The notes under the pieces were generated by a model. That model saw only the letters and a list, made by a program, of their open reading frames with translations, was not told the origin of the DNA and did no database searches. The translations under genes and the position numbers were made by a program. From an uncultured Methanosarcinales archaeon (GTDB lineage Archaea > Nanobdellota > Nanobdellia > Woesearchaeales > GW2011-AR4), in assembly GCA_964438385.1 (NCBI GenBank), contig CAYTKI010000011.1, positions 48,739-112,738 on the forward strand: a stretch of DNA of 64,000 nt, given 5' to 3'. Position 1 is the stretch's first letter. The number at the start of each line of letters is the position of its first letter. Of the stretch, positions 1 through 64,000 are shown piece by piece.

Positions 1-1100
1 TCCCTAAAGAGCAGAGATTCATCGGCGACCTTGATATGCGTACCTGGAGTGTAGAGCCCAATCTTAAGCGCGCTTTTCTCAAGCATCACATCAAGGATGT
101 CTGAATTGATGTTGCAGTAATTGAGCAGCGTATTCCCTTTTGCAGGCGCTCCAATGCCAACAATCCTCTTGCCTTCTTTCTTGATGTCAATGAGCATCTC
201 TTGAAGTGCAAACTTGTGCGATCGTATTTTTTTCCAAAAGTCCAAAAGGATGGACTCATCATAGAGCCCATGGCGCGTTTCCTCATCAATGATTGTTTGC
301 AGGTTTGGTAAGAGAGGATAGTCCCCAACCCTGCAAACATAGATGCGAAGCGATCCGCCGTGCGTGGATATTTTCTCCGCATCGAAAACTTCAAGCCCGA
401 AGAGTTGGAAGAGGTAGATAAGCGGCTTTAAGCTGTAATAGCGCAGGTGCTCATGGTAAATGGAGTCCCATTGGTTGAATTTGATAATGCTCAGAAGGTG
501 GTGGGATTCGCTTACAAACACCCCTTTCGGCCCGAGCAGTTCCTTGATGCCTTCCACAACTGAATGGAGATTGTCCACATGGGCAAACACGTTGGTTGCC
601 GTGATGACTCTTGCCTTTCCGTGCTTATTGATGATCTGCGGCACGATATCCTTGCTGAAAAATTCCTTGAATGTGGGGATGCCCTTCTCCATGGTTATTT
701 TCGCAACACTGGATGGCTCAACACCAACAACCTTAACTCCATGCGGCAAATAGAATGAAAGCAGTGTTCCATCGTTTGAGCCGATATCAACCACAAGGTC
801 ATCCTTTGAGAGTGAGAAGCGCTTCACAAGCGTATCCGCAAGCCCTGAGAAGTTCTTAATGAGGCTCGTGTTCATGCCCGTGGTATAGACATAATCCGAG
901 AAGATGATTTTTCTATCAACGGTGTAGCCAAGCTGCACAAGATTGCACGTTGGGCAGTAATAGAGATCAAGTGGATAGCGTATTTCCGGCTTATTGAGGT
1001 CTTGCTCCTTAAGGAACGCATTGCTCGGCGGCTGATGGCCAAGCGAGAGGATAGGGTGCAGGCCGGTGTTGCGGCAGATATAGCAGTGTATCTCGCTCAT
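1..1100 (-). CDS. SAM-dependent C-methyltransferase (NDP-hexose C-methyltransferase-like), 3' end beyond window
   Basis: Hand translation of the minus strand from the ATG at 1100: MSEIHCYICRNTGLHPILSLGHQPPSNAFL...CPTCNLVQLGY...VVDIGSNDGTLLSF... This gives an N-terminal CxxC..CxxC zinc-ribbon plus a class I MTase motif I, the typical TylCIII/C-methyltransferase architecture. It is not in the ORF track because the ORF is open at the window edge. Confidence 0.65.
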   Translation of the reverse strand, partial: MSEIHCYICRNTGLHPILSLGHQPPSNAFLKEQDLNKPEIRYPLDLYYCPTCNLVQLGYTVDRKIIFSDYVYTTGMNTSLIKNFSGLADTLVKRFSLSKDDLVVDIGSNDGTLLSFYLPHGVKVVGVEPSSVAKITMEKGIPTFKEFFSKDIVPQIINKHGKARVITATNVFAHVDNLHSVVEGIKELLGPKGVFVSESHHLLSIIKFNQWDSIYHEHLRYYSLKPLIYLFQLFGLEVFDAEKISTHGGSLRIYVCRVGDYPLLPNLQTIIDEETRHGLYDESILLDFWKKIRSHKFALQEMLIDIKKEGKRIVGIGAPAKGNTLLNYCNINSDILDVMLEKSALKIGLYTPGTHIKVADESLLFR

Positions 1101-1291
1101 GGGTTGGGGCCTCTTCTGGCTAGGGGAGCAGTGCTGGAGGGAAAGCGCGCATTTGTCTTCGTCATGGAGAAATCCATCAGAGGGGGGGCTATGGGGGGCT
1201 TTTTAATTTTTTTGATGTTTGGGTCTTGGAGATGAGATTGGAGTAGTTGTCGTAAGAAGGTCAAAGAATTCTGTAGAATATTAGGGGAAGC

Positions 1292-1651
1292 TTAGCTAAT
1301 TGCCAAAGCAGGGCTTGCCTCGGTTATCTGAGGGATGAACATCGGGGTTTCAAGCACCTTGTTGGACTTGAAAAACATGATGACCTTGATGAAGAGGAAA
1401 TTGCTTTTAGAGATGATGTCCAACTTGCACTCTTTAATATCGTTAAGGACTTCCTTGTCGAATCCCTTGGAATCCATGCTCTTAAAGAAAGCGGATGCCT
1501 TGAGCATTTCAATGCCTGAAACCTCTTTTTTGGAGTTGTAATCGATTATAAGATCGTCTATCTCGATGCTTGCCTTGGATTTGGAATTTGGATCGTACAA
1601 AAACAAGCTGTCGTTCTTTTGGTCGTAGTCAAATTTGAAGTTTCTTAGCAT
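1292..1651 (-). CDS. DUF2283-family small protein (antitoxin-like)
   Basis: FDYDQKNDSLFLY...IEIDDLIIDYNSKKEVSGIEMLKAS matches the DUF2283 pattern (YDxExDaLYI ... lidfDkdGklvGIEiLnAS). It sits in an AT-rich islet. Confidence 0.5.
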   Translation of the reverse strand: MLRNFKFDYDQKNDSLFLYDPNSKSKASIEIDDLIIDYNSKKEVSGIEMLKASAFFKSMDSKGFDKEVLNDIKECKLDIISKSNFLFIKVIMFFKSNKVLETPMFIPQITEASPALAIS

Positions 1652-1776
1652 GGTTATCGTCTCATTGATTTTGATAATTTCTTTTCAGCTATCCGTTGCC
1701 ATTTCTTGCTAATCTTTATGACCGTCACGACAATCACCTGGTCGGTGAATTCAATGACGTATCGGTGGCAAAGATT

Positions 1777-2169
1777 TTAGGTATAGCCGAAATAACAATC
1801 AAATTTTTGATCTTGGGATTCTTCCTTTATAGCATACTCCAACCGATTTGGCTTTATAAGGTTTTCTATGACTTCCTTCTCGGAAATCTGGCGTTGGGCG
1901 AGCCGAATTTTGGCATGGGAAGAGAGGCTTATCTGGTCAGCGGAATACTGCTTCAATCTTGAAACCACATAATCTCGTTCATTCATGGGGCATTTTTGAT
2001 GTTGTGATTTATAATCGTTTTCCTGTTGAAAAAGGTCCTGCACATCCGGGATATTACAGCCGCGGGAGCCACCATTATCCCGAACCTCATGCGCTAATGC
2101 GAGTGGCAGGGAGATGATCAGGTAACTTAAGGCGATTGCGATGAGCCCGAGGTATTTCTTGAGCATCAT
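1777..2169 (-). CDS. DUF4258-like protein (toxin-like); the true start may be the internal Met at ~1986
   Basis: The C-terminal half, SSHAKIRLAQRQISEKEVIENLIKP, resembles the DUF4258 HAxERMxERgIseeEVeevL motif. It lies upstream of, and on the same strand as, the DUF2283 gene. The N-terminal 60 aa look like a signal peptide and may not be translated. Confidence 0.4.
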   Translation of the reverse strand: MMLKKYLGLIAIALSYLIISLPLALAHEVRDNGGSRGCNIPDVQDLFQQENDYKSQHQKCPMNERDYVVSRLKQYSADQISLSSHAKIRLAQRQISEKEVIENLIKPNRLEYAIKEESQDQKFDCYFGYT

Positions 2170-2367
2170 GACACGGCAACCCCTGTCGCGTTATCCCCTA
2201 AAGTGGATGAGTTGACCGTGAAATTTAATGGATAGATTCCTGGTGAGGAGAAATTTGTTGCAATCACTATAATCGCTTGTTGAGATGTGGCAAGCTCAAT
2301 CACTCCGTTGGATGATGTCAATTGCTCTGAATTATTCAATTGCCATGAGATGTTCTTCGGCTGGGCA

Positions 2368-3789
2368 CTATGGCGTGAAAGAATGTATTAATCGTTGAGA
2401 AACAACTCCCCTATGCATCCTATACATCATATAGATGCAGAACAGATACAACAGCGGCCCAAAGAGGGAATAAGCAACTACTTCCCTCAAGAAAAGGTTC
2501 TCCGCCCCGGTAGTTCGCAAAAGACCGTGCCCAAGATAGAAGAAGAACGCGACAAAAGAGCCAAGAAAAGTGTATACTGCATAAAAATCAGAGCGGTGCA
2601 GGCAGAGGAAAGGGACAATCCACACCAGGTATTGGGTGCCAAAGCCGGAGAGCAGGACAATAAAAAAGAGCAAGGAGATAAGAATGCCATCAAGCGTCTT
2701 GATATTCCTATAGCGGCTAAAATAAAAAATCATCACAAGGAAAGTCATAATAATCATGAGTTTAGGCAGGTAAGCATGAAGCATCTCCTGGAAGGCAGTC
2801 CATCCAAAAAGAGTAGTAATATACTCAAGAGCGCGCGAATAGCCCCACGTGCCGAAAATGCCGCCGTAGCCAAAGACATTGGAGATTATCTGCGGAAGCG
2901 CTCCAGATAAATAGGGAGTAATCAATAGCCAGAAGGGCACTGATGCGATGAAAAGGAATAACACGGACCTATTGAAGCTTTTTTTCTGCAGCGCAAAAAA
3001 GAAGAGGGGAAACACCGTGACCTGCTTGACCGCAATGGAGCACCCATAGATCACATCCTCAAGGAGCGTGCGTTTCCTCTTGATTTCAGAGCGATAATAG
3101 AATAAAAGAAGCAGCGAGATTGCCGCCATGTCAAACTGCGCGCCCTGCACTGTGACCATGATGCTGATGGGATTGTAGAGGAACTTTGAAACAATAGTGA
3201 ACTGCTCTTTTGCACCAAGCCCTTCCCCTTGGGCAATGCGCAAAAGCAGGATGCCAACAAAGATATCTACTGAAATGAGGAAAAGCTTGACCAGGAAGGG
3301 AAATGCAAGTCCGGTGAAATCACCAAAGGAATCAATGGCGTGGAGGGTGTACGCCCATAAGGGAGAATAATTATAGCGGTCAGTTTCCGCATAGAAATTG
3401 GTGAATGTCCCTTTCTCCATGATGCCAGCGACAGTCTGGTAGGAATCCATGTCAAATGTCCCAAAGAATTGCAGGGCAAGGAAAGTTTTCAGGAGAAATG
3501 ATATGGCAAAAACAGCTACCAGTGCAATGCGGTAATTCTTCCCTGAAAAATAGAGTGTTCCATACACCATATAAAGCAAAAAGGAAAGGAGAATGGAAAA
3601 TGGCAAGGGGTAAGAATGACCGCCGAAAACAGCAAGCCAATAGACAAGTGGAGGCGTGGAAGCAAGAAAAAAAAGCATCACAAGTGATAAGTGCGCTGTA
3701 ACCCAAGTCTTGATTGAAAGGTACAGGCGGGCAGAATGATCGTGCTGCAATTCCTGCTGAAGTCGTTGGGTCATGCTCATGAGAACCAA
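2368..3789 (-). CDS. Polytopic GT-C-fold glycosyltransferase (DUF2029/GT87-like)
   Basis: 473 aa with ~11 predicted TM helices, typical of DUF2029-type mannosyl/arabinosyltransferases. It overlaps the upstream Dpm1-like GT2 gene by 13 nt. Confidence 0.5.
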   Translation of the reverse strand: MVLMSMTQRLQQELQHDHSARLYLSIKTWVTAHLSLVMLFFLASTPPLVYWLAVFGGHSYPLPFSILLSFLLYMVYGTLYFSGKNYRIALVAVFAISFLLKTFLALQFFGTFDMDSYQTVAGIMEKGTFTNFYAETDRYNYSPLWAYTLHAIDSFGDFTGLAFPFLVKLFLISVDIFVGILLLRIAQGEGLGAKEQFTIVSKFLYNPISIMVTVQGAQFDMAAISLLLLFYYRSEIKRKRTLLEDVIYGCSIAVKQVTVFPLFFFALQKKSFNRSVLFLFIASVPFWLLITPYLSGALPQIISNVFGYGGIFGTWGYSRALEYITTLFGWTAFQEMLHAYLPKLMIIMTFLVMIFYFSRYRNIKTLDGILISLLFFIVLLSGFGTQYLVWIVPFLCLHRSDFYAVYTFLGSFVAFFFYLGHGLLRTTGAENLFLREVVAYSLFGPLLYLFCIYMMYRMHRGVVSQRLIHSFTP

Positions 3790-4517
3790 AAGGAGAACCG
3801 CATCCTAAGGATATTGAGGAGGTAATTCGTCACGGTCTGAAAAATCCTAACTTTACTCTTCTTCCTCTCGATCCACACAACCGGTTGCTCAAAGATGTGA
3901 ATGCCCAACCTTTCAGCAAGGAGCAAAAGCTCGGTGTCAAAAAACCATTCCTGGTCCTTTGTCAATGGCAGGAGCCGCAATGCAAGATCTGTTCGTAACG
4001 CCTTGAAGCCGCACTGCGCATCAGTAAATTTTGGGGCGAATAAAACCTTGAGGAGAAAATTGTAGCCCGTGGAAAGTATCTGCCGTTTCATTCCGCGCTC
4101 AACTTCCGCCCCTTTCATGAGCCGCGAACCAACCGCAAGATCATATCCGCGTATGGCTATGGCTTCCACAATCTGCTTGAAATGGGAGAGATTAGTCGAG
4201 AGATCAACATCCATGTACGAGACGATGTCAGCAGAACTTTCCATCCATGCCTTCCGTAGTGCCCTGCCGCGGCCCTTCTGGTAGAGGTGAATGAATGTTA
4301 TGCGTTTGTTTTGTTTCGAAAGCCTTTTTGCGATCTGTAGCGAATGGTCAGTTGACGCGTTGTTCGCGATGATGATGCGATAGGCATAGGGAAAATCCTT
4401 TCGCAGGTAGGCGTCCAGGTCCAGGATATTCTGCTCAAGCTCGGCTTCCTCATTGTAGACGGGGATGACGATGTCAACTGTGGGTTTTCGCTGCGTATTT
4501 TTTTTGTCTTTTGCCAT
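3777..4517 (-). CDS. GT2 polyprenyl-phosphate glycosyltransferase (Dpm1/GtrB-like)
   Basis: VDIVIPVYNEE...IIANNASTD...DVD...GSR...QCGFKA are GT2 DxD/Q(R)xxRW-type motifs. ~246 aa soluble catalytic domain. Confidence 0.8.
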   Translation of the reverse strand: MAKDKKNTQRKPTVDIVIPVYNEEAELEQNILDLDAYLRKDFPYAYRIIIANNASTDHSLQIAKRLSKQNKRITFIHLYQKGRGRALRKAWMESSADIVSYMDVDLSTNLSHFKQIVEAIAIRGYDLAVGSRLMKGAEVERGMKRQILSTGYNFLLKVLFAPKFTDAQCGFKALRTDLALRLLPLTKDQEWFFDTELLLLAERLGIHIFEQPVVWIERKKSKVRIFQTVTNYLLNILRMRFSFWFS

Positions 4518-4539
4518 TGCTCATGCCTTTTGCGATTGC

Positions 4540-5838
4540 CTAGCGCCTTCCTTGGGCATCAATTTTCTCAATAATAGTGGCTGCAATCTCGATGGATTTG
4601 GCAACGCTTCTCTCCGGGTAGCTGTTGAACATGCCGCCAATAAAAAGGTTGCTTATGGGTGTCTGCACATCAGGAATGAGTGATGAAATTCCTTTCTTGT
4701 AGATAAGTCCTGTATTGAAGTCCCGCGCAATCCTCCACCACAGCACGTCTTTTTTTGAAAGGTGAGGATACATCTTTTGCAGGTCATTGAAATAGAAATC
4801 AAACACATCTTTTTCCGGAAGCGTCATGAGTTTTGATTTTGGATTTACATAGCTTGCAAGATAGGCAAGGTGCTCTCCATTATAGGACTCCTTTGGAAGG
4901 AAATTGGTATGCTCGACAAATGCACCGAACGCATTGTCATCCTTGAGCACTGTAACCCAGTAATAGTTTTTGGTTATTGGTTTTTTCAGTCCAAGGAGCA
5001 CACACACAGCCGGCTGGTATTCAAGTTGGTTGAGCCGCTGCGCATACGCTTTTGGAAGGGAGACAAGCTTTGTGAGAACAAAAGGGGGTATGGAGGAAAT
5101 GACGAATTCGCAATTTGCATGAGTGTCATTGAAATGGACCGAGGTTATCTTTCCGTTTTTGGAATCCATCCTCTTCACCTGCGCACCTGTGATGATGCGC
5201 CCGCCCTTTTCGATGATTTTTTCCTTGAGTGTAGTGATGAGCTGCGAAAAGCCGCCCCTGAGGTAGCCAAGGATCTCTCCTTTGCTGTCGGTGTGGCTCC
5301 GAAGTTTGATGCGCTCAACAAACCATGCGGCCGATGCGCGCTCGGCGTCATCTGCGAATTTGCTGCGGAGGAGGATGCGGAAGAATTCATTGTATGCTGC
5401 CCCCCCTCCAAATGCGCTAATCCACTCTTTTGCTGTGTGCCTGTCCAGTTTCTCAAAATCCCGTGCGAGTTTTGCGCGAATCATAAACATCCCAAGCCCG
5501 ATTTTGGCGCGCAGGGAAAGCGGCCTAAAGCGTAGAAGATCGAAGGGGGTGAGTAGGGGATAAATGGCTCCATCATAAAAGAATCCATTGCGCACTGAGC
5601 GAAAAAAGATTTTATCTCCAAGTCCGAGTTTTTTAAGCGCAGCAACAAAGTCCTTGTCAATGGTGAAGAAATGGTGGTAAAACTGCTCAATGTCAAAGCC
5701 GTCAATGGAATAGGATCGCAGCGCTCCGCCGAGCGAATCTGATTTTTCAAGTATCAGGACATCATGCCCGCGCTCCTGCAACTCATGGGCAGCATACAGC
5801 CCAAGTACACCTGCCCCAAGGATGACCACTTTTCCCAT
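4540..5838 (-). CDS. FAD/NAD(P)-binding amine-oxidase/phytoene-desaturase-like oxidoreductase
   Basis: N-terminal Rossmann motif KVVILGAGVLGLYAAHEL...LEKSDSLGG. 432 aa, flavin amine-oxidase-family architecture. Confidence 0.65.
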   Translation of the reverse strand: MGKVVILGAGVLGLYAAHELQERGHDVLILEKSDSLGGALRSYSIDGFDIEQFYHHFFTIDKDFVAALKKLGLGDKIFFRSVRNGFFYDGAIYPLLTPFDLLRFRPLSLRAKIGLGMFMIRAKLARDFEKLDRHTAKEWISAFGGGAAYNEFFRILLRSKFADDAERASAAWFVERIKLRSHTDSKGEILGYLRGGFSQLITTLKEKIIEKGGRIITGAQVKRMDSKNGKITSVHFNDTHANCEFVISSIPPFVLTKLVSLPKAYAQRLNQLEYQPAVCVLLGLKKPITKNYYWVTVLKDDNAFGAFVEHTNFLPKESYNGEHLAYLASYVNPKSKLMTLPEKDVFDFYFNDLQKMYPHLSKKDVLWWRIARDFNTGLIYKKGISSLIPDVQTPISNLFIGGMFNSYPERSVAKSIEIAATIIEKIDAQGRR

Positions 5839-5934
5839 GCAGGGCGCTCATGGCAGCGGATTTAAAAGATTATCTTCTCCTTTAAGCAAAAATTAAAAAG
5901 TAGTGGAGCTGGAGAAATGAATGCAATAGAATCA

Positions 5935-6924
5935 TTATTTCCTAAATCCTTCAGGATGCGTCGTGTGCCACTTCCACGCGCTCCCGATGATTGACTTGAT
6001 AGAGGGGTATTTCGGCTTCCAGCCAAGGTCCTTTTTTATCTTCGCGGAAGAGGCGACGGAAATGGCAACATCCCCTTCCCTTCTTGGCAATAGTTCCCTC
6101 GGGATTTTTCTCTTCGCCTCCCGCTCGGCAGCAGAGATGACTTCAAGAACAGAATGCCCTTTCTCCTTTCCAAGATTGAAGCAGTCAGTGGCATGGCCTT
6201 CCTGTAATGCTTTTAGCGCGAGGATGTGCGCATCCGCAAGGTCGCAGACATGGACATAATCTCGGATTGCAGTGCCATCTTTTGTGGGATAATCGGTGCC
6301 AAATATCCTGATGCAGGGCTTTTTGCCCATCGCGGCAAAGATGACATTGGGGATAAGGTGCGTCTCCGGATGGTGGTCTTCCCCAATCGAGGCAGTAGGG
6401 TGCGCGCCTGCCGCGTTAAAGTAACGCAGTGAGATGGATTTTAGTTGGGATACCTTACCCGTCTGCAAAAGCACCTTCTCAAAGGCGGCCTTTGTCTCTC
6501 CATAAGGATTTTCCGGGGCAATCTGGTTTTTTTCAGTCAGTGGCATCTTTTGCCCGCTGCCATAAACGACAGACGAAGAGGAATAGATAATCCGCTTGAC
6601 ATTGTTTTTGGACATCGCCAAAAGGAGGTTTTTCCCATACTCCACATTGGTTTTCCAATAGCGCCTAGGAAAGCGCACCGACTCCTCGACCTGAATCAAC
6701 GCGGCCATGTGAATGACTGCATTAACGCGATGGCGCTTAATCACATCACTTATCAGTTTCGCATCGCGCAGATCCCCCTTAACAAATACGGCAACGGGAT
6801 CGATCGCCTCAAGATGGCCAAAGGAAAGATTGTCAAGCACAACAACATCCTGCTTTCTCTCGATGAGTAGCTTCACCACATGGCTGCCTACATACCCGGC
6901 CCCGCCGGTCACAAGGATTGTCAT
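5935..6924 (-). CDS. galE: UDP-glucose 4-epimerase
   Basis: ILVTGGAGYVGSHVV...YSSSSVVYG...YGETKAAFE. Extended-SDR GalE signature (TGGAGYIG, YxxxK). Start taken at the Met preceding TILVTGG. Confidence 0.85.
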   Translation of the reverse strand: MTILVTGGAGYVGSHVVKLLIERKQDVVVLDNLSFGHLEAIDPVAVFVKGDLRDAKLISDVIKRHRVNAVIHMAALIQVEESVRFPRRYWKTNVEYGKNLLLAMSKNNVKRIIYSSSSVVYGSGQKMPLTEKNQIAPENPYGETKAAFEKVLLQTGKVSQLKSISLRYFNAAGAHPTASIGEDHHPETHLIPNVIFAAMGKKPCIRIFGTDYPTKDGTAIRDYVHVCDLADAHILALKALQEGHATDCFNLGKEKGHSVLEVISAAEREAKRKIPRELLPRREGDVAISVASSAKIKKDLGWKPKYPSIKSIIGSAWKWHTTHPEGFRK

Positions 6925-7062
6925 AGAGATACTTTGCCGTGGGCATTTCTTAAATGTTTCTTTTGGGGGTGAAGGTGTATTGGGTAGTGACATAGGTCAT
7001 TACCCAGCAAAAGAGCCGGGGTGAACGAAAGACTTTTAAGCGTCGGAGGATGCTCCTGCCGC

Positions 7063-8331
7063 ATGAAAACAGTCGCTATCATCGGCCTTGGATACGTCGG
7101 GCTTCCCCTTGCATGCCTCTGCGCAGAGAAGGGGCTGAAGGTTTATGGCGTTGAGATTGATGAAAAGAAGCGCGAACTCATCTCGCAGGGCATAAGTCCA
7201 ATAGACGATTCCAAGCTCACAGAGCAGCTCAAAAAGCTCAAAGGGAAAATACTGACGACAGGCGATGCCGCAAATGCCGCAAAAAACTCTGATGTCGTAA
7301 TCGTCTGCGTCCCAACGCCGGTGGACAAGGGCCATGCTCCAGATCTTATGCCGCTTATCTCAGCGTGCAAAGCCCTTGAGAAGGGCATCCATGATGGGAT
7401 TGCCATAGTCATTGAATCCACCATCTTCCCGGGAACCGTGGAGGAGATTGTCCTTCCCATTCTGAAAAAATCAGGCAGAAAATTCTTCCTCGGCCACTGC
7501 CCCGAGCGCATTGATCCGGGAAATAAAAAATACACAGTGCGCAACCTGCCAAGGGTAGTTGGAGGCATTGGGAAGGAATCAACAAAGAAGATAGCCGAAT
7601 TCTACCGCTCAATCATCGAAGCGGAAATCCTTGAATTGGGTTCGGTCAAGGCCGCGGAAGCCACAAAGATAATGGAGAACACATTTCGCGATGTCAATAT
7701 CGCCTTTGTCAATGAGATGGCGAAAAGTTTTGACAAGGTGGGAATTGACATCACAGAAGTCATCAGGGGCGCATCCACAAAGCCATTTGGATTTCTCCCC
7801 CACTATCCAGGGGCAGGAGTGGGCGGCCATTGCATCGCAGTTGATCCTTATTACCTCATCGCAAAGGCAAAGGAGATGGGATTCATCCATGATTTTCTCA
7901 TTCTTGCAAGAAAGATTAACGAAGGTATGCCTGGCTACACCATCCATCTGCTCGAAGCGCAGCTCAGTAAATTGGGAAAGCGTATCAGCGGCGCAAAAGT
8001 CGGGGTCCTTGGGCTCGCCTACAAGGGAAATGTTGATGATACAAGAGAGAGCCCGGCATGGGAGATAATCCATATCCTAAAAGGGAAAGGCGCAAAGGTT
8101 GAGGTTTTTGACCCGCACGTCCCTGGCGAATCAACGGCAAAATCATTCGATGAGCTCCTGGATAAGGCGGAGTATCTGGTGCTGGTGACCAACCATAATG
8201 AGTTCAGGGAAATGGATTATGGCCTTTTGAAAAAGAAAGGAATTAAAATCATAATCGATGGCAGAAACTGCCTAGACAGGGAAAAAATCACAAAGCTCGG
8301 CATCCTCTATCACGGCATCGGAAGGGCATAA
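7063..8331 (+). CDS. Nucleotide-sugar 6-dehydrogenase (UDP-glucose / UDP-ManNAc dehydrogenase family)
   Basis: KTVAIIGLGYVGLPLA, GHCIAVDPYY, GLAYKGNVDDTRESPA. Canonical UDPGDH N-terminal, central and C-terminal motifs. Confidence 0.85.
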   Translation: MKTVAIIGLGYVGLPLACLCAEKGLKVYGVEIDEKKRELISQGISPIDDSKLTEQLKKLKGKILTTGDAANAAKNSDVVIVCVPTPVDKGHAPDLMPLISACKALEKGIHDGIAIVIESTIFPGTVEEIVLPILKKSGRKFFLGHCPERIDPGNKKYTVRNLPRVVGGIGKESTKKIAEFYRSIIEAEILELGSVKAAEATKIMENTFRDVNIAFVNEMAKSFDKVGIDITEVIRGASTKPFGFLPHYPGAGVGGHCIAVDPYYLIAKAKEMGFIHDFLILARKINEGMPGYTIHLLEAQLSKLGKRISGAKVGVLGLAYKGNVDDTRESPAWEIIHILKGKGAKVEVFDPHVPGESTAKSFDELLDKAEYLVLVTNHNEFREMDYGLLKKKGIKIIIDGRNCLDREKITKLGILYHGIGRA

Positions 8332-8390
8332 GAAAAAGTGGGTAATGGAAATTCCAGTATTTTTTTGTGATTTGAATAATTCTTTAGCGG

Positions 8391-9806
8391 CTACACAATT
8401 CCTTTGATATCCTCTTTTTTTATTCCGCCTATCAAATAGAGTGCGCCGAAATAGATGAGGGCCGCAATTGGAAGCACGATAAAGAGATTCATGTCCTTTC
8501 CAAGGAAATAGATGAAGGCGCCCATAGCGGCTGACGCAAGGATCGGTTTGGCGCACATCCGCACGATGCCAACGCCATAGTTTTCCTTAAGCGCATAGTA
8601 ATAGAGCAGGCAGAAATTGACAAATGCGGTGATCACAGTCGCTGCCGATGCCCCGATGTAGCTGAACTTCGGGATAAGGAGTGCATTGAGTGCCACATTG
8701 ATGAAAAGGCATATTCCTGTTGTGTAGGCGAAGATGTGCGGCTTCTTGATGGCATTGAGAAACCACCCGACCATGTTGCCAAGGAAGAGAAAAACCGTAG
8801 TCCAGATGAGGATTTGGAGCACAATGATGGACTGCGTGAATCCTTCCTCGTACATAAAGAGAATTATCTTATCCGCAATCAGCGTCGCTCCAACCATCAG
8901 GGGAAAGCTCACAGCAGCCATCGCATACATCCCTTTCTCAAGAACCATCCGAAGAAGCTTCTTTGACATCTTGGCGTGCATCTCGGCCATGATGGGAAAG
9001 AGGACAAAGACAAGTATCCAGGGAATTTTTGATATCACATTGATGAGCTTATACGCCGCGTTGTAGAATCCGCTCGCCTCATAGCCCTTCATGAGGGTGA
9101 GCATGATGGTGTCCACCTGGAAATAGATGATGATAAACACGCTCGAGAGCCAAAACGTCCAGGATGTCTTGAGCATGGTCTTCCACATCGGCACATCAAT
9201 CTTAAGGGAGAAATGGACATCAAGCTTTCTGAGGAGATAAAGGGAGTAAAGCGTTGCAATGGCATTTGATATCACAAGCACAATCATGAAGGGCATAAGC
9301 CCATAGCCCGCAAGGAGCACAGAGATCCCAATCGCAAAGGCGATAGCCCGCTCGGCGATCCGAACAGCGGCCTCGTATTTCATCTGCTGGAATGAGGAGA
9401 AGGTGTTTCGCGCGACGTAGGAATAGTTCTGGAAGAAAAGCGAGATTGCGGCAAGGAAAATAATGAGGTTCACAGTCGGTCCTCGCGCCATGAAGAGAAG
9501 TGAGAGCATCGGGAGCCCCAAGGTGAGAAGGCAGAAGATCAGCTTGAGAGAGGCATACTGCCCAATATACTTATTCGCGTTCGCCCGATCCTTTGAGACG
9601 CTTGTGACATAAAAATAGGAGATCCCAAAATCATAGGCAAAGGTGAAGAATCCTGCGAAAGCAAACGCAAAGGAGTAGATGCCCAGCTGCTCCGCTCCGA
9701 GGTTTCTCGCAAGAAGGACTATCAAGAAATATGAAAGGATGTTGGAAATGACTTCTGCGAACGTCACAAAGCTGATGTTCTTCACGATATGCTTCTTAAG
9801 GGACAT
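8391..9806 (-). CDS. Polysaccharide flippase (Wzx/MOP superfamily)
   Basis: 471 aa, ~12-14 TM helices. Polysacc_synt-like N-terminus (ISNILSYFLIVLLARNLGAEQLGIYSFAFAFAG). Confidence 0.8.
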   Translation of the reverse strand: MSLKKHIVKNISFVTFAEVISNILSYFLIVLLARNLGAEQLGIYSFAFAFAGFFTFAYDFGISYFYVTSVSKDRANANKYIGQYASLKLIFCLLTLGLPMLSLLFMARGPTVNLIIFLAAISLFFQNYSYVARNTFSSFQQMKYEAAVRIAERAIAFAIGISVLLAGYGLMPFMIVLVISNAIATLYSLYLLRKLDVHFSLKIDVPMWKTMLKTSWTFWLSSVFIIIYFQVDTIMLTLMKGYEASGFYNAAYKLINVISKIPWILVFVLFPIMAEMHAKMSKKLLRMVLEKGMYAMAAVSFPLMVGATLIADKIILFMYEEGFTQSIIVLQILIWTTVFLFLGNMVGWFLNAIKKPHIFAYTTGICLFINVALNALLIPKFSYIGASAATVITAFVNFCLLYYYALKENYGVGIVRMCAKPILASAAMGAFIYFLGKDMNLFIVLPIAALIYFGALYLIGGIKKEDIKGIV

Positions 9807-9891
9807 GGACTCAAAAGGGAAATATCTTTATATATAGTTATTGCTTCCATAAGGAGTATTAAAATCAGGAAAAATATTTGGTTTTGGTAAA

Positions 9892-10869
9892 ATGGCAAAA
9901 ATTCTAGTGACTGGCGGTACGGGCTATGTGGGGGCGAACCTAGTCGTTGCGCTGGCAAAGGGGAGGCACCAAATAACCATCTTTGCAAGCCAGCCAATGC
10001 ATCCGTTCCTAAAGGATTTGAATATCAGGATCATCCAAGGGGATATCCGTGACCAGGGGGCAGTCGAGAGCGCGATAAAAGGCAAGGATTATGTCTATCA
10101 CCTTGCCGCGACCGCTATCAACGATCCGAAGAGAAGAAAGGATATCTTCGATATCAACGTACTCGGGACGGAGAGTGTGATGAGGGCCGCTCTCAAGCAC
10201 AAAGTGAAGAAAGTCGTCTACACAAGCTCCAGCGCAGCGCTTGGCTTTTCCAAGAATGAGGTTCCGCTCGATGAAAAAAATTTCCTTGATGAGAAGGATA
10301 ATCTCTATGGCATCTCAAAGAAAAATGGGGAGGACATCGTCCTGGAATATGTCAAGAAAGGCCTTAATGCGGTGATTGTCATGCCCTGCTATGTCGTTGG
10401 CGCAGGAGAGGTGGATCCGCAAAGATACGGGCTCTGGAAAAGCATCCATGCGGGAAGGATCCGCTTCACCTATCCGGGAGGCGGAGGAACCGTTGCCATC
10501 GAGGATCTGGTGGAAGGCATCATGCTTGCGATGAAGAAAGGAAAGGCAGCAGAGCGCTACAATCTCTGCAGCGGCTATATCCGGCTCTTTGATTTCTATA
10601 ATCTCATCGCAAAAGAGATGGGAAGTCCAGGGATACGGTGGAAAATACCGCGCATGGGCTATTATCCCGCCTATTTTCTTGCCGCTATTCTCGAAAAGCT
10701 TTTGAAGAGCCCTCCAATCACAAGGGAAGCGGTGCGATGGCATTTCAATTACAAGATGCCGGATTCCTCGAAAGCAAGGAAGGAGTTGGGGTGGGATCCC
10801 AATGTCCAGCTCAGGGAATCAGTCCAGCGCGCAATCGCGTACTACAAGAAAATCGGGGTGCTTCCATGA
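9892..10869 (+). CDS. NAD-dependent sugar epimerase/dehydratase (extended SDR)
   Basis: KILVTGGTGYVGANLV...YTSSSAA...YGISK (GxxGxxG, YxxxK). Confidence 0.8.
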   Translation: MAKILVTGGTGYVGANLVVALAKGRHQITIFASQPMHPFLKDLNIRIIQGDIRDQGAVESAIKGKDYVYHLAATAINDPKRRKDIFDINVLGTESVMRAALKHKVKKVVYTSSSAALGFSKNEVPLDEKNFLDEKDNLYGISKKNGEDIVLEYVKKGLNAVIVMPCYVVGAGEVDPQRYGLWKSIHAGRIRFTYPGGGGTVAIEDLVEGIMLAMKKGKAAERYNLCSGYIRLFDFYNLIAKEMGSPGIRWKIPRMGYYPAYFLAAILEKLLKSPPITREAVRWHFNYKMPDSSKARKELGWDPNVQLRESVQRAIAYYKKIGVLP

Positions 10870-11351
10870 AAATGGACCTGTTCCAGAAAATCATTAATAT
10901 GATAATCAATAGGATGAGGGTTTTTGTCAATAACGGGACGGCAAAGGTGCTCTCAAAGCCACACTTCATGACAAGAATTTTCGTGAACAGAGGGGCCCAT
11001 CTTGAGATAGGGATGAACACCAGCATCCAGCCCTACACAGTCGTTAATGTCGGAAGAAAAGTCAGCATCGGAAGCGATGTCATGGTCTCGCCGCATTGCT
11101 TCATCTCTGATTTCCAGCACGACTTCAAGCTCACGGGAAAGGAGAGGATGGAGAGCATGAAATACATGGATTGCGTGATAGACGATGGTGCATGGATCGG
11201 CTTTGGAAGCGTCATCATCGGCTCAAAGATCGGAAAGAATGCCGTAATTGGGGCGAATTCGACGCTCATCAACAAGGACATCAAAGACGATCATCTGTTT
11301 TTTGGTGACAGCAGGCTTGAGCAGACCCCAGAGCAGCTTAAGATTCGTTAG
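10866..11351 (+). CDS. Left-handed beta-helix (hexapeptide-repeat) acetyltransferase
   Basis: Hexapeptide repeats (VSIGSDVMV, AWIGFGSVIIGSKIGKNAVIGANSTL). The ATG overlaps the upstream stop (ATGA). Confidence 0.7.
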   Translation: MKMDLFQKIINMIINRMRVFVNNGTAKVLSKPHFMTRIFVNRGAHLEIGMNTSIQPYTVVNVGRKVSIGSDVMVSPHCFISDFQHDFKLTGKERMESMKYMDCVIDDGAWIGFGSVIIGSKIGKNAVIGANSTLINKDIKDDHLFFGDSRLEQTPEQLKIR

Positions 11352-12427
11352 AAGGAAATGACATCCGCAAGGAATTCTGCCGCATATTTGCCATCGGTAA
11401 TGCGGTGGTCAAATGCAATAGTCAGGTTTATTTTTGAGTCATGGGAAAGTTTTCCGCCATGTTGGGCGCAGGAATCATATTCTGAACCGATGCCAACGAT
11501 TGCAGATTGCCTTGCATTGATGAGGGGCTGGAATGAGAGAACGCCTGTTGCGGAGAGATCAGAGACGGTGAAGGTCCCTCCGTCCATGTCTTCCACTATA
11601 AGCGCGTTCTTTACTGTTTTCATGATGTGCTGCTTGTACTCTTCGGCAAATTGCGATAAGGGAATTCCTGATGCATTCTTTATGACCGGCACGAGCAGCT
11701 CATTTCCCACGTTTATGGCAATCCCAAGGTTGACCATCTTATACACCATAAATTTTCCCGCATGAAAATAGCTGTTAAGAAGCGGAAATTTCTTGAGGGA
11801 TAGTGCGATGCGAAATGAGAGGAATTCGCCTGAGCTAAGATTGATACGCAACTCGCTTTTTGCCTTCAAAATCGCCTCCTTGAGTTTGGAGGCAGAGCAT
11901 GTCATAGTAACTGAAGAGACAATATACTCCTTATTATGCGAGATTGCTTCTATCTCAGCAAGCTTCCGCGGAGAAATATCTTGCGCAATTGCATTGGTTT
12001 GCGTCAGTGACGCAATGTACTCTAGAATGTCAGATTCCTTGATAATCTTAGAAATTCCTTTGAACGCTGACAAAATATCTATGCCGTTATCTGCAGCAAG
12101 CTTTTTTGCAGATGGCGTTGCCTTGATATCGGTTGTAGCATCAGTTTTTGCTGTCTGCTGCGTGCGCTTGAAAGGCGCAATGGTTTCACCCGCAGTTCCG
12201 ATGAATCCAAGTTCATCAAGAACGTTATAGCGCTTCCCCAGCTCTGCTTCTAGGGCAAGTACCATTCCCTCACTCTCTGCCTCGATGCCATAGACAGCTT
12301 TCTCAGTCTCCACTTCGAAAAGAATGTCTCCCTTCTTCACAGTATCCCCCTTCCTAGCAAAGAGTTTGACAACAAGCGCCGTTGAGATATTTGCCCCCAT
12401 TTTGGGGATATAAATGAGTGTTCCCAT
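11348..12427 (-). CDS. Dihydrolipoamide acyltransferase (E2) of a 2-oxoacid dehydrogenase complex
   Basis: Lipoyl domain (ILFEVETEKAVYGIEAESEGMV), linker/PSBD region, and C-terminal 2-oxoacid_dh catalytic domain (AFDHRITDG). Confidence 0.85.
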   Translation of the reverse strand: MGTLIYIPKMGANISTALVVKLFARKGDTVKKGDILFEVETEKAVYGIEAESEGMVLALEAELGKRYNVLDELGFIGTAGETIAPFKRTQQTAKTDATTDIKATPSAKKLAADNGIDILSAFKGISKIIKESDILEYIASLTQTNAIAQDISPRKLAEIEAISHNKEYIVSSVTMTCSASKLKEAILKAKSELRINLSSGEFLSFRIALSLKKFPLLNSYFHAGKFMVYKMVNLGIAINVGNELLVPVIKNASGIPLSQFAEEYKQHIMKTVKNALIVEDMDGGTFTVSDLSATGVLSFQPLINARQSAIVGIGSEYDSCAQHGGKLSHDSKINLTIAFDHRITDGKYAAEFLADVISF

Positions 12428-12532
12428 GTCCTATGGTCCCCCAATTCCGTTTAAATAAGTTTGCTCGGGAAAGCCGCCATTCAGTTGCCAATCACTCTCA
12501 TTCTTGCCTGGCAACCAACACCCGCTCCCCAA

Positions 12533-13669
12533 TCATTTATTTTTTGAGGGCATATTGCTTTTCAAAATATTATCTCTGAGAATCTCTGCCACAAGCGTAT
12601 GGCCTTCCACGTTCCAATGACCATCAACAATGAAATAGAATGTGTTGTTGATGTTTTTCTGCCTGAACTCATCTAGGGGGTTGATGGCAGCAATGCCTTC
12701 TTTTTTGAGCCAGGGGACAAGCTCATCCTGCACTCTTGTCCTATTGATATCATTTAGCCCATTTTCCGAAGCGAATTTTTGCATCATCCCCTCATCAACC
12801 TGCTCTTTTGCCGGACTTACAAGAACCATAAAGTGGATATTTCTTTCATCAAGATATTTTTTCATGGCATCAAGCAGAAGCAAGGTCTTTTGGAATGCCT
12901 GCTCATACTCTTTGCTTTGCTCATTGGAATAGATTAGCGTATTGAAGTCCGCTTTTGGATCTTTTGTAGAAGGGTTGAGAAGGTGCATCCCAATGAGGAG
13001 GTTACTGATTTTCTTATTATCAATAACCGAGAAATAGAAAAGTGAATAGAGATGGGAATGCCAGCTCACCATATTCCTCACTTTCAGGGAGAAGCCCACA
13101 TCCTTTTTTGGAGTTTGGATAAGGGTGCTATTTTGTACCTCGAAGAGATTATACTTCACGTTCTCCTTAAGATCATTTGGAAAAAAGCTGAGAACGACCA
13201 TATCTGGGTGGAATGCCGCAACAGTATCCCTGAGAAGGAGGTATTCCTGCTCGGTACCATAGGCCGATATCCCAAAATTCATAACTTCGTATTTTCCTCT
13301 ACTATTATTTCCGTTGAGGAGCCGCTCAAGTACTTTGGCAAATGCCTCATTCTCCTCAACCCCAAACCCGAACACAAATGAGTCGCCGAGAACCGCGATT
13401 CTTTTCACGCCTTCTGGCTTCTGCACAGCATACTCCCTATCCCGAAGTCCTTGGGAGCTAATCCTCACATGCGTCTTGAATTCTAGGCGCTGAAGTACAG
13501 TTGAAATTCCCGGCTTGTGCTCAAATATCTTTTCAGAATCAAGCTGAGTGATATTGAGGTTTTGCGGGAAGAAGAGGCGGAGAAAGATTTCTGTAAGGAG
13601 GAATATAACCAGCAGCGCAGCAATTGCGACTGCAGCATTTTTCAAGAAACCCCCCATGCTCCAATTCAT
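12533..13669 (-). CDS. Membrane-anchored SGNH/GDSL hydrolase (paralog 1), inserted between E1beta and E2
   Basis: N-terminal TM helix, then block I RIAVLGDSFVFGFGV and C-terminal DGHWN (catalytic D/H). Confidence 0.7.
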   Translation of the reverse strand: MNWSMGGFLKNAAVAIAALLVIFLLTEIFLRLFFPQNLNITQLDSEKIFEHKPGISTVLQRLEFKTHVRISSQGLRDREYAVQKPEGVKRIAVLGDSFVFGFGVEENEAFAKVLERLLNGNNSRGKYEVMNFGISAYGTEQEYLLLRDTVAAFHPDMVVLSFFPNDLKENVKYNLFEVQNSTLIQTPKKDVGFSLKVRNMVSWHSHLYSLFYFSVIDNKKISNLLIGMHLLNPSTKDPKADFNTLIYSNEQSKEYEQAFQKTLLLLDAMKKYLDERNIHFMVLVSPAKEQVDEGMMQKFASENGLNDINRTRVQDELVPWLKKEGIAAINPLDEFRQKNINNTFYFIVDGHWNVEGHTLVAEILRDNILKSNMPSKNK

Positions 13670-13901
13670 TGCCTTTCCTTTCCTCCCTTAAAATTCCTTA
13701 CGCCACTCTGCTCTTGCCTAAAAATTGTTTATAAAAGTATCACGCGATGAGGCTGTTGCACTATCTGGATATGCCCAAAAGGAAGAAAACACCAATCCAG
13801 AAGTTTTGGTTCAGTAAAGGAATGCGCGTCCTGTTGCGCGCCACCATTGTGCGAGTGCGCAGTACAAGCGAGATAAAAAATAAACCTATACATAGAGTAA
13901 A

Positions 13902-14876
13902 TCATTCATCCAATAAGGCCAATACTGCCGCCTCTATCCTCTCTTTGTTTGGGATCAGTTTTTTCTCAAAGCTGGGATTGCAGGGAATGGGCGCATCAAA
14001 GGTGGCAATTCTCTTCATGGGAGCGTTAAGCGAATAAAAGCAGGATTCATTGATTCGTGCCATGATTTCTGCCGCAACTCCTGCCTCCTGAAAACCCTCA
14101 TCAACAATGACCACTTTTCCGATTTTCTTGACTGACGCGGAGATTGTCTCAATGTCAAGCGGCTTGATAGTGCGAAGATCAATCACTTCAACAGATACAC
14201 CATGTTTCTCAAGCTCCTGCGCGACTTCAAGGCAGTCATTGACTAGCTTGCTAAAGGAAATGAGTAGGGCATCGCTGCCAATTTTTGCCACCCTGGCTTT
14301 TCCTAACGGAATAAGTGCAGGGGCATTTGTAACATCTGCCTTTACCGAATACAACAATTTATGCTCGACAAATACAACGGGGCTGTTGTCCGCAATCGAC
14401 GCATGAAGCAATGCCTTTGCCTCAAGGGGATTTGAGGGAGCAACGATCTTGATGCCGGGAATATGCATGAGGGGGGCATACAATGATTTGGAATGCGTCG
14501 CCCCATACCCCCGCCCGGCCCCTGCTGCGACGCGGATGACTACGGGAACAGAAGTCTTTCCGTTTGAGAGATAGTGGAAGATGCTCGCATGATTGAATAG
14601 CTGATCATATGCCAATGTCACAAAATCCATGAACATGAGTTCCACAACGGGGCGAAGCCCCTGAATTGCGGCTCCAACGCCAAGCCCAACGATTGCCGCC
14701 TCCGACATCGGCGTGTCGATGACTCTTTTGCTTCCGTATTTGTCAAACAGCCCTTTCGTCATGCCAAAGCACCCGCCATAGACTGCAATGTCCTCCCCTG
14801 CAAGAAAGACATTCTCATCATTTGCAAGTGCCTCATCAAGGCCTTCCCGAATCATCTCCCCATAGGATTTCATCAT
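13902..14876 (-). CDS. 2-oxoacid (pyruvate/acetoin) dehydrogenase E1 beta subunit
   Basis: Transketolase-like pyrimidine-binding and C-terminal domains. Overlaps the E1 alpha gene by 4 nt. Confidence 0.9.
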   Translation of the reverse strand: MMKSYGEMIREGLDEALANDENVFLAGEDIAVYGGCFGMTKGLFDKYGSKRVIDTPMSEAAIVGLGVGAAIQGLRPVVELMFMDFVTLAYDQLFNHASIFHYLSNGKTSVPVVIRVAAGAGRGYGATHSKSLYAPLMHIPGIKIVAPSNPLEAKALLHASIADNSPVVFVEHKLLYSVKADVTNAPALIPLGKARVAKIGSDALLISFSKLVNDCLEVAQELEKHGVSVEVIDLRTIKPLDIETISASVKKIGKVVIVDEGFQEAGVAAEIMARINESCFYSLNAPMKRIATFDAPIPCNPSFEKKLIPNKERIEAAVLALLDE

Positions 14877-15814
14877 GGCGCGTACACATTCTCCAATAAC
14901 CTGCTCTCCTCCTCTTCAGGAAGCGCAATGACTTCGTCCGCTATGGTGTTTACAGTTGCAGTGCATTCTTCTTTGAATGCATTAATCGCTTCCCTCGTGG
15001 TTTTTCCGCTGTCAATAAGTTCATTTTCCATGGCCGGAACAGCATCCTTTCCGAACCAGAACTGCTCTTCTTTCTTGTCGCGGTACAGGTTCTGATCGTT
15101 TTTCGAGTGGCCATGGTGCCTATACGTCTGCACCTCGATGAATCGGGGGGAGGGGGTTTTCCGCATGTCACTGATGAATGTTTTTGCTGCCAAATCGAGC
15201 TTGTTGTAGTTATTTTCAGGTATGGTCTCGCAAATGATGCCAAATCCTTCTACCCTCTTCTTGATAGTTGCAGAAAGAACGCGATTGACATGGGTTGACA
15301 TTGCGTAAAAATTGTTCTCGCACACGAAGAGTACCGGAACGTCAAGGACTTTTGCCATGTTGAGTGCCTCAAGCGCAAATCCCTCATTCATGGTCCCGTC
15401 CCCAAGGTATGCAACAACAATGGAGTCCTTGCCTTTGTACTTGTCCGCAAAGGCCATGCCGTTTGCAACCGGCATCATGCCGCCGGTGATACCATTGGCA
15501 AAGAAATTGTGATCCTTTGAGCTCACGTGCTGCGAGCCTCCTTTGCCCCTGTTATACCCGATTTTCTTGCCCAGAAGCTCTGCGAGAAATAGGCGAACAT
15601 CAAGCCCTTTGGCAAGAGCATGCCCATGGCCGCGGTGCGTGCTCGTGACCGCATCCTCATCAGTGAGGTATTGGGAGATGATGACGGGAATAAACTCCTG
15701 GCCTATGCAAAAGTGCGCAGTTCCATGCACCAACCCTTTTTTGAAGAGCTCATCAAGCTTTTTCTCAACAGTGCGTATGAGAAAAGTCTTCTTATAAACT
15801 TCAAAATCCATGTG
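14873..15814 (-). CDS. 2-oxoacid dehydrogenase E1 alpha subunit (TPP-dependent)
   Basis: GDG TPP-binding motif (YLGDGTMNEG), HGHS phosphorylation-loop-like region (YRHHGHS). Start placed at MDFEVYKK; the 27-aa N-terminal extension in the track is probably not translated. Confidence 0.85.
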   Translation of the reverse strand, partial: HMDFEVYKKTFLIRTVEKKLDELFKKGLVHGTAHFCIGQEFIPVIISQYLTDEDAVTSTHRGHGHALAKGLDVRLFLAELLGKKIGYNRGKGGSQHVSSKDHNFFANGITGGMMPVANGMAFADKYKGKDSIVVAYLGDGTMNEGFALEALNMAKVLDVPVLFVCENNFYAMSTHVNRVLSATIKKRVEGFGIICETIPENNYNKLDLAAKTFISDMRKTPSPRFIEVQTYRHHGHSKNDQNLYRDKKEEQFWFGKDAVPAMENELIDSGKTTREAINAFKEECTATVNTIADEVIALPEEEESRLLENVYAP

Positions 15815-15880
15815 GTCTGGAGAGCCAGAAACGTTTAAATAGGTTTCTGAGGAAGCACTCTGCTTTAAGAGGGAAAATGG

Positions 15881-16099
15881 ATGGATGAAGAGCAACTCAA
15901 GGCGTTCACTGCGGAGTACTGGAAGCTTAAGCCATCAGGGGTACACGAAGGGCTTTCTTTCGATAATGTGCAGATCGCAAATTTTAGCTCCATTAAGTTC
16001 TATCGTTTCATCGCGGAAGTGGAGAAGAGATTCAAGGTCAAGGTGCACAATCTCAGTCAGATAGCCACTCTAAAGGATCTTCTCGCTAACCTGAAATAA
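15881..16099 (+). CDS. Small acyl/aminoacyl carrier protein-like protein (copy 1)
   Basis: 72 aa. The core NFSSIKFYRFIAEVEKRFKVKV aligns residue-by-residue with copy 2 at 47751..47999 (DSFNNLMLISKFEEEYNVRF) and fits a phosphopantetheine-attachment Ser followed by helix II/III. TTTAAATA sits 40 nt upstream. Confidence 0.5.
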   Translation: MDEEQLKAFTAEYWKLKPSGVHEGLSFDNVQIANFSSIKFYRFIAEVEKRFKVKVHNLSQIATLKDLLANLK

Positions 16100-16103
16100 G
16101 GCC

Positions 16104-17432
16104 TTACTTCTTTCCTTTCTGGGCAATTTCGACAAGCGCGGCATCTACCGCTTGCAAAAATGCCTCTGAAAGAGTCGGGTGGGCATGTACGGTCTTATGG
16201 ATATCTTCCAATGTGAGGTTGTTTCTGATGGCAAGCGTTGGCTCTGCTACAAGTTCCGATGCCCAAGGGCCAATGGCGCAAAAACCCTTGAGATAGTTGC
16301 CATCGTGAAATATTTTAACAAACCCATCTATGTCCCCAAGGGCGCGGGCCTTGCCGTTTGCGGCGAATCGGAAGATGCTTGAGGGAAGGGTTGAATTTCG
16401 CACGCCAACAGAGGAGATTTCAGGTAAGGTGAAAATAGCGGCAGGAATAATTGTTCCGTCAAATTCCTTTCTTTTGCCCATGAGAGTTGAGGCAGCGGCT
16501 TCTGCCTGGGCAGAAGCAAAATGCGCAAGCATGGTCAGCCCGGTGACATCACCGACCGCATAGATATTTTCCACGCTGGTCTGCATCATGCTATTGACGT
16601 GAATTCCCTTCGAATAGTTTACACCAAGTTTGTCTAATTCTTTCTTGTCAAAAGATGGCTGAACGCCGATTGCGACAAGAATCCTATCTCCCTTCACACT
16701 CTTTGCTCCATTTTCATGCAGAAATGAGATTTCATCCTCCTTAATGCCCGTTACTTTTGCTTCGGTGAAAACATTTATGCCCTCTCTTCTCATCAGGCGC
16801 AGGATTTCCTCTGAGATATCGGCATCTTCTGTCGGCAGCAGCCGTTGTGCCATCTCAATGATTATCACCTTAGAGCCAAAGGCGCAGAAGAGGGAGGCGA
16901 ATTCACAGCCGATGTATCCTCCACCGATAATGACAAGTGTTGCGGGCAATTCAGTGACTTCAAGTAGCGTTGTGCTGTTAAGGACAAAAGGATTATCTTC
17001 TGTGTGGGGAAGCGCAATTGGCTTCGCTCCGGTAGCGATGACGATATTCTTTGTCTTGAGCTCTTTTCCATTGACAACAACAGTATGCCTGTCTTTGATT
17101 TTCCCTTCTCCGGAAATGACTTCCACATTGTGCTCATTCATCACCATGCCAATACCGCGCGAAAGCAATCCGGAAACCTCATCCTTGCGCTGCATAAGGG
17201 CGGCAAAATCAATCTGCACTTCGCCAGAAATGCCTGTCCCTTGTGCTTTCTTGAGCTTTTGGAGTAGCGTTGCTGTGGCATGCAGGGTCTTTGTCGGGAT
17301 GCATCCGTAATTGGTGCATGCGCCGCCGAGCTTGTCTTTTTCGATAAGTGCAGCTTTTCCACCAAGATCCGCTACAAGGCGCGCACATTCGTATCCACCT
17401 GGCCCTGAGCCGATGATTATTGCGTCATACAT
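16104..17432 (-). CDS. lpd: Dihydrolipoyl dehydrogenase (E3)
   Basis: YDAIIIGSGPGGY...GGACTNYGCIPTK redox-active disulfide motif. 442 aa. Confidence 0.9.
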   Translation of the reverse strand: MYDAIIIGSGPGGYECARLVADLGGKAALIEKDKLGGACTNYGCIPTKTLHATATLLQKLKKAQGTGISGEVQIDFAALMQRKDEVSGLLSRGIGMVMNEHNVEVISGEGKIKDRHTVVVNGKELKTKNIVIATGAKPIALPHTEDNPFVLNSTTLLEVTELPATLVIIGGGYIGCEFASLFCAFGSKVIIIEMAQRLLPTEDADISEEILRLMRREGINVFTEAKVTGIKEDEISFLHENGAKSVKGDRILVAIGVQPSFDKKELDKLGVNYSKGIHVNSMMQTSVENIYAVGDVTGLTMLAHFASAQAEAAASTLMGKRKEFDGTIIPAAIFTLPEISSVGVRNSTLPSSIFRFAANGKARALGDIDGFVKIFHDGNYLKGFCAIGPWASELVAEPTLAIRNNLTLEDIHKTVHAHPTLSEAFLQAVDAALVEIAQKGKK

Positions 17433-17567
17433 GGAAATCAGATAAAAGGTGGAAGTGGTATTTTAAAGATTTTGTGGTGGAAATGTCCGCATAAGGGAAA
17501 AGTGATGGAGGGTAATTGATGGCAAATAATCGTTATATTTATCTATGGAAAGGGATTTTGGCTTGGA

Positions 17568-18596
17568 ATGAAAGAAAAGCAAAAGAACCTCATTGCACTT
17601 GTGGTATCCATTGCTCTCATCCTCTTCCTTGCCGAGATGATGCTGCGTTTTGTGGTGATAGGCCCCCCTCTAAAGGAAACTCCAAACTCCATGCACATTC
17701 CGCTTAACACTTCAGAACGGCTCTGGGGGCTTAAGCCAAACGAGGAAGGCATCCAGGCAGGCGCCTATTACAGGATCAACTCCCAAGGATTCAGGGATTA
17801 TGAATACTCACAAAAGAAGCCGGCAGGTGTTTATAGGATTGCCGTGATTGGTGACTCAGTCACATTTGGCAAGGGGGTTCTTTTGGAGGACACTTATACA
17901 AAGATCCTTGAGAAAGAGCTTCCTTCGCTTTGCAATAAGAAGATAGAGGTGCTCAATTTTGGAGTTTATGGCTACAACACAGAGCAGGAAGTTGCCGTTA
18001 TAAAGGAGCATGTATTGAAGTACCATCCGGACATGATAATCATGCTCTACACCCTTAACGATCCTGATGTTGAGTTCCAATTCATCCTTTCAAGAGTTGA
18101 GGAAAAAAAGACAGTGAGTGGGAGCGTCAAGAAATTCCTAAACGATCACATCTATCTCTATAAGATTGCCGCCCGCATTTACTACACACAGAGCCAAATC
18201 AAGAAAAACAAGAATTTAAGCATTCTAACTTTTTATCCGAAACTCCATAATAAATCATATCCAGGATGGAAGATGGTCGAGCAGAAATTTTCAGAAATGA
18301 GTGATTTAAGTAGATATGAAAGAATTCCGATTGTTCTTTTCATTCAGCCGGAGCTCTATAAGTTAAGCGGAGAGTATCCGTTCGCAGCCATCCATGCGCA
18401 GGTGATCGCAGAGGCCAAGGCAAGGGGAATTCCCGCCTATGATCTCTTCCCCTATTTCAAGGGAGGGAATCCGCGGGAGCTGAGGGTCAGTAATTTCGAG
18501 GATCGGCATCCAAACAAGAGGGGCCATAAGATAATCGCAGAAGGAATTATGGATATCCTCGCCAAAAATAATTTTCTTAAGGGATGCAATGCATAG
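17568..18596 (+). CDS. Membrane-anchored SGNH/GDSL hydrolase (paralog 2)
   Basis: TM anchor plus RIAVIGDSVTFGKGV. Same architecture as 12533..13669 and 19694..20851. Confidence 0.7.
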   Translation: MKEKQKNLIALVVSIALILFLAEMMLRFVVIGPPLKETPNSMHIPLNTSERLWGLKPNEEGIQAGAYYRINSQGFRDYEYSQKKPAGVYRIAVIGDSVTFGKGVLLEDTYTKILEKELPSLCNKKIEVLNFGVYGYNTEQEVAVIKEHVLKYHPDMIIMLYTLNDPDVEFQFILSRVEEKKTVSGSVKKFLNDHIYLYKIAARIYYTQSQIKKNKNLSILTFYPKLHNKSYPGWKMVEQKFSEMSDLSRYERIPIVLFIQPELYKLSGEYPFAAIHAQVIAEAKARGIPAYDLFPYFKGGNPRELRVSNFEDRHPNKRGHKIIAEGIMDILAKNNFLKGCNA

Positions 18597-19677
18597 GGAC
18601 CGAGACAAAAGCATGGAGAAGAATGGCAGCATGTGGAGAGGCAAAAAGGTTGAACTTGGGAAAAGTCCAAGAATGCTCCTCATCGCCCTCAATGGGATAG
18701 GAAATCTGCTGCTCGCAACCCCATTTCTTACAAATGGTAAGAAGATGTATCCGCGATCCGCTGTTTCTGTGCTCGCGCTTGGGGATGCCGTAAGTGTGCT
18801 TAAAGAAAGCCCTTATGTTGATGAAGTCATCATCTATCCGGAAAAGTCCTCATTTCTTGTGCGTATTGGATTTCTCTTATCGCTGAGGAAAAGGAAATTC
18901 GATGTCAGCTTCTATCCCTATCCCAATGTCAATGCCATGAGCGCGATCATCGCATTCATCATAGGGGCCAAAGTGAGGGTAAATTTCGAGTATAGGATGT
19001 TAGGCAGGTGGGCAGGCCTTTTCGACACTATCAGCATTCCTGTTGATTTGTCAAAGCACGATATCGGGAAAAACCTTGATCTTCTTGAGCCGTTCCATGC
19101 AAAAGTACTCTCGAGGGAGTTATTTATTCCAATCACAAAAGAAGACAAGAACGTTGTTGATGGGCTCTTGAAAGGAAAAATCAGGAAAGGCAATATCTTA
19201 ATCGGCATGCACGTTGGCTCAAAGGAGAGCATGCGCATCTGGCCAACAGGGAATTTCGCGAAACTCGCACAGCTCCTTTCTGTCCATAAAAACATCAAAA
19301 TCCTTCTTGTGGGAACTTCAATCGAAGAGGGGCTCATCAAGGGGTTGCAGGAATTTAATGGCAGAAATATCATCAGCCTCCTCAGCAAAGCAACGATTCC
19401 AGAGACTACGGAAGCCATCAGAAGGTGCGCGCTCTTTGTAACTACTGATTCCGGCCCTATGCACATGGCGGTTGCCGCGAAGACAAAAGTGATTGCAGTC
19501 TATCTCGGCCCAAACATCAGAAGGACTGCCCCATATGGAAAGAAGCATGTCGTATTCCTCACCAACAAGGCGACGATGGCAGAAGATGGGAACAAAAAAC
19601 ACCTCTATGTGGATAAGGTGACTCCTGAAATGCTCTATGAGCGCATCAAAAAAGAGCTGGGAAAAAGGTTAAAATAA
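18589..19677 (+). CDS. GT9-family glycosyltransferase (ADP-heptose:LPS heptosyltransferase-like)
   Basis: MLLIALNGIGNLLLATPFL, GMHVGSKESMRIWP, TTDSGPMHMAVA: GT9 (RfaF/RfaC/WaaQ-like) blocks. The true start is probably an internal Met. Confidence 0.7.
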   Translation: MHRDRDKSMEKNGSMWRGKKVELGKSPRMLLIALNGIGNLLLATPFLTNGKKMYPRSAVSVLALGDAVSVLKESPYVDEVIIYPEKSSFLVRIGFLLSLRKRKFDVSFYPYPNVNAMSAIIAFIIGAKVRVNFEYRMLGRWAGLFDTISIPVDLSKHDIGKNLDLLEPFHAKVLSRELFIPITKEDKNVVDGLLKGKIRKGNILIGMHVGSKESMRIWPTGNFAKLAQLLSVHKNIKILLVGTSIEEGLIKGLQEFNGRNIISLLSKATIPETTEAIRRCALFVTTDSGPMHMAVAAKTKVIAVYLGPNIRRTAPYGKKHVVFLTNKATMAEDGNKKHLYVDKVTPEMLYERIKKELGKRLK

Positions 19678-19693
19678 TGTAGTTTTGCGTTGT

Positions 19694-20851
19694 CTACGTT
19701 CTTTGTGCCCTTTCAAGCTCTTCTTTGGCCTGCACGAAAAGCTGCTGCGCGACAAGGGCATGCCCTTCTGCGTTCAGGTGACCGTCAATGGGCAGAAACA
19801 GCGGAGCGGAAGTATCTTTTTCCCTGAAAGCGGTGTAGACATCCACAAAAGTGATGTTGTTTTTTTTTGCGTAGTCGTATAGTTCGTCATTGGGCCGCGT
19901 CCTGCTCACTTTTCCTTCTCCAATCCGCTTCTTGTACATGGTCCATTCCGCATCGCGTATCTGGAAGCGCACCGGCAGGGCAAGGAGGATAAGCGAAATG
20001 TTGTGTTCAAGTGAGAGGGTGTGGATGGCAGAAAGCACTTTCTTGTTTTTCTCCCAATCCTTGGCGATCCCCAGGTTGTATTCAAGATCAAAGATCCGAT
20101 TTGAGGAGGACACATCAACCCATTGCGAGACGCGGGTCTTGGCAAAGACAAAAAGATGGGAATGGGTGAGTAGGCCCTCATAGAGCGAATTCACTATCCT
20201 GTTCTTGAGCAGGGGTAGTGTGCGCTTAGCGCTGCGCAGCCGGTGCTCTTCATCAACAGAATAGTAGGGTGAGGTAATTTTTTGCAGAAGTCCTTGCTCA
20301 TCACTCTCCCAAACATTGAGGGAAACATCAGTGACATCGTTATAGACAAAAAAACCGATAATGATGACATCTGGCTTGAATTTTTCCAAGGCATAATTCT
20401 TGAGATAGAGATAATAGCTGTCAAGTGAGTACCCATCGCTAAATCCGGTGTTGAACACCTGGTACGCGATTCCCTTGGAGTTGAGTATCCTCTCAAGTGA
20501 TTTAGCATAAGTTTCATTCATCTCAACCCCAAAGCCGTAGGTCATGGAATCACCCATCACAAGGACACGGGTCAAGTTGGAATGGATTGGGCGTTCATAG
20601 TCTCGAATCCCATAGGAATTGATCTCAACAGACACGTTGAAATCCCCATACACCCCGATATGGGTGTCTTTTGCCCCAGGCATGAGTGTCCAGGGAAGAT
20701 ACTCGCTCTTCTGGTAGATCTGAGGGGAGCTGTGCCTCGCAGTAGAGTAGGTTACCTGCGGCAAAAAGAGCCGAAGCGCGATCTCAAGTAGGAGAATCGA
20801 AACGAGGAGCGCTGCTGTGAGCGCAAGGATATTTTTGTGGAAGTTTCTCAT
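19694..20851 (-). CDS. Membrane-anchored SGNH/GDSL hydrolase (paralog 3)
   Basis: TM anchor, RVLVMGDSMTYGFGV, DGHLNAEGH. Confidence 0.7.
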   Translation of the reverse strand: MRNFHKNILALTAALLVSILLLEIALRLFLPQVTYSTARHSSPQIYQKSEYLPWTLMPGAKDTHIGVYGDFNVSVEINSYGIRDYERPIHSNLTRVLVMGDSMTYGFGVEMNETYAKSLERILNSKGIAYQVFNTGFSDGYSLDSYYLYLKNYALEKFKPDVIIIGFFVYNDVTDVSLNVWESDEQGLLQKITSPYYSVDEEHRLRSAKRTLPLLKNRIVNSLYEGLLTHSHLFVFAKTRVSQWVDVSSSNRIFDLEYNLGIAKDWEKNKKVLSAIHTLSLEHNISLILLALPVRFQIRDAEWTMYKKRIGEGKVSRTRPNDELYDYAKKNNITFVDVYTAFREKDTSAPLFLPIDGHLNAEGHALVAQQLFVQAKEELERAQRT

Positions 20852-20918
20852 GGAACTTTGCCCCTCAATGAATAAGGAACGCTGCTGTTGATATTGTGAG
20901 GTAAATTCAATTTCTTCC

Positions 20919-20938
20919 GTTTAAAAAGATTGTTGCGG
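20919..20938. promoter_or_regulatory. Recurrent promoter motif GTTTAAAAAGATTGTTGCGG in a divergent intergenic region
   Basis: 18/19 identical to 24337..24355. Both copies lie 63-86 nt upstream of minus-strand starts (SGNH 20851; MBOAT 24277). The reverse complement reads CAACAATC-TTTTTAAAC, a BRE/TATA-like arrangement. Confidence 0.5.
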
Positions 20939-21003
20939 AGTCCCATAAGAAAATTTAAATAAACCTCTAAATTTGGGAAAATAGATGGAAATTCGATAAA
21001 AAC

Positions 21004-21855
21004 GTGAATGCGATGAACCAAAATCTTGAGCAATTGAAGGATGTGTTATCTGCAGAAGTTGTCAGGATCTACGCGGAAGCCTTCGGAGAGCCCAAGCTGA
21101 AAAAAGCCCTTGCGTTCCTGAAAACCTATAACACGGAGTTCCTCTTGGGCCAAAGCAGGCTGAACCGAAGCAAGAATTATGAGAAAGGCAATGAGAAGGA
21201 TTTGCATGCGCTCTATTACACCGATGCGGAGTTTATGCAGTTCTACAATGACTCCCTCTTCCTCTCCTACGCCCATTGGAAGAACCATAATGCCATGCTA
21301 AGGTACTTCATCAAGATAGTCAGGAAAATCAAGCCGGAAACTGTCCTTGACGTTCCCTGCGGATCAGGTTTCTACACGCGCTACCTGAGAAAATCCTCCC
21401 GCTCATTCCCGCACATAACCTGCGTCGATGCGAGCGAGCATTCGCTGCAGTTCGCAAAAAAAATAAACAGGGATTCGCAAAATGTTTTCTATCTCAGGGA
21501 GGATTTCAGGAATATCGGAGGAAAATACGATTTCATCATCTGTGGAGAGCTCCTCGAGCACCTTGAAAAGCCAAAAGAATTGCTCGCATTCCTCCGCAAG
21601 CGCGTCAAGGAAGATGGAAAGGTCTTTTTGACCACGGCTCTTTTTTGTTATGCCCATGATCATATCTATATGTTCAGGAGCGCAAGGGATGTGAGGAGAT
21701 TGCTGAAAAAATACTTCTTCATAGAGAATGAATTGGTCCTGCCTGTCTTTGACAGCCAGAAGCTGGGGCATAATGTCCCCACAAACTATGCCTGCCTTCT
21801 GAGGCCGATAAAGACGGGCGGCAGGCAGAATAATGGGGAAGATGCTTCCTTCTAG
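21004..21855 (+). CDS. Class I SAM-dependent methyltransferase
   Basis: VLDVPCGSGFYTRYL (motif I), DFIICGELLEHL (motif II/III). GTG start in the track. Confidence 0.7.
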   Translation: MNAMNQNLEQLKDVLSAEVVRIYAEAFGEPKLKKALAFLKTYNTEFLLGQSRLNRSKNYEKGNEKDLHALYYTDAEFMQFYNDSLFLSYAHWKNHNAMLRYFIKIVRKIKPETVLDVPCGSGFYTRYLRKSSRSFPHITCVDASEHSLQFAKKINRDSQNVFYLREDFRNIGGKYDFIICGELLEHLEKPKELLAFLRKRVKEDGKVFLTTALFCYAHDHIYMFRSARDVRRLLKKYFFIENELVLPVFDSQKLGHNVPTNYACLLRPIKTGGRQNNGEDASF

Positions 21856-22829
21856 CCGGATCCTGATGCATTCCTCCGGATAATCGCGATATCTGCCGCG
21901 AGCTGCCTGGAAAATTGGGCGCTGCCCTCATCGTTGAGGTGCACGCTGTCTGCGAATAAGAAATGGTTTGTATAGTTCCAGCGTTGATAGTCCAGAAGAT
22001 AGGTATTGGAGACATTGCCGTAATAATCACCGAGAATCCCGTAAAATCCCTTTGTATCGGGAATATACCCTGAAGCGATTGAGAGATAGGTGTCTGTAAC
22101 GGGAAATTTCACCAGGATGACGGTGATGTTTCTCTTTTGCGCAAGGGCAAGCGTTTTTTGGAAGTAGTGGATCATTCCTGGGTGCAGGATGGACGCGTTC
22201 CTGAAGTGGTATGCTGCGCGCTGCGAGGCGATGCCATCCTTATCTGCGGCCATGCTAAAGCGGTCATGCATCGGCAGGTGGCCAAGCGCCATTTCCCGCG
22301 AACCTCCCTCAAAGAGAGAAGCCACGAGCTTTTCTCCCCCTCCGATTATTGGGAACGCCGATTTGATGTACTCCTTGAAGGGGTATACCTCATCAAAATG
22401 ATACCACAACTCTTCATAATCAATGAACTTGTGCCAATACCACACATCCTGTACTCTCGAAGCCCTATAGGAAGAAAAGGAGTGGAGATTAAGCGGCAGG
22501 ACGATCACCTCAGGCTCAAAGCCGGAGTCGTTAAGAAGAAAGCGGAGCTTATAGTATGTCTGCATGTAGGTTTCCCCCGCCAAGCCGTAGTTAAAGGATC
22601 CTGGGATAAACGCCGGATTCACGTCTGCCTGCGTTGATGAATCCCCGAGGAACAGAATCTTCACATCAGGCTTGCTCTTGGAGAACTGCTCATCTTGGAT
22701 CCAAAGCCCGGTTCTCTTCAGCACGTATTCTGCATACAGGGCATTAAGAAGGAGAAAAAGAACAAGAAAGAGGAGCGCAAAGGCGCCTGCATATCCCAAT
22801 GATTTGTACATTTCCTTTTCCATGGTCAA
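21852..22829 (-). CDS. SGNH-like O-acyltransferase partner protein (DltD/AlgJ-like), paralog 4
   Basis: TM anchor, ILFLGDSS block I, adjacent to and co-oriented with the MBOAT gene (4-nt overlap). Confidence 0.6.
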   Translation of the reverse strand: MTMEKEMYKSLGYAGAFALLFLVLFLLLNALYAEYVLKRTGLWIQDEQFSKSKPDVKILFLGDSSTQADVNPAFIPGSFNYGLAGETYMQTYYKLRFLLNDSGFEPEVIVLPLNLHSFSSYRASRVQDVWYWHKFIDYEELWYHFDEVYPFKEYIKSAFPIIGGGEKLVASLFEGGSREMALGHLPMHDRFSMAADKDGIASQRAAYHFRNASILHPGMIHYFQKTLALAQKRNITVILVKFPVTDTYLSIASGYIPDTKGFYGILGDYYGNVSNTYLLDYQRWNYTNHFLFADSVHLNDEGSAQFSRQLAADIAIIRRNASGSG

Positions 22830-24277
22830 AACTGGAAATAAATGAAGGGTGTTTTTTCAAATACGCCAAAGAGCAAAATGAAGAGTATGGCAAGGGCAGA
22901 GACGCTCCATTTCACCACAAGAGATCCTTTGGAAAGAGAATCCTCATGGAGCATGTCTTTCTCCTCAAGCCATTCCCAGAACAGGAGCAGTGTGATGGTG
23001 CCGAAGGAGATGGCAAGGCCATACCAGCTCAGGCCGATAAATGTTCCCCCGACAGAGAGGCTCCAGCCGCTGAGAAGATGAGTGAATATGTAGTAGGCAT
23101 CTCCCAGGGAGTTCGAGCGGAAGAGGATGTTGGAAAGGGAGAACAAAAGGAAGGTGGCAATCACTTTCAGAAGCTGTGGCATGGTATCCCACTGCTTTCT
23201 TGCAAAATAGTAGAGGAAAATCAGCAATGCCATGCACCATCCATAGATGATAAAATTCCAGCTCGCGCCGTGCCACAGGCCAAGAAGCGGCCAGCCGATG
23301 AACAGGCAGAGTGTAAAGGCGAGTGTGTGGAGTATTTTCGCATCCTGCACGAATTCCCTAGATGTTTCCTTAAGCAAAAGATAGAGCGGGATGAAAACAT
23401 AATCCTGGAACCATTTAGTGAGGGAAATATGCCAGCGGTTCCAAAGCTCAGCGATGGACTGCGCAAAAAATGGTCTTCGGAAATTCTGAACTAGGCTATA
23501 GCCCATAATCCCTGCAGTCCCACGTGCGATGTCAGAATACCCGGAGAAATCGCAGTAGATCTGAATCGTGAAGGCAAAAGCCGCCAGAAGCAGCTCCATG
23601 CCATTGTAAGACGAGGGAGAACTGAAGACAGTGACGGTGAGCAGGGAGAGGCGATCCGCGATAACAACTTTCTTGAAAAAACCAAGGGCGATGAGCTGTA
23701 GGCTGCCAAAAATGCGGGAGTTGTCCCATTTCTTTTCCTCATAGAATTGCGGAAGTAGATGTCCAGCGCGCTCGATTGGCCCCGCGACAAGCTGTGGGAA
23801 GAACGCATGGTAGACTGCGTAAATTCCAAAGTGTCTTTCCGCAGTGATTTTTTTACGGTAGACATCGATATTGTAGCTCACGGCCTGGAAAGTGTAAAAT
23901 GAGATGCCGACAGGCAGGATGAGATTGAGGGCAAGGGGAGAGAACTGGATGCCGATGTGGGAGAAGAGTTCCCTGAGCGATTCGCCAAAGAAATTCGCGT
24001 ACTTGAAGGCAAAGAGCATGCCGAAGTTGCCAAATAGCCCAAACAGAAGCAATGTTTTGCGGGTGCGTGGATTTTCCGACTTCTCCATGAAGAGCGAGCA
24101 GAAGTAGCCAATGAGTGTGGAGAGGAAAAGAAGGATGCCATACTCAAGCTTCACGCTCATGTAGAAGTAATAGCTCGCGATGAGGAGCAGCATCCAGCGG
24201 AAGCGGTGGGGAATAGTGAAATGCAGTAGCACCACAATGGTAAAGAACACTAAAAATTCAAGGGAGTTGAAGAGCAT
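22826..24277 (-). CDS. MBOAT-family membrane O-acyltransferase (AlgI/DltB-like)
   Basis: 483 aa polytopic. FYTFQAVSYNIDVYRKK, QLVAGPIER, and a conserved His region, typical of AlgI/DltB. Confidence 0.85.
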   Translation of the reverse strand: MLFNSLEFLVFFTIVVLLHFTIPHRFRWMLLLIASYYFYMSVKLEYGILLFLSTLIGYFCSLFMEKSENPRTRKTLLLFGLFGNFGMLFAFKYANFFGESLRELFSHIGIQFSPLALNLILPVGISFYTFQAVSYNIDVYRKKITAERHFGIYAVYHAFFPQLVAGPIERAGHLLPQFYEEKKWDNSRIFGSLQLIALGFFKKVVIADRLSLLTVTVFSSPSSYNGMELLLAAFAFTIQIYCDFSGYSDIARGTAGIMGYSLVQNFRRPFFAQSIAELWNRWHISLTKWFQDYVFIPLYLLLKETSREFVQDAKILHTLAFTLCLFIGWPLLGLWHGASWNFIIYGWCMALLIFLYYFARKQWDTMPQLLKVIATFLLFSLSNILFRSNSLGDAYYIFTHLLSGWSLSVGGTFIGLSWYGLAISFGTITLLLFWEWLEEKDMLHEDSLSKGSLVVKWSVSALAILFILLFGVFEKTPFIYFQF

Positions 24278-24336
24278 CGTGGTCGTGATAAGTGTAGTTT
24301 TTTGGTGTTTTCTATACGGAGAGCTCGCCTTCTATT

Positions 24337-24355
24337 GTTTAAAAAGATTGCTGCG
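24337..24355. promoter_or_regulatory. Second copy of the recurrent motif GTTTAAAAAGATTGCTGCG
   Basis: See 20919..20938. A TATAAATA box on the opposite side (24400-24409) lies ~25 nt before the ATG at 24433. Confidence 0.5.
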
Positions 24356-24417
24356 TTTAGTCGCAGGGAAAAAAAGTATGGAAGGTGTGGTTAAGGGAAA
24401 CCTATAAATACTGAAAT

Positions 24418-26061
24418 TTGCGCAAGTTTGGCATGGCTTCCAACTGGCTCGGGCTCCGCAGGGAATACGAAAAGGTGCTGCTCTTTGGCATCTTCGCGGT
24501 GTTTCTCATCCTGCGGCTCTTTTCCCTAACGCCTTATTTTTTCATCCAGGGGGGCGATGATGCAAGGTATCTTGCGCTCGCGCAGAGCTTTCCCTCTCAT
24601 CTTCTGGATAACAACCAATTCTACATCACACACCCGCCTCTCTTCTCCTGGATAGTTGCAGTATTCTCTTTTGTCTTTGAGGATTACATCGCAGGCATCC
24701 TGGTTTCCCTCCTATCTTCAATCGCCTCCTTTTTTCTTATATACGCGATTTTTAAAAAAGTCGCCTCCAGCGTTTATGTCGCGCTCACTGTTGTACTCCT
24801 CTATTCGATTTCCCCTTTCTTTATCAGCATTGCAACCCTAGTCTCCAAGGAGTCGCTTGCCCTGATGCTGTTTTTGCTGACAATCCATTATTTCATCTCA
24901 TTTGTTGAGGAGAGAAGCGCAAAGGCAGGTCTCATCGCGAGCGTCTTTGGCGCATTGCATGCAATGACAACCGATCATACCTTGCTTCTCATCCCAGCGC
25001 TCGTGCTCACTGCGTTCTTTTTTTCAAGAAAAAAAGTGTCATGGGGCGTTTTGATCCCAATTTTCGTTACGGTAGTTTTCTATCTTATCTGGATTGGGAT
25101 TCGGGTGTATGTCTACACCCATTATGAGTATTATCCTGCCGCCATGGACGGAACCCCTGTTTCAACCGAAGGGTGGGGTGTGAGGGAGCTTCTCAGCCCG
25201 CATTATTTTGATGAGAAGTACGTGCCATTTGGCATTGTCTTTGAGCTAACGCATTATCTCTATCCGATTTTCTATATGCTTAACGTCCAGTTTTTTCCCT
25301 GGCCGCATTCTCTCACCTTTCAAACCATCGGTACCCTCTTTTCCCTCAAGCTCCTCCCTCAGCTATTAATCTATGCCGGATTGGTTGGGACGGCAATCAT
25401 CGGCATTGTGGCCATTTTCAATGATGCGGTGAAATCAGGATTTAAGCGGAATGCGCTGCTCTGGATGCTTGTCATGTTCGCAATCTTCTTTGCGCCTGCC
25501 GCGCAGATACTGACCTCGACTAGGTATGTGCAGATTGCAAATATCTTCCTCTATGGGATTATCGGGCTTGGCATCGTCTCTTTCTTCAGGGCAGTCAAGC
25601 AGGAAAAGCGTCTGCGGCTCCACTTTGCTGCGGCGGTTGGGATGTGCCTCATCCTGCTCATCCCCTATGTCATCCACAATCATTACTTTATGCTCACCAA
25701 GGAAAAGATTGTGGAGCTACGGAAGACCGCTCCCTTCATCCAGGGGCTTCCAAAAGATGGCATCATGGCGCAGTTTGGCTACTCTCCTGAGCTCAACTAC
25801 CTCACAACAAAGAGAGTGATGACTCTTCCCGAGAGTGTGGAGGATCTTTCACCCATCGATCTCTTCAATATCAGCTATGTGTTGTATGGCGAGTATTACC
25901 TTGATACGTTTGAGACAGGAAAAATGTTCAACTATGACATCATTGACTACATCAGGAAGCACCCGGAGCGTTTCAAGCTCCTGGCAGTGGTTGAGGAGCG
26001 CTATGAGCCAAGAGAGCGGCCGGATCATATCTATATCTATGAAGTTGTTAGGAAGGACTAA
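24418..26061 (+). CDS. Polytopic GT-C-fold glycosyltransferase (PMT/ArnT-like)
   Basis: 547 aa, ~12 TM helices, acidic DD motif in the first loop (IQGGDDARYLALAQ). A likely ATG start is at 24433; the track uses an upstream TTG. Confidence 0.5.
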   Translation: MRKFGMASNWLGLRREYEKVLLFGIFAVFLILRLFSLTPYFFIQGGDDARYLALAQSFPSHLLDNNQFYITHPPLFSWIVAVFSFVFEDYIAGILVSLLSSIASFFLIYAIFKKVASSVYVALTVVLLYSISPFFISIATLVSKESLALMLFLLTIHYFISFVEERSAKAGLIASVFGALHAMTTDHTLLLIPALVLTAFFFSRKKVSWGVLIPIFVTVVFYLIWIGIRVYVYTHYEYYPAAMDGTPVSTEGWGVRELLSPHYFDEKYVPFGIVFELTHYLYPIFYMLNVQFFPWPHSLTFQTIGTLFSLKLLPQLLIYAGLVGTAIIGIVAIFNDAVKSGFKRNALLWMLVMFAIFFAPAAQILTSTRYVQIANIFLYGIIGLGIVSFFRAVKQEKRLRLHFAAAVGMCLILLIPYVIHNHYFMLTKEKIVELRKTAPFIQGLPKDGIMAQFGYSPELNYLTTKRVMTLPESVEDLSPIDLFNISYVLYGEYYLDTFETGKMFNYDIIDYIRKHPERFKLLAVVEERYEPRERPDHIYIYEVVRKD

Positions 26062-26103
26062 GGTTTGTTTTTCTTTACCCTTCCATTGGATAAAATAAGA
26101 ATG

Positions 26104-26796
26104 CTAATGGTTTTTCTTGTGATTTGCGCTTTTGGTGCACACAAACACAAACTGTATCGCAAAGAGCCGCTTCCAAATCATTGTGGAAAGGTAATTCAGA
26201 TGATGGGCAAAGGAGAGTATTCTTCCTTGGGCGAATAGATGGCTTAGTTTTGGCAAAGGAAGGGGAGTTGCCTGCTCTTTTGTTATGGATAGGCCAGCGC
26301 CCAGCAGCAATTGCCTCATGGTCTTCAGGGTATAGAAATGAAGGTGCGTGCAATCAAACACCCCTCGCTCATCATAATCAAAATTGCCGAAAAGCACTCG
26401 CAGGCGCGCATAGAGATGGCCGACATTGGGAAGCGAGATGATGGCAATGCCATCTTTCTTGAGAAACGACGCAAACTTTTTTAGGGCAGCATGGGGGTTC
26501 TTTAGGTGTTCAAGCACATCGCCGATGATGATGGCATCAAATGATCCTTTTGGATAATTTGGTATTTTTGAATCCAGGTCAGCAACCTTGACATCCTTGT
26601 AATGGGCGTGCGCTCGTTTTGCGGAATCTGGGTCATACTCAATGCCATAGAAAGTATGCATGGGAAGGTTCATGCCGATATAGCCATCGTTGCATCCCAC
26701 ATCAAGCACTTTCATGCCAGCAGGCATTCCCGAAAGGGTGGAGATAATCCTCATGTGGCTGCTATACTTATCCGGCTTGAATTCATAGGATGCCAT
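26104..26796 (-). CDS. Class I SAM-dependent methyltransferase
   Basis: KVLDVGCNDGYIG (motif I), DAIIIGDVLEHL. Confidence 0.75.
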   Translation of the reverse strand: MASYEFKPDKYSSHMRIISTLSGMPAGMKVLDVGCNDGYIGMNLPMHTFYGIEYDPDSAKRAHAHYKDVKVADLDSKIPNYPKGSFDAIIIGDVLEHLKNPHAALKKFASFLKKDGIAIISLPNVGHLYARLRVLFGNFDYDERGVFDCTHLHFYTLKTMRQLLLGAGLSITKEQATPLPLPKLSHLFAQGRILSFAHHLNYLSTMIWKRLFAIQFVFVCTKSANHKKNH

Positions 26797-26888
26797 GGGA
26801 ACTGGGGGGGGGATGGTGTTTTAAATGTTTCTTGCGGTGGGAGAGAAAAAAGAAAGTGGATAATAAAGGGAGATTTTAGAGGTTCCCC

Positions 26889-27398
26889 ATGCACAATATT
26901 TTTAAAGCCAAAGGCGATGCCAACAAGAGGGGTGCAGGCATGATTGATGGAGTGAAGATAAAGCATCTGAAGGTCATAAAAGATAACCGCGGCTTTCTCA
27001 TGGAGATGCTGCGCTGCGACGATAGTATTTTCCAGAAATTCGGCCAGGTTTATCTCTCTGTCTGCAATCCAAAAGTAGTCAAGGGATGGCATTACCACAA
27101 GAATCAGGTTGACAATTTTGTCATCGTCAAGGGCAATGCGAAAATTGTGCTTTATGATGATAGGAAGGATTCCCAAACCTATGGCGAAGTGCAGGAAGTC
27201 TTCATGGGCGAGAAGAATCCCATACTGCTCCAGATCCCAACATATGTGGTTCATGGCATGACTCCTGCAGATGACAACCCCATCTATCTTGTCAATAGTC
27301 CAACGCTTCCCTATGACTACAAGCAGCCCGATGAGCACCGCATCCCCTTCAAAAGTAAGGACATCCCCTATGACTGGGGCCTTGAGGAAGGCGGCTGA
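26889..27398 (+). CDS. rmlC: dTDP-4-dehydrorhamnose 3,5-epimerase-like cupin
   Basis: DNRGFLMEM and KGWHYHK match the RmlC DERGFF/RGLHYQ blocks. First gene of the rml operon. Confidence 0.7.
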   Translation: MHNIFKAKGDANKRGAGMIDGVKIKHLKVIKDNRGFLMEMLRCDDSIFQKFGQVYLSVCNPKVVKGWHYHKNQVDNFVIVKGNAKIVLYDDRKDSQTYGEVQEVFMGEKNPILLQIPTYVVHGMTPADDNPIYLVNSPTLPYDYKQPDEHRIPFKSKDIPYDWGLEEGG

Positions 27399-28357
27399 TG
27401 CGCCTTCTCATTACCGGCGGACTAGGGTTCATCGGCAGCCATTTCATTAGGCACATTCTCAAAAAATATCCAACCTATCGCATCACAAATCTCGATAAGA
27501 TCACCTATGCGGGAAATGCCGATAATCTTAAGGATGTTGAGCGCAATAAGAATTATTGCTTTGTCAAGGGCGATATCTGCGATGCCACTCTTGTAAAAAA
27601 ACTGGTGAAAGATGCGGACGCGATCATCAATTTCGCCGCCGAGACCCATGTCGATCGCTCAATTGAGGATGCAAGCTCTTTTGTGCGAACAGATGTCCTG
27701 GGGACATACACGCTCCTCAACGCCGCAAAAGACGCCGGCATAAAAAAATTCCTGCATATCTCAACTGATGAAGTGTATGGAAGCATTGAAAAGGGATCAT
27801 TTACTGAAGTTTCCTCCATGCAGCCAAACAGCCCCTATGCGGCAAGCAAGGCAGGAGGGGATATGTTCGTGCGCGCCTATCACCAGACTTTTGGCCTGCC
27901 AGTAGTCATCACGCGCAGCTCAAATAACTATGGCCCCTTCCAGTATCCTGAGAAGTTCATCCCACTCTTCATCACCAACCTTCTTTTGGGCAAGAAAGTC
28001 CCCTTGTATGGGGATGGGAAGAATGTGCGCGACTGGCTCTTTGTTGAGGATAACTGCAGGGCGATTGATATGGCCTTCCATAAAGGGGTTCTGGGAGAAA
28101 TTTACAATATCGGCGGGGACTGCGAGAAGAGAAATATTGATGTCGTGCGCATGATACTTAAGGAAATGGGCAAGGGGGAGGAGTGCATTGAGCAGGTGAC
28201 CGATCGCCTGGGCCATGACCGCAGGTATTCCCTTGATAACTCAAAAATCAGAAAGCTTGGTTGGAAGCCAAAGATGGATTTTAGGCAAGGGCTCAAATTG
28301 ACAGTTGAATGGTACAAGGGTAATGAGCAATGGTGGAGAAAAACACTCGGAAAATAG
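27398..28357 (+). CDS. rmlB: dTDP-glucose 4,6-dehydratase
   Basis: LLITGGLGFIGSHF...ISTDEVYG...YAASKAGGD. Canonical RmlB. Confidence 0.9.
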   Translation: MRLLITGGLGFIGSHFIRHILKKYPTYRITNLDKITYAGNADNLKDVERNKNYCFVKGDICDATLVKKLVKDADAIINFAAETHVDRSIEDASSFVRTDVLGTYTLLNAAKDAGIKKFLHISTDEVYGSIEKGSFTEVSSMQPNSPYAASKAGGDMFVRAYHQTFGLPVVITRSSNNYGPFQYPEKFIPLFITNLLLGKKVPLYGDGKNVRDWLFVEDNCRAIDMAFHKGVLGEIYNIGGDCEKRNIDVVRMILKEMGKGEECIEQVTDRLGHDRRYSLDNSKIRKLGWKPKMDFRQGLKLTVEWYKGNEQWWRKTLGK

Positions 28358-29178
28358 TTGTAATCGGTAGCAAAGGAATGCTGGGCACCGATATGGCTAC
28401 CGAGCTCTCGCGGCATTCTTTTCAGCTACATTCATTTGATCGAGATGAAGTGGATATCACTAAGCCAAATCAGATTCGCGCGATTTTCGGCAAAATCCGC
28501 CCGGTAGTAGTCATCAACTGCGCCGCTTACACTGATGTGGATGGCAGCGAGTCGCATCGCAAGGAAGCATTTGCGCTCAATGCAGGGGCAGTAAGGGATC
28601 TCGCTATAGCATGCAGGGAAATTAATGCCCTCCTTGTCCACTATTCTACTGATTATGTCTTCAATGGGAAATCCAAAAAAGGGTACAGGGAAGATGGCAA
28701 AAAAGACCCGATAAATTATTACGGCAAAACCAAGTCCATTGGGGAGGATTACCTCAGCGAGGATCTAAAAGAGCATTATCTCATCCGAACCTCCTGGCTT
28801 TTCGGAGAGAACGGAAAGAATTTCATTGAAGCAATCAAAAAGAAAGCAAATGAGCAGGAGATTAGGGTTGTGGACGATCAGCGCGGCTCCCCAACCTACA
28901 CTAAAGACCTCGCAAAGGCAACAGTTAGGCTCATTGTGGGAAAATATCCTTTTGGCACCTATCATCTCACAAATAGCGGCGTTTGCACCTGGCATGAGTT
29001 CGCAAAAGAGGTTCTGGCACAGATAGGATCAAATGCCAAGGTGATTGCAATCAAGTCCATTGAGCTCAAGCGGGCGGCAAAAAGGCCTATCTGCTCCATC
29101 CTTCTGAACACAAAATTTAAAAGCGCCCTGCCATCCTGGAAGGATGCAGTACGAAGGTATATTGGGGGGAGCAAATGA
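28330..29178 (+). CDS. rmlD: dTDP-4-dehydrorhamnose reductase
   Basis: KIVVIGSKGMLG...VINCAAYTDVDGSE...STDYVFNG...YGKTK. RmlD signature. Confidence 0.85.
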   Translation: MVEKNTRKIVVIGSKGMLGTDMATELSRHSFQLHSFDRDEVDITKPNQIRAIFGKIRPVVVINCAAYTDVDGSESHRKEAFALNAGAVRDLAIACREINALLVHYSTDYVFNGKSKKGYREDGKKDPINYYGKTKSIGEDYLSEDLKEHYLIRTSWLFGENGKNFIEAIKKKANEQEIRVVDDQRGSPTYTKDLAKATVRLIVGKYPFGTYHLTNSGVCTWHEFAKEVLAQIGSNAKVIAIKSIELKRAAKRPICSILLNTKFKSALPSWKDAVRRYIGGSK

Positions 29179-29930
29179 AAGGAGTGATTCTTGCTGGCGG
29201 ATTCGGCACTCGCCTTGGCCTTCTCACCAAGGTAACAAACAAGCACCTGCTCCCGGTCTATGATAAGCCCATGATTTTCTATCCGCTCCAGAATCTTCTC
29301 GAGGCGGGAATTAGGGATATCATGATCATCTCAGGGCCTGAGTATTCAGGGCATTTTTTAAGGCTCCTAGGTTCAGGGAAAAACTTCAAGGCGCGCTTCA
29401 CCTACGAGATCCAGGATGACGCAGGAGGAATCGCGCAGGCATTGGGCCTTGCTGAGGACTTTGCCGATGGGGAGGATATTGCGGTCATCTTGGGGGATAA
29501 TATCTTCCAGGACGGCTTTTCAAAAGAGATCGCCTCATTTCGCTACGGGGCAAAGATATTTCTCAAGCCGACAGCCGAGGCAAAAAGGTTTGGCGTGGCG
29601 GAAATCAAGGGGGATCGCGTTGTTCGCATCGAGGAAAAGCCGAAAAAGCCAAAGAGCAATCTCGCGGTCACGGGGTTATATTTATATGACGCAAGGGTGT
29701 TTGACATCATCCGAAAACTCAGGCCCTCTTCACGCGGCGAGCTTGAGATAACAGATGTGAATAACGTGTATATTCGGATGGGGCTCATGAGCTATGCCAC
29801 CGTGCGTGGCTACTGGACTGACGCTGGCACACAGGATACGCTCTTGCGTGCATCAGTTCTGGTTCAGCGCCAGAGCAAGGGAGAGAGAGGGAAATCTTCA
29901 TGGGCAAAAAAATTGCGATTTTCATTATAG
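29175..29930 (+). CDS. rmlA: Glucose-1-phosphate thymidylyltransferase
   Basis: MKGVILAGGFGTRLGLLTK...KHLLPVYDKPMIFYPL. RmlA N-terminal signature. Confidence 0.85.
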   Translation: MKGVILAGGFGTRLGLLTKVTNKHLLPVYDKPMIFYPLQNLLEAGIRDIMIISGPEYSGHFLRLLGSGKNFKARFTYEIQDDAGGIAQALGLAEDFADGEDIAVILGDNIFQDGFSKEIASFRYGAKIFLKPTAEAKRFGVAEIKGDRVVRIEEKPKKPKSNLAVTGLYLYDARVFDIIRKLRPSSRGELEITDVNNVYIRMGLMSYATVRGYWTDAGTQDTLLRASVLVQRQSKGERGKSSWAKKLRFSL

Positions 29931-30664
29931 CATACCAGGCAGTGACCACGTTTGACAAGGTCATTCGGCGCATCCCAAAAAAGGTGTATGATGGGGTGGG
30001 GGAGATCTTCCTGATTGATGATTCCAGCAATGACAATACATACTACGCCGCCATCGGCTATAAGCACCTGCATCATCTCAAAAAACTCAATGTGTTTCGG
30101 AACCCAAAGAACCTCGGCTATGGAGGAAACCAGAAAAGAGGATACAATTACGCGATCTCAAAGGGGCATGACATCGTCGTGATGCTCCATGGCGATGCGC
30201 AGTATGCCCCGGAGCAATTGCCAAGCATCCTTAGGCCCCTTATTGAGGGCAAGGCGGATATGGTTTTTGGCTCGCGCATGCTTGGAAACCCCCTGAAGGG
30301 AAAGATGCCGATTGTCAAATATATAGGTAATAGGATCCTCACATCCATTCAGAATTTCTTCCTCAAGACAAATCTTACCGAGTTCCATTCCGGCTATCGG
30401 GCATATAGCTGCAAGGCGCTTAGAAAAGTTCCCTTCAACAAGTGCGCAGATGACTTCCATTTCGATACCGAGATTCTTATCCAGTTTATCGAGAGAGGCT
30501 TGCGCATACAAGAGGTTCCGATCCCAACCTACTATGGTGATGAGATCTCCCGTGTGAAGATTCTGGAGTATGGCTATAATGTGCTCAAATCAACGATTGA
30601 GTATGTGCTCCACAAGCGCGGGATCATCTATCGGGAGAAGTATGACCTCTCAAAAGACGGCTAG
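29900..30664 (+). CDS. GT2 polyprenyl-phosphate glycosyltransferase (Dpm1-like), copy 2
   Basis: IAIFIIAYQ...LIDDSSNDNT...HGDAQY...GSRML. GT2 motifs. Confidence 0.8.
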   Translation: MGKKIAIFIIAYQAVTTFDKVIRRIPKKVYDGVGEIFLIDDSSNDNTYYAAIGYKHLHHLKKLNVFRNPKNLGYGGNQKRGYNYAISKGHDIVVMLHGDAQYAPEQLPSILRPLIEGKADMVFGSRMLGNPLKGKMPIVKYIGNRILTSIQNFFLKTNLTEFHSGYRAYSCKALRKVPFNKCADDFHFDTEILIQFIERGLRIQEVPIPTYYGDEISRVKILEYGYNVLKSTIEYVLHKRGIIYREKYDLSKDG

Positions 30665-30681
30665 GGTGCCTGGGCAGTCCG

Positions 30682-33264
30682 ATGAAAATAACCCTCAATG
30701 ACATCCTCGCGCTTGCGTTTGTCATCCTGCTCTCCCTTGTACTAAAAAAGTTTCTCCTCATCCCCTTAGTGGCAATTGCCATCGTCTATCTTCTGGGAAA
30801 AGATCTTGATTCCTGCCACAAGAATCTCGCGTATCTTGCTGCCATGATGATTCCATTTCTGCCTTTTTTGGTTTTCTTTCTGTTCTATCTGCCTTTTACG
30901 ATTTTTGGAATCCTGTTGAGCAAACGCTCATTCATCAAAAGCTATGTGCTGGGCCTTTCCATCATTTTGATTCTGCGCATTTTTCTCTACCACCTCACTA
31001 TGCTAGGCGTCCCGTTGACCAAGTGGACTATTCTTTTCACTACCCTTCTCTTCCTCTCCATTTCCTATTCTTTTTTTATCAAAAAGAATGGAATGCAGGA
31101 AGTAAAAAATACCTTTAAGGTGGATGGAAAGGAGTTTAGGATTTTATTGGGAACCCTCTTTTTTCTCTTTTTCGTCTCCCAGGTCATCTACAATAACACA
31201 AGCCTGTATGGCTCAAATGGGACGCAAATCTATGCCAAGCAGAAGTTCGTGATTGATTCCATTGAAAAATACGGCAAGTTCCCCCTCTATGATCCAGGAA
31301 TAGGGATGGGCGAGCAGCTCTTCCTGACTGATTCCCCCACCCATTTCATCAAGGATATCCTGGTGCTTGCGACCATTTGGCTGCGTCCCTGGTTTGGTGA
31401 AGTGCTTATCTATAATGCGTATCACATGTTCATCCTCTGGATGGTGATGCTTGCGGCATCAGTTCTTTTGCGTGAGCTTCTCTCAAGGGAGGGAAAAGAC
31501 AACAGCGCCTTAACCCATTATTTTGTCATCCTGGGAAGCATTGCAATCGCCCTGAGCTTTGTGTTTGTTCGCCTGCTTGAAAGCTTCAAGGCATTCTCCG
31601 CGCATCCGATCAACCTATTGCTCCTCGCGCTTCTTTTCACAAAGCCAAAAAAGCCGCTGGAGTGGCTTGTCATCGGCTATCTTATGCTCTTCAGCTACAT
31701 GGTGCATGCGATCCAGGCCATGGGGGTGTTTGTGCTTGCGGTATCTATCCTAATCGTGATGTATGTGCGGGATTGGGCTTCGGTTAGGAATGGCTTTTCC
31801 TATCTTCTCTCCCACAAGGTGAAGGCAGGAGCAATCGTGCTCATCTTCATCGCGGTCATGTTCGGCTACACCGCGACAGGATATATCACCAAGGATTATC
31901 TGCGCCAGAGCAATCCGGGGATAATCCAGCCAAACCCCTGGCCAAACACCATCGGATGGTTTTTTGGATTCTTTGAGAATCCCGATATCACCATCCTCTC
32001 CATCCACTATCCTGATCTTCGCAGGATCGACACCAAGCACTCCGGCTTTTTCCTCTCGGTGATTGGAGGGATATCATTTCTGATCCTGCTCTTTGCGTTC
32101 AAGCATGATGCCATGGGAAAGTCCTCGCTTTTTTGCTGGGCATTTGTGCTGCAATTCATCCTCTATGGCATTTCAACAAACATCATCAACGTTGGAAACC
32201 TTGAGCCCGGCTATCGCATAGTTCTTCCCTATGCCATTGTCGCGCTTGCCATCTCTTTTTGCGCGCTCTTTGATGCGCTAAAAAACATAAAGATGAAAGC
32301 GGTTATTGCCATTGTTTGTCTTGCATTCCTCGTCCATAGCTTCTATTATGTCAATATCAATATGGGAAACATCCACTCATCCTCAATCATTTCAAAGAAC
32401 GTCTTTCCCGATGTCATCGCGGCAATTGAGAGGCTGCCTATAGATGGGCGCTTCATCACCTACGGCCATTTCTCAAATGAGGTGGATGCGGGAATTGCTT
32501 CATCAACAGGAAGATATTTCACACGCTACCAATACAATCTCTGGAGTTCAAAAAATAACATCTATGAGTTGGTCCATACCCAGCATTCATTTGGTGAGTT
32601 TCCGGAGTTGGCAGGTCTTTCCGGGGCGCAGCTGCATAACTACTGGGCGCTTGGAGGGTATAAGTATATGTTCATCAACGCATGCCATCCGGTGGGAAAC
32701 ACAATTCTCCAAAAGGCATATCCCAATTACACCCAACCATTCTTTCAAAGCGAGCAGAATAAATGCCTCATCCTTGCCAAGGTGAATAATGTGTCCTACG
32801 CGGAAAAAGTGAGCGTTCTCAAAGAAGTGGATGATGTGGTGTACAAGAGGGAAGATGGATATTATTATCTCACCGTGAGCGATCTTTCCCGCTACCATGT
32901 TGATCGGAAAGCTGCTCTCAATGGTGTGTCTAATTCACCCTCACCACCGCAGGAGTTATCGTTCAAGCGCACAACTCCCCAGGAAGTTGAAATCAGCGGC
33001 GATTTCAGGCCCGGTGATTGGGTGAATTTCAAGGAGGAGTATTTCTTCCGCTGGAGAGCATATATGGACGGCAAGGAAGTCCCAGTCTATCCAAGCAACT
33101 TCAACATGATTTTGATAAAAGTGACAGAGCCAGGAACTTCAATCCACTTGGTCTATGACATCCTCCCCTCCGAGAGGATCTTCCACATCATCTCTCTCAT
33201 CGGCACATTCCTCTGCGCTGCATTGTTCCTTCTGCTCCTAAGAAGGCCGGAGTGGCTGGATTAA
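30682..33264 (+). CDS. Large polytopic membrane protein, putative GT-C/YfhO-like glycosyltransferase
   Basis: 860 aa, >15 TM helices, a large C-terminal extracytoplasmic domain, terminal TM. LYDPGIGMGEQLF resembles the YfhO W-x-P-x-x-G-x-P-LF loop. Lies immediately downstream of a Dpm1-like GT2. Confidence 0.45.
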   Translation: MKITLNDILALAFVILLSLVLKKFLLIPLVAIAIVYLLGKDLDSCHKNLAYLAAMMIPFLPFLVFFLFYLPFTIFGILLSKRSFIKSYVLGLSIILILRIFLYHLTMLGVPLTKWTILFTTLLFLSISYSFFIKKNGMQEVKNTFKVDGKEFRILLGTLFFLFFVSQVIYNNTSLYGSNGTQIYAKQKFVIDSIEKYGKFPLYDPGIGMGEQLFLTDSPTHFIKDILVLATIWLRPWFGEVLIYNAYHMFILWMVMLAASVLLRELLSREGKDNSALTHYFVILGSIAIALSFVFVRLLESFKAFSAHPINLLLLALLFTKPKKPLEWLVIGYLMLFSYMVHAIQAMGVFVLAVSILIVMYVRDWASVRNGFSYLLSHKVKAGAIVLIFIAVMFGYTATGYITKDYLRQSNPGIIQPNPWPNTIGWFFGFFENPDITILSIHYPDLRRIDTKHSGFFLSVIGGISFLILLFAFKHDAMGKSSLFCWAFVLQFILYGISTNIINVGNLEPGYRIVLPYAIVALAISFCALFDALKNIKMKAVIAIVCLAFLVHSFYYVNINMGNIHSSSIISKNVFPDVIAAIERLPIDGRFITYGHFSNEVDAGIASSTGRYFTRYQYNLWSSKNNIYELVHTQHSFGEFPELAGLSGAQLHNYWALGGYKYMFINACHPVGNTILQKAYPNYTQPFFQSEQNKCLILAKVNNVSYAEKVSVLKEVDDVVYKREDGYYYLTVSDLSRYHVDRKAALNGVSNSPSPPQELSFKRTTPQEVEISGDFRPGDWVNFKEEYFFRWRAYMDGKEVPVYPSNFNMILIKVTEPGTSIHLVYDILPSERIFHIISLIGTFLCAALFLLLLRRPEWLD

Positions 33265-33424
33265 GAGAAGTGGAAGTGCAGGAGTTCTTTTAACCAAATT
33301 TAAGTTCAATAATTTTTAGTGGCTAACGACTGATAGGGGGCATATGGAACGACTACGACCCAATGTCTCCATGGATATCCATTCTTTATTGCTCACTTTG
33401 TTTACCCGATTCCACAACCAAAAC

Positions 33425-33432
33425 CTTTAAAT
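33425..33432 (+). promoter_or_regulatory. TTTAAATA box (archaeal TATA-like) upstream of the wHTH-NTase gene
   Basis: TTTAAATA lies 37 nt upstream of the ATG at 33469. Similar boxes occur at 15834-15841, 20955-20962, 41121-41128 and 51011-51021. Confidence 0.4.
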
Positions 33433-33468
33433 ACCACTATTAACCATTAGTTAATAACTATTAACAAA

Positions 33469-34068
33469 ATGGAAACAACAAAGCCGACCATCAAAATCCT
33501 GAAAATCCTGCTAAAAGAGATCTCCATAAATCCCACTATAACCTTCTTAGCTAAAGAAATTGGCATGAGCAGGGTAGGAACGTGGAAGATCCTTAAGAAG
33601 CTAGAAGCAGGGAAACTAATTACCCTATCTCCAATAGGTGAAGGCAAAACAAGTGCCAATATCATAAGCCTGAACTGGGAAAATTCCATTATAGAAAAGA
33701 CTTTATCCCTTGCATTAACGCAAGATGCCCTGAAAAATCAGAGATGGCTAAGCAGTTTTGAGGAATTAGAAAATAAAGTCGATTTTCTCTTGATCTATGG
33801 CAGCATTATCCATTCTCCAAAAGAAGCTAATGACATTGATGTCTTAGGGGTAACCAATAAGAATGAATTTTTGGAAATAGAAGAATCAATTAAAATGATA
33901 CAGAAAGTCCAGATCAAAAAAATACATGCCATTAACTTTACACCAGCAGAATTTAAAGGAGAGCTTGAGAAGCCAAACAAGGTGTTTATTGATGCAATAA
34001 AGAAGGGAACGATCTTATTCGGTCAGGAAAAATTTATTGAGTTCATGAAGGGAATTCAGAGAAAATGA
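33469..34068 (+). CDS. wHTH-fused minimal nucleotidyltransferase (MNT-like antitoxin/toxin partner)
   Basis: N-terminal wHTH (ITFLAKEIGMSRVGTWKILKKLE), then the NTase core LLIYGSIIHSPKEANDIDVLGV (GS..DxD). TTTAAATA lies 37 nt upstream. Confidence 0.6.
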   Translation: METTKPTIKILKILLKEISINPTITFLAKEIGMSRVGTWKILKKLEAGKLITLSPIGEGKTSANIISLNWENSIIEKTLSLALTQDALKNQRWLSSFEELENKVDFLLIYGSIIHSPKEANDIDVLGVTNKNEFLEIEESIKMIQKVQIKKIHAINFTPAEFKGELEKPNKVFIDAIKKGTILFGQEKFIEFMKGIQRK

Positions 34069-34600
34069 AAAAAGAAGTAAGAGAGTGCTTTGTACTCGCT
34101 GCAAAGGACGAGAAGAAAGGCAAAAAGCATAAGGGCCTTCTTATTGGAAAACCGGACAACAAAACAGCAGAAGGCTATATTCAAAAAGCAAAAGTAAACT
34201 TACAGCTTTGCGAAGTCTATAAGGAAAAAGGATTTGACTATAAGATCCCTGAAGAATGGTTTTATACGCTTTACTATTGCGCTTTGGCCATACTGTCAAA
34301 GTATGGATTGAGAGCAGAAGCCAGAAGTGCACTGCTTTTTTTCTTAGATATACGAAGGATCTCAAGTTAATAGAGTATGAAGATGAATTTATCGATAGGA
34401 TAACTGTGTACAGCACTAAAGAGGTAAAATCAGATGTGGATGAAAGAGAAACTGCAAGATATAGCTCATCTGTTACCAGCAAAGAAATTGAAAGCAAATA
34501 TAATCATATGACGGATGTATGTAAAAAAGCGATTTCTCAGGCAGAAGAGATAGTTTTTTCTGGCAAAGAGTTTAAAGTTCCTAAAGAATTATATGAATAA
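34065..34600 (+). pseudogene. HEPN-domain protein disrupted by a frameshift at a T7 run (34336-34342)
   Basis: ORF 34065..34370 has a HEPN-like N-terminus (YYCALAILSKYGL...SALLFF). It continues in another frame (34256..34600) as ...ERETARYSSSVTSKEIESKYNH...AISQAEEIV, which matches the HEPN C-terminal aRY...iskeeAeeal block. The junction is a 7-T homopolymer. Confidence 0.45.
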
Positions 34601-34776
34601 TTGACGGAATCCTCAAACGAACGACTTCTAACGAAATGTTCCCTCGAATGTTATTCCGGATTGCTCACCTTGTTCGCCTGATTGGAACGAGCCACTAAAA
34701 ATTACTCTGCGGACGCAGGTTTTCCACACTTGCGTATGGGAAACGAACTTAACAAGAACCAACGTTAAACAAACAG

Positions 34777-35133
34777 CTACTCCCTCGCCCAGAAATAAAT
34801 CCCCAGCCCAATAATCAGAGGAGGGAACACCCACACATGGTACTTGATGTGAAGGCCGAAAATACCAACATAATAGCTAAGTATGCCCATCACGGCAAAC
34901 AAGAGCGCGCAGCCGATTACAAGCCGCTCAAGGAAGTCAAGCTTTTCCTTCCAGTAGAGCATGAGGGCATAGCCGGGAATCACAAAGAGCCAGAAAAGCG
35001 ATGCCACCATCTTCACGATAACGATTATGCTCTCCTTGTAGAAGGCGATCTTAAGCGCGATGAGCAGTCCAAAAAGGGCGATGCCAAGGAAAAGCAGTTC
35101 CCCTTTCAGTTCCTCAAAATGTTTTTTCAGCAA
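34777..35133 (-). CDS. Small 4-TM membrane protein
   Basis: 118 aa with four hydrophobic helices. Overlaps the end of the upstream large membrane protein gene by 20 nt. Confidence 0.4.
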   Translation of the reverse strand: MLKKHFEELKGELLFLGIALFGLLIALKIAFYKESIIVIVKMVASLFWLFVIPGYALMLYWKEKLDFLERLVIGCALLFAVMGILSYYVGIFGLHIKYHVWVFPPLIIGLGIYFWARE

Positions 35134-36757
35134 TGCACTCTCCTCCTACTTTTGTGTTCGTGAGTATCACAACCATATCGTTTTGGAACGCGACTTGGCC
35201 GCCATTCTCTATAAGATCGTTTGCAATTAAAAGGTTATACTGCGCAAGCGCCTCCTGCCTGCTTGCCTTGTCAAGCACAAAATAATCAAACAGGCAGATG
35301 TCATACGAGCCCTTCCACATGAAATCAGAGAGATCCGATCGCTGATGCAGTTTTATTTTCGGAAACGGGGAAAAATACGGCATCCCCGCCCCATGGTCAG
35401 CCGGAGTCTCTGTCTCAAATACGCGATGAATCGATCTGTTCTGCAAGTCAGCAACAAAATCCTCAGGGATTATTTGTGCGTGCGTCCGTTTGGCATTGCG
35501 AAGAATCGCATCCTGGGAATACGGATCGCCATAGAAGAAATAGACCTTCGCATCAGGAGCAGTGTTCTTGCCTATCCATTGCAGCGCCTCCCAGTGCCAG
35601 GGATCCATGATGCCAGGTCCCACAACTTTGTTGTAGGTTGGGATGTGCTTAAGAGAAAAGAGGGGGGAAAACGCGTTTGCAAAGAGGAAGAGAAAAAGGA
35701 TGCCAACCCCAATCATAGAGGGAGAACGAAAATACTGAGGGATCAAATTCAACAATAAATAAAGCCCCATTCCAAAAAAGAACATGAAATACACCGGCCA
35801 TAGTAGGCGCGGCTGAAACGCCCGAATGCCAAAGCCGATGTAGTTTGTATAGCCGACAAGAAGCATGAACACTCCGGCAATCACCAGGAGGTGCATCTTC
35901 CTAAAAAAGAGCATCCCTCCGATTAGGCCAGCCGCAAGGACTATCAGCAAAAGTCCAAAATCAGTGAGATAAAAGATAGGCGTTCCCCCCCAATCGGTTG
36001 AGACCGAGAAGGAATAGGGATTCACTACCTGAAAGCTCTGAACAAAGATGAGTAGGTTGTAGCCGACCAATGCTCCGGCAAGAAGCGCGGCAAAGAGAAT
36101 ACCAAAAAGAAATGATTTGGTGAATTGCTTGGTGAATAATAGATAAATTCCGAAAAGGGTGACAAACCCCGCGCCATAGAGAAGCTCGGAAGTGTGCGAC
36201 AATCCAAGAGCTGCAAAGAACATCCCAAGCAGAAGCCAGCTCTTCGAAAGTTCATTGCGGCACACTGCCCAGAAGATACATATCAGGAAGAGCTGCCCAA
36301 CAATCGACGCCCAATGCCCCCAGAGAAAGCCAATGTAGGATTTGCTGGAAAAGAGGAGCACTGCCAGGGGAAGCGAGAGCAGCGCAATATGCTTATTGAG
36401 AGTCCTGATAATGACATACATCACAAGCGCTGCCATAATTGCGCTCAAAAAAATCATGAAGTAAAGAGTGTCATAGAGCGGAATTCCAGTGGAGAAAGAG
36501 AGCAGAACCCCAAGATGGTGCAAAACAGGCGGGTAATACCCAACAACATCAGTATATCCCTTCACAATATATGGCGGCTCATGGCGGTAATTACCCACAT
36601 CCTTGATGCCTTCAGCCCGAGTCTGCTGCTGGAACGTGTCTGAGGCCATATACCCATAGGGAAAATCATGCGAGAGTTTGTGGTCCCATAGGTTTCCCAC
36701 ACCAAGAAAGAGAAGTACTGTAATCACAATCCAAAGGTAGGACTTTTCAAGGTTCAT
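35114..36757 (-). CDS. Polytopic membrane protein, putative GT-C-fold glycosyltransferase
   Basis: 547 aa, ~13 TM helices plus a C-terminal soluble domain. No specific family recognised. Confidence 0.4.
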   Translation of the reverse strand: MNLEKSYLWIVITVLLFLGVGNLWDHKLSHDFPYGYMASDTFQQQTRAEGIKDVGNYRHEPPYIVKGYTDVVGYYPPVLHHLGVLLSFSTGIPLYDTLYFMIFLSAIMAALVMYVIIRTLNKHIALLSLPLAVLLFSSKSYIGFLWGHWASIVGQLFLICIFWAVCRNELSKSWLLLGMFFAALGLSHTSELLYGAGFVTLFGIYLLFTKQFTKSFLFGILFAALLAGALVGYNLLIFVQSFQVVNPYSFSVSTDWGGTPIFYLTDFGLLLIVLAAGLIGGMLFFRKMHLLVIAGVFMLLVGYTNYIGFGIRAFQPRLLWPVYFMFFFGMGLYLLLNLIPQYFRSPSMIGVGILFLFLFANAFSPLFSLKHIPTYNKVVGPGIMDPWHWEALQWIGKNTAPDAKVYFFYGDPYSQDAILRNAKRTHAQIIPEDFVADLQNRSIHRVFETETPADHGAGMPYFSPFPKIKLHQRSDLSDFMWKGSYDICLFDYFVLDKASRQEALAQYNLLIANDLIENGGQVAFQNDMVVILTNTKVGGECIAEKTF

Positions 36758-36788
36758 GGTGTTCGTCTAGTGTAAAAAAAGGTGCGTT

Positions 36789-37712
36789 TCATCTCTTCCT
36801 CGCATAGATAGTCACCTTATATCGCGGATCGACAAAGACTTTCCTTTTGTCTATCCCAAGGGAGGAGGACAGTGCGCCAAGGAGCGAGAATATCAGCTTG
36901 TTGTAGAGTTTTCCGCGCTCCATGGCCACTCCGATGGAAAAATACCTTCCCGCTGTTTCCACGCGAAGAATCTCAAAGCCAAGCGACTCAAGCATCTTCC
37001 TAAGTGTCTCTTCGGAAAAGAAATAGATGTGTTCGCGGACCCGGCGTACCTCTTCCCAGTTCTTTCCAAGAAGGCGTGCAACAACGCTTCCGATGTTTGG
37101 GGTGGTGATTGATATCACACCTCCTTTTTTCAGCACGCGTCCCATCTCCGCAACAGTCCTCTTAGGATCAGGAAGGTGCTCAATCACATCAAAGAGGGTG
37201 ATGGCATCAAACGATCCGGAAGGGAATTTCACCTGCTCGAGCGTCTTTTTCTGAACGGGAATCTTAAGTACCTTCTTCGTATAGGAATATGCATAATCCG
37301 CGAGCTCAAGTCCCTCAACCTTCCACCCCTGCTCCCGCGCCAATTCCAAAAAGAACCCGAGCGCGCAGCCGATGTCAAGCAGCTTTCCTTTTTTCGCATA
37401 GCGGTTGATCCACTTCAGCCGCAAATTAAATGTCGCGCGGATGTCATCTTTCTCCCGAAGGTACTCGCCATAGCCGAAGAACGTCGTCTTCTTGCCTTTG
37501 AACACGGGGTTGTGATAGTAATTCTTATCATAGATCTCATGGAGCTTCTTTTCCTTTAGCCGCGGATTTTGGTAGATGAGCCCGCATCTTCTGCACTTCA
37601 CAATCGTATAGCCATTGAGCTTCAGATACGCTCTTGCAGAATTCAAACCGCAGAGATTGCAAGAGACAAATTCTAAGGATGCTTCTGCGCCCATAATCTC
37701 CAAAGAAGCCAC
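36789..37712 (-). CDS. Class I SAM-dependent methyltransferase with N-terminal Cys4 zinc ribbon
   Basis: CNLCG...CRRCG zinc ribbon, LLDIGCALGFF motif I, DAITLFDVIEHL. Confidence 0.7.
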   Translation of the reverse strand: MASLEIMGAEASLEFVSCNLCGLNSARAYLKLNGYTIVKCRRCGLIYQNPRLKEKKLHEIYDKNYYHNPVFKGKKTTFFGYGEYLREKDDIRATFNLRLKWINRYAKKGKLLDIGCALGFFLELAREQGWKVEGLELADYAYSYTKKVLKIPVQKKTLEQVKFPSGSFDAITLFDVIEHLPDPKRTVAEMGRVLKKGGVISITTPNIGSVVARLLGKNWEEVRRVREHIYFFSEETLRKMLESLGFEILRVETAGRYFSIGVAMERGKLYNKLIFSLLGALSSSLGIDKRKVFVDPRYKVTIYARKR

Positions 37713-39991
37713 GCGCCATATATAAATATTATGAGCAGGGTGAGAAGGGAGATTGCAGCCCCTTTAACAAACGATGCGGGTCGATAGGAGAAGCGTATCG
37801 TACCCGGCTTTTCAACAATAACGGCGCTGATAACCGTGTCTGCCCTAAGGATTTCAAGTTGCGTTCCATCCTGCATAGCGCTCCAGTCATCAAAAAGGGA
37901 GAATTTCTCGCTTAGAACAAGTATGCCAGGTCCCTTAGGTGTGACTTCAATCGTATTGGGCGATATTCTTTTCGCATCAACAGGCATAAGCGATCCATTA
38001 AGCGAGCCAAGCAAATCCTCAATATCTGCCGCTTCAATGGAGTTTTTTCCTGATAGCATGTCCGGAAGCACAATCCCTCCCCCTTCCTTGTATTTTTGGA
38101 GGATGGCTGCAAAGTTTTGGTCAACCGAGCCCGCAGCAAGAATCACTGCCTTGAAGGAGGAGAGAAAGTCAGCATCATAATCATTGACGCGAGGCATTTT
38201 CCCATGGACAATCACCGTATGTTTAGGATCAAATTTCGAATCAAGGAGCAGCGCATAGGTAAGCTGCTTTGCCGAATCCAAATCACCGATCACAAGCACG
38301 GCATTGGGCGCAAGGTAATAGCGCGGAAGGAAATCCAGGTTCTCGTAGAGATAGGGACCTGCAATCCAGGTTGTCCACCCGGCTTTCTTGCACGGCGCGC
38401 ATTCATTGAATTTCTGCACAAGCCTATAACCGGAAACATTGACAGGCTTTGTGGAGAGCGCATAGCGCAGGTTGAGGATGCCAAGCAACTTTGTGGAACC
38501 ATAATTCTTCGCGATGCCAAGGAATGAGACATAGTCGTTGCTCCACAGGCTTCCTCCTCCATTGAGGGTCTCAAGGCCGTACTGCGCATAATAGCTGCTC
38601 CCATAAAAGGAGATGATGTCATTGACATCAAAGGTAGTGATCCTGAAAAATCCATGCTGCTCGCCCATGAATTTCGCAGCCTCGTTCTGATCAAACTGCT
38701 CTTGGACATTGAAACCCGCAGGCAGCCCTTTCATGAGCAAAAGTTCCGAGAGTATCGCGGCGCTTACTGCCACTACAATAGCAAGTTGCACTGTACTTTT
38801 TCCAGCAGAATGGAATTTTCTGGAAATCATCTGGAGGAAGTAGAAATACCCATATCCCGCAAGGAGGGAAGCGCAGAAGACGAAGACAAACATCACCCTT
38901 ACAATGTGTCTGGTCTGTGGAAAGACTGGAAGATATTTGTAGAACAATGCCGCAAGAAAGCCGCCTGATGCGAGGAGAACGATAAATGCGCATAGGATAA
39001 CCAAAAAGGCGACCATGCGCCTCTTAAATAAGAGAAATGAACACAGCGCCAACAGTGATGCAGCAATGCCAATGTGGATGGGATGGGAGGACGTCTCCCC
39101 TTTCACCACGACAATCTTGAGGAAATCCTTGAGCACAAAGTGATCCTCCCCGATATATTCCTGGTACGAGACTCCCTGCGCGCGGTTGGACTGGGAGATA
39201 AAGTCAGTGCTTGGCATCACCTTGACCGCAGAGAGTCCAAAAAACACTGCAAGAAGGATGGAAAAGACAACGGCAGTCCTGATAAGATTTTTCTTGATGT
39301 CTTTTCTGATGAGATCAAAAAAAAGATATGTGCCGATGAGGAGTATAGTGTAGAGGAAAGTGATTGCGCCTCCGGAGAATATCTGGAATGCGAGGAGCGC
39401 GCCAGCCGCAATGGAGAAGGGAAAGGGACTCTCCGCTTTTTTTGCCTTGAGCACGCATAGGAAGATGAAGGGAATAAGGGCATACGGCTCAAGGATGCTT
39501 GGGTTTCCTGACACGATGAATTGGTAGATGAGCCCATTAAACATGAACACAAGAGAAGCGATGAATGCGGCTCCTGGGTTCCCAAACAGATGCCTTCCGA
39601 GAAGATACATTCCGGCTCCTGCAAGGAAAAAATAAATCAGGATGGAAAGGTTAATCGCGAGAGGGATGATGCCAAAAAGCATCACAAAAAGATGCGTGAG
39701 GTTGAGGAAAAATACCTGGCCGTCGCCAAAGAGGGGCTGTCCCCCATACCAATAGGGTGTCCAGAGGGGAAGCGTTCCTTGCGCAAGCGCTGCTTTGTAA
39801 TTATAACTGAAGAAGGTCTGCTCATGCAGGTGATGCCCATTGTCCATCAAAGTCTGGGTTCCGATGAAGTTCTTGAAGAAAAAAAGCGAGAGTGTAAAAA
39901 GGGCAAGAAAAGCAAGGATATCCGCCTGCCTCTCCCTGCTGCCAAGCCAGGTAAAGTCATGCCAAGTCTTTTGCTGCGTGGATTCCATCAC
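37673..39991 (-). CDS. YfhO-family polytopic membrane glycosyltransferase (GT-C)
   Basis: 772 aa. N-terminal LWTPYWYGGQPLF matches the YfhO signature loop. Many TM helices plus a C-terminal TM. Confidence 0.6.
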   Translation of the reverse strand: MMESTQQKTWHDFTWLGSRERQADILAFLALFTLSLFFFKNFIGTQTLMDNGHHLHEQTFFSYNYKAALAQGTLPLWTPYWYGGQPLFGDGQVFFLNLTHLFVMLFGIIPLAINLSILIYFFLAGAGMYLLGRHLFGNPGAAFIASLVFMFNGLIYQFIVSGNPSILEPYALIPFIFLCVLKAKKAESPFPFSIAAGALLAFQIFSGGAITFLYTILLIGTYLFFDLIRKDIKKNLIRTAVVFSILLAVFFGLSAVKVMPSTDFISQSNRAQGVSYQEYIGEDHFVLKDFLKIVVVKGETSSHPIHIGIAASLLALCSFLLFKRRMVAFLVILCAFIVLLASGGFLAALFYKYLPVFPQTRHIVRVMFVFVFCASLLAGYGYFYFLQMISRKFHSAGKSTVQLAIVVAVSAAILSELLLMKGLPAGFNVQEQFDQNEAAKFMGEQHGFFRITTFDVNDIISFYGSSYYAQYGLETLNGGGSLWSNDYVSFLGIAKNYGSTKLLGILNLRYALSTKPVNVSGYRLVQKFNECAPCKKAGWTTWIAGPYLYENLDFLPRYYLAPNAVLVIGDLDSAKQLTYALLLDSKFDPKHTVIVHGKMPRVNDYDADFLSSFKAVILAAGSVDQNFAAILQKYKEGGGIVLPDMLSGKNSIEAADIEDLLGSLNGSLMPVDAKRISPNTIEVTPKGPGILVLSEKFSLFDDWSAMQDGTQLEILRADTVISAVIVEKPGTIRFSYRPASFVKGAAISLLTLLIIFIYGAWLLWRLWAQKHP

Positions 39992-40000
39992 TAGTGGCCT

Positions 40001-41098
40001 TTATTTGAGCGCATGGCGCAATACCTTGGCTATCCTTTCTGCGGCATTGCCATCCCACAGGGGAGGCATGCTAGCTTTCCGTATGGTTTTCCCATCAAGG
40101 ATGGAGTTAGCGGCGGCAAGGATTTTTGTTTTGTCAGTGCTCACAAGCACATTCGTCCCACATTCAACGGTCGCAGGGCGTTCGGTATTCTCCCGCAGCG
40201 TGATGCAGGGAATGCCAAGGGCTGTGGTCTCTTCCTGGATGCCGCCGGAATCAGTGAGCACAAGCGCGCAATTGTCCATGAGCGAGAGAAAATCCAGATA
40301 TCCAAGCGGCTCGCAAAGTATCACATTATAATTCAAAATTTTCTTTTCAAGTCCGAATTTCCCTATATTCTTCCGAGTGCGCGGGTGGACGGGAAAAACA
40401 ATGGGCATGCGCTTTCCAAGATCTTCCAAAAGAGAGGTGAGGTGGATAAGGGATTTGGCATAGTCCACATTGCCGGGCCTATGTAGGGTAAGCACCACAT
40501 ATTTTTTTTTGGTGAGATGCATTCTCTCCAGCACATCTGATGATGCAGCCTTCTTGCGATGCGCCAAGAGGGAGTCTATCATGACATTGCCGACAAAAAA
40601 TGATTTCTCCTTTGGGATGCGCTCGTTCTCAAGATTGGTAATGGCGCTCTGTTCGGTGGTGAAAAGGTAATCGGAGATGTGATCAATGATGATGCGGTTG
40701 ATCTCTTCTGGCATGCTCCGATCAAAGCTGCGCAGTCCCGCTTCGACATGGCAGAGGGGGATGTTCATTTTTTTCGCGGTGAGCGCTCCGGCAAGCGTTG
40801 AGTTTACGTCCCCAACGACTACAACAAGGTTTGGCTGCTCTTTGAGGAAGATGCTCTCAAGGGCAGTCATCATCTCGGAAAGCTGCTTTACCGTGCTGCC
40901 ATGCTCCACATTAAGGACATAGTCCGGCCTTGGCATCTCAAGATCCGTAAAGAAGAGTTTTGACATGTTGGCGTCAAAATGCTGTCCGGTGTGGATAAGG
41001 ATCTGCCTGATGCCCTTGCTACTTGAGAATGCAGATATGATTGGCGCTATCTTGATGAAATTCGGCCGTGTGCCAACCACGTGGGCAATCTTGATCAT
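40001..41098 (-). CDS. wecB: UDP-N-acetylglucosamine 2-epimerase (non-hydrolysing)
   Basis: KIAHVVGTRPNFIKIAPI...HVEAGLRSFD...PEEINR...DSGGIQEE. Canonical WecB/MnaA blocks. Confidence 0.9.
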   Translation of the reverse strand: MIKIAHVVGTRPNFIKIAPIISAFSSSKGIRQILIHTGQHFDANMSKLFFTDLEMPRPDYVLNVEHGSTVKQLSEMMTALESIFLKEQPNLVVVVGDVNSTLAGALTAKKMNIPLCHVEAGLRSFDRSMPEEINRIIIDHISDYLFTTEQSAITNLENERIPKEKSFFVGNVMIDSLLAHRKKAASSDVLERMHLTKKKYVVLTLHRPGNVDYAKSLIHLTSLLEDLGKRMPIVFPVHPRTRKNIGKFGLEKKILNYNVILCEPLGYLDFLSLMDNCALVLTDSGGIQEETTALGIPCITLRENTERPATVECGTNVLVSTDKTKILAAANSILDGKTIRKASMPPLWDGNAAERIAKVLRHALK

Positions 41099-41178
41099 GC
41101 TCCAATGAAAGAAAAGCTATTTAAATAATTTCCCATGAGAGAGTGATAAGGCCGCTAGATTAGTGGCTCAGAGGAAAT

Positions 41179-42324
41179 ATGGCAAAACAGGGCAAAAAAA
41201 AGATTCTGAAGGTGGCATCGGTCATCCCACCTCATGTCACCACTGCATCCATGGTGAATCTGCTCAAGGCGTATCGATACATCGCAAAAAAACACCAGGT
41301 TGAGTTTACCATCTTTGTGGATGAAGGCATTCAGGCAAATTTCCCAGGCTTTAGGGTAAAAAAAGTAAGGGGAATGGATAGCAAATGGTTCTACAAGGCG
41401 CTCTTTGTACTCGGATTACCAAGGTTCTACTATCCCTCATTAGTGAAAGAATTGGAGGGCTTTGATGTGATTGAGACCAGCACCCCGGAATTCTACATTT
41501 ACGCATACCAATCATACCTTGCTGCGAAAAAATACGGCTCGCGCCTGGTGCTAAGGACAAGCCAAACCATCCATGATTTTTTCCTCTTCCCCTATACTAA
41601 ATGGGTTGCGCTGCCTTTCGCAAGGAAAACATGCGAGTTTGCGAAATGGCTCTGCTTCACAAATCCTGAGTCCAGGGATTCCTATGTCAAGCTTGGGATT
41701 CTGAAGAAGGACGCGAAGAATGTCATCATTCTTGGCCATGGCGTTGATACAGCCATATTCAGGCCGATAAAAGTGAGGAAAGGTGGAAGCAAAAAAGTGC
41801 TGCTCTCAGTCGGCGCGCTCATGCAGCTTAAGGGCCATCAAAATATCATCAGGGCTCTTGCGTTTCTAAATGGGAAAGGCCATAAAAATCTTGAGTTGTG
41901 GATTGTGGGTAAGGGTGATTACCAAAAAACGCTTGAAGACCTTGCCTCGGAACTTGGATGCACAAGTCAGGTGAAATTCCTTGGAGCAATGGGACATGAG
42001 CAGCTCGCGCTCACATACAACAAATCGGATATTTTTGTCCTCGGTAATATCCACGACGTCACTCCGGCAGTGAGCGAGGCCATGCTCTGCAATCTCCCAG
42101 TGGTTGCAAGCAGGTGCGGTGGCATTGATTTTGTCATTCCTTCGGAAAAAATAGGAATCATCACTGGGTATAATGATCCAAAGGATTTAGCGGTCGGAAT
42201 TGAGCGAATTCTTGGGGACAGGCAGCTGAGGCAAAAGCTGGCAAAAAACAGCAGGAATTTCATCCTAAAGAATTTTTCAATCCAGAAAGTGGCAGAACGG
42301 CTCTACAGGGCTTACACTAGGTAG
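41179..42324 (+). CDS. GT4-family glycosyltransferase
   Basis: C-terminal GT-B/GT4 pattern: LLSVGALMQLKGHQNIIRA...ELWIVGKGD...FVLGNIHD...SEAMLCNLPVVAS (EX7E-like). Confidence 0.8.
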   Translation: MAKQGKKKILKVASVIPPHVTTASMVNLLKAYRYIAKKHQVEFTIFVDEGIQANFPGFRVKKVRGMDSKWFYKALFVLGLPRFYYPSLVKELEGFDVIETSTPEFYIYAYQSYLAAKKYGSRLVLRTSQTIHDFFLFPYTKWVALPFARKTCEFAKWLCFTNPESRDSYVKLGILKKDAKNVIILGHGVDTAIFRPIKVRKGGSKKVLLSVGALMQLKGHQNIIRALAFLNGKGHKNLELWIVGKGDYQKTLEDLASELGCTSQVKFLGAMGHEQLALTYNKSDIFVLGNIHDVTPAVSEAMLCNLPVVASRCGGIDFVIPSEKIGIITGYNDPKDLAVGIERILGDRQLRQKLAKNSRNFILKNFSIQKVAERLYRAYTR

Positions 42325-43604
42325 CGAATCGAGTGTTTCATGTTCTTAGGCGGGTGAAGGTACATCCCAAGCGCCTGGGCAGCAAACATGGTGACCCAGG
42401 AATTGACGTGTTTTCCGGTGTGGTCGTGCTTTTCCCCATAGAACCATGCATCGCCGCTCAGAAAACCGCCATAAGAATGATTTCCTTTTAACAGGCATTG
42501 GTGGGAGAGGATATTGCCTAGCGCATCTTGGAAAAAATCTTTGGGCTGCGGCATCTCGCCTAGGGCATGGAGCAGGATGACTAATCGAATCGCCTGGGCA
42601 TTGATGTCTGCGCTTTCCCGCTCAAGTGCAGTGCCGTCGACATGATGCGCGGAGAATCCATGGCTCTTAAGCCGCGCGGAGAGTATCCAACTAACGCTTC
42701 GCTTCACCGCTTCAAGGTATTTTTTCTCATCAAGCATGACCGCTGCGGTGAGCAGCCCTTCATTGGTATAACAGAATGGATGGAGAAAAGTGTTTCCTGT
42801 CAACTCATCGGTAATGAATCTCCCATCGGGCTGCTGAAAGCGCAGTGCCAGATCGCAGAGCCGAATAGCGGAAATTCTGTATTTTTCTTCTCCTAAGAGG
42901 TCATACAGGTTGAGAAGCCCGATTGCAAGCTTCGCGTGAAACGAGCCGGATTGCTTTGACCATTTGTCTCCCTTATGCTCAAATTCTCCTGTGGTGAGCA
43001 GGTGGCGCGTGAAAAACGATCCGTCCTCTTTTTGCATGGAGAGGAGCCAATCGCCAAGCTGAATGGCAAAATCCTTATGGCGCTGATCTGTTGTCTGCCG
43101 ATAGAGGTTTGCCACACCATTAAGGCACATCCCATTATCAAAGGTGCACGCCCTGGGAGAGAGTTGCCCATCTTTGTGCTCAAGCCGGCACAGGATTGCC
43201 TTTTCCCGATGGTCAAATGCAGTGGCCAAAAGCCAGTCTGCAGCCCGCGCCGCCCTTTCGACAAGAATTTTCTCCGGAGCGATACTGTTAAGATATAGAA
43301 GCGTTGTAATGCCGTAGCCGGTTATCTCGGAATAGGAGAAGGAAAAGGTGTTTGATGAAAGATCATGCCACGCATGAAAGCTGCCATCCATTTTCCCGCC
43401 ATCAAGGTTCTGGATGCCAGAATGCAAAAGCCATTCTTTCGCAATCTCAAGGCGGCTTTGGACATGGCCCTCAACGACTTCATGCGCCAAGGGTATCTCC
43501 CTCTTTGAGATGCAACTCGGGCGCAAGATCGTCCGCCCACACTTCAACTCCCTGTTCTGTTTGGGCACGGATAATAAGGATGCTGCCTTCTCCAGTTCCC
43601 GCAA
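42312..43604 (-). CDS. Hypothetical protein, possible (alpha/alpha)6-toroid fold (AGE/glucuronyl C5-epimerase-like). The N-terminal ~40 codons overlap the upstream gene and are probably not translated.
   Basis: ~430 aa, helix-rich, with repeated aromatic/Gly motifs. No firm family match. Overlaps the formyltransferase gene by 125 nt unless an internal start (~43391) is used. Confidence 0.35.
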   Translation of the reverse strand: MRELEKAASLLSVPKQNRELKCGRTILRPSCISKREIPLAHEVVEGHVQSRLEIAKEWLLHSGIQNLDGGKMDGSFHAWHDLSSNTFSFSYSEITGYGITTLLYLNSIAPEKILVERAARAADWLLATAFDHREKAILCRLEHKDGQLSPRACTFDNGMCLNGVANLYRQTTDQRHKDFAIQLGDWLLSMQKEDGSFFTRHLLTTGEFEHKGDKWSKQSGSFHAKLAIGLLNLYDLLGEEKYRISAIRLCDLALRFQQPDGRFITDELTGNTFLHPFCYTNEGLLTAAVMLDEKKYLEAVKRSVSWILSARLKSHGFSAHHVDGTALERESADINAQAIRLVILLHALGEMPQPKDFFQDALGNILSHQCLLKGNHSYGGFLSGDAWFYGEKHDHTGKHVNSWVTMFAAQALGMYLHPPKNMKHSIRYLV

Positions 43605-44409
43605 GTATCCCTTTTCCTTTCATGATGGCAAGGATGGCACCCGGCTTTCCTTTCTGCGCATGCTGTTCCGCTTTCCACACAAGGATTTTTGTGTTTTTGA
43701 AGGAGGTGAATGCTCCGGGATAGGGTTTGGTGAGAGCCCGCACAAGGTTGAAAATCTCTCGGGAAGGGGACTTCCAGTTGATTTTTCCATCCTCCGGCTT
43801 TCTGCGTGGGAGATAGGTGGCATCTTCCTTGTTCTGTTTTATTCTTGGCGCAGTGTTTTTTGCGAGGAGTGGAAGGTTCTTATGCAGCATCTCAACCGCC
43901 AAAAAATCCGCCTTATCAAAGAGGGTATTGACATCGTCCCTATCATTGATGGGAAAATTCCGCTGCTCGATGATATCGCCCTCATCCACTTTTGCCGTCA
44001 GGTAAAAGAGCGACACTCCCCATTTCTTCTCATCCTTAATCAGTGCCCAGTTAATGGAGGCGGCTCCCTGGTTTTTGGGAAGAAAAGAGCAGTGCACGCC
44101 AATGGTTCCAAGGCGAGGAATATTCAGGATGCTAAAAGGTATAATCTGAGACCATCCGGACTCAAGAATGATATCTGGCTTCAGTTCTTTCACCCTCTGG
44201 ATAATTGTGGGATTAGAGATTTTATCAAGCTTGTAGAGGGGGATGCCATGGGAAGCGCAGAAATCATCAAGCAGGACATGGCGCGATTTGGCAACTGCAT
44301 ACTTGTCTTCAAGGGTAAAAATGGAGGTAATGCGGCAATCCTTATGGCGCACAATCTCCTCCATGAAGCGTTTTGTTGAGAGTGTGCACCCAATGACGAC
44401 AATGTCCAT
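43480..44409 (-). CDS. Formyltransferase-fold enzyme (Fmt/ArnA-N-like sugar N-formyl/acyl-transferase)
   Basis: MDIVVIGCT...GIPLY...PDIILESGWSQIIP...GTIGVHCSFLPKNQGAASINWALI. Formyl_trans_N motifs (catalytic HxSLLPxxxG region). Start placed at the internal Met. Confidence 0.7.
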   Translation of the reverse strand: MDIVVIGCTLSTKRFMEEIVRHKDCRITSIFTLEDKYAVAKSRHVLLDDFCASHGIPLYKLDKISNPTIIQRVKELKPDIILESGWSQIIPFSILNIPRLGTIGVHCSFLPKNQGAASINWALIKDEKKWGVSLFYLTAKVDEGDIIEQRNFPINDRDDVNTLFDKADFLAVEMLHKNLPLLAKNTAPRIKQNKEDATYLPRRKPEDGKINWKSPSREIFNLVRALTKPYPGAFTSFKNTKILVWKAEQHAQKGKPGAILAIMKGKGILAGTGEGSILIIRAQTEQGVEVWADDLAPELHLKEGDTLGA

Positions 44410-44588
44410 GAGCCCTGGAGAGTTCGCTGTTTTAAAAGAGTTGTGGAGAGAATGTTTTTGTGTAAAAATCTCCTGCATAAAAAGTGGGTGGGTATGAGGT
44501 GGGTGAGGTTTAGGATTTATCTTACAAAGCTTCCTTCTACGCAAAACATTTAAAGCTTCTTCAGTAGCCATTCGCCAGGGGAATCATC

Positions 44589-45005
44589 GTGAATAGCTAC
44601 ACCTATGGGGAGATTGAAGTTGGGCAATCTGCGTCATTTGAAAAAACAATCACAAAAGAGGACATTCTTTTATTCTCAAAATTGACAGGGGACAAAAATC
44701 CGCTTCATGTGGATGAAGAGTACGCAAAGCAGACAAAATTCAAGAAACCAGTTGCATTCGGGCTCCTCATCAGTTCCCTGTGGTCTACAATTGCCGGAAT
44801 GCATCTTCCAGGGAAGCATTCGCTGATACTTTCTGTGCAGTCTAGTTTCAGAAAGCCCTGCTTCGTAGGGGATACCCTGACAGTAGAGGGTGTGGTGAGG
44901 CAGAAAGTGGATGTTGGAAGCATCCTCGTCCTGGGCCTCTCAGTGAAAAACCAGACTCGCGCGATTGTTGCTGATGGGGAGATGAAAGTGCAGGTGCTAA
45001 AGTGA
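44589..45005 (+). CDS. MaoC-like (R)-specific enoyl-thioester hydratase/dehydratase (hot-dog fold)
   Basis: 138 aa. LTGDKNPLHVDEEYA...FGLL is the MaoC hot-dog signature. Confidence 0.75.
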   Translation: MNSYTYGEIEVGQSASFEKTITKEDILLFSKLTGDKNPLHVDEEYAKQTKFKKPVAFGLLISSLWSTIAGMHLPGKHSLILSVQSSFRKPCFVGDTLTVEGVVRQKVDVGSILVLGLSVKNQTRAIVADGEMKVQVLK

Positions 45006-45709
45006 AGCAGGCAGTCATCCTTGGGATAAGCGGGGATCTTGGAAAAGCGATAGCGCGGATGCTGTTGAAAAAGGGGTATCGTATTCTGGGGACCTCCCAC
45101 ACCCATCAAGCGGAGGAGTTTGCAGGTAATGGGAATGTCGAGGTCGTTTCCCTCGACCTTTCCGACGCAAACCAGGTGGAAAAATTTTGCAGCCAGATTG
45201 GGAAGCTGGAGGGCATTGATTTCATGGTGAATACCATAGGAAGCTACACCATGGGCCGCTTTGAGCAGATCCCATTTGAGACATTCCAAAAAGATTTCAA
45301 CCTCAACGTGCTGCTTTATATTCAGGTGCTTCAGAAGGCATTTCCAAAATTCAGAAAAGATGCAAATCTCATCTTCATATTGACGGAGATGGTAGTTGGT
45401 GACCCGAGCTATTTTCTCACGCCTTACGTATCATCAAAGTACGCCCTCCTTGGGCTTATGAGGGCGCTCGCAGGAGAGCTGAAGCAGCGTGGCATTCGAG
45501 TAAATGGAGTCTCTCCGGGGATGATGGATACAAGATTCATAGCTTCAGTTCCGCGCATCGTAAAGGAGCAATACCTGAGAAATTCCCCCTTGGGTAAGTT
45601 TGTGGATCCAAAAGAAGTTGCCAATGTTATTGAGAATATCGTGGATGATCCTTCCATGAACGGAGAAAATATTCCTCTCTTGGGAAAGAAAATGCCGCAG
45701 GGAAAATGA
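45002..45709 (+). CDS. Short-chain dehydrogenase/reductase (SDR)
   Basis: AVILGISGDLGKAIA (TGxxxGxG-like), YVSSKYAL (YxxxK). 4-nt overlap with the MaoC gene. Confidence 0.75.
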   Translation: MKQAVILGISGDLGKAIARMLLKKGYRILGTSHTHQAEEFAGNGNVEVVSLDLSDANQVEKFCSQIGKLEGIDFMVNTIGSYTMGRFEQIPFETFQKDFNLNVLLYIQVLQKAFPKFRKDANLIFILTEMVVGDPSYFLTPYVSSKYALLGLMRALAGELKQRGIRVNGVSPGMMDTRFIASVPRIVKEQYLRNSPLGKFVDPKEVANVIENIVDDPSMNGENIPLLGKKMPQGK

Positions 45710-46041
45710 GGATTGGAATAGATATCGAGGAAGTGAAGCGTTTTGTGCTCAGTAGAAATCACCCTTTTATCAGGCATGCATTCACAAAAAAAGAAATGAG
45801 GTATGCGTTTTCAAGGAAAAATCCTGCAATGCACCTGTGCGGGTTCTTCTGCGCAAAGGAGGCGCTCATAAAGGCCCTCTGCCCTGCTTCGCTTCTTCTC
45901 AGGGAGATAGAGATTACGCACGGAAGGAATGATGAACCAAAGATGAGCATTCTCAAGAAAAGTTTAAAAATTCGGAAGGGGATTGATGTAAGCATCTCCC
46001 ACACGGAAAAATACGCAGTGGCAGTTGTGATGGGGAAGTGA
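45706..46041 (+). CDS. acpS: Holo-ACP synthase (4'-phosphopantetheinyl transferase, AcpS type)
   Basis: 111 aa. MRIGIDIEEVKRF...FTKKEMRY...FCAKEALIKAL...VSISHTEKYAVAVV. Classic AcpS blocks. Confidence 0.75.
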   Translation: MRIGIDIEEVKRFVLSRNHPFIRHAFTKKEMRYAFSRKNPAMHLCGFFCAKEALIKALCPASLLLREIEITHGRNDEPKMSILKKSLKIRKGIDVSISHTEKYAVAVVMGK

Positions 46042-46054
46042 GTGGGGAAGTCTC

Positions 46055-47758
46055 ATGAAAAAGATTAAGGTCGCGATTCTTTGCTCATACACCATCAACA
46101 ACCTTGTTCCTCCGCTAAAGGACGTTCTCTTGGAAAAGGGGTTTGATCCGGAGATCAGGTTTGGCGGGTATAACCAGTTTATCCAGGAACTGATGGATAA
46201 GTCCTCCTGGCTCGCAGATTTTAAGCCGGAAATCATTGTCGTTGCCCTCAGCGCAAGAACCTATCTTCAGGATCTTGAATATTATCTGTTGGATCTTTCA
46301 GAAACCGAGATAAATGGTCTCATTGATGAAAAATCCTCTTTTCTTCTCAGCGCAATTCAGGCATACCGGGAGCCGGCAAAGATTATCCTCACCACTTTAG
46401 ACTACCCCAATTACTCTCCGCTCGGCATAATGGACCTCATTTCTGACGTTGGGATGAAACATGGTATCGACCGATTCAATTATGCGCTCGTGTCATTCGC
46501 AAGGAAAAATCGCCAAGTTATCCTCATTGATTTTGATAAAGTGCTCTCTGGCATGGGAAAGGTGGAAGCGACCGACGAGAAGATGTATTATCTGGGAAAG
46601 CTTCTCCTACGCAATAATGCGGCAGCCGCCTTTGCTTGGGAGATTGCCGGCTGCATAGCGGCAACCTTTGGCCAGAGGAAGAAATGTATCGTTGTGGATC
46701 TTGATAATACCTTATGGGGAGGGGTGATTGGGGAGGATGGGGCAAATGGGATTGTGATTGGCGATGATGGGGTGGGCAGCGTCTATCGCGACATCCAAAG
46801 AATCCTTTTGAATTGGAAAAAATCCGGCGTGCTCCTTGCCATCGCCTCCAAGAATAACCCTGACGACGCCATCTCCGCGTTCAGGGAGAATGGGGCAATG
46901 GTGCTTAAGGAAGAGGATTTTGTGGCGACAAGGATCTGCTGGGAGAGCAAGTCAAAGGGGATCGCCTCCATCTCAGAGGAGCTCAATATCGGACTTGAGA
47001 GCTTTGTCTTTCTCGATGACAACCCTGCCGAGCGGCTGGAGGTGAGGACGCACCTTCCGATGGTTGAGGTCATTGATGTCCCGCAGGATATTGCCCTTCT
47101 TCCGGAAATGCTCAAGGGGCTCCGGCTCTTTTGGGCGCTCGCGCTCACAGAGGAGGATAAGCAGCGCCATGGGCTGTATATGCAGGAAAAAAGCAGGGCG
47201 GTGCTGAAGGAGAAAGTGTCTGTTGATGATTATCTTAGGGAGCTTGGCACATCAATAGTGGTGAAGAAAAATGATCTCTCCTCGCTTGAGCGGATAACGC
47301 AGCTCATCAACAAGACCAACCAATTCAATCTGCGCACCCAGCGCTACTCTCAGGAGCAGGTAAAAGCGCTTATGGAGTCAAAAAACAGCATGGTACTCTC
47401 GCTCCATGCTGCGGACAAATTCGGAGATCTTGGTCTCACCGGAATTATCATCATCAATAGGCAGAAAGAGAATGAATATTTTCTGGAAGGCCTTCTCATG
47501 AGCTGCAGGATTCTGGGGAGAAATATTGAGCGCCAGTTCTTCATCGAAGCGATAAAAGTGCTGAAAGGGGTGGACCCCTTGGCCATCCTGCATGCGGAAT
47601 ACGTCCCGACACAAAAGAACGGCATGATAAAGGATTTTTGCGCTCAGATGGGTTTTAAGATGATGGGGGAAGGGGATGGCAAACTATCATATTCCCTATC
47701 GCTTGGACAGTATCAGATTCACGATGTGCAGTCAATTGAGGTGAAACACTATGGATAA
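46055..47758 (+). CDS. FkbH-like HAD-superfamily (subfamily IIIC) enzyme; predicted (glyceryl-)acyl loader onto a carrier protein
   Basis: 567 aa. Central HAD core CIVVDLDNTLWGGVIGEDG...ASKNN...FLDDNP with a C-terminal FkbH-like region. Immediately upstream of an ACP gene, overlapping it by 8 nt. Confidence 0.65.
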   Translation: MKKIKVAILCSYTINNLVPPLKDVLLEKGFDPEIRFGGYNQFIQELMDKSSWLADFKPEIIVVALSARTYLQDLEYYLLDLSETEINGLIDEKSSFLLSAIQAYREPAKIILTTLDYPNYSPLGIMDLISDVGMKHGIDRFNYALVSFARKNRQVILIDFDKVLSGMGKVEATDEKMYYLGKLLLRNNAAAAFAWEIAGCIAATFGQRKKCIVVDLDNTLWGGVIGEDGANGIVIGDDGVGSVYRDIQRILLNWKKSGVLLAIASKNNPDDAISAFRENGAMVLKEEDFVATRICWESKSKGIASISEELNIGLESFVFLDDNPAERLEVRTHLPMVEVIDVPQDIALLPEMLKGLRLFWALALTEEDKQRHGLYMQEKSRAVLKEKVSVDDYLRELGTSIVVKKNDLSSLERITQLINKTNQFNLRTQRYSQEQVKALMESKNSMVLSLHAADKFGDLGLTGIIIINRQKENEYFLEGLLMSCRILGRNIERQFFIEAIKVLKGVDPLAILHAEYVPTQKNGMIKDFCAQMGFKMMGEGDGKLSYSLSLGQYQIHDVQSIEVKHYG

Positions 47759-47999
47759 GAACCTGGAAGAAAATGTAAGAAAGACAGTGGAAACAGTCAT
47801 GGGTGTTGATATCGGGGCTATGGACAGTGAAACTAAGTTTAGTAGCATCTCCGCATGGGATTCATTCAACAACCTCATGCTCATTTCCAAGTTTGAGGAG
47901 GAGTACAATGTGCGCTTCACCGCAGTAGAGATCGAGCAGACGCAGACAGTGGGCGATCTGCTTATCTTGATGGAGAGAAAAGTCGAAAAAGCGCAATAA
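47751..47999 (+). CDS. Acyl carrier protein (copy 2)
   Basis: 82 aa. SAWDSFNNLMLISKFEEEY is a DSL-type phosphopantetheine attachment site plus helix II. Homologous to the 15881..16099 ORF. Confidence 0.6.
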   Translation: MDKNLEENVRKTVETVMGVDIGAMDSETKFSSISAWDSFNNLMLISKFEEEYNVRFTAVEIEQTQTVGDLLILMERKVEKAQ

Positions 48000-48069
48000 T
48001 TCCTTTGTATCCTGGGAGGGAGTTGAATCCAAAATTAGTTGTCAGGAATTGGTTGGTTATTCCCTTCCC

Positions 48070-50151
48070 TTAGCCCTTTGAAACAGCAAGCACGACCATG
48101 CCCTGGTTCTGGAATGCCGGGGTGAATTTTTGGCTGGAGATGAGCTCCTGCACTTTCATGTTTGTTGCGTTCATGCCGAATTTGCGCGCGGCCTGCCCAT
48201 CAATGACAACGTATTCATAGTTGTGCTGCGCAGCCCAATCGTGGATTTCCTGTGCTGATAAATTAAAGCCGTTTTTCTCAAAATCCTTTATCTCAGGGCA
48301 CCATGCGCAGGTATATTTGTCAAAGGCAAGTAGAAGCGCATCATTGGAGAACGAAAAGATCGCGGAATTTGTAGGCAATGCCTGGTGCAGCCACAGGTAG
48401 CCGGATATCTCTTCATTTGACGTCCAGAAACCCCCTGGCCCCCATTGCGCCGTATTGACGGCATATTTCTGGACAAATGATGTCTGGATGATCCCATAGC
48501 CAAGCAGTGCGATAAGAATGCTCGAGCCAACAAGCGCGATAGCGGGGTTTGAGATGCTGCGAATTGATGATCGGGCTAAAGTCAAAAGTGTAAAAATACC
48601 TTCCCCGGCAAGAATCGCGACGGGAATTGCAAGCAGCATCCACGCTCGGAAGGGGGAGAGCCGAAGAGCAAAGGGGGAGGCGTTCACGGCGTAAAAGCTG
48701 AAGGCAAGCCAGCCAAGGGAAAGCAAAAGGTGCGTATCGCCAAAATCCTTGTTCTTCCAGCATGAGAATGCGAGCGTGACGAGGAGGAAAAGCATGATTC
48801 CAAGGAAGAATATCAAAAAGAGCTGGTCAGTGAAGAATTCCATGAAAGGGATGCTTCCCGGCTGAAGTTTTGCAAATGTTCTTTTTTCAGGGTATTTGAC
48901 ATAGGACTTCCACAGGATGAGGATGATAAAAAGGAAGAGTGCGGGAAAAACAAGCAGAATTGGCTTCGCGTGCTGGGTTATTTCCGTTCTGTATTTGAAA
49001 AAAAGAACTGTCAGTGAAAACGTGAGAAGAAGAGTGATTACGAGCCCAAGCCCGGTGGGATTATTGATGAGGTTTTGACTCTGCGCAAAGAGAAAATCTG
49101 AAAGGTAATATTGGCGATCCGCAGTGCCGCTTACTGAAATCGCATCAGAGGCATTGGAGAGCCCAAGTCCTGCGAGCGTGCCGGAAAGTCCGTGGCGGAC
49201 TAGTGCAGGAAGCCACCACAGCAAAAAGGAAAGGAATATTCCTAGTAACGCCGCTGCATATTCATTCCAAAGAAACCTGCGCGCAGCAAGTGTCCTGATG
49301 CCTATCCAGATAATGAGAAAAAATCCAAAGTAGGCGCTGTGGCTCGGGGAGGTGGTGAGCGTCGCAAAAATGAGAACTGCCGCACTTATGCCCCACCACT
49401 TATCTTCCCGCATGCGCTCAAGGCAGTAGAATGAAGTGAAGAAAAGAGGCATGGTGAGCGCAATCGCCCAGATGAAATGGCTCATGAACGCAGGCAGGGC
49501 AAAGAGTGCAAACGCGGAAAAAAATGCTTTCTTCGAGCTTGAGGTGAGCTGGCGCACAAGGAAATAGAAGATGATGATGTAGAGGGATATAATGAGCGCG
49601 TTGAAAAACTTAAGCGTCCAGTAGAGGGAGTCATTGGTCTGGTGTATTACTCCCATCACCATATCATACGCGGGTGGATAAGGGTCCATATAGCGAAGCG
49701 ACGCTCCCTCTGGGCGAAACAGTGACTTCTCCAATGAGACATATTTTGCACCGACCGCATGTCCCCAGGGATCGTCATCTTCAAGGTAGGGATAGGCAAA
49801 CGCGCCCTTGTGGTACATAAAAAAGGTGAGGCTAAAGAGAATAAGCATTCCGATGATGTAAGGATTGATGTTGAAGGAAATTGGAACTGCAAGGAGTTTC
49901 TTTGTTTTCCATAATCTGAATCCGAATGCCATGATGATTCCAGTTAATGTGATGGTAAGGAAAATTCGGTAATCGATTGGAACGTGCAGCAGATTGAGTA
50001 GGTATCCTAGCGAGACAAGTCCCCCCAGGCCGATTCCCAGGCGCATAAGATGCCGCTCAAGAAAGCTCTCAGAGTTCTTTGCGGAAAATGTCAGCAGATA
50101 GCCAAGGCCGTAGCAGAGCGCAAGGAAGACGATGATGCTGAGGGGATACAT
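48070..50151 (-). CDS. Polytopic GT-C-fold glycosyltransferase (PMT/ArnT/AglB-like)
   Basis: 693 aa, >14 TM helices, acidic first-loop motif YPYLEDDDPWGHA. Confidence 0.5.
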   Translation of the reverse strand: MYPLSIIVFLALCYGLGYLLTFSAKNSESFLERHLMRLGIGLGGLVSLGYLLNLLHVPIDYRIFLTITLTGIIMAFGFRLWKTKKLLAVPISFNINPYIIGMLILFSLTFFMYHKGAFAYPYLEDDDPWGHAVGAKYVSLEKSLFRPEGASLRYMDPYPPAYDMVMGVIHQTNDSLYWTLKFFNALIISLYIIIFYFLVRQLTSSSKKAFFSAFALFALPAFMSHFIWAIALTMPLFFTSFYCLERMREDKWWGISAAVLIFATLTTSPSHSAYFGFFLIIWIGIRTLAARRFLWNEYAAALLGIFLSFLLWWLPALVRHGLSGTLAGLGLSNASDAISVSGTADRQYYLSDFLFAQSQNLINNPTGLGLVITLLLTFSLTVLFFKYRTEITQHAKPILLVFPALFLFIILILWKSYVKYPEKRTFAKLQPGSIPFMEFFTDQLFLIFFLGIMLFLLVTLAFSCWKNKDFGDTHLLLSLGWLAFSFYAVNASPFALRLSPFRAWMLLAIPVAILAGEGIFTLLTLARSSIRSISNPAIALVGSSILIALLGYGIIQTSFVQKYAVNTAQWGPGGFWTSNEEISGYLWLHQALPTNSAIFSFSNDALLLAFDKYTCAWCPEIKDFEKNGFNLSAQEIHDWAAQHNYEYVVIDGQAARKFGMNATNMKVQELISSQKFTPAFQNQGMVVLAVSKG

Positions 50152-50207
50152 TTCAAAAAATAAGGAAATTGTGTTTAAGAAGTTTTTGCTTTGTGCCTTG
50201 TTCGGAT

Positions 50208-50930
50208 TTATTTTTTCTTCAGGATGAAAACAAAAGTTGGCGTGAAGGGGGTGAGCAGCTTGAGGAGCGGAAATGGTACTAATTTAATTGCTTTCTGGAG
50301 ATAGGGATAGGCATCGACGCCATAGCGCGAGGGGTATTTCATGAGCCGGGGGGTGATATCAACCATATCAAAATGAGGGCGTGCAATCTTTTTAAGGGAA
50401 AGGTAGGATAGAGAATATATGTCCCAGTTTTCTTTTTTCCTTGCCCATCTGATGTAATGCGCTGCAATTTTTGCCGGGAGCCAGGTGATGAAAGGGAGCT
50501 TGTAGTGCGGATCCATCACCCACCACCGATTCGGAGTCGCAAGATACAGGATCCCTTTTTTTTTAAGCACGCGATGAATTTCGGAGAGATGGGTTTTTTG
50601 GTTTGGGATATGTTCAAGGACATGGTTGGAGAGCGCGATGTCAAAAGTATTATTTTTAAAGGGGAGCTTTTCGCTTGGGATTTTCCTGAATTCATAGCCC
50701 TTTTTTGAGGTGCGCTCATCATACAAATCGACGCTCACCGCCTTCTTAGTATGCCTTGCTATCCTTGCGATAATATGGCCGGAGCCGGTTCCGATGTCTA
50801 GCAGCAGGGAGGTTGTGAGATTCTTGTGCTCGCGAAGGACGCTGAGTATTTTCTGCGCTTTTTTATCCCTGCTCGCCCCATCGAGCCGTGCGTGAGAGGT
50901 ATCTGATTTTATCGCCTTTTGTAGTGCCAT
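50208..50930 (-). CDS. Class I SAM-dependent methyltransferase
   Basis: LLLDIGTGSGHI (motif I), DIALSNHVLEHI. Confidence 0.75.
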   Translation of the reverse strand: MALQKAIKSDTSHARLDGASRDKKAQKILSVLREHKNLTTSLLLDIGTGSGHIIARIARHTKKAVSVDLYDERTSKKGYEFRKIPSEKLPFKNNTFDIALSNHVLEHIPNQKTHLSEIHRVLKKKGILYLATPNRWWVMDPHYKLPFITWLPAKIAAHYIRWARKKENWDIYSLSYLSLKKIARPHFDMVDITPRLMKYPSRYGVDAYPYLQKAIKLVPFPLLKLLTPFTPTFVFILKKK

Positions 50931-51044
50931 TGCACCATTTGCATTGTTGTTATTCTTAAAGATTTGCTGAATTGTGTAAAAATCTTCTTTGGAATATTTT
51001 CTTCTGGTAGAAATATATTTAAACCATCCTCCATTGGTCTCCCT

Positions 51045-51935
51045 ATGCTCATCATCATCACCATTCCCGCCTACAATGAAGGCAAGACCCTAGGTGCGAT
51101 CATCCGCGAGATTAAAAGGGTGATGGATGGATCTTCCTATGGCTACAAGTACAAGGTGCTGGTCGTGGATGACGGATCGCAGGACGACACCGCAGAGGTT
51201 GCAAGAAAAGCGGGCGCAGTTGTGCAGTCCCATCCCAGGAATTGCGGGCTTGCTGAGACATTCAGAACAGAAGTGAAAAAGAGTGTTGATCTGGGAGCGG
51301 ATATCATCGTCCATATTGATGCTGACGGCCAATACCTCCCAAAAGAAATTCCCCTTCTTATCAAGGAAGTACAGGAGGGAAATGACCTTGTCCTGGGGAG
51401 CAGGTTCAAGGGGACAATTGAGCACATGTCCCTGACGAAAAGATGGGGTAATAAGGCGTTCTCAAGGGTAATATCTCATATCACCGGCGTTCAGATTTCA
51501 GATGGGCAGACCGGGTTTCGCGCATTTACAAAGGAAGTGGCAAAGCGGGTGGATATCATCTCAAGCCACACCTACACCCAGGAGCAGATTATCAAGGCAG
51601 TCCGTGAGAAATTCAGGGTGAAGGAAGTCCCTATATATTTTGCCAGGCGCAAGGACAAGAGCAGGCTCATCAGTAATCCCTTTGAATACGCGCTCAAGGC
51701 ATGGATAAACATCCTGCGTATCTACCGCGATTACGAGCCGTTGAGGTTTTTTGGCATGAGTGGCGGCTTGATTTTCTGCCTCGGTTTTCTTCTGGGGCTC
51801 TATCTGGTGTACATCCAGTTCTTCGGTGAGGGGGTAAATCGCCATTTCGGACTCATGATGATGGATATCCTCATCCTCAGTATAGGTCTGCAGCTCATCA
51901 TTTTCGGCTTCCTTGCAGATATGCAAAAAAAGTGA
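51045..51935 (+). CDS. GT2 polyprenyl-phosphate glycosyltransferase (Dpm1-like) with C-terminal TM helices, copy 3
   Basis: IIITIPAYNEG...VVDDGSQDDT...HIDADGQY...GSRF, then two C-terminal TM helices. Start set at the in-frame ATG at 51045, which is preceded by ATATATTTAAA. Confidence 0.8.
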   Translation: MLIIITIPAYNEGKTLGAIIREIKRVMDGSSYGYKYKVLVVDDGSQDDTAEVARKAGAVVQSHPRNCGLAETFRTEVKKSVDLGADIIVHIDADGQYLPKEIPLLIKEVQEGNDLVLGSRFKGTIEHMSLTKRWGNKAFSRVISHITGVQISDGQTGFRAFTKEVAKRVDIISSHTYTQEQIIKAVREKFRVKEVPIYFARRKDKSRLISNPFEYALKAWINILRIYRDYEPLRFFGMSGGLIFCLGFLLGLYLVYIQFFGEGVNRHFGLMMMDILILSIGLQLIIFGFLADMQKK

Positions 51936-51939
51936 TCCC

Positions 51940-52581
51940 ATGTTTTTCCTGATCAATGTGCAGATGAGGCGGCAATGGCGCGGCCTGTTTTCAAGGTCTG
52001 ACCGGATTCTTGACATCGGCTGCGGAGATGCCCCAAGGTATCATCGGTATTTCTCAGGTAAAGTTGTGTGCGCAGACATCATCCCGACAAGGGCTTCGCA
52101 TCTTGTGTCCAAAGCAGAATCACTGCCGCTTAGGAGCAGATCCTTTGATGGGATCGTCTGCGTGAATTCCCTCTATTGTTATGGTAATCCTGGGATGGCG
52201 CTTGGGGAGTTCAAGAGGGTTCTCAGAGAGAAGGGCATCCTTGTTCTTGTGACACCGTTCATGTATCCCATCCATGATGCGCCATATGACAAATACCGCT
52301 TTACCAGATATGGCCTCGAAGAGCTGCTGAGAAAGGATTTCATGGTGCAGAAAATGGTTCCTGTGGGTGGCGTCTTTAGCATTCCCTTGGTCCTTGTGCA
52401 TTCCATTCGGAAAGGGGTGCCGCTCCTTGCTCCAAGATCAGCAAGGGTAATAGTTGGACTCTTAAGCACTGTCGTATTTTTTATTCCGGGAATAGTGGCA
52501 GAAATTTTTAGTATCCTTGATGTGCTGGATAGAAGCGGCAGATGGCCGGTGTATTATTTTACCATCGCAAGGAAAAAATAA
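51940..52581 (+). CDS. Class I SAM-dependent methyltransferase
   Basis: ILDIGCGDAP (motif I), DGIVCVNSLYCY. Start taken at the first Met after the upstream stop. Confidence 0.65.
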   Translation: MFFLINVQMRRQWRGLFSRSDRILDIGCGDAPRYHRYFSGKVVCADIIPTRASHLVSKAESLPLRSRSFDGIVCVNSLYCYGNPGMALGEFKRVLREKGILVLVTPFMYPIHDAPYDKYRFTRYGLEELLRKDFMVQKMVPVGGVFSIPLVLVHSIRKGVPLLAPRSARVIVGLLSTVVFFIPGIVAEIFSILDVLDRSGRWPVYYFTIARKK

Positions 52582-52592
52582 GGAAGCATCAT

Positions 52593-53702
52593 CTATCGGG
52601 AATACATCTTGCGTGCATTCTCAACCGTCACAAATTTCACACCTGAGAATTGTTTCACAAAAAGTATAAATTTCTCGATATCGGAAAGTACCTGCGTCTT
52701 CTTTCCATCCTGCATCGTGGCTTCGCAGCTGTGCGTGGTCACGACAAAGGGAAATGGCCTCTCTGAGCGATCTGTTTGGTGATAATACTCAAGGAACGCA
52801 TTGCTGAGCAGGGCAGAATATTGCGGGTCCGCTCGCATGATTTTTCCGAAGAAGGAGAAAGTCGCGATTGGAATCTCCAGGGTCTGTTTTTTTCCTTTTT
52901 GGGTTTTAATTGGTGCTTTTTTCCAGTTATTGCCTTCCCTTGTTGATTGGTAGTCGGTAGTGCTTAATAGCCAGGGATAATGTTCCTTCGCCTTACTCCA
53001 GTCATATTTTCTTCCATCATCCAAATGCCCCTTAATCCCAGGAGTTGCGGAGCTGTCAACCAATAGTCCTGCCTCGTTGATCGCTTTTGCGCCTTCGGTA
53101 TTGAGCGCCCAATTCCCCCAGCGGATACTTGTAATTTTTTCACCATTCTTCCCAATAAGGTTCGTATTCTCTTTTCCTAAGTGTGTTCCAATAATTTTCC
53201 TGGAGGTATCGATAAATTCAAGCAATTGCTTTTCATCATGGAAAAAGCAGCTCGTTGCGGGGAATGACTGTCCCAATTCTTTTTGAAGCGCCTTATCGGA
53301 ATCAGGATGGAGATGCAATCCGATCTCATGGCCATCCCTAAGAAGTCCAAAAAGTTCAGCCATAATCCTCTTGTAATCTTCTCCTTGAGCTGAAAAGCAG
53401 TGCGTAGAGAGAAAAAACGTCGCCTCCACCCCATGCCTCTTGAATAGTTCCCGTAGGTTTTTGATGCCAGCGTAGTATCCCAAATAGGCATCCGGCGCTT
53501 CCTTCTGCCACACTCTTCTCTGGTTCACGGCAACATAGCCGGATTCAGTATCGATTGTGAGGGAAATCAAAAAGGGTTTTTTGTTTGGTTTCTTTGGTGA
53601 TTTTTTTATGTAAGGGATGGAGACGCCAAAAGAAAGGCCGCGCGCAATTGCCCCTCCAAGCTTGGTCATGGAAAAGCGATAGGCGAGCAGCTTAAGGCTC
53701 AT
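52593..53702 (-). CDS. Polysaccharide deacetylase-like (divergent CE4/NodB-like) protein
   Basis: LTIDTESG (TFDDG-like), HEIGLHLH (His motif), RWGNW. Divergent, hence modest confidence. Confidence 0.45.
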   Translation of the reverse strand: MSLKLLAYRFSMTKLGGAIARGLSFGVSIPYIKKSPKKPNKKPFLISLTIDTESGYVAVNQRRVWQKEAPDAYLGYYAGIKNLRELFKRHGVEATFFLSTHCFSAQGEDYKRIMAELFGLLRDGHEIGLHLHPDSDKALQKELGQSFPATSCFFHDEKQLLEFIDTSRKIIGTHLGKENTNLIGKNGEKITSIRWGNWALNTEGAKAINEAGLLVDSSATPGIKGHLDDGRKYDWSKAKEHYPWLLSTTDYQSTREGNNWKKAPIKTQKGKKQTLEIPIATFSFFGKIMRADPQYSALLSNAFLEYYHQTDRSERPFPFVVTTHSCEATMQDGKKTQVLSDIEKFILFVKQFSGVKFVTVENARKMYSR

Positions 53703-54907
53703 CTGAGCACCTCCCCATACACTTCAGCGAATTTCTTTGAGACAAATTTCCATGAGTAGTTCTTCTTGACGGACTCCCGCGCGCACTTTCCAAGCACCTT
53801 CGCTTTTTTGGGGCTGTAGAGGAGAGAGGAGATGGCATGTGAGAGCTCCTTTGGATTTTTTTGCTCAATAAGAATGCCATTCTTCCCATTGGAAACAACT
53901 GTTGGGATGCCGCCGACATTTGTCCCGACAACCGCGCAGCCAGAGGCCATGGCTTCCAAAAGTGAGAGTCCTAAGGCCTCTGTTCCGGTCTCATTCGAAA
54001 GGGCTGGCAAAACAAACACATCGCAGATATTATGAAAATAGGCAATCTCATCCTGCTGCAATGCGCCGAGAAATTTTACCGCGCCATTCACTTTTTTTTC
54101 AGTAATTTTCTCCTCAAGTTCCTGCCTGTAAGGCCCATCACCTATGATTAGCAAGAGGGAGTTCTTGTGTTTCTTAAGGATTGCAGGCATGGCCTCGATG
54201 AGATACTGCACTCCCTTCTGATCGCTCAGTCTGCCAACAAAGAGGATAATCTTCTTGCCTTTGTATTCGGGCGGCTTTGCAATCTTTCTTGGCTTGAAGC
54301 AATCGGTATTGACACCCATGGGGATCAGGATGGTCTTTTTCTTCGCTTCTGGAAATCTTCTCAGCAGCTCTTCCTGTGTTGCCGCACTGTTCACCGTTAT
54401 CAAATCCGCCTTCTTCACTACGTTTTTCTGCAATTTCAAAAATATGCTATTTTTCAATGGAAATAAATCACTCCCATGGATGGTTACAATGAGCGGTTTT
54501 CCCGTTAGTCTCTTGAGCCACGTTCCAACAACTCCTTGGGGGAGTATCCAATGCGCGTGGATAAACTCGATGTTTTTTTCCCCCATTATATACCACGCAG
54601 AAAAGAACTCGGAAATAATCAAAAGAGGCAATTGCATTTTTGCAAGGAAGCTCTTCCCCATATTAGGGATAATCCCGCCGCCATAGCACAGCTTCTGTAG
54701 CGATTCCGGCTTGAAATAGGAAAAGCGGTGCACATCAAGATTTCCCATAACCTCCTGCTTCTTCGCTCCAGGATGGTGAGGCGCAAGGATCGTCATAGCA
54801 TAGGAAGAAGTAAGTCGTTCAGAAAGTTCAAGGACAAATCGTGGCGTGGTGTCGTTCACCCAGCGCGGAAAGGTCGTTGCCAGCGCAAGAACCCTTGGTT
54901 TTGCCAT
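53699..54907 (-). CDS. GT4-family glycosyltransferase
   Basis: GT-B fold. ...ILFVGRLSDQKGVQYLIEA...LLIIGDGP...VFVLPALSNETGTEALGLSLLEAMASGCAVVGT (EX7E). Confidence 0.85.
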   Translation of the reverse strand: MAKPRVLALATTFPRWVNDTTPRFVLELSERLTSSYAMTILAPHHPGAKKQEVMGNLDVHRFSYFKPESLQKLCYGGGIIPNMGKSFLAKMQLPLLIISEFFSAWYIMGEKNIEFIHAHWILPQGVVGTWLKRLTGKPLIVTIHGSDLFPLKNSIFLKLQKNVVKKADLITVNSAATQEELLRRFPEAKKKTILIPMGVNTDCFKPRKIAKPPEYKGKKIILFVGRLSDQKGVQYLIEAMPAILKKHKNSLLLIIGDGPYRQELEEKITEKKVNGAVKFLGALQQDEIAYFHNICDVFVLPALSNETGTEALGLSLLEAMASGCAVVGTNVGGIPTVVSNGKNGILIEQKNPKELSHAISSLLYSPKKAKVLGKCARESVKKNYSWKFVSKKFAEVYGEVLR

Positions 54908-54955
54908 GCCACAGCAAGAGCAAATCCGCTTTAAAAAAGTATGGTCGGGTTTCCT

Positions 54956-55264
54956 TCAATTCAAAAAATACGAGAAGATTATTTTCTGTTCTTGAATTTT
55001 TTTTGCGAGATATGCCGATAGAATAGAGAAGAGAATAATGAAAGGCGAAAGGAGTAATAGGACAAAAACAATCCATAAGTTCAATGAATCAATGAAATAA
55101 GACTTCACGATAAAAAATACAATGATACTTCCCCATAAAATTGTGCTTGCCATCACTCCTCGGAAAATATGTCTATTCTCCGGCCAGTAAGAAACTATAA
55201 AGCTAGGTAGTAATGGGAGGATATAAAACATCCAATCGAATGTGCCACGAAAATAATATGTCAA
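54956..55264 (-). CDS. Possible small membrane protein (low confidence)
   Basis: 102-aa ORF with 2-3 hydrophobic segments in a very AT-rich spacer. Could be non-coding. Confidence 0.2.
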   Translation of the reverse strand: MTYYFRGTFDWMFYILPLLPSFIVSYWPENRHIFRGVMASTILWGSIIVFFIVKSYFIDSLNLWIVFVLLLLSPFIILFSILSAYLAKKIQEQKIIFSYFLN

Positions 55265-55399
55265 AAAAAACTAAGAGAGATGATGAAACGACAATAATTC
55301 CCAGTCATATGTTCTTTGAGAAGTGTTACCCTTTGCAGTGATTGTTAGTGGGTTTGCCATCTGAAGTAAACCTTCAAAATAGAGGAAAAAAGGGAAACC

Positions 55400-55723
55400 C
55401 TACTCCTTCCCTTCATCCTTCTCAGAGTATGCAGGAACTGCAGCCCGGGAAATTATCATGATATCTCCCATGCTCTTCACAAGCTGGTGCGGGACAATTA
55501 CCCCTTTTGCAGAGCCGAGGACCTTATTGAGAAACGAGCTCTTGGTCGCCCGAACCCTCCAGGCATGGATTTTATTCTTGGTCAAAATAAGCTCCTCAAC
55601 ATCGCCAAAATACTCTCCGTTGTCCGTAAAGACCTTCATGTCATAGCATTCAGAAATGGGTTTCATTTTCAGCATATGTCTCACCTTACTACTTCTTTTA
55701 AATCTACCTATTTTTCTAACCAC
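55400..55723 (-). CDS. PRC-barrel domain protein
   Basis: VFTDNGEYFGDVEELILTKNKIHAWRV fits the PRC-barrel GxxVxdxxGxxiGxVxDl pattern. The start is probably an internal Met. Confidence 0.5.
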   Translation of the reverse strand: MVRKIGRFKRSSKVRHMLKMKPISECYDMKVFTDNGEYFGDVEELILTKNKIHAWRVRATKSSFLNKVLGSAKGVIVPHQLVKSMGDIMIISRAAVPAYSEKDEGKE

Positions 55724-55840
55724 TGGATAGTATTTAAACTTTTTGCTTGGGTTGGCTTGTAGGTGGGTTTGTGGTGTATTTTTAGGGGAGGGATCTTATT
55801 GTGTGCGCCTAATATACCAGAAACTTTTCTACCCTCCGAT

Positions 55841-56602
55841 ATGAATAGGAAGGGAATCATTAAAAATAAGGTTTCTGTCCCAGCCAGTATGGTAATAACC
55901 ATCATAGGCACCTCCCACATCGCAAAGCAGAGCATAAAGGATGTGCAGGAGGCGATAGAGCAGGGAAAGCCCGATATCATTGCATTGGAGCTGGATAGAA
56001 AGCGCCTGCCTGCGCTCTTAGCAAAGGAGAGGCAGAAGGTAAGAATATCGGACATCGGAAGGATTGGGATCAAGGGGTTTCTCTTCGCTGCTTTGGGGAG
56101 CTGGGCAGAGCGAAAGCTTGGCGAGTCAGTCGGAGTAAAACCGGGAGCTGAGATGAAGCTGGCGTTTCGGCTTGCGAAGAAAAACAGCATCAGGATTGCC
56201 CTAATTGATCAGGATATTGACATCACCCTCAGGCGCATATCAACAAGTTTGACCTGGAAGGAGAAGTTCCGCTTCCTAGGAGATGTATGCGGTGGGTTTT
56301 TCGGCAAAAAGCATGATTTTTTGTTTGATCTTAGCACAGTCCCAAAAAATGAGCTCATAGCAAGGATGCTCGAAAAAGTGCGTACGAGATATCCAAGCAT
56401 CCATCGGGTGTTGATTGATGAGCGCAATATGGTGATGATAAAAAACATCAAAAGGCTCAGGGATCAGAACCAGGGGAAGAAAATTCTTGTGATTGTGGGG
56501 GCAGGCCATAAAGTTGCTATTGAGGGGGCGCTCGATAAGGAAAACAATGTATCAGTATCCTATTCGCTGCCCCAAGGAATGGCTCTTTCAATGGATGGGT
56601 GA
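55841..56602 (+). CDS. TraB/PrgY/GumN-family protein
   Basis: ITIIGTSHIAKQSIKDVQEAIEQGKPDIIALELD matches the TraB-family N-terminus (GTAHVS..S...V.....PD.VavEL). Exact start uncertain. Confidence 0.6.
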   Translation: MNRKGIIKNKVSVPASMVITIIGTSHIAKQSIKDVQEAIEQGKPDIIALELDRKRLPALLAKERQKVRISDIGRIGIKGFLFAALGSWAERKLGESVGVKPGAEMKLAFRLAKKNSIRIALIDQDIDITLRRISTSLTWKEKFRFLGDVCGGFFGKKHDFLFDLSTVPKNELIARMLEKVRTRYPSIHRVLIDERNMVMIKNIKRLRDQNQGKKILVIVGAGHKVAIEGALDKENNVSVSYSLPQGMALSMDG

Positions 56603-56770
56603 GAAGTTGCCTGTTACTCATAATTTATTTTTAAGTCTATTGCATATAACGGTCCATAGAGAAAACGCGAAATGTTTTTAAACGAGGCGGCGTTCTTTGG
56701 GAAGGGTGAATGCGTGGATTCCATCGACAAATTCAAGGATTCAGAAGGGAGAATTAGCAGGGAAAATATC

Positions 56771-57211
56771 ATGAAGATTATCCCATACAACGAGCATTTC
56801 CTTTTCATAGATGAAGTGGTCTCTTTGGATAAGAAGAGGATTGTCGCAAGAAAGAAAATTACGGGAAAAGAAGATTTCCTCAAAGGTCATTTTGTGGATT
56901 TTCCAATTACCCCGGGGGCATTGATTGTCGAAGGGCTTGGCCAGGCAGCGACTCTACTCGCACGCTACAGTATTCCAAATCACCAGAAAAAAGATGTGCT
57001 CGCATACAAGATCCGCGATGCGAAATTCATGGCTCCGGTGCTTCCGGGCAGTGAGATGACCTATGAGGTGGTCTCGCAGGGGCAGATGGAGAAATTTGCC
57101 ATGATGCAGGGCAAGGTATTTGTGGATGGGAATCTCACTGCGGAAGCGTTCATGATGCTTGCGATAGTCGATCGTGATGCGTTTAGGGGTAAGCACTCCT
57201 CCGCGAAATAA
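56771..57211 (+). CDS. fabZ: 3-hydroxyacyl-thioester dehydratase (FabZ-like hot-dog fold)
   Basis: IIPYNEHFLFIDEVVSLD...GHFVDFPITPGALIVEGLGQAA matches the FabZ IPHRyPFLLiD...GHFPg.PvmPGvL..EamaQ block. Confidence 0.75.
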   Translation: MKIIPYNEHFLFIDEVVSLDKKRIVARKKITGKEDFLKGHFVDFPITPGALIVEGLGQAATLLARYSIPNHQKKDVLAYKIRDAKFMAPVLPGSEMTYEVVSQGQMEKFAMMQGKVFVDGNLTAEAFMMLAIVDRDAFRGKHSSAK

Positions 57212-57225
57212 AAGATTGTTCTTCC

Positions 57226-58350
57226 ATGATGCATGTAAAAGGAATTGGAATGACGAAATTTGGAATCCATAGTAAGACAACCCATGAGCTGTGCTATGAG
57301 GCGGCAATGGAGGCATTCGATGATGCAAATATAACTCCGGACCAGATAGATGCCGTTGTCATCTCCCGTAGTGATAGCGCAATTGATGGGGAGCGGCAGC
57401 GCCTCTTTCCCTCTCTTATCAGCAGCATCCTGCAGAAAGAGGGAATCCCCATGGTGCATGTGATTGCCGCGTGCGCGGGAGGCGGAGCTGCATTGTGGAA
57501 TGCAGTGCACTTGGATTATGGGAATGTACTTGTGCTTGGGGTTGAGAAGCTCACACCTCCTCCGACGCCGCAGGTGACTGAAGACCTCATGACTGCATCT
57601 GAGCACCTCTACGAGCAGTCAGAAGGGATGAATTTTCCAGCCCAGAATGCACTGATAGCGCAGCAGTACATGCGCAGGTATGGGGTTTCCACTGATGATC
57701 TTGCATTGGTTGCCCTAAAAAACCATGAAAATGCAAACCTTAACCCAAAAGCAAGATTTTACGGAAAAACTGTGACGCTCGCCATGATCAAAAAATCACC
57801 CATCATCTGCTCCCCCTTGCGCCTCTTTGACTGCAGTATCTCCGTGGATGGCGCGGCTGCCGTAATAGTCACCAAGGAAAAAACAGATATTGAAATCGCT
57901 GGATCTGCATTGTACGCTGATCGCCTTCCTGCCTTTGAAGCGCCGGATATGACCTCATGGGAAGGGACAAAACTTGCTGCGGAGCAGGCATATAGGGAAG
58001 CAGGAATCACTCCAAAGGATCTTGATTGTGTGGAATTGCACGACGCGTTTACTTCTGTTGAATTGATGGCGTATGAGGATCTTGGCTTGTGTGGAAAAGG
58101 CGAGGGGAAAAAACTCATCCGCAAAGGACATACAAAGCTCAATGGAGCGCTTCCAGTCAACATGTCTGGAGGCCTCAAGGCAAAAGGGCATCCCATTTCC
58201 GCGACAGGTATATCGCAAATTTATGAGATCGTAAAGCAGTTGCGCAATCAGGCAGGAAAACGCCAGGTGGATGGAGCGAAAATCGGAATCGCGCATAATG
58301 TGGGCGGCGTTGGCAGTTCAGTGACTGTCCATGTGCTCAAAAAAGTATAG
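57226..58350 (+). CDS. Archaeal-type thiolase (acetyl-CoA C-acyltransferase, SCP-x/thiolase fold)
   Basis: GIGMTKFG, active-site VIAACAGGG, C-terminal HNVGG. The family that partners DUF35 proteins. Confidence 0.8.
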   Translation: MMHVKGIGMTKFGIHSKTTHELCYEAAMEAFDDANITPDQIDAVVISRSDSAIDGERQRLFPSLISSILQKEGIPMVHVIAACAGGGAALWNAVHLDYGNVLVLGVEKLTPPPTPQVTEDLMTASEHLYEQSEGMNFPAQNALIAQQYMRRYGVSTDDLALVALKNHENANLNPKARFYGKTVTLAMIKKSPIICSPLRLFDCSISVDGAAAVIVTKEKTDIEIAGSALYADRLPAFEAPDMTSWEGTKLAAEQAYREAGITPKDLDCVELHDAFTSVELMAYEDLGLCGKGEGKKLIRKGHTKLNGALPVNMSGGLKAKGHPISATGISQIYEIVKQLRNQAGKRQVDGAKIGIAHNVGGVGSSVTVHVLKKV

Positions 58351-58363
58351 AAAATGAATGTAG

Positions 58364-59830
58364 GTGAATGACATGATTATCAGATGGATATGCGAGATAT
58401 GCAGTAAGAAATGGATATATCCCGTGCAGAAATGCCTCTATTGCAAAGGACCAATAGTAAAGCAGAAGGGCACAAAGGTGAAAATCATTGGCATCACCAA
58501 AGTGAATATCCCCTCACCAATGCACCCAATCATTCCCTATAATATTATCCTTCTCGAGGATGAGTTTGGCAACCGCATGCCTAAAAAAACAATGAAAGAA
58601 TACCACATTGGGGATGCCTACCAGCTCGAGCAGGCAAAGACAGATGGCGCAGTTATCATTTGCAAGGTAAAGTATGATATTGAGGAAGCATTGCAAGAAT
58701 CCCTTGGCCTTTTGAGATCAGTTGATTTGGCGCCGGATGATAAGGTGCTCATTAAGGTAAGTTGCATTGAGTCAGTATATCCATACCAGGCGGTAACGAC
58801 AAACCCCGTGCTTCTTGAATCCATCATCCATATTCTGAGGGGGAGGGGCATCTCTAATATTATTATTGGGGAGCAGGCAATGCTCGGTAATGACACCATG
58901 GACGCAGCTTCAAAGGCAGGAATCCTTGAAGTCTGCAAGAAGGCGGATATTGCATTCGTTGATTTAGGCAAGGCAGAGTATGTGGAGAAGAAGCATGGCA
59001 CAACAACCTTTAGCATTGCGAAAGATGCAGTGGAGAGAAAAATCATTGATGTGCCCGTCCTAAAGACCCATTCCCAACTTGGCGTTGCAGGGGCCATGGA
59101 GAATTTGCTTCGTGTATGCTCCGCAGAAACGCAGAAGAATATGTATGCTGAAGGCATTGAGAAATCACTTGCAAAACTTGCGCTGGTCGCAAGGCCCATA
59201 CTCATCATCGGAGATGCGACAAATGGGCTTCAGGGCAATGGCCCTACTTCCCTTGGCGAGCCGGCGTTTCTGAATATGCTGCTTGTGGGAAAAGACATTG
59301 TTTCAGTTGACCGAATATTTTCTGAGCTGGGGATGTTTTCCTTGCCGGAACATGTCAGGGAAGCCGGGATTCTTGGGGCTGGTGAATCTGATCTCAAGAA
59401 AATTGAAGTGGTAAATTGTGAAGTGAATGCGGCAAAGTACTCCCTCAAGAAACCGGAAAAAGTGGTAACAGCTCATCCCAACATCCGGCTGGTTGATGGC
59501 CAGGCAGATCCTTATGTGCTCAATACTGCACTCAGGATGGCGCAGAAGCTGGTTGGAATTGCCGGGGAAGAAGTGCATATCGTGGTGGGCTCCCATCTTT
59601 CATCGGAGATGGTTGAGGGCAAGCAGCGCTTGGTGCTATACGGCCGTGACGCCATCAGGAAGGGAAAGGAGATAGGTATCCAGGCGGTCGCTGAGCTTAC
59701 TGAAGAGATGCCGGATATCCAAAAAGTCGTGTTCTTGAAAAGCATACTTGAGAATCCAGACAAGAAGAAACTTGGTATCGCGGACGTCTTCAAGGCAAAG
59801 CTTGCGATGTTCTCGCAGAAAAAGAAATGA
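58364..59830 (+). CDS. Fusion protein: N-terminal DUF35 (Zn-ribbon + OB-fold) and C-terminal DUF362-like domain
   Basis: N-terminus CEICSKKWIYPVQKCLYCKG...KVKIIGITKV is the DUF35 rubredoxin-like ribbon plus OB fold. From ~aa 120, DDKVLIKVSCIESVYPYQAVTTNPVLLESIIHILRGRG fits the DUF362 kVlIKPN...tThP.vv.avv motif. 488 aa in total. Confidence 0.55.
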   Translation: MNDMIIRWICEICSKKWIYPVQKCLYCKGPIVKQKGTKVKIIGITKVNIPSPMHPIIPYNIILLEDEFGNRMPKKTMKEYHIGDAYQLEQAKTDGAVIICKVKYDIEEALQESLGLLRSVDLAPDDKVLIKVSCIESVYPYQAVTTNPVLLESIIHILRGRGISNIIIGEQAMLGNDTMDAASKAGILEVCKKADIAFVDLGKAEYVEKKHGTTTFSIAKDAVERKIIDVPVLKTHSQLGVAGAMENLLRVCSAETQKNMYAEGIEKSLAKLALVARPILIIGDATNGLQGNGPTSLGEPAFLNMLLVGKDIVSVDRIFSELGMFSLPEHVREAGILGAGESDLKKIEVVNCEVNAAKYSLKKPEKVVTAHPNIRLVDGQADPYVLNTALRMAQKLVGIAGEEVHIVVGSHLSSEMVEGKQRLVLYGRDAIRKGKEIGIQAVAELTEEMPDIQKVVFLKSILENPDKKKLGIADVFKAKLAMFSQKKK

Positions 59831-59867
59831 ACGTAGTCCCAAGATCCGGGCTGAATGGTATAAAATC

Positions 59868-60602
59868 ATGCTGACTGGAAAAATTGCATTGGTCACCGGC
59901 TCCTCACGGGGCATTGGAAAGGCAATTGCCCTTGAGCTTGCAAAGAAAGGGGCAGATGTCGCAATTAATTATAGCAGTGATGAGAATGGCGCGCGGGCAG
60001 TTGCCGAGGAAATTGAAAAGATTGGGAGAAAGGCGATTGTGGTCAAGGCGAATGTTTCCAACACAGAGCAGACAAAAAAGATGGTGCAGGAAATATGTGA
60101 GAAACTTGGAAAAATCGACTTGCTGGTCAATAATGCGGGAATCGCACGCGATAAGACCTTAAAGAACATGAGTGTAGAGAAATGGAACTTAGTGATTGAC
60201 ACCAACCTCACTGGCACCTTCAATGTCACCAAGAGCGTGCTTGAAGTTATGCCTGAGGGCGGGAGCATTGTCAACATTTCTTCTGTAGTGGGGCTCAACG
60301 GCAATTTCGGGCAGACAAACTATTCTGCATCCAAGGCAGGCATAATCGGATTCACCAAATCATTGGCAAAAGAGGTGGCGAAGAGAAGGATAAGGGTGAA
60401 CGCAGTCGCTCCTGGATTTATCGAGACAGAGATGACAAAAGGCATCCCGTTCATCAGGAAGCTCATCGTGAAGAGATTCATTCCGCTTGGGCGGTTGGGA
60501 GCAGCAGAGGATGTTGCGCACTTAGTGGCATTTTTACTTTCTGAGGATGCAGGATACATCAGCGGCCAAGTCGTGAGAATAGATGGGGGGTTGATGTTCT
60601 GA
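59868..60602 (+). CDS. fabG: 3-oxoacyl-thioester reductase (FabG-type SDR)
   Basis: KIALVTGSSRGIGKAIA...NNAG...SSVVG...YSASKAG...APGFIETEM. Classical FabG motifs. Confidence 0.85.
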   Translation: MLTGKIALVTGSSRGIGKAIALELAKKGADVAINYSSDENGARAVAEEIEKIGRKAIVVKANVSNTEQTKKMVQEICEKLGKIDLLVNNAGIARDKTLKNMSVEKWNLVIDTNLTGTFNVTKSVLEVMPEGGSIVNISSVVGLNGNFGQTNYSASKAGIIGFTKSLAKEVAKRRIRVNAVAPGFIETEMTKGIPFIRKLIVKRFIPLGRLGAAEDVAHLVAFLLSEDAGYISGQVVRIDGGLMF

Positions 60603-61735
60603 TGTTTGTTAGGGGAGTTGGCATGACCTCATTTGATTTTGATCAAACACCCTCATTTGAGAGAATTTCACAGTGCGTGTCTGAAGCGCTTGAGGATGCG
60701 GAACTTGGGCTTGAGCAGCTTGATGCAGTTTTCATATCAAACACAGAGACAGGAGGGAATAGCGAGCGCCAGCGCCACATGTCTCCTCTCGTAAGCAGTC
60801 TGTTTGAGAGGAGGATCCCAATAATCAATCTCCCATGGGGATGTGGTGGTGGTGGGGTTGCTTTATGGGATGCGCTGCGGTTCTTGATGGCCACGCCAAA
60901 GGAAAATGTTCTCGTTATCGGCTGCGATAAAGTGGTGGGAAACACTTCAGAGCGGCTCACAGATGAGATCCTAATGGGCGGTGAGAGAAAATATGAGCAG
61001 ATTGAGGGAGTTGTCTTTCCCGCCCAGAACGCGCTTGTGGCGCAGCAGTACATGCTCAAGTTCAATGCTGTGGAGGGGGATTTTGCGCTTGTTGCCCTGA
61101 AAAATCACGAGAATGGGTTTCTCAATCCGAAAGCAAGATTTTACAATAAAAAAGTAACTCTTGAGATGATTGAGAAGTCCCAGGTTGTTGCCTCTCCTCT
61201 TCGCCTCTTTGACTGCAGTATCTCGTGTAATGGGGCTGCTGCTGTAGTGGTAAGTAGGGAAAAAAGTGATATAGAGATTGTGGGGAGTAGCGTCGCAACA
61301 AGCAATCTCTCAACATTTGAGAGAAAAAATATGCTCTCTTGGGAATCAACAAAGATTGCCGCGAAGAACGCGTACTCACAGGCAGGGATTAGCCATGAGG
61401 AAGTGGATATTGCGGAGCTTCATGATGCTTTTACTCCTGTTGAAATCATTTCGTATGAGGATCTTGGATTTTGCGGGCCTGGAGAAGGCATTCAGCTTAT
61501 CAGGGAAGGCGCGACAAAGCTGAACGGAAAACTGCCGGTAAACACTTCAGGCGGGCTCAAGGCGCGTGGGCATCCTATTAGTCCGACCGGCATCGCGCAG
61601 ATATATGAGATTGCATGCCAGATGAGAGGAGATGCCGGCAAGAGGCAGATTGAGAAGCCAACCTATGGGCTGGCCCAGAATATTGGAGGGGCGGGAAGCA
61701 TGGCTGCCGTGCACATCCTGAAAAACAATGGCTAA
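60602..61735 (+). CDS. Thiolase-fold protein, paralog of 57226..58350
   Basis: GVGMTSFD, WGCGGGG (Cys retained), QNIGGAG. ~40-45% identical to the upstream thiolase by eye. Confidence 0.7.
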   Translation: MFVRGVGMTSFDFDQTPSFERISQCVSEALEDAELGLEQLDAVFISNTETGGNSERQRHMSPLVSSLFERRIPIINLPWGCGGGGVALWDALRFLMATPKENVLVIGCDKVVGNTSERLTDEILMGGERKYEQIEGVVFPAQNALVAQQYMLKFNAVEGDFALVALKNHENGFLNPKARFYNKKVTLEMIEKSQVVASPLRLFDCSISCNGAAAVVVSREKSDIEIVGSSVATSNLSTFERKNMLSWESTKIAAKNAYSQAGISHEEVDIAELHDAFTPVEIISYEDLGFCGPGEGIQLIREGATKLNGKLPVNTSGGLKARGHPISPTGIAQIYEIACQMRGDAGKRQIEKPTYGLAQNIGGAGSMAAVHILKNNG

Positions 61736-62804
61736 AGGAATGCTTTCCGGGATACGGGTACTTGACTGTTCTTCTCTTATTCCGGGGCCGTTTTGCGCGA
61801 TGATGCTTGCTGATCTTGGTGCGGATGTCACCAAGGTGGAGAGTCCAAAGGGTGATGGTTTACGCTCCTTTGGGACAATCAATGGGGTGAGTCCTTATTT
61901 TGTGGTCATAAACAGGGGCAAGAAAATCGTGGTGCTCAACCTCAAGACAAAGGAAGGAAAAGGCAAGCTTCATCAGCTCGTTAAGGGAACAGATGTCATA
62001 ATTATCGGGACAAGACCGATGAAAGCAGCAGATCTTGGCCTTGCATACTCACAAATAAGGAAAATGAACAAGAGGATTGTGTATTGCTCAATCACTGGCT
62101 ATGGGATGCGTGGAAGAAAGAGCAAATTGGCAGGACATGACATAAATTATCTCGCCCATAGCGGAATGCTCCCTGCGCTTTCAGGAAATTCAGTTTCAGT
62201 ACCAGGGGTGCAGCATGCGGATCTTGCCGCAGGAACGCTTGCGTGTTCTGTGATACTCGCGGCGCTTTTCTCCAGGCAAAAAACAGGGAAAGGTGTATGT
62301 CTGGACCTTAGTATGGCGGATGCCACTTCCTATTTTTTTGGGATGTATCTTTCGCATGACTCTCTTGCCGGAATGGATAGATTTCTTGCAGGAGCATGCC
62401 CATGCTACAATGTGTACAAGACCAAGGATCATAAGTGGGTTGCTCTCGGTGCCGTAGAGGAAAAATTTTGGAAAGCGTGGTGCGGTGCGTCAAAAATGAT
62501 TTCATTGGAAAAGAAGCAATGGTCGATGGAGAAAGATGTAATTGAGAAAGTGCGTGATGTGTTCATGAACAAGACTGCAAAAGAGTGGGTGATGCTCGGT
62601 AATCTTCATGATTTTTGCTGCGAAGAAGTTCTGGATGCAAAAAGCGCCGTCTCCTTGGGCATGGAGCAAAAAAAATGGGAGGAGGTGCAAAGAATACCTG
62701 TTCCTAGTCTGGGATTTGGTGTTTTTGGGATTCCTGTTTCACAACCATCATGGAAAAAAAAGCCAACTTTCCTCAACTCAGGAATAGAGCGGGAGGGTAA
62801 GTGA
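61728..62804 (+). CDS. Family III CoA-transferase (CaiB/BaiF / alpha-methylacyl-CoA racemase family)
   Basis: GIRVLDCSSLIPGPFCAMMLADLGADVTKVE is the hallmark N-terminal block of CoA-transferase family III. Confidence 0.85.
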   Translation: MAKGMLSGIRVLDCSSLIPGPFCAMMLADLGADVTKVESPKGDGLRSFGTINGVSPYFVVINRGKKIVVLNLKTKEGKGKLHQLVKGTDVIIIGTRPMKAADLGLAYSQIRKMNKRIVYCSITGYGMRGRKSKLAGHDINYLAHSGMLPALSGNSVSVPGVQHADLAAGTLACSVILAALFSRQKTGKGVCLDLSMADATSYFFGMYLSHDSLAGMDRFLAGACPCYNVYKTKDHKWVALGAVEEKFWKAWCGASKMISLEKKQWSMEKDVIEKVRDVFMNKTAKEWVMLGNLHDFCCEEVLDAKSAVSLGMEQKKWEEVQRIPVPSLGFGVFGIPVSQPSWKKKPTFLNSGIEREGK

Positions 62805-62809
62805 CATTA

Positions 62810-64000
62810 ATGGAAATCAAAAGACATTCCTGGAAACCGACAGCGCCAATCTCAAAAGGAGCGAGCGCGTACCATGATGCAGTCTGCAACGCCAAGTATT
62901 ATGTGACTATTCTTGATGAGCTCATGATGAACGCTGCTCAGAAGATCGTGGAAGGTCAGATCGTTGTTGATTTTGGCGCAGGAACAGGAGTTTCTGCTCT
63001 TCGGCTCTTAAAGCAGGCATCCGATCATTTTGATTTGTGGATGGTGGACAATTCTCCTGCGTGGCTCGGCAAGGCCTATGAGATTCTGCACGATCGCAAG
63101 GGCACTGATTTTTTTATCGTTGGGAAAAAAGGAGAGACTCATGCGACGCTCTCCCAGACCATTGGGGAAGGTATTGCGGACCACGTGGTCTGCGCAAATA
63201 CCATCCACCTCATTCCAGATATTGCAGAGGTATTCGAGGGGGTCTCATGCGCGCTTAAGGAGGGGGGGATGTTTTTTGTCGAGAGTGGAAATGTCCTCTA
63301 TGACGATACTCCAAAAGGAGCGCTTCTGGTCGATGACACCGTCAAGCGGGTACATGATATCGCCCTGGACATGGTGAGGTATAATCCTTCATTCTCATCC
63401 TATAAGGCGGATCTCGATGCGGATATCAGGAAGTATGCGGCTCAGAGAAAATTTGTCTTTCCTGATCCTCGGCCGTTAAGCTTCTATTGTGAAATGCTCC
63501 AAAAGTCCGGGTTTGTAGTTGAGCGCTCCTATGCAAAGCTTTTCAAGGTTGAATATGGGGATTGGCTTACATTTCTCCGCGTTAAGCGGCTGCAGGCAGG
63601 AATCCTTCCCGAAATCGGCGGCAATGATCCATCCAATAAGGAAGAGGAGGATCGTGACAATCTCATTTCATTGGCCACCCATAAGCTCTTTGACGAATTG
63701 CGCGCTGAGAATCCGCTTGCTGACAAGCAGGGGTTCACTATTGAGGTAGTGTATATCATCGCCCACAAAAAAGAGCGCACGCTTGCCGGAAAAAAAGCTC
63801 TGGTCACTGGCGCATCACGCGGCATTGGAAGGGCAATCGCACTTGAATTGGCTTCCGAAGGGGCAGAGATCATCATTAACTACAATAGCAGCAAAGAGAA
63901 GGCGCAGGAAGTTGTGGAGGAGATTGCTTCGATTGGCTCGCGCGGAATCGCGGTCAAAGCGGATGTAGCAATCCATTCTGATGTGACGCATCTTGCTGCG
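62810..64000 (+). CDS. Didomain protein: class I SAM methyltransferase-like domain fused to an SDR (FabG-like ketoreductase) domain; 3' end beyond window
   Basis: Hand translation from the ATG at 62810 is open through 64000 with no stop, checked codon by codon. VVDFGAGTGVSALRL (MTase motif I) is followed ~330 codons later, in the same frame, by KKALVTGASRGIGRAIALELASEGAEIIINYNSS (SDR TGxxxGxG). Missing from the ORF track because it runs off the edge. Confidence 0.65.
   Translation, partial: MEIKRHSWKPTAPISKGASAYHDAVCNAKYYVTILDELMMNAAQKIVEGQIVVDFGAGTGVSALRLLKQASDHFDLWMVDNSPAWLGKAYEILHDRKGTDFFIVGKKGETHATLSQTIGEGIADHVVCANTIHLIPDIAEVFEGVSCALKEGGMFFVESGNVLYDDTPKGALLVDDTVKRVHDIALDMVRYNPSFSSYKADLDADIRKYAAQRKFVFPDPRPLSFYCEMLQKSGFVVERSYAKLFKVEYGDWLTFLRVKRLQAGILPEIGGNDPSNKEEEDRDNLISLATHKLFDELRAENPLADKQGFTIEVVYIIAHKKERTLAGKKALVTGASRGIGRAIALELASEGAEIIINYNSSKEKAQEVVEEIASIGSRGIAVKADVAIHSDVTHLAA

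What the first reader, a model, noticed from the sequence alone, without database searches (positions are those of the whole stretch)
56672..64000. Non-canonical thioester chain-building cassette: FabZ + thiolase + DUF35-DUF362 fusion + FabG + thiolase paralog + CoA-transferase + MTase-KR didomain
Seven co-oriented genes with tiny or negative spacers encode every activity of a condensation / ketoreduction / dehydration cycle, but with unusual parts. Condensation would use an archaeal-type thiolase and a DUF35 partner, the pairing known from the archaeal thiolase/HMG-CoA-synthase/DUF35 complex, rather than a KAS. Ketoreduction is FabG, and there are two thiolase-fold paralogs. Dehydration is a FabZ hot-dog enzyme. 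No enoyl reductase is present in the window, and the cluster continues past the right edge. A family III CoA-transferase (acyl-CoA exchange or racemisation) and a methyltransferase-SDR didomain protein complete it. Two ACP-like carriers and an AcpS elsewhere in the window show phosphopantetheine chemistry is available. This combination is not a textbook FAS, PKS, beta-oxidation or mevalonate module. Sitting at the end of a glycan island, it most plausibly makes an unusual, possibly alpha-methylated, 3-hydroxy/enoyl acyl group for a lipid or glycan decoration.
Basis: partly seen in the sequence, partly recalled or inferred. Interest (0 to 1): 0.85.

Follow-up and report, generated by a model that had tools for sequence, protein, structure and literature searches.

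The report
ACP-free thiolase-based fatty-acid synthesis cassette
This seven-gene operon of a tiny DPANN archaeon (Woesearchaeota) is most likely the core of a fatty-acid synthase built from thiolases instead of the usual ketosynthase and carrier protein, and relatives of it in about 60 DPANN and CPR genomes sit beside the genes that turn fatty acids into bacterial-type membrane lipids.

Summary
Seven co-oriented, nearly abutting genes encode a FabZ-like dehydratase, thiolase A, a three-domain fusion, FabG, thiolase B, an alpha-methylacyl-CoA-racemase-like family-III CoA-transferase, and a methyltransferase-FabG fusion. The fusion is a DUF35-like domain, a DUF362 (LarA-fold) domain and a flavodoxin-like domain.

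The last gene ends 513 nt past the window. TRAM, ribosomal S2 and an acyl-CoA desaturase follow. There is no enoyl reductase, HMG-CoA synthase or FadB/FadE.

The link to the neighbouring glycan island is not supported. In 61 related loci, almost all Woesearchaeota, the cassette lies between acyl-CoA carboxylase genes (BC, BCCP, CT, BirA, BioY) and bacterial-type GpsA plus two PlsC acyltransferases. No ACP or KAS was found in these neighbourhoods.

Sister lineages supply the missing reductase with Bcd/EtfAB-type genes. CPR bacteria labelled Nealsonbacteria use FabK-like genes, sometimes fused to FabZ.

Best reading (about 0.65): a CoA-based, ACP-independent fatty-acid synthase feeding glycerol-3-phosphate ester lipids. 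This is a variant of the thiolase/DUF35 complex shown in Sulfolobus in 2024.

Unresolved:
- the reductase in this lineage
- the extender unit (acetyl- or malonyl-CoA)
- the roles of DUF362, the methyltransferase and the racemase-like protein

The parts
56672..57211 (+). FabZ-like 3-hydroxyacyl-thioester dehydratase (hot-dog fold)
   Evidence: PF07977 3.2e-21. NCBIfam FabZ scores are 104 and 98 bits, below the cut-offs of 113 and 155. The sequence carries GHFVDFPITPGALIVEGLGQ, which matches the FabZ His/Glu active-site motif as I recall it. A FabZ-like gene lies just upstream of the cassette's thiolase/fusion genes in 40 of 40 related loci with >=8 kb of upstream flank.
57226..58350 (+). Thiolase A (archaeal/SCP2-type, DUF35-associated class)
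   Evidence: Thiolase_C_1 9e-51, PRK06064 369 bits. Best PDB hits are 7yvy, the archaeal mevalonate thiolase 6esq_A, BbsB and PhlC. The Cys nucleophile (AACAGGG), HDAF (HDxF motif) and GHP are present in this protein and in all 87 orthologues examined.
58373..59830 (+). Three-domain fusion protein: DUF35-like Zn-ribbon/OB domain (about 58373-58690), DUF362 / LarA-fold domain (about 58745-59320) and a flavodoxin-like C-terminal domain (about 59471-59827)
59868..60602 (+). FabG 3-ketoacyl-thioester reductase (SDR)
   Evidence: TIGR01830 310.6 bits against a 297.75 cut-off. The S...YxxxK motif and TGSSRGIG are visible in the sequence. That this Gly-motif arginine indicates NADP(H) preference is my inference from SDR coenzyme rules.
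60602..61735 (+). Thiolase B, a paralogue 53% identical to thiolase A
   Evidence: Thiolase_C_1 2e-46, PRK06064 335 bits. It has the same Cys / HDAF / GHP motifs.
61728..62804 (+). Family-III CoA-transferase-fold protein, alpha-methylacyl-CoA racemase-like
   Evidence: PF02515 4e-79. The top PDB hits are alpha-methylacyl-CoA racemases (E about 1e-39), only just ahead of formyl-CoA transferase and SUGCT (about 1e-37). The AGHDINY and A-D motifs are conserved in all 13 orthologues. Its 358 aa matches the racemases (360-365 aa).
62810..64000 (+). Methyltransferase-FabG fusion. It is cut by the window end; the full protein is 567 aa and ends 513 nt further on

Best explanation
The cassette is the core of a carrier-protein-independent, CoA-thioester-based fatty-acid synthase of a Woesearchaeote (DPANN archaeon). 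The steps below are marked shown or inferred.

1. Condensation (inferred). Two archaeal-type thiolases, A and B, perform the Claisen condensation that a KAS performs in bacteria. They keep the Cys nucleophile, the HDxF motif and GHP. They are probably docked on the DUF35-like N-domain of the fusion protein, as thiolases are in the known DUF35 complexes.
2. Extender unit (inferred, unresolved). It is acetyl-CoA or, more likely, malonyl-CoA made by the acyl-CoA carboxylase that flanks the cassette in most relatives.
3. Ketoreduction (gene shown, cofactor inferred). FabG, and/or the FabG domain fused to the methyltransferase, reduces 3-ketoacyl-CoA using NADPH.
4. Dehydration (gene shown). The FabZ-like protein dehydrates the product to enoyl-CoA.
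5. Enoyl reduction (unresolved here). It is not encoded in this cassette. Sister lineages have Bcd/EtfAB-type or FabK-type genes at the equivalent place. In this lineage the reductase is elsewhere in the genome, or the step is performed by the LarA-like DUF362 + C-terminal module.
6. Use of the product (inferred from relatives). Acyl-CoAs are esterified to sn-glycerol-3-phosphate by the GpsA + 2 PlsC genes that neighbour the cassette in relatives. In this genome they can be desaturated by the acyl-CoA desaturase 1.6 kb downstream.
7. Accessory module (speculative). The racemase-like protein and the methyltransferase-KR are lineage-specific and may yield methyl-branched or otherwise methylated chains.
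For: Gene content:
- Domain assignments.
- DUF35 and LarA folds of the fusion.
- Thiolase catalytic motifs are conserved in 87 of 87 orthologues. They match the CxS / HDxF / GHx signature of archaeal DUF35-associated thiolases (PMC12960953).

Synteny in 61 loci from species-representative genomes:
- Of 40 loci with >=8 kb upstream, 33 have biotin carboxylase, 33 have BirA and 29 have carboxyltransferase.
- Of 32 loci with >=8 kb downstream, 22 have GpsA and 26 have PlsC.
- NCBIfam confirms GpsA (404 bits, cut-off 257), the PlsC domain (103.4, cut-off 102.95) and a PCC/mmdA-type carboxyltransferase (717 bits).
- The 71%-identical relative L067 has BC next to the same seven genes.

The missing reductase is supplied by different genes elsewhere:
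- ACAD + EtfB + EtfA between FabG and PlsC in seven lineages. The ACAD's best match is acryloyl-CoA reductase AcrC at 523 bits.
- FabK/NMO-type ER, sometimes fused to FabZ, in L066, L069 (labelled Nealsonbacteria) and L070. These also carry a thiolase (HDAF), the short fusion, FabG, PlsC, BC, BCCP, BirA and CT.

Other points:
- No ACP was detected in any of the 66 related loci. The search did find the window's own ACP as a positive control.
- An experimental precedent exists: the S. acidocaldarius KT/DUF35 + FabG-type reductase + dehydratase complex with a separate ER (bioRxiv 10.1101/2024.07.05.601840).
- Probst et al. 2020 reported FAS-II homologues without ACP machinery in Nealsonbacteria and raised an ACP-independent pathway (PMC7242380).
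Against: - The window and the 3.3 kb beyond it hold no ER, carboxylase, GpsA or PlsC. For this genome the link to membrane lipids is by homology of context only.
- Thiolases are reversible. HDxF thiolases include degradative enzymes such as BbsB and a Pseudomonas ACAT that only cleaves.
- A racemase-like protein, SCP2-type thiolases, and ACAD/ETF or a crotonase in some relatives are also the parts list of branched-chain beta-oxidation.
- FabZ scores lie below the NCBIfam cut-offs.
- An ACP and an AcpS do exist elsewhere in the window, so ACP-dependence is not excluded genome-wide.
- DUF35 homology is structural only. The Pfam HMMs miss it and hhalign is weak (E 0.004, probability 8%).
- Complex formation, substrate, cofactor and product are all untested.
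Confidence: 0.65

Rival explanations
1. A degradative pathway: beta-oxidation of 2-methyl-branched or isoprenoid-derived acyl-CoAs through (R)-3-hydroxy intermediates, analogous to peroxisomal pristanic-acid oxidation. In that scheme a racemase sets the 2-methyl configuration, an ACAD (elsewhere) oxidises, the FabZ-like protein hydrates, FabG oxidises and SCP2-type thiolases cleave. The carboxylase of relatives would then dispose of propionyl-CoA.
For: - The CoA-transferase-fold protein is racemase-like.
- The thiolases are SCP2/archaeal type.
- ACAD + ETF occur in seven sister lineages, and a crotonase in another clade.
- The carboxyltransferase is of the propionyl-CoA carboxylase / methylmalonyl-CoA decarboxylase type.
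- HDxF thiolases can be purely thiolytic.
Against: - The conserved neighbours are anabolic: GpsA, two PlsC, BirA and BioY.
- The CPR versions use FabK-type reductases, some fused to FabZ. These are biosynthetic enzymes that cannot oxidise acyl-CoA.
- Both SDRs score as FabG equivalogs and carry the NADP-type TGxxRGIG motif. The cofactor preference is my inference.
- The ACAD's best match is a reductive acryloyl-CoA reductase.
- The racemase-like gene is absent from most lineages that keep the cassette (5 of 32 loci with enough downstream flank at my threshold).
Confidence: 0.13
2. A short-chain fermentation route: pyruvate to acetyl-CoA, acetoacetyl-CoA, (R)-3-hydroxybutyryl-CoA, crotonyl-CoA and butyryl-CoA. 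It would serve redox balance or energy conservation, with the CoA-transferase-fold protein releasing the acid, rather than long-chain lipid synthesis.
For: In five to seven sister lineages, 2-oxoacid:ferredoxin oxidoreductase subunits and Bcd/EtfAB-type genes are interleaved with the thiolase, FabG and FabZ genes. One EtfA has an N-terminal ferredoxin domain, as I recall bifurcating ETFs do. Woesearchaeota are described as fermenters (PMC5994134).
Against: An ATP-consuming acyl-CoA carboxylase with BirA/BioY, plus GpsA, PlsC and (in this genome) a long-chain acyl-CoA-type desaturase, make no sense for butyrate fermentation. The window lineage has no OFOR or Bcd/Etf nearby.
Confidence: 0.07
3. 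One reading: a specialised-metabolite module making an unusual (methylated, hydroxy/enoyl or polyene) acyl group that decorates a glycan or lipid, functionally tied to the adjacent glycan island.
For: - The cassette lies at the end of a 55-kb glycan island.
- There is no ER in the lineages that have the methyltransferase: 26 loci have the MT, 8 have an ER and none has both. Iterative KS-KR-DH cycles without an ER would give polyenes.
- FabZ also hits ApeI-like models in precomputed Pfam.
- The MT fold resembles small-molecule MTs, including one encoded in an anammox FASII cluster.
Against: Glycan genes are not conserved neighbours in any of the 61 related loci. The cassette sits in a housekeeping and lipid context (S2, TRAM, LigT, carboxylase, GpsA, PlsC) across species-level diversity. 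It is too widespread and too syntenic for a strain-level decoration.
Confidence: 0.1
4. The archaeal mevalonate entry complex (thiolase / HMG-CoA synthase / DUF35), with the second thiolase standing in for HMGCS.
For: Two thiolase-fold genes flank a DUF35-like domain, the same layout as the thiolase/HMGCS/DUF35 operon. The thiolases are related to the M. thermolithotrophicus enzyme (E 2e-56).
Against: Thiolase B is a true thiolase paralogue (53% identical to A), not an HMGCS. There is no HMGCS in the window or downstream. Five relatives carry a separate canonical HMGCS + thiolase-like + free 131-aa DUF35 operon, only 29-36% identical, next to the cassette.
Confidence: 0.02

Closest known systems
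Sulfolobus acidocaldarius 'archaeal fatty acid synthase complex' (Saci_1121/1120 ketothiolase/DUF35 + Saci_1104 FabG-type reductase + Saci_1085 dehydratase, with separate ER Saci_1115; bioRxiv 10.1101/2024.07.05.601840)
   Same: Both are CoA-based with no ACP or KAS. A thiolase paired with a DUF35 module acts as the condensing unit. Both use an NADPH FabG-type SDR and an (R)-specific hot-dog dehydratase. The ER is not part of the core unit.
   Different: - The dehydratase here is FabZ-type, not MaoC-type.
- DUF35 is highly divergent and fused to a LarA-fold DUF362 domain.
- There are two thiolase paralogues.
- There is no MDR-type ER.
- Extra racemase-like and methyltransferase-KR genes are present.
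- Relatives show tight synteny with acyl-CoA carboxylase and G3P-lipid genes.
'Near-complete FAS-II without ACP machinery' noted in Nealsonbacteria (CPR) by Probst et al. 2020 (PMC7242380), and 'bacterial fatty acid synthesis genes' noted in Woesearchaeota (Castelle 2021 PMC8204110; Zhang 2024 PMC10936187)
   Same: Probably the same gene set seen from KEGG-style annotation (FabG, FabZ, FabI/K, carboxylase, PlsY/PlsC, GpsA). L069 (labelled Nealsonbacteria) carries the homologous thiolase, short fusion, FabG, FabZ-FabK, PlsC and carboxylase.
   Different: In the passages I read, those papers name no condensing enzyme and do not mention the thiolase or the DUF35-DUF362 fusion. The window's archaeal version also adds a second thiolase, the long fusion, the racemase-like protein and the MT-KR, and it lacks FabK.
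Archaeal acetoacetyl-CoA thiolase / HMG-CoA synthase / DUF35 complex (PDB 6ESQ/6ET9)
   Same: Same thiolase class (E 2e-56) and a DUF35-fold partner encoded next to it. The layout is two thiolase-superfamily genes around DUF35.
   Different: There is no HMGCS. DUF35 is fused rather than free-standing. The thiolase motif is HDAF rather than HDCF. The pathway context is FabG/FabZ, not mevalonate.
Bacterial type II fatty-acid synthesis
   Same: FabG (equivalog-level score), a FabZ-like dehydratase, FabK-type ER in the CPR relatives, a carboxylase upstream and PlsC downstream.
   Different: The neighbourhood has no ACP, FabD or KAS (FabH/B/F). Thiolases take the condensing role.
Other DUF35-organised thiolase-fold complexes: BbsAB benzoylsuccinyl-CoA thiolase, Ltp2-ChsH2(DUF35) steroid aldolase, PhlACB/MucABC Friedel-Crafts acylases
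   Different: Different chemistry and context. PhlC and MucB have lost the HDxF motif, which is intact here.
LarA superfamily (nickel-pincer-nucleotide 2-hydroxyacid racemases; Pfam clan CL0471)
   Different: Sequence identity is only 13-18%. No histidine is invariant in the DUF362 part of the 40-sequence alignment, whereas LarA (as I recall) needs catalytic and Ni-binding histidines. The cofactor and reaction are unknown.
Peroxisomal branched-chain beta-oxidation (AMACR + D-bifunctional protein + SCPx thiolase)
   Same: A racemase-like protein, an (R)-specific hot-dog enzyme, an SDR and an SCP2-type thiolase.
   Different: The direction is probably opposite, given the NADP-type FabG, the carboxylase, and the GpsA/PlsC context.

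Membership tests
Thiolase/DUF35-organised archaeal FAS (S. acidocaldarius type) | Ketothiolase encoded next to, and complexed with, a DUF35 protein | tested here: inconclusive
   Thiolases flank a DUF35-fold domain. The Pfam DUF35 HMMs do not hit it and hhalign is weak. Complex formation cannot be tested here.
Thiolase/DUF35-organised archaeal FAS (S. acidocaldarius type) | NADPH-dependent, (R)-specific FabG-type ketoacyl-CoA reductase | tested here: met
   Two FabG equivalog-level domains (310.6 and 315.6 bits against a 297.75 cut-off). Cofactor and stereochemistry are inferred from motifs only.
Thiolase/DUF35-organised archaeal FAS (S. acidocaldarius type) | MaoC-type (R)-hydroxyacyl-CoA dehydratase | tested here: not met
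   The dehydratase is FabA/FabZ family (PF07977 3e-21). MaoC scores only 0.006, below the cut-off.
Thiolase/DUF35-organised archaeal FAS (S. acidocaldarius type) | MDR-type NADPH enoyl-CoA reductase in the gene cluster | tested here: not met
   No ER-type domain was found in the cassette, in the 3.3 kb downstream, or in the 30 other window ORFs scanned. Relatives use ACAD/Etf or FabK instead.
Bacterial type II FAS | Acyl carrier protein with FabD/AcpS handling all intermediates | tested here: inconclusive
   phmmer with AcpP found no ACP in the cassette or in the 66 related loci, while it did find the positive control. One ACP and one AcpS exist 9-11 kb upstream in a FkbH module. The rest of the genome was not seen.
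Bacterial type II FAS | Decarboxylating ketoacyl-ACP synthase (FabH/FabB/FabF) | tested here: not met
   Both condensing-enzyme candidates are thiolase family (Thiolase_C_1 about 1e-50). KAS models give only marginal sub-threshold hits. No KAS appears in the precomputed Pfam lists of L002, L004, L067, L069 or L070.
Bacterial type II FAS | FabG, FabZ and an enoyl reductase (FabI/K/L/V) | tested here: inconclusive
   FabG is met. FabZ falls just below the curated cut-offs (104 against 113). No ER is present here, but FabK-type ER occurs in the CPR relatives.
Archaeal mevalonate entry complex (thiolase/HMGCS/DUF35) | HMG-CoA synthase subunit | tested here: not met
   There is no HMGCS domain in any cassette gene. 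In relatives HMGCS lies in a separate operon.
Beta-oxidation (FadA/FadB/FadE) | Crotonase/3-hydroxyacyl-CoA dehydrogenase (FadB type) and acyl-CoA dehydrogenase in the cluster | tested here: not met
   None is found in the window or downstream. ACAD + ETF occur in seven sister lineages and ECH in one clade.
Alpha-methylacyl-CoA racemase (within family III CoA-transferases) | CoA_transf_3 fold with the His126/Asp156 acid-base pair (M. tuberculosis MCR numbering, from my knowledge of the family) | tested here: inconclusive
   The fold is met (4e-79). Racemases are the top PDB hits, but by only about 8 bits over true transferases. The aligned His-Asp and Asp are conserved in 13 of 13 orthologues. 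The Asp is shared with CoA-transferases, so activity cannot be decided.
LarA / nickel-pincer racemases | LarA fold plus conserved catalytic and Ni/NPN-binding His and Lys residues | tested here: not met
DUF362 (PF04015) | Full-length match to the family model above the gathering score | tested here: met
   113.5 bits against a cut-off of 24, model positions 1-198 of 200.

The most novel reading that the evidence does not exclude
CPR bacteria and DPANN archaea are the two ultra-small radiations said to be unable to make their own lipids. On this reading they share a KAS-free, ACP-free fatty-acid synthase whose hub is a DUF35-LarA-fold fusion protein found nowhere else.

In the Woesearchaeal version seen here:
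- The two-domain LarA-like module would itself supply the missing hydride-transfer step (enoyl reduction) with a bound nicotinamide-type cofactor.
- The methyltransferase-KR plus the racemase-like protein would make methyl-branched, isoprenoid-mimicking acyl chains.

The result would be an archaeon with self-made bacterial-type ester membranes.
Probability: 0.15. Interest if true: 0.9.

Novelty: new variant of a known kind. Interest (0 to 1): 0.7.

Why it matters
DPANN archaea and CPR bacteria are widely assumed to scavenge lipids because no known fatty-acid pathway is found in their genomes. Yet CPR cells contain fatty-acid lipids, and Probst et al. 2020 left open whether an ACP-independent route exists (PMC7242380).

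This cassette names concrete candidates for the missing condensing machinery: HDxF thiolases docked on a DUF35-DUF362 fusion. It is conserved next to carboxylase, GpsA and PlsC genes across many species.

If it works as proposed:
- Some Woesearchaeota would make bacterial-type ester lipids themselves. That bears on the 'lipid divide' and on how dependent these organisms really are on hosts.
- The thiolase/DUF35 fatty-acid synthase principle, shown so far only in Sulfolobus, would extend to a second and very different architecture.
- DUF362 would gain its first functional context.

The enzymes are small and soluble-looking, so the question can be tested directly by reconstitution.

Tried and rejected
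Searches that found nothing or were unavailable:
- Exact look-up of the CoA-transferase protein found nothing. The fusion protein's database twin P0001 gave the extending contig instead.
- tRNA and Rfam scans of the window were empty.
- A profile search of PDB sequences with the fusion alignment gave no hit at E<=10.
- Pfam at E<=10 gave no DUF35 hit for the N-terminus and nothing credible for the C-terminal domain.
- hhalign of the N-domain against the free DUF35 proteins of related genomes was weak: E 0.004, probability 8%. The alignment is in register (Zn ribbon, then PY..LL.DE.G), so I lean on fold evidence.
- The literature search for PDB entry 7YVY, a plasmid megablast and the last CPR literature search were uninformative.
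- The afdb50 fold library was unavailable.

Ideas dropped or downgraded:
- HDAF instead of HDCF as proof of a KAS-like Cys-His-His decarboxylative mechanism. The motif is described as HDxF, with only the His shown to be essential (PMC12960953). Malonyl-CoA use now rests on carboxylase synteny alone.
- The second SDR as the missing enoyl reductase. This was prompted by a FabL hit on its truncated N-terminus. The full-length domain is a FabG equivalog with YxxxK and is 59% identical to FabG.
- Split thiolase genes in many groundwater MAGs as programmed frameshifting. The breaks lie at different positions. They probably reflect assembly trouble caused by near-identical stretches shared by the two paralogues.

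Full report
**Observation**

The + strand from 56672 to the window end carries seven genes, with spacers from -8 to +37 nt. Profile searches confirm them:
- FabZ-like dehydratase, 56672-57211: PF07977 3e-21. The FabZ NCBIfam models score 104 and 98 bits, just under their cut-offs.
- Thiolase A, 57226-58350.
- A 485-488-aa protein with a full-length DUF362 match (1.7e-32), 58373-59830.
- FabG, 59868-60602: TIGR01830 310.6 bits against a 297.75 cut-off.
- Thiolase B, 60602-61735: 53% identical to thiolase A.
- Family-III CoA-transferase-fold protein, 61728-62804.
- Methyltransferase + SDR protein, running off the window at 64000.

A Logan contig, L001, matches the window with 1 mismatch in 7667 nt and extends 3.3 kb further. 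The last gene is 567 aa and ends 513 nt past the window. Its C-terminal domain is a second FabG equivalog (315.6 bits). A TRAM-domain gene, archaeal-size ribosomal protein S2 and a fatty-acid desaturase with three His boxes follow. There is no enoyl reductase, HMG-CoA synthase, FadB or FadE there.

No ER-type domain was found in the 30 other window ORFs I scanned. Those ORFs confirm that the rest of the window is a glycan island: GT2, GT4, GT9, epimerases, a flippase, MBOAT with SGNH proteins, and methyltransferases.

They sit in a separate FkbH-MaoC-SDR module. The other small ORF has no Pfam hit.

**The fusion protein**

Pfam does not see DUF35 at the N-terminus, even at E<=10. A profile of 40 homologues finds nothing in PDB sequences.

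A confident AlphaFold model (pLDDT 87, pTM 0.87) resolves three parts:
- Residues from about 370 to 488 form a flavodoxin-like domain. The Foldseek alignments span 450-520 columns, which suggests that DUF362 plus this domain together mimic the two-domain LarA.

No histidine is invariant in the DUF362 part of the alignment, so a LarA-type nickel-pincer site is not evident.

A profile of the N-domain finds only 120 clusters among 1.84 billion representative proteins. Nearly all hits lie at residues 1-115 of proteins of 335-370 aa (short form, no C-terminal domain) or 460-495 aa (long form). This divergent DUF35 therefore seems to exist only as the fusion.

**The thiolases**

Both are archaeal/SCP2-type. 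Their best solved relatives are 7yvy, the mevalonate thiolase 6esq_A, BbsB and PhlC.

All 87 orthologues I extracted keep the Cys nucleophile (xxCxGGG), HDAF and GHP. That is the CxS / HDxF / GHx signature of DUF35-associated archaeal thiolases, in which the His is essential (PMC12960953). They are therefore predicted to be catalytically competent.

I first read Ala-for-Cys in HDxF as evidence for a decarboxylative, KAS-like mechanism. I withdrew that because the 'x' position is described as variable.

**Context in relatives**

The fusion has more than 300 homologues. Almost all are labelled Woesearchaeota or Nanoarchaeota.

A scan of GTDB species-representative genomes returned 61 loci. tblastn mapping of 22 reference proteins shows a conserved neighbourhood:

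carboxyltransferase - BCCP - (BioY) - BirA - biotin carboxylase | FabZ - thiolase - fusion - (FabG) - thiolase - (racemase-like, or a crotonase + dihydrolipoyl dehydrogenase on the other strand) - methyltransferase - FabG (fused or split) - TRAM - LigT - S2 | GpsA - PlsC - PlsC

Counts:

| Loci considered | Feature | Loci with it |
|---|---|---|
| 40 with >=8 kb upstream | FabZ | 40 |
| | biotin carboxylase | 33 |
| | BirA | 33 |
| | carboxyltransferase | 29 |
| 32 with >=8 kb downstream | PlsC | 26 |
| | GpsA | 22 |
| | S2 | 21 |

NCBIfam confirms GpsA, the PlsC domain and a PCC/mmdA-type carboxyltransferase. The 71%-identical relative L067 has biotin carboxylase directly upstream of the same seven genes. 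No ACP is found in any locus, although the same search recovers the window's own ACP as a positive control.

Five relatives carry, separately, a canonical HMGCS + thiolase-like + free 131-aa DUF35 operon. This disposes of the mevalonate reading.

**The missing reductase**

- Seven lineages with the short fusion have acyl-CoA dehydrogenase + EtfB + EtfA between FabG and PlsC. The ACAD's best NCBIfam match is the reductive acryloyl-CoA reductase AcrC. Five to six of them also have 2-oxoacid:ferredoxin oxidoreductase subunits in the cluster.
- More distant short-form loci have one thiolase (51-52% identical to thiolase B, with HDAF), the short fusion, FabG, FabZ (fused to a FabK/NMO-type ER in L066 and L069), a free FabK-like gene, PlsC, BC, BCCP, BirA, CT, and in L069 also PlsY. 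These are L066, L069 (labelled Candidatus Nealsonbacteria, CPR) and L070.
- ER genes and the methyltransferase never co-occur: 26 loci have the MT, 8 have an ER and none has both.
- ER genes go with the short fusion: long & ER 1, long & no ER 22, short & ER 7, short & no ER 6.

These counts are not phylogenetically independent. They still suggest that the C-terminal domain and/or the MT module are linked to how the enoyl step is handled in the window's lineage.

**Interpretation**

The best-supported reading is a CoA-based, ACP- and KAS-independent fatty-acid synthase:
- Condensation by thiolases organised by a DUF35 module.
- Ketoreduction by FabG.
- Dehydration by FabZ.
- Enoyl reduction by a variable, non-orthologous ER.
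- A supply of malonyl-CoA from the neighbouring carboxylase (inferred).
- Delivery of acyl-CoA to G3P by PlsC.

The principle has an experimental precedent in S. acidocaldarius. There KT/DUF35, a FabG-type reductase and a dehydratase form a complex that drives the unfavourable condensation, and the ER is separate.

What is shown here is gene content, fold, motif conservation and synteny. Complex formation, direction, extender unit, chain length and the ER of this lineage are inferred or open.

**Accessory genes**

The CoA-transferase-fold protein is racemase-like:
- Racemases are its top PDB hits, though only about 8 bits ahead of true transferases.
- AGHD[IL]N[YF] and A-D are conserved in 13 of 13 orthologues.
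- Its 358 aa matches the racemases.

The methyltransferase has intact SAM-binding motifs and many invariant polar residues. Its fold does not discriminate between C-, O-, N- and S-methylation. An alpha-methyl or branched-chain product is therefore possible but untested. In many lineages the only ketoreductase is the one next to or fused with the methyltransferase, so that pair is old and central rather than a late add-on.

**Rivals**

- Degradative branched-chain beta-oxidation (0.13). The racemase-like protein, SCP2-type thiolases, ACAD/ETF and the PCC-type carboxyltransferase fit it. The anabolic neighbours, the FabK-type ERs in the CPR versions and the NADP-type FabG signatures argue against it.
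- Butyrate-type fermentation (0.07). The OFOR and Bcd/Etf interleaving fits it. The carboxylase, GpsA/PlsC and desaturase do not.
Only the local position in this one genome fits it.
- The mevalonate entry complex (0.02). Effectively excluded.

**Novelty**

Fragments of this were known:
- GpsA and PlsC in Woesearchaeota (PMC6431249).
- 'Bacterial fatty acid synthesis genes' in Woesearchaeota (PMC8204110).
- FabG/FabI/FabZ in DPANN MAGs (PMC10936187).
- FAS-II homologues without ACP machinery in Nealsonbacteria, with an explicit open question about an ACP-independent route (PMC7242380).

Recent work still states that these DPANN cannot make lipid building blocks (PMC11868695). None of the 14 papers that mention DUF362 concerns this system. 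I found no description of the thiolase + DUF35-DUF362 hub.

I therefore class it as a new variant of a known kind: the thiolase/DUF35 archaeal FAS. It has unusual parts, and it is distributed across both DPANN and CPR.

Noticed in passing
L001 9757-10932 (66090-67265 in window numbering, just past the window end): A 391-aa fatty-acid desaturase (PF00487 7e-22) with three His boxes (HRLYAH, HRLHH, HNYHH) follows ribosomal S2. An O2-dependent acyl-CoA-type desaturase in a DPANN archaeon fits the idea that this organism handles long acyl chains. tblastn found it in none of the other loci.
   Followed up: partly
L027, L035, L044, L025, L030, L060 (thiolase genes either side of the fusion gene): In several genomes the two thiolase paralogues are 95-100% identical over their last ~115 residues but only 61-79% identical elsewhere. 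This points to gene conversion. In the window the corresponding figures are 63% and 49%.
   Followed up: partly
L002, L004, L010, L022, L026, L028, L034 (thiolase genes): Thiolase genes are split or frameshifted at different positions in many groundwater MAGs. This is more likely assembly error at near-identical paralogue stretches than programmed recoding.
   Followed up: partly
L028 17562-18674, L033 14439-15593, L044 9810-10937, L062 14269-15519: The thiolase-like genes of the separate HMGCS/thiolase/DUF35 operons in these Woesearchaeota have Asp where the nucleophilic Cys should be (GDASG, GGDSSG). If so, they are probably not active thiolases. That raises the question of which enzyme makes acetoacetyl-CoA for HMGCS.
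   Followed up: no
L066 12250-16061; L069 12395-16032: The distant (CPR-type) versions of the cassette carry a CMAS-family (cyclopropane-fatty-acid-synthase-like) methyltransferase, a FabZ fused to a FabK/PfaD-like enoyl reductase, and a second FabK-like gene.
   Followed up: partly
L070 18588-21038; L069 5002-5496: Next to the CPR-type cassette lie genes usually tied to archaeal or ether lipids: a geranylgeranyl-reductase-like gene, a polyprenyl synthase, PcrB/GGGPS-like and CarS-like genes. Bacterial FakA/DegV and PlsY are there too. This looks like a mixed lipid-gene neighbourhood.
   Followed up: no
window 11348-17432: A 2-oxoacid dehydrogenase set is embedded in the glycan island: an E2 with a lipoyl domain (Pfam), an E3-like gene 37% identical to the dihydrolipoyl dehydrogenase that sits inside the cassette in other Woesearchaeota, and probable E1 alpha/beta. 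It is a possible acetyl-CoA source.
   Followed up: partly
window 44589-47999: A separate module of MaoC dehydratase, SDR, AcpS, FkbH-like protein and ACP. As I recall, this is typical of glyceryl- or hydroxyacyl-ACP units used in glycan or polyketide decoration. It is unrelated to the cassette by synteny.
   Followed up: partly
window 12533-13669, 17568-18596, 19694-20851, 22826-24277: Three SGNH/AlgX-like proteins and an MBOAT suggest O-acylation of a surface polysaccharide in this archaeon.
   Followed up: no
Alignment A1 columns 401-452 (fusion C-terminal domain), e.g. P0088-P0120: One subgroup of long fusion proteins has CPxC plus a third Cys in the C-terminal domain. These are absent from the window's protein (QADPYVLN). 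The domain resembles the Fe-S-binding fold of NiFe-hydrogenase small subunits and NuoB, so some members may bind a metal cluster.
   Followed up: no
window 56625-56655: The 69-nt gap upstream of the FabZ-like gene is AT-rich and has TTTAAG and ATATAA motifs 20-45 nt before the ATG. This could be an archaeal TATA box with a short leader. It was not evaluated statistically.
   Followed up: no
L064, L066 and the 'binchicken' loci (record titles): Several loci carry implausible taxonomic labels. Examples are 'uncultured Methanosarcinales' for Woesearchaeota-like contigs, a 4.3-kb 'Nitrospinota' contig 70% identical to the window's fusion, and 85%-identical proteins labelled Parcubacteria in one case and Pacearchaeota in another. 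Taxon labels for this family need care.
   Followed up: no

Follow-up and report, generated by a model that had tools for sequence, protein, structure and literature searches.

The window analysed here, a stretch of 64,000 nt from contig CAYTKI010000011.1 of an uncultured Methanosarcinales archaeon (GCA_964438385.1; Woesearchaeales according to GTDB), carries a cluster of genes on the plus strand. Its first gene (56672..57211) encodes a FabZ-type 3-hydroxyacyl dehydratase (Pfam FabA, 3.2e-21; NCBIfam FabZ, 5.6e-30) and is followed by the thiolase KT1 (57226..58350), the fusion gene studied here (58373..59830), a FabG-type 3-ketoacyl reductase of the SDR family (59868..60602; NCBIfam TIGR01830, 1.3e-92, above its cut-off) and the thiolase KT2 (60602..61735), a paralogue of KT1 with 53% identity (Pfam/NCBIfam, tblastn). 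These five genes form one tightly spaced block that is conserved across loci. The position of the fusion between a thiolase and a FabG, as described in an earlier note on this DNA, was borne out by the ORF list and the Pfam/NCBIfam matches. Further downstream we found a family III CoA-transferase (61728..62804; Pfam CoA_transf_3, 4.2e-79), a variable member that occurs in only part of the loci, and a methyltransferase-SDR fusion recognised by Pfam (62801..64000), which is cut by the end of the window.

KT1 belongs to the archaeal/SCP2 type of thiolases that pairs with DUF35 proteins (Pfam Thiolase_C_1, 9.3e-51) and is the proposed docking partner of the fusion protein. Among solved structures, its nearest relatives are the thiolases found in complexes with DUF35 (6esq, 7pxp_C, 6ok1_A, 9myr_A and 5m3k_C). 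The catalytic Cys and the HDxF and GHx motifs of thiolases are kept in KT1, and catalysis has been assigned to the His of HDxF in these enzymes (PMC12960953). In both KT1 and KT2 this motif reads HDAF, with Ala for the Cys of HDCF. The idea that this substitution marks a switch to decarboxylative condensation was dropped, as HDAF is also present in 7yvy, the closest solved acetyl-CoA acetyltransferase.

The mechanical ORF of the fusion gene, present in the ORF list as previously described, runs from a GTG at 58364 to 59830 on the plus strand and comprises 488 aa; residues are numbered from this GTG throughout. However, the true start is almost certainly the ATG at 58373, which gives a protein of 485 aa, because a Shine-Dalgarno-like AGGTGA lies 7 nt upstream of it, all homologues begin with MIIRW and P0001, its copy in the database, also has 485 residues. 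The motif that had been quoted for the DUF362 part, DDKVLIKVS...TTNPVLLESIIHILRG, was found at aa 125-161. A sequencing or assembly error that merged two genes, for which the region around 58700-58760 had been singled out, has a negligible probability. The reading frame is intact, without a stop codon or frame break in that region or elsewhere in the ORF. Full-length fusions with 48-72% identity are kept in more than 120 protein clusters, and the fused architecture recurs in 71 species-level loci from many independent studies. In addition, a single compact and confident AF2 model packs all domains together (pLDDT 88.8, pTM 0.88). An artefactual origin was thus ruled out.

The N-terminal module (58373..58678, plus strand; aa 4-105) consists of a CxxC...CxxC zinc ribbon (C10, C13, C24 and C27) and an OB-type barrel in a DUF35-like fold, and is the proposed thiolase-docking domain. 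According to DSSP on the AF2 model, it is joined by a linker (58679..58738; aa 106-125), made of a helix (106-116) and a loop, to the DUF362 or LarA-like core (58739..59458; about aa 126-365). Here the earlier note had described one DUF362-like domain of about 370 aa. DUF362 is indeed present: PF04015 matched aa 128-319 (nt 58745-59320) with E=1.7e-32 and a score of 113.5 bits (gathering threshold 24), and the match extended over positions 1-198 of the 200-position profile. However, the region really has three parts, the core being followed by a C-terminal flavodoxin-like alpha/beta domain (59471..59773; about aa 370-470), restricted to the 'long' forms of about 488 aa, and by a basic amphipathic C-terminal helix (59777..59827; aa 472-488, modelled as a helix at 472-487) in which D474 and K479 are conserved. 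Within the core, an invariant Gly-rich loop (59225-59269; aa 288-302) is modelled with low confidence.

The N-module had been described as a DUF35 domain, and this description was upheld by fold and gene context but not by Pfam profiles. Neither PF01796 (OB_ChsH2_C) nor PF12172 (zf-ChsH2) matched the N-terminal 122 aa even at E<=10, and the DUF35 profiles also failed to match ten further members of the fusion family; canonical DUF35 proteins of related genomes and contigs match them at 1e-14 to 1e-19. A profile of the N-module retrieved no canonical DUF35 protein from 1.84 billion representative proteins, and PDB sequence searches with this profile and with a full-length profile gave nothing relevant. 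When the N-module family was aligned with canonical DUF35 by hhalign, the probability was 3% (E 0.014) with a sensible register, and about 18 N-terminal residues of canonical DUF35 were missing from the module. The structural comparison gave a different result, since all 16 of the 16 top Foldseek matches of the AF2 N-module models were DUF35 chains with a probability of 1.00. Both elements of this fold, a rubredoxin-like zinc ribbon with four Cys and, after it, an OB fold, are found in the N-module, and structure-based alignments with the DUF35 chains 6esq_E/F gave 24-26% identity. Parts of the fusion family keep three of the Cys ligands of the zinc ribbon or none at all, and a subclade has lost these cysteines. 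Fold and gene context thus partly support the N-module as a highly diverged DUF35-type domain, which would imply that DUF35-type docking modules reach beyond Pfam detection. One homologue (P0021) is labelled by JGI as an 'uncharacterized OB-fold protein'.

Trf (6htj), the Sulfolobus 'translation recovery factor', is one of the two structures that best match the N-module, and nucleic acids are frequent ligands of OB folds. The module might therefore be a nucleic-acid-binding zinc-ribbon/OB domain that has nothing to do with thiolases. We consider this highly improbable: Trf is itself a member of the DUF35 family, the top matches other than Trf are all thiolase-bound DUF35 subunits, the thiolase neighbour is near-universal and every fusion partner of the N-module is an acyl-CoA enzyme. 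The N-module profile found only 119 clusters among the representative proteins; in 43 of them the module is joined to DUF362, in 23-24 to 3-hydroxyacyl-CoA dehydrogenase (HCDH) and in 1-2 to an SDR. In one genome (L051) the whole fusion protein is joined on into FabG. The DUF35-type module thus looks like a portable 'thiolase tag' used on at least three enzyme families.

When the surrounding genes were compared across loci, the fusion gene directly followed a thiolase gene in 75 of the 76 loci, with a median of 4 nt between the thiolase end and the fusion start; these loci take in CPR bacteria and the HCDH fusions of Cloacimonadota and Nitrospirota. The core ACC-FabZ-KT-fusion-(FabG)-KT was found in about 65 archaeal species genomes, and nearly all archaeal loci keep FabZ ahead of KT1. 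Most archaeal loci also have genes for acetyl-CoA carboxylase and biotin ligase next to the cluster, and it is often accompanied by GpsA and two PlsC-like acyltransferases, encoded downstream. In the archaeon studied here, the genes for acetyl-CoA carboxylase, GpsA and PlsC lie outside the 64-kb window. On related Woesearchaeal contigs the canonical trio of thiolase, HMG-CoA synthase and DUF35 is encoded separately, a few kb away, so the fusion represents an additional, specialised system.

The DUF362 core had also been called distantly LarA-like. This was supported by the fold, by the shared Pfam clan of DUF362 and LarA_N (CL0471) and by weak cross-matches, LarA itself giving a weak match to the DUF362 profile. 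The hallmark residues of LarA, on the other hand, appear to be absent. No Lar_N (PF09861) or LarA_C (PF21113) match was obtained for the window protein, and a short-form homologue gave only a sub-threshold match to Lar_N (E=0.08). A search for homologues of LarA returned only close relatives (77-99% identity), which added no depth to the LarA profile. Identity between the fusion and the LarA superfamily (PF09861/PF21113; PDB 5huq, 7s91 and 9eia) is 12-18%, and the extra N- and C-terminal domains also set the fusion apart from LarA. We mapped the functional residues of L. plantarum LarA (Lys184, cofactor tether; His200, Ni ligand; His108 and His174, catalytic) by means of three profile anchors (Pfam cross-matches and end-points) and a local HMM alignment, so the mapping is approximate and indicative only. 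In this mapping, K184 corresponds to the invariant E246 of the fusion, and H174 to position 236, which is His in the window protein and Asn or Asp in most homologues. H108 falls at about 173-174, where the residues are hydrophobic; no His was found at the H108 and H200 equivalents, nor a conserved His about 16 residues past E246. The sole invariant His C-terminal of the N-module is H371, which lies outside the LarA-like core, within the extra C-terminal domain. Moreover, the expectation that DUF362 proteins are often Fe-S-associated was not matched by any Fe-S motif in the fusion protein.

The DUF362 domain probably does not work like LarA, as it seems to lack the Lys that tethers the nickel pincer, the ligand of the nickel and the histidines used in catalysis. 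A LarA-type activity, for example racemisation or epimerisation of a hydroxyacyl-CoA beside the thiolase, would fit the common clan and the weak profile match. It is nevertheless quite improbable given the residue pattern and the missing Lar_N/LarA_C matches. FabG and FabZ both have (R)-stereochemistry, so no epimerase would be needed between them. About 20 polar and Gly residues of the core are conserved, most of them invariant, in the examined long and short archaeal forms at 40-72% overall identity. The same residues are degenerate in the CPR homologues, which keep the N-module and the overall domain, and FabK-type enoyl reductases are encoded at L069, the one long CPR locus examined. We read this contrast as a hint of catalysis by the archaeal domain. 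Our literature searches found no functional work on DUF362/COG2006/PF04015, and searches on Woesearchaeota thiolases and on DPANN FabG/FabZ found none on this protein or cluster.

DUF35 had been presented as normally stand-alone, which overstates the rarity of fusions: ChsH2, Shy and HMGS-DUF35 were already known. In the steroid side-chain aldolases ChsH2-DUF35/Ltp2 (PDB 6ok1) and Shy-DUF35/Sal (PDB 9myr), whose DUF35 chains rank among the structures that match the N-module best, the fused DUF35 docks an enzyme on a thiolase-fold partner encoded nearby. There, Pfam recognises the DUF35, which is fused C-terminally to a MaoC hydratase of bacterial steroid catabolism, whereas the module of the window fusion is N-terminal, invisible to Pfam and attached to DUF362 in an archaeal cluster of biosynthetic type. 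Similarly, Pseudomonas fluorescens has an HMGS-DUF35 fusion acting with ACAT (PMC12960953), which joins an (inactive) HMG-CoA synthase to a DUF35 that, unlike the N-module, is canonical. The archaeal acetoacetyl-CoA thiolase/HMG-CoA synthase/DUF35 complex (6esq/6et9) contains a thiolase of the same type (KT1 against 6esq_A, E=2.4e-56) together with a zinc-ribbon/OB protein, as the window pair does, but its DUF35 is a stand-alone protein of about 130 aa that bridges to HMG-CoA synthase in the mevalonate pathway. The fatty-acid synthase (FAS) complex of Sulfolobus acidocaldarius (10.1101/2024.07.05.601840) resembles the window cluster in its CoA-based thiolase condensing enzyme with a DUF35-type organiser and in the co-encoded SDR ketoacyl reductase and hot-dog dehydratase. 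In contrast to this system, the window cluster has a dehydratase of the FabZ and not the MaoC type, two paralogous thiolases and a DUF35-like part that bears a large DUF362; its relatives cluster acetyl-CoA carboxylase. As for the NADPH-dependent MDR-type enoyl-CoA reductase of the Sulfolobus type, none turned up among the scanned window genes or in the annotated flanks, and FabK occurred only at the CPR locus L069.

From these comparisons we infer that the fusion is probably a three-part subunit of a CoA-based, apparently ACP-independent, FAS-like system of Woesearchaeota, docked via its N-module. The module would dock the protein onto KT1, encoded just upstream, and possibly onto KT2 as well. 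Docking would keep the LarA-fold DUF362 domain, and in long forms the flavodoxin-like domain, beside the CoA site of the thiolase, where the DUF362 part may bind or act on the acyl-CoA intermediates handled by FabG and FabZ. The earlier proposal of a condensing-complex subunit holds up in its core and gains from the exclusively DUF35 fold matches of the N-module, the adjacency to thiolases, the HCDH and SDR sister fusions and the joining to FabG, while the missing Pfam DUF35 match speaks against it. As for the chemistry, it is a tentative suggestion that the DUF362 domain supplies the enoyl-CoA reductase step that is otherwise missing, or a different redox reaction. Just as tentatively, DUF362 could be a new acyl-CoA enzyme, notably a LarA-fold enoyl-CoA reductase without the nickel-pincer cofactor, which would be hard-wired to a thiolase and complete an ACP-independent FAS. 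The enoyl reductase was arrived at by elimination within flanks of about 20 kb, and the complementarity of DUF362 and FabK comes from the single long CPR locus.

Alternatively, the DUF362 domain and the C-terminal domain may be non-catalytic, serving as a scaffold or as a regulator that senses a ligand such as CoA, acyl-CoA or a nucleotide; they would then hold FabG and FabZ in place at the thiolase or modulate the activity of the thiolase, with the neighbours doing all the chemistry. DUF35 proteins are themselves non-catalytic organisers, the LarA hallmark residues appear unconserved, the CPR homologues show that the domain can persist without its motifs and the FabG fusion of L051 suggests physical association. 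Against this stand the conserved polar and Gly residues of the core, including a Gly-rich loop of the sort seen at ligand-binding or active sites, and the real enzymes (HCDH or SDR) that hold the position of DUF362 in sister proteins; a non-catalytic role is possible and, to us, doubtful. A degradative role of the fusion, as a subunit of a thiolase complex in beta-oxidation or in a fermentative, butyrate-type reverse beta-oxidation, is unlikely. Thiolases, HCDH fusions and the enoyl-CoA hydratase genes of some loci are classic beta-oxidation parts, and the CoA-transferase of the window would also fit. However, the reductase and dehydratase are of the FabG and FabZ types, acetyl-CoA carboxylase, biotin ligase, GpsA and the PlsC-like genes accompany the cluster, and the inspected flanks showed no genes for acyl-CoA dehydrogenase or ETF.

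A thiolase-docked subunit would give DUF362 (PF04015), the sister family of lactate racemase, its first concrete, testable biochemical setting, that is acyl-CoA chemistry at a thiolase. The island of acetyl-CoA carboxylase, FabZ, FabG, two thiolases, G3P dehydrogenase and PlsC-like genes is kept in ultra-small archaea of the DPANN group, with an echo in CPR bacteria, and it bears on the 'lipid divide' between archaea and bacteria and on fatty-acid lipid synthesis by supposed lipid scavengers. If the proposal is true, the synthase together with GpsA and the PlsC-like acyltransferases would enable DPANN archaea to make bacterial-type ester lipids. All components are small soluble proteins, which are suited to reconstitution.

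A scan of all six frames of the window for a DSL-type ACP motif found none. The window does encode a phosphopantetheinyl transferase of the AcpS type (45706..46041); a carrier protein may therefore be present, and independence from ACP is not proven. Instead of DUF362, the enoyl reductase could be the SDR that is linked to the methyltransferase; the full gene of this fusion is present in the loci L005 (567 aa) and L003.

The reading frame of the fusion (58364..59830, + strand) encodes 488 aa and opens with GTG. The real start is almost certainly not this codon but the ATG at 58373, because AGGTGA lies 7 nt upstream of it, all homologues begin with MIIRW and the identical database protein (P0001) has 485 aa; residue numbers used here count from the GTG. 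The coordinates, the quoted motif and the thiolase and FabG neighbours reported in the earlier note were confirmed by the ORF list, Pfam and NCBIfam. That note had also considered that two genes might have been joined by a sequencing artefact. No stop codon or frame break was found at the domain junction, and more than 120 clusters in a search of 5.8 billion proteins cover the fusion at full length (~480-490 aa, 48-72% identity), the named ones being 'DUF362 domain-containing protein' of Woesearchaeota/Nanoarchaeota. The artefact reading is therefore rejected. When one genome per GTDB species was scanned, 71 loci with a homologue were found, the closest to the window being that of Woesearchaeota UBA12027 (68% identity). 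About 65 of them are archaeal and labelled Woesearchaeota, Nanoarchaeota or Nanoarchaeia; the title 'uncultured Methanosarcinales' on some loci is taken to be a misleading record label and not the true taxonomy. These relatives place the origin of the window among the DPANN archaea. L066, a 4.3-kb contig labelled Nitrospinota bacterium on which a thiolase precedes a fragment sharing 70% identity with the archaeal fusion, is probably Woesearchaeal DNA that was mis-binned.

The AlphaFold2 model, for which a 37-sequence alignment was the input, was confident (pLDDT 88.8, pTM 0.88) and predicted four parts. These are an all-beta N-module (aa 4-105), a single linker helix, a two-lobed alpha/beta core (aa ~126-365) and a C-terminal region, consisting of a beta-alpha-beta, flavodoxin-like domain (aa ~370-470) and a basic helix (aa 472-487), which is missing from 'short' homologues of ~375 aa. 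The core contains the DUF362 match (PF04015, aa 128-319, E=1.7e-32, 113.5 bits against a Pfam cut-off of 24). DUF362 and LarA_N belong to the same Pfam clan, CL0471 (PMC11770544), with which the two-lobed core agrees, and the DUF362 profile also gives a weak match to LarA itself. In one clade (P0088-P0120) the flavodoxin-like domain carries C382-P-A-C385 and C429 close to the invariant H371; the loop positions of these cysteines recall the Fe-S site of hydrogenase small subunits and NuoB. In the window these positions are D382, V385 and D429 (nt 59507-59518 and 59648-59650), so any metal site in this domain would be clade-specific.

The N-module had been described as a DUF35 domain. Its fold supports this, whereas membership of the sequence family does not hold: aa 1-122 match no DUF35 model in Pfam even at E<=10, while canonical DUF35 proteins of related contigs match PF01796 at 1e-14 to 1e-19. 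Sequence searches of the PDB gave nothing matching the N-module, and its profile finds only 119 clusters (E<=1e-3) among 1.84 billion representative proteins, none of them a canonical DUF35. Profile-profile comparison with canonical DUF35 was weak (probability 3%, E 0.014), but in the alignment the two CxxC pairs line up, as does the central PY-hydrophobic strand. When the N-module was modelled separately (pLDDT 86), the top 16 Foldseek matches were all DUF35-family chains (ChsH2-DUF35, Trf, 6esq DUF35, BbsA, PhlB and MucC), each with probability 1.00 (E 1.6e-3 to 5e-2, TM about 0.36-0.49), and probabilities dropped off beyond them. From the modelled fold we conclude that the N-module is DUF35-like but highly diverged, and that it lies outside Pfam's DUF35. 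In the window protein the four zinc-ribbon cysteines are present (aa 10-27, nt 58391-58444). Sizeable subclades have only three (CEKD...CxxC) or none (SEDG...KDIYS), and in P0034, P0040, P0044, P0058, P0067 and P0079 all are replaced (SEDGKRKW...KDIYS) while the remaining module is nearly invariant, indicating that zinc binding is not what the N-module conserves. Conserved instead, even in the most distant relatives, are H54, P58-Y59, L63-L64-D66, N70, K75, G83, A96-V97 and K103-Y104-D105. On several contigs the fatty-acid cluster is followed, a few kb downstream, by a mevalonate-type trio of HMG-CoA synthase, thiolase and stand-alone DUF35 (L064 13311-15916; L062 14512-17396; L034 13406-15990; L029 16529-18990; L046 8773-11334; L052), so that those genomes encode a canonical DUF35 alongside the cryptic fused one.

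The N-module is joined to DUF362 in 43 of the 119 clusters, to a 3-hydroxyacyl-CoA dehydrogenase (3HCDH_N + 3HCDH, about 365 aa) in 23-24 and to an SDR in 1-2. Another 48 comprise short forms with the N-module alone, many probably fragments, and a few unclassified longer proteins; 4 are spurious repeat or too-short matches. Dehydrogenase fusions, which likewise come straight after a thiolase, are found in Cloacimonadota, Nitrospirota and other archaea (L072-L076). Patescibacteria (CPR) have a ~340-aa version of the window's protein (L068-L070). In one Woesearchaeal genome (L051, 9953-12184) the whole fusion is extended in frame by a complete FabG domain, giving 743 aa, a single example for which an assembly error is possible. 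The pattern suggests that the N-module may be a small docking tag that hangs various acyl-CoA enzymes on a thiolase. The same principle is seen in ChsH2-DUF35/Ltp2, Shy-DUF35/Sal and the fused HMGS-DUF35 of P. fluorescens.

A thiolase gene ends shortly before the N-module gene in 75 of 76 loci, a few of the 76 being duplicate views of the same contig. The gap has a median of ~4 nt and ranges from -4 to 62 nt, except in two CPR loci (763 and 1492 nt). Thiolase followed by DUF35 is the known arrangement of such gene pairs (10.1101/2024.07.05.601840). In addition, the nearest solved relatives of KT1, the thiolase upstream of the fusion, are exactly the DUF35-binding thiolase-fold subunits (6esq_A, BbsB 7pxp_C, Ltp2 6ok1_A, Sal 9myr_A and PhlC 5m3k_C), and KT1 retains the Cys, HDxF and GHx motifs, whose roles are taken from PMC12960953. 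The earlier proposal of a condensing-complex subunit was partly supported, and the evidence from context strengthens it considerably. We regard it as rather likely that the fusion docks to the thiolase and belongs to a CoA-based synthase-like system. The window has an intact KT1. Several independent groundwater MAGs have it broken over two or three frames, near residues 176-210 (L001/L017 7050-7993; L003/L021 6926-7995; L010, L023, L027, L029, L035, L044), which could be KT1/KT2 paralogue assembly chimerism, pseudogenisation or recoding.

In the window, one tightly packed + strand block runs from a FabZ-type dehydratase (56672..57211) through KT1 (57226..58350), the fusion (58373..59830), FabG (59868..60602), the second thiolase KT2 (60602..61735, 53% identical to KT1) and a family III CoA-transferase (61728..62804) to a methyltransferase-SDR fusion (62801..window end; continued in L005 6477-8180). 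The recurrent order in archaeal loci is acetyl-CoA carboxylase genes (carboxyltransferase, BCCP, biotin ligase, biotin carboxylase), FabZ, thiolase, fusion, (FabG) and second thiolase; CoA-transferase, enoyl-CoA hydratase, pyridine-nucleotide-disulfide oxidoreductase and methyltransferase plus SDR are variable. TRAM, ribosomal protein S2, a bacterial-type GpsA (G3P dehydrogenase) and two tandem PlsC-like acyltransferases are often also present, and a fatty-acid desaturase is found on a contig of the window's own genome (L005). No carboxylase, biotin ligase, BioY, GpsA, PlsC-like or desaturase genes lie within the 64-kb window, and no ACP gene was seen in the loci inspected. Overall the cluster looks like a CoA-based fatty-acid synthase that would feed G3P acylation, and its logic resembles that of the Sulfolobus KT/DUF35/reductase/dehydratase complex. 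In Woesearchaeal relatives the fusion gene is surrounded by what looks like a complete lipid island of bacterial type, with acetyl-CoA carboxylase subunits, biotin ligase, BioY, GpsA, two tandem PlsC-like acyltransferases and a fatty-acid desaturase (L003 793-6217 and 16223-17452; L005 9757-10932; most loci L006-L067).

The DUF362 core was compared with LarA, the lactate racemase with a nickel-pincer cofactor, whose sequence and L. plantarum numbering were confirmed against 5huq. Residues were mapped via three profile anchors: LarA aa 82-245 on DUF362 profile positions 18-171, aa 200-240 of a short-form homologue on Lar_N positions 133-173, and a local HMM alignment of the helix after 'TNP' with I. 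pallida LarA. In this approximate mapping, which is profile-based rather than a structural superposition, the cofactor tether Lys184 corresponds to the invariant Glu246, and the catalytic His174 to position 236 (His in the window, Asn/Asp in most homologues). The catalytic His108 falls at about aa 173-174, which are hydrophobic, and neither it nor the Ni ligand His200 has a conserved His as counterpart. Judged by these residues, the core probably does not work like LarA.

About 20 core residues are conserved, mostly invariantly, across the archaeal long and short forms examined, namely K131, T146, E170, Q171, K/R184, D200, K234, E246, N247, R250, D316 and the loop G288...G293-P294...G298-E-P300-x-F302. 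Such conservation speaks for an active site or ligand site. Carboxylation, condensation, ketoreduction and dehydration are all provided for by the archaeal core set, and enoyl reduction is the one elongation step with no obvious gene in the ~20-kb flanks, so that the DUF362 domain becomes a candidate for this step. In CPR homologues the core motifs are lost while the N-module is still conserved, and the one long CPR locus examined (L069) has FabK-type enoyl reductases, one fused to FabZ; no FabK turned up in any archaeal locus. This argument is thin, as it proceeds by elimination within ~20-kb flanks and from one informative CPR locus, and a catalytic redox role, for example as enoyl-CoA reductase, seems to us a tentative and rather unlikely assignment. 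The enoyl reductase could instead be the methyltransferase-linked SDR, and the main rival to a catalytic role is that the DUF362 part is a non-catalytic organiser or sensor.

No paper was found in the literature on the fusion protein, on DUF362 function or on the cluster in DPANN archaea. The fusion of a DUF35-type domain to a partner enzyme, docking it on a thiolase-fold protein, is already known. What appears to be new is that the module occurs in a cryptic, N-terminal version, that it is joined to a DUF362 domain of LarA fold, that it is alternatively fused to 3-hydroxyacyl-CoA dehydrogenase or SDR, and that its place in a fatty-acid cluster conserved in DPANN/CPR is fixed.

A second small acyl-handling cluster (44589..47758), within a glycosyltransferase-rich region of the window, encodes a MaoC-like dehydratase, an SDR, an AcpS-type 4'-phosphopantetheinyl transferase and an FkbH-like protein. 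The AcpS-type transferase implies that a carrier protein may exist elsewhere; no frame of the window gave an ACP-like DSL motif. The methyltransferase-SDR fusion is the last gene of the window's fatty-acid cluster, and the CPR locus L069 (12250-16061) contains a cyclopropane-fatty-acid-synthase-like methyltransferase beside its FabZ::FabK fusion and a second FabK. Together these genes hint that the fatty acids may be methyl-branched or modified in some other way.

Follow-up and report, generated by a model that had tools for sequence, protein, structure and literature searches.

A methyltransferase-FabG fusion in a carrier-protein-free gene cluster of a Woesearchaeal archaeon hints at an undescribed route to methyl-branched acyl chains

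A methyltransferase (MT) followed, from N to C terminus, by a ketoreductase (KR) is found in the cMT-KR segments of polyketide synthases (PKSs) such as CurJ, LovB, PksCT and PsoF. The cMTs of PsoF, CurJ and PksCT possess an extra N-terminal alpha-helical lid and an inserted helix over the core (PMC9821293). Anammox bacteria encode a stand-alone SAM-dependent methyltransferase, AmxMT1 (PDB 8HD2; PMC9821293), within their FASII (ladderane) cluster; it carries an alpha-domain at its N terminus, acts together with an ACP and has no FabG fused to it. For archaea, a preprint describes a fatty-acid synthase complex of Sulfolobus acidocaldarius in which a ketothiolase, a DUF35 protein, a ketoacyl-CoA reductase and a MaoC dehydratase are combined with an enoyl-CoA reductase (bioRxiv 10.1101/2024.07.05.601840); it mentions neither DPANN archaea nor a methyltransferase. 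Two papers have noted that Woesearchaeota possess lipid genes of bacterial type, namely GpsA, PlsC and FabG/FabZ (PMC6431249, PMC10936187). Among the titles, abstracts and passages covered by our literature searches on a link between Woesearchaeota methyltransferases and fatty acids, none described an MT-FabG fusion.

We analysed a 64,000-nt stretch of DNA of a Woesearchaeal DPANN archaeon (the window), which ends within a gene that joins an MT to a FabG-type SDR (Table 1). As the initial annotation had claimed, this frame is continuous and free of stops from its ATG up to the window edge; 397 stop-free codons would arise in random sequence with a probability of roughly (61/64)^397, about 5e-9. 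A protein search identified the full-length product as P0001, a protein of 567 aa that is 100% identical to the window ORF over 397 aa and is labelled merely '3-oxoacyl-ACP reductase FabG' in public records. Its gene, including the stop codon that had been sought downstream, is present on two independently assembled Logan contigs, L001 (ERR3478687) and L002 (ERR4904393), and the DNA of both showed 0 mismatches to the window in the 1191 bases concerned. Because the DNA is identical in two independent assemblies, the fusion is not a frameshift artefact and no stop is hidden between its domains, which disposes of the reservation that re-sequencing might split it into two genes. The MT-SDR fusion ORF is thus confirmed as real. 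Since MT and FabG are separate in most relatives, an assembly or sequencing artefact of two ordinary genes might still be suspected; this is extremely improbable, as the window and both assemblies would all have to share one error, and the same architecture recurs: about 19 loci at species level have it, as do about 45 clusters of proteins that are 560-625 aa long. What had been called a free-standing didomain is, in view of these separate genes, better termed a Rosetta-stone fusion.

Table 1. Position of the fusion gene, its parts and the genes upstream of it (window coordinates)
Feature	Position	Strand	Basis
FabZ/ApeI-like hot-dog 3-hydroxyacyl dehydratase, first gene of the conserved block	56672..57211	+	Pfam FabA
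Thiolase paralogue 1 (SCP-x/archaeal type)	57226..58350	+	Pfam, NCBIfam, alignment, synteny
DUF362 protein, 488 aa	58364..59830	+	Pfam DUF362 at aa 128-319; synteny
Second, stand-alone FabG, 244 aa from ATG 59868	59868..60602	+	TIGR01830 309.9 vs 297.75
Thiolase paralogue 2 (SCP-x/archaeal 'Thiolase_C_1' type)	60602..61735	+	Pfam, NCBIfam PRK06064, alignment
Alpha-methylacyl-CoA racemase (AMACR/MCR)-like protein, CoA-transferase family III, 358 aa	61728..62804	+	Pfam CoA_transf_3
Shine-Dalgarno-like GGGAGGG run	62791..62797	+	12 nt upstream of ATG; read from sequence
MT-FabG fusion gene, 5' 1191 nt (397/567 codons)	62810..64000	+	Open frame running off window edge
Class I SAM-dependent methyltransferase domain, aa 1-322, orphan Woesearchaeal family	62810..63775	+	Pfam; motifs
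Interdomain linker start	63776..63790	+	Secondary structure of full-length AF2 model; sequence
FabG-type 3-oxoacyl reductase domain, N-terminal 70 residues	63791..64000	+	adh_short/KR from aa 328

The TGA of the upstream gene leaves an intergenic gap of 5 nt before the ATG of the fusion gene. All motifs quoted in the initial annotation were recovered in the fusion protein, with VVDFGAGTGVSALRL at aa 52-66, ALVTGASRGIGRAIALELA at aa 330-348 and NYNSS at aa 357-361. P0001 as a whole contains an MT and an SDR only. In the AF2 model of the full-length protein, beta7 of the MT (308-320) and beta1 of the SDR (329-332) are separated by a linker of about 8 residues, approximately aa 321-328 (KE-RTLAGK). 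The top 50 Foldseek matches of this model included no solved MT-KR didomain and were all stand-alone FabG-type reductases. No tRNA genes were present within the window, and the taxonomic placement relies on the labels of homologues and loci.

The adh_short/KR match of the SDR has an E-value of 3.5e-13, which is above the gathering cut-off, and the SDR is a single FabG-like domain of 245 aa that begins 8 residues after the MT. It scored 315.7 bits, compared with a cut-off of 297.75 for the TIGR01830 FabG equivalog. The classical pattern TGxxxGxG, NNAG and Ser...YxxxK appears in P0001 as TGASRGIG (NADPH-binding), NNAGI and S...YAAAK, of which the NNAG, the Ser and the YAAAK lie beyond the window, in aa 398-567. 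Identity to bacterial FabG structures was 44-54% with TM scores of 0.85-0.90, B. anthracis FabG reaching 54% and 0.90. These motifs and scores make the fused SDR a genuine 3-oxoacyl reductase of the type II FabG class. The top partial match had suggested a FabL/FabI-type enoyl reductase, an assignment that we rejected for the full domain, which is a FabG equivalog with Y-x3-K. The fused reductase differs from bacterial FabG in bearing a 322-aa N-terminal MT domain and, since no ACP was seen in the cluster, its physiological substrate is probably a CoA ester.

The MT domain displays the hallmarks of a class I SAM-dependent methyltransferase, namely a seven-strand Rossmann-like core with two SAM-binding elements, the glycine-rich motif I (DFGAGTG, aa 54-60) and an acidic residue where beta2 ends; VDNS is found at aa 79-82 and ANTIHL at aa 129-134. 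Matches to Methyltransf_12, 31, 23, 25 and 11 at aa 36-163 (E 2e-9 to 2e-5) were all above the gathering cut-offs, with Methyltransf_12 as the best model. A helical cap, inserted after beta5 and between beta6 and beta7, resembles that of small-molecule methyltransferases. The family to which the domain belongs is a small orphan group that is almost confined to Woesearchaeota/Nanoarchaeota MAGs. Since the SAM-binding residues D54, G56, G58, T59, G60 and D80 are invariant in fused as well as unfused members, the MT domain is probably catalytically active. PKS C-MTs are characterised by a His-Glu catalytic dyad and by a Tyr that lines the substrate tunnel. At the sequence level, H22, H133, H182, Y198 and Y226 of the MT family are invariant and Y249 is nearly so, while position 158 is Glu in the window protein versus Gln in the family consensus.

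The initial annotation likened the fusion to the cMT-KR didomains of modular PKSs, and this comparison held in part. The two share their domain order, a match of the MT core to Methyltransf_12 and the proposed logic, in which a beta-keto thioester would be alpha-methylated and then reduced. Moreover, the weak matches of the MT family profile to PDB sequences were enriched in PKS C-MTs (6 of the best 18: CurJ, DisA, AprA MT2, PsoF, PksCT and LovB). The fusion, however, stands outside any megasynthase, in an archaeal host and without KS, AT or ACP, with thiolases, FabZ and DUF362 as its neighbours; its reductase is a type II FabG lacking the psi-KR subdomain, its MT lacks the PKS-type N-terminal alpha-helical lid, and its substrate is presumably a CoA thioester. 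The structural comparison proposed earlier also told against a PKS-type MT, because only a core of about 190 residues could be aligned to PKS cMTs, versus 250-266 residues for small-molecule MTs of the FAMT, SABATH, OxaG and TmtA types. Identity to AmxMT1 was 13% over 193 aligned residues. Identity to the carboxyl O-methyltransferases (BioC, Tam, mycobacterial FAMT, SABATH) was 9-16%; no cut-off of these families was approached, and neither fusion nor synteny with a ketoreductase and a thiolase occurs in any of them.

The genes upstream of the fusion bear out the thioester-chemistry neighbourhood noted before. The FabZ-like protein scores just under the NCBIfam FabZ cut-off, with an ApeI-like match in relatives. 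Thiolase paralogue 2 has kept its catalytic Cys and its position in the cluster. The DUF362 gene is always sandwiched by the two thiolase genes, and its product starts with a zinc-ribbon-like CxxC...CxxC motif; a domain scan of its N- and C-terminal flanks yielded neither DUF35 nor another domain, no PDB relative was found, and no paper that pairs DUF362 with thiolase came up in a full-text search. The stand-alone FabG is a called 244-aa gene in L001 and is present in some relatives only. No ACP, KS or AT was matched among the cluster genes of the window and the relatives' loci. A conserved 75-aa ORF beside BirA was considered as a possible ACP and rejected, as it encodes a two-helix membrane protein. 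The S. acidocaldarius complex resembles the block in building chains on CoA esters with thiolases and independently of ACP, and in combining an SDR and a hot-dog dehydratase with a small partner protein of the zinc-ribbon type. The Woesearchaeal block differs in its FabZ-type rather than MaoC-type dehydratase, its two thiolase paralogues, the replacement of DUF35 by DUF362, the added methyltransferase and the absence of an enoyl reductase from the cluster.

Comparison of relatives revealed the MT gene directly 5' of the FabG gene in about 50 species-level loci, in the conserved order FabZ-thiolase-DUF362-thiolase-MT-FabG. This block adjoins genes for acyl-CoA carboxylase (ACC), GpsA and two PlsC proteins, with 4HBT and a desaturase also in the setting. 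The setting is a primary-lipid operon of a DPANN archaeon (ACC, GpsA, PlsC) and not a secondary-metabolite cluster. MT and FabG are fused in about 19 loci and separate, though abutting or overlapping, in at least 30; fused forms occupy at least 3-4 places of the MT NJ tree, and the fusion apparently arose in at least three events. Such a recurrent fusion is a Rosetta-stone link that assigns the MT family to the 3-oxoacyl-reduction step. In CPR (candidate-phyla) bacteria, MT orthologues occur in glycan clusters with a non-orthologous PhaA-type thiolase, a reductase and N-acyltransferases. The return of the thiolase, KR and MT trio in this second, unrelated context places the probable MT substrate at the 3-oxo/3-hydroxyacyl-CoA step.

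The gene immediately upstream of the fusion had been described as a CoA-transferase/racemase-family gene and can be specified as AMACR-like. Its product has the family III fold, a length of about 360 aa and all three catalytic residues, and is predicted by homology to be a racemase. The active-site residues of M. tuberculosis MCR are His126, Asp156 and Glu241 (PMC10967716). The best PDB relatives were MCR structures (8rmw/1x74; E 1.5e-39, 360-365 aa), to which AGHDINY (His126/Asp127), Asp156 in 'HAD' and Glu241 in 'AVEEKF' aligned. Every orthologue of the AMACR-like protein carries the GHD[IL]N[YF] motif, and nearly all of them have kept the downstream Asp. Since this enzyme class acts only on 2-methylacyl-CoA, such a neighbour supports C2-methyl chemistry. 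An AMACR-like gene lies directly upstream of the MT in 12 of the 41 lipid-context loci that have upstream sequence, the window included.

Methylation coupled to beta-keto reduction, as suggested from the start, is the reading that best fits these data. In our preferred version, to which we assign a probability of about 40%, the fusion combines two enzyme activities and serves an acyl-chain (lipid) pathway based on thiolases: the MT domain C2-methylates a thiolase-made 3-oxoacyl-CoA and the fused FabG then reduces the product. With the zinc-ribbon/DUF362 protein as a possible scaffold, the thiolases would condense acyl-CoA units to 3-oxoacyl-CoA, probably at the level of acetoacetyl-CoA. The MT would place a methyl group from SAM on the acidic C2 (alpha) carbon, and FabG, using NAD(P)H and probably NADPH as reductant, would reduce the resulting 2-methyl-3-oxoacyl-CoA. 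To complete the cycle, the FabZ-like dehydratase would be joined by some enoyl reductase encoded outside the cluster; where present, the AMACR-like racemase would interconvert the 2-methyl epimers. The methyl-branched acyl-CoA (e.g. a 2-methylbutyryl primer or a branched chain) may then pass to the neighbouring PlsC-type acyltransferases, which would act on sn-glycerol-3-phosphate made by GpsA. The gene order thiolase-MT-KR parallels this proposed order of reactions. Against C2-methylation, the top match of the MT family profile is BelI (E 2e-4) and no cMT, the best weak NCBIfam matches of MT relatives are the carboxyl O-MTs BioC and Tam, the AMACR-like gene is missing in about two-thirds of the loci, and the cluster has no enoyl reductase. 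The carboxylase next to the block might also provide methylmalonyl/propionyl units as an alternative source of methyl branches.

PKS O-MT-KR modules yield 3-methoxy products, and mycobacterial FAMT, PhcB and SABATH enzymes methylate carboxyls. The MT could likewise be an O-methyltransferase near the KR step, acting on the FabG-made 3-hydroxyl to give 3-methoxyacyl-CoA or on the carboxyl of a (3-hydroxy) fatty acid. This we consider unlikely: a 3-methoxy group would leave the FabZ-like dehydratase of the same cluster unable to act, carboxyl methylation requires a free acid yet a 4HBT thioesterase is encoded in just 9 of 51 loci, the AMACR-like neighbour is left unexplained, and none of the 32 listed profile matches to solved structures bears a PKS O-MT name. 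An N-methylating role is suggested by the best single-sequence PDB match, the phosphoethanolamine N-MT PMT-2 (E 0.04, with nothing better), and by the high rank of PMTs among the Foldseek matches. Neighbours include a Pyr_redox_2 flavoprotein (9 loci) and a desaturase (3 loci), as might be expected if the MT, together with an FAD oxidoreductase, methylated unsaturated chains at mid-chain like BfaA/BfaB. Such a place elsewhere in lipid metabolism, be it in head-group or mid-chain methylation or as a scaffold without catalysis, comparable to the pseudo-methyltransferase in animal FAS, is nonetheless improbable, because it explains neither the fusion to a 3-oxoacyl reductase nor the trio in glycan clusters; a CMAS signal (PF02353) was absent from the Pfam matches of the MT at E<=0.01 and of P0001 at E<=5, and the invariant SAM motifs contradict a pseudo-enzyme.

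The biotin genes around the cluster, which abuts BirA, BioY, BCCP and biotin carboxylase and in L005 and L050 also BioD-like genes (with, in L005, a possibly BioF-like aminotransferase of class I/II), raise the idea that the MT initiates synthesis of the biotin precursor pimelate. Like BioC, it would O-methylate malonyl-CoA, the thiolases, FabG and FabZ would elongate this to a pimeloyl thioester, and a dicarboxyl-CoA (e.g. glutaryl-CoA) would come from the homologue of family III CoA-transferases, as in BioZ systems. In keeping with this, BioC (TIGR02072) is the top, sub-threshold NCBIfam match of the relatives P0102, P0129 and P0134, and the CoA_transf_3 protein has succinate-glutarate CoA-transferase as its best NCBIfam match. 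We regard this role as quite improbable, because the BioC scores (21 bits for the window MT, 24-43 for relatives) lie far under the cut-off of 184.95 and cover the Rossmann core only, the CoA_transf_3 protein agrees with racemases in its length and in the racemase-specific His126, and the orthologues in CPR glycan clusters lack a biotin or FAS context. Moreover, the BioC step is not consecutive with the KR step, which leaves the recurrent MT-KR fusion unexplained, and biotin genes are expected beside a biotin-dependent carboxylase anyway, BioY implying biotin uptake. Yet less probable is a catabolic block for beta-oxidation of 2-methyl-branched (e.g. isoprenoid-derived) acyl-CoAs, in which the role of the MT would be unrelated or regulatory. 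Its families do match those of peroxisomal AMACR, MFE-2 (SDR plus hot-dog hydratase) and SCP-x thiolase: as in peroxisomal and mycobacterial 2-methyl-branched acyl-CoA metabolism, an AMACR-like racemase that has all its catalytic residues stands beside SCP-x-type thiolases, an SDR and a hot-dog hydratase/dehydratase. Those systems, however, are degradative and have no methyltransferase, whereas the setting of the window is anabolic, with tight synteny to ACC, GpsA, PlsC and a desaturase; the block has no acyl-CoA dehydrogenase/oxidase, its SDRs are FabG equivalogs and as such NADPH-dependent anabolic enzymes by family, and both the MT and its repeated fusion to a reductase would go unexplained.

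The fusion gives a step assignment to an otherwise unannotatable methyltransferase family, and the block (FabZ, two SCP-x-type thiolases, zinc-ribbon/DUF362, orphan MT, FabG and, in some loci, an AMACR-like gene) is a concrete, testable candidate pathway for acyl-chain building without ACP or KAS. C-methylation of 3-oxoacyl-CoA, if confirmed, would make the MT a CoA-dependent equivalent of the PKS C-methyltransferases that works as a stand-alone enzyme, useful for engineering branched products via reverse beta-oxidation and a new element in the lipid-divide debate. A fuller scenario, rather unlikely to hold in all its parts, is that Woesearchaeales make methyl-branched acyl-CoA de novo with an ACP-free thiolase synthase, branching by the orphan C-MT (often fused to its FabG), stereo-editing by the AMACR-like enzyme and bacterial-type G3P/PlsC ester lipids as products, the same trio supplying branched hydroxyacyl groups for CPR glycans. 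In that scenario, archaea on the 'wrong' side of the lipid divide would have a third route to branched lipid tails, besides isoprenoid synthesis and the branched-primer/methylmalonyl routes. Among distant MT relatives, cluster members are named just 'SAM-dependent methyltransferase' or 'UbiE'. The very long ones (P0130, P0137, P0180, P0186 and P0189) were considered as PKS/NRPS, which Pfam ruled out; they are concatenations of unrelated metabolic enzymes, with AceK, PEPCK/TIM and methylmalonyl-CoA mutase plus MeaB plus carboxylase among their domains.

A ribosome-binding-like GGGAGGG run lies 12 nt 5' of the ATG of the methyltransferase (MT)-FabG gene at the window edge, and the TGA of the preceding gene ends at 62804. 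A protein database holds the full-length product, P0001 (567 aa), with 100% identity across all 397 window-encoded residues, and its gene, stop codon included, is present on two independently assembled contigs (L001, from ERR3478687, and L002, from ERR4904393) whose DNA is identical to the window across 1191 of 1191 bases. Because of this identity, the continuous MT-SDR ORF of the initial annotation is real, and no stop or frameshift, which that annotation had allowed for, is hidden between the domains; the probability that the fusion is an artefact is negligible. Methyltransf_12 was the best of the class I methyltransferase models in Pfam (E 1.7e-9, aa 36-163) and adh_short/KR matched from aa 328 onward (E 3.5e-13), all MT and SDR matches lying above their gathering scores. 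The full-length AF2 model (pTM 0.79) would be compatible with a defined inter-domain arrangement. Public database records name P0001 simply FabG.

The SDR domain is a straightforward member of the type II FabG family. Its score against TIGR01830, the FabG equivalog model, is 315.7 bits (cut-off 297.75); it carries the TGASRGIG, NNAGI and S…YAAAK motifs, and shares 44-54% identity with bacterial FabG crystal structures at TM values of 0.85-0.90. A PKS ketoreductase (KR) was rejected since the psi-KR subdomain is lacking.

By sequence, the closest solved relative of the MT domain reaches only E 0.04. The family is small: among 1.84 billion representatives, an exhaustive phmmer search found only 108 proteins at E<=1e-3, of which 9 reach E<=1e-30. 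In a confident AF2 model from 35 family members (pLDDT 92, pTM 0.89) the core has seven strands, with two short helices at the N terminus; a helical cap is inserted at two points, one after beta5 and the other between beta6 and beta7. Foldseek returned a flat list of small-molecule MTs (AtmM/RebM, YcgJ, 4VPMT2, OxaG, GtmA, PMT, JHAMT, BioC and UmaA). Matches of the family profile to PDB sequences were weak, the best being BelI (E 2e-4), and PKS C-methyltransferases (cMTs) accounted for 6 of the 18 best distinct sequences (CurJ, 1.8e-3; DisA, 2e-3; AprA MT2, 9e-3; PsoF, PksCT and LovB). NCBIfam gave core matches only, all sub-threshold; for the relatives, BioC and Tam ranked first. By homology the domain should be an active MT of class I from an orphan family, but homology does not by itself fix the methylated atom.

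The MT homologues come nearly all from Candidatus Woesearchaeota/Nanoarchaeota MAGs. Many MAGs labelled 'uncultured Methanosarcinales archaeon' (including those of loci L009, L012 and L016) display the typical Woesearchaeal synteny of RadA, rpS2, GpsA and PlsC, and 'uncultured Gammaproteobacteria bacterium' MAGs (L044, L059, L062) carry the glycan-context MT found in CPR MAGs. Since these contigs share known MT-locus synteny, both labels are probably placeholders or errors.

Mapping 25 reference proteins on 68 loci by tblastn revealed a conserved lipid-context order: (carboxyltransferase, BCCP, BioY, 4HBT, BirA, biotin carboxylase), then FabZ/ApeI-like – thiolase – DUF362 – (FabG) – thiolase – (AMACR-like or Pyr_redox flavoprotein, the latter on the other strand) – MT – FabG, then TRAM – LigT – rpS2, followed on the opposite strand by GpsA – PlsC – PlsC – RadA. 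Some loci add a fatty-acid desaturase gene. A FabG gene directly follows the MT in every lipid-context locus with downstream sequence: the two form one ORF of 560-602 aa in ~19 species-level loci and are separate, with gaps of a few nt or overlaps of <=11 nt, in at least 30. A quick, rough NJ tree built on the MT domains groups the window's MT with one large fused clade and scatters other fused members (L042, L025, L004/L058) among unfused MTs, which argues for at least three fusion events. MT-FabG is thus a recurrent Rosetta-stone fusion, and the functional link that it provides is solid and useful in an archaeal lipid pathway that is little understood and whose key chemistry is hypothetical.

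Coordinates of features in the window, in P0001 and at related loci
Feature	Location	Strand	Remarks
Glycan-type cluster	window 42312-54907		GT4 and GT2 glycosyltransferases, two small class I methyltransferases, formyltransferase
FkbH-like/phosphatase protein	window 46055-47758		in glycan-type cluster
Thiolase paralogues	window 57226-58350, 60602-61735
DUF362 protein	window 58364-59830	+	480-488 aa including orthologues in L003-L054
Extra stand-alone FabG	window 59868-60602
AMACR-like gene	window 61728-62804		directly upstream of MT
MT-FabG fusion gene, 5' part	window 62810-64000	+	ATG start, 397 open codons to window edge
MT domain	P0001 aa 1-322
Interdomain linker	P0001 …AHKKE-RTLAGK…		~8 residues
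SDR domain	P0001, C-terminal to linker		complete
75-aa membrane protein	L003 885-1112, L005 2271-2498, L007 2202-2429	-
Biotin carboxylase beside block	L003 1928-3796, L005 3718-5634, L007 3704-5626	-	622-640 aa
Glycan-context MTs	~10000-10950 in each of L043, L044, L055, L059, L062, L063

The DUF362 gene is always wedged between both thiolase genes. Its product has an N-terminal zinc-ribbon-like CxxC...CxxC motif (…WICEICSKKWIYPVQKCLYCKG…), no PDB relative and no Pfam match outside aa 128-319, and may be a counterpart of DUF35 as scaffold for archaeal thiolases. The nucleophilic Cys (…ACAGGG…) and GHP are intact in both window thiolases, which read HDAF where SCP2-type thiolases carry HDCF; if that norm applies, the second catalytic Cys would be Ala in both.

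The best solved relatives of the gene product upstream of the fusion are M. tuberculosis alpha-methylacyl-CoA racemases (E 1.5e-39). At 358 aa it resembles racemases (360-365 aa) in length, most CoA-transferase matches listed being ~385-456 aa. Since 2-methylacyl-CoA is the substrate of AMACR-type enzymes, this gene points to a putative C2-methyl intermediate. Its AGHDINY aligns to His126/Asp127, Asp156 is kept and a Glu aligns to Glu241; His126, Asp156 and Glu241 are active-site residues of MCR (PMC10967716). GHD[IL]N[YF] is present in every AMACR-like orthologue at MT loci, and the downstream Asp in nearly all. The gene lies directly upstream of the MT in 12 of the 41 loci with upstream sequence.

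A distinct MT orthologue clade (42-51% identity) occurs within glycan clusters of CPR bacteria (Daviesbacteria, Microgenomates, Patescibacteria) and some Woesearchaeota. There the MT adjoins a FabG/PhaB-like SDR and a thiolase of classical PhaA type, which is not orthologous to the Woesearchaeal lipid-block thiolases; hexapeptide or GNAT acyltransferases, DegT aminotransferases and glycosyltransferases are also encoded. These clusters suggest decoration of sugars with (methylated) 3-hydroxybutyryl-type N-acyl groups. Because thiolase, 3-oxoacyl reductase and MT are common to both contexts, the MT substrate would be a short 3-oxo- or 3-hydroxyacyl-CoA. One Woesearchaeal contig, JACPBQ010000004.1, holds two MT paralogues (L054 and L056), one in a lipid block and the other elsewhere, grouping in the tree with the glycan-context clade.

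Our tentative reading, at a probability of about 0.4, is that the thiolase would make a 3-oxoacyl-CoA, the MT domain would methylate it at C2, and the fused FabG domain would then reduce it, the methyl-branched acyl-CoA feeding an ACP-free lipid pathway. CoA rather than ACP would be the carrier; no ACP or KAS gene was found among neighbours at the mapped MT loci. The gene order thiolase, MT, KR matches the reaction order condensation, alpha-methylation, reduction, and C2 is the obvious carbon nucleophile of a 3-oxoacyl thioester, as established for PKS cMTs. The same C2-methylation has been proposed for AmxMT1 (PMC9821293).

Against C2-methylation, the MT cap is architecturally nearer to carboxyl, N- and S-MTs than to PKS cMTs, and O-methylation of the 3-hydroxyl or of a carboxyl group is an unlikely alternative. 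The BioC, Tam and BelI signals also speak against C2; BioC-like initiation of pimelate synthesis is nevertheless very improbable, the NCBIfam signals falling below threshold. Some other lipid-related or a non-catalytic role is improbable; the SAM-binding residues D54, G56, G58, T59, G60 and D80 are invariant in stand-alone and fused MTs. Most loci lack the AMACR-like gene and the block lacks an enoyl reductase, both points against C2-methylation, and we give very little credence to a catabolic branched-chain module, the block lying beside GpsA and PlsC. The rest of the probability is kept for functions outside this list.

In mode of working, C2-methylation coupled to reduction would most resemble the PKS cMT-KR pair or, alternatively, AmxMT1 plus FabG, although P0001 belongs to neither family. 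The PKS likeness of the initial annotation would thus hold for mode of working but does not hold for membership, three defining features of PKS cMT/KR domains being absent. GpsA/PlsC in Woesearchaeota (PMC6431249) and FabG/FabI/FabZ in DPANN (PMC10936187) are already noted in the literature, and the characterised Sulfolobus FAS complex comprises thiolase/DUF35/SDR/MaoC and enoyl reductase, without a methyltransferase or mention of DPANN (bioRxiv 10.1101/2024.07.05.601840). In the literature searched, neither the MT-FabG fusion nor the MT family is described, and no paper treats the Woesearchaeal block as one unit. We rate P0001 as a putative thioester methyltransferase, acting in trans and joined to a ketoreductase, that is new in family, fusion architecture and lineage.

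Several observations concern the surroundings. The highly conserved 75-aa ORF, considered as an ACP, was ruled out as such: it is a two-helix membrane protein with no family match, lying between BirA and either BioY or 4HBT. A typical biotin carboxylase is ~180 aa shorter than the one beside the block, for which BCCP and a fused carboxyltransferase have genes of their own; its substrate may be acetyl- or propionyl-CoA. The thiolases of L005, a TARA contig (6290-7414 and 8865-10001), share one sequence from residue ~150 to the C terminus and differ in their N-terminal thirds, which reflects gene conversion of recent date or else an artefact of assembly. A glycan-type cluster lies upstream of the window's lipid block, and its large ORFs at 48070-50151 and 52593-53702 have no Pfam match. 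ARAGORN found zero tRNA genes in the whole 64 kb; G+C is 47%. Very long proteins among the phmmer relatives were rejected as PKSs: the predicted proteins P0130, P0137, P0180 and P0189 (2461-4508 aa) contain an MT-like domain amid unrelated central-metabolism enzymes; they may stem from merged gene models, or may be unusual fusions of a eukaryote-like kind. P0180 combines AprA-MT2-like, MeaB, methylmalonyl-CoA mutase, B12-binding, MT, biotin carboxylase and carboxyltransferase parts, an intriguing acyl-CoA carboxylase/mutase company for the MT-like domain.
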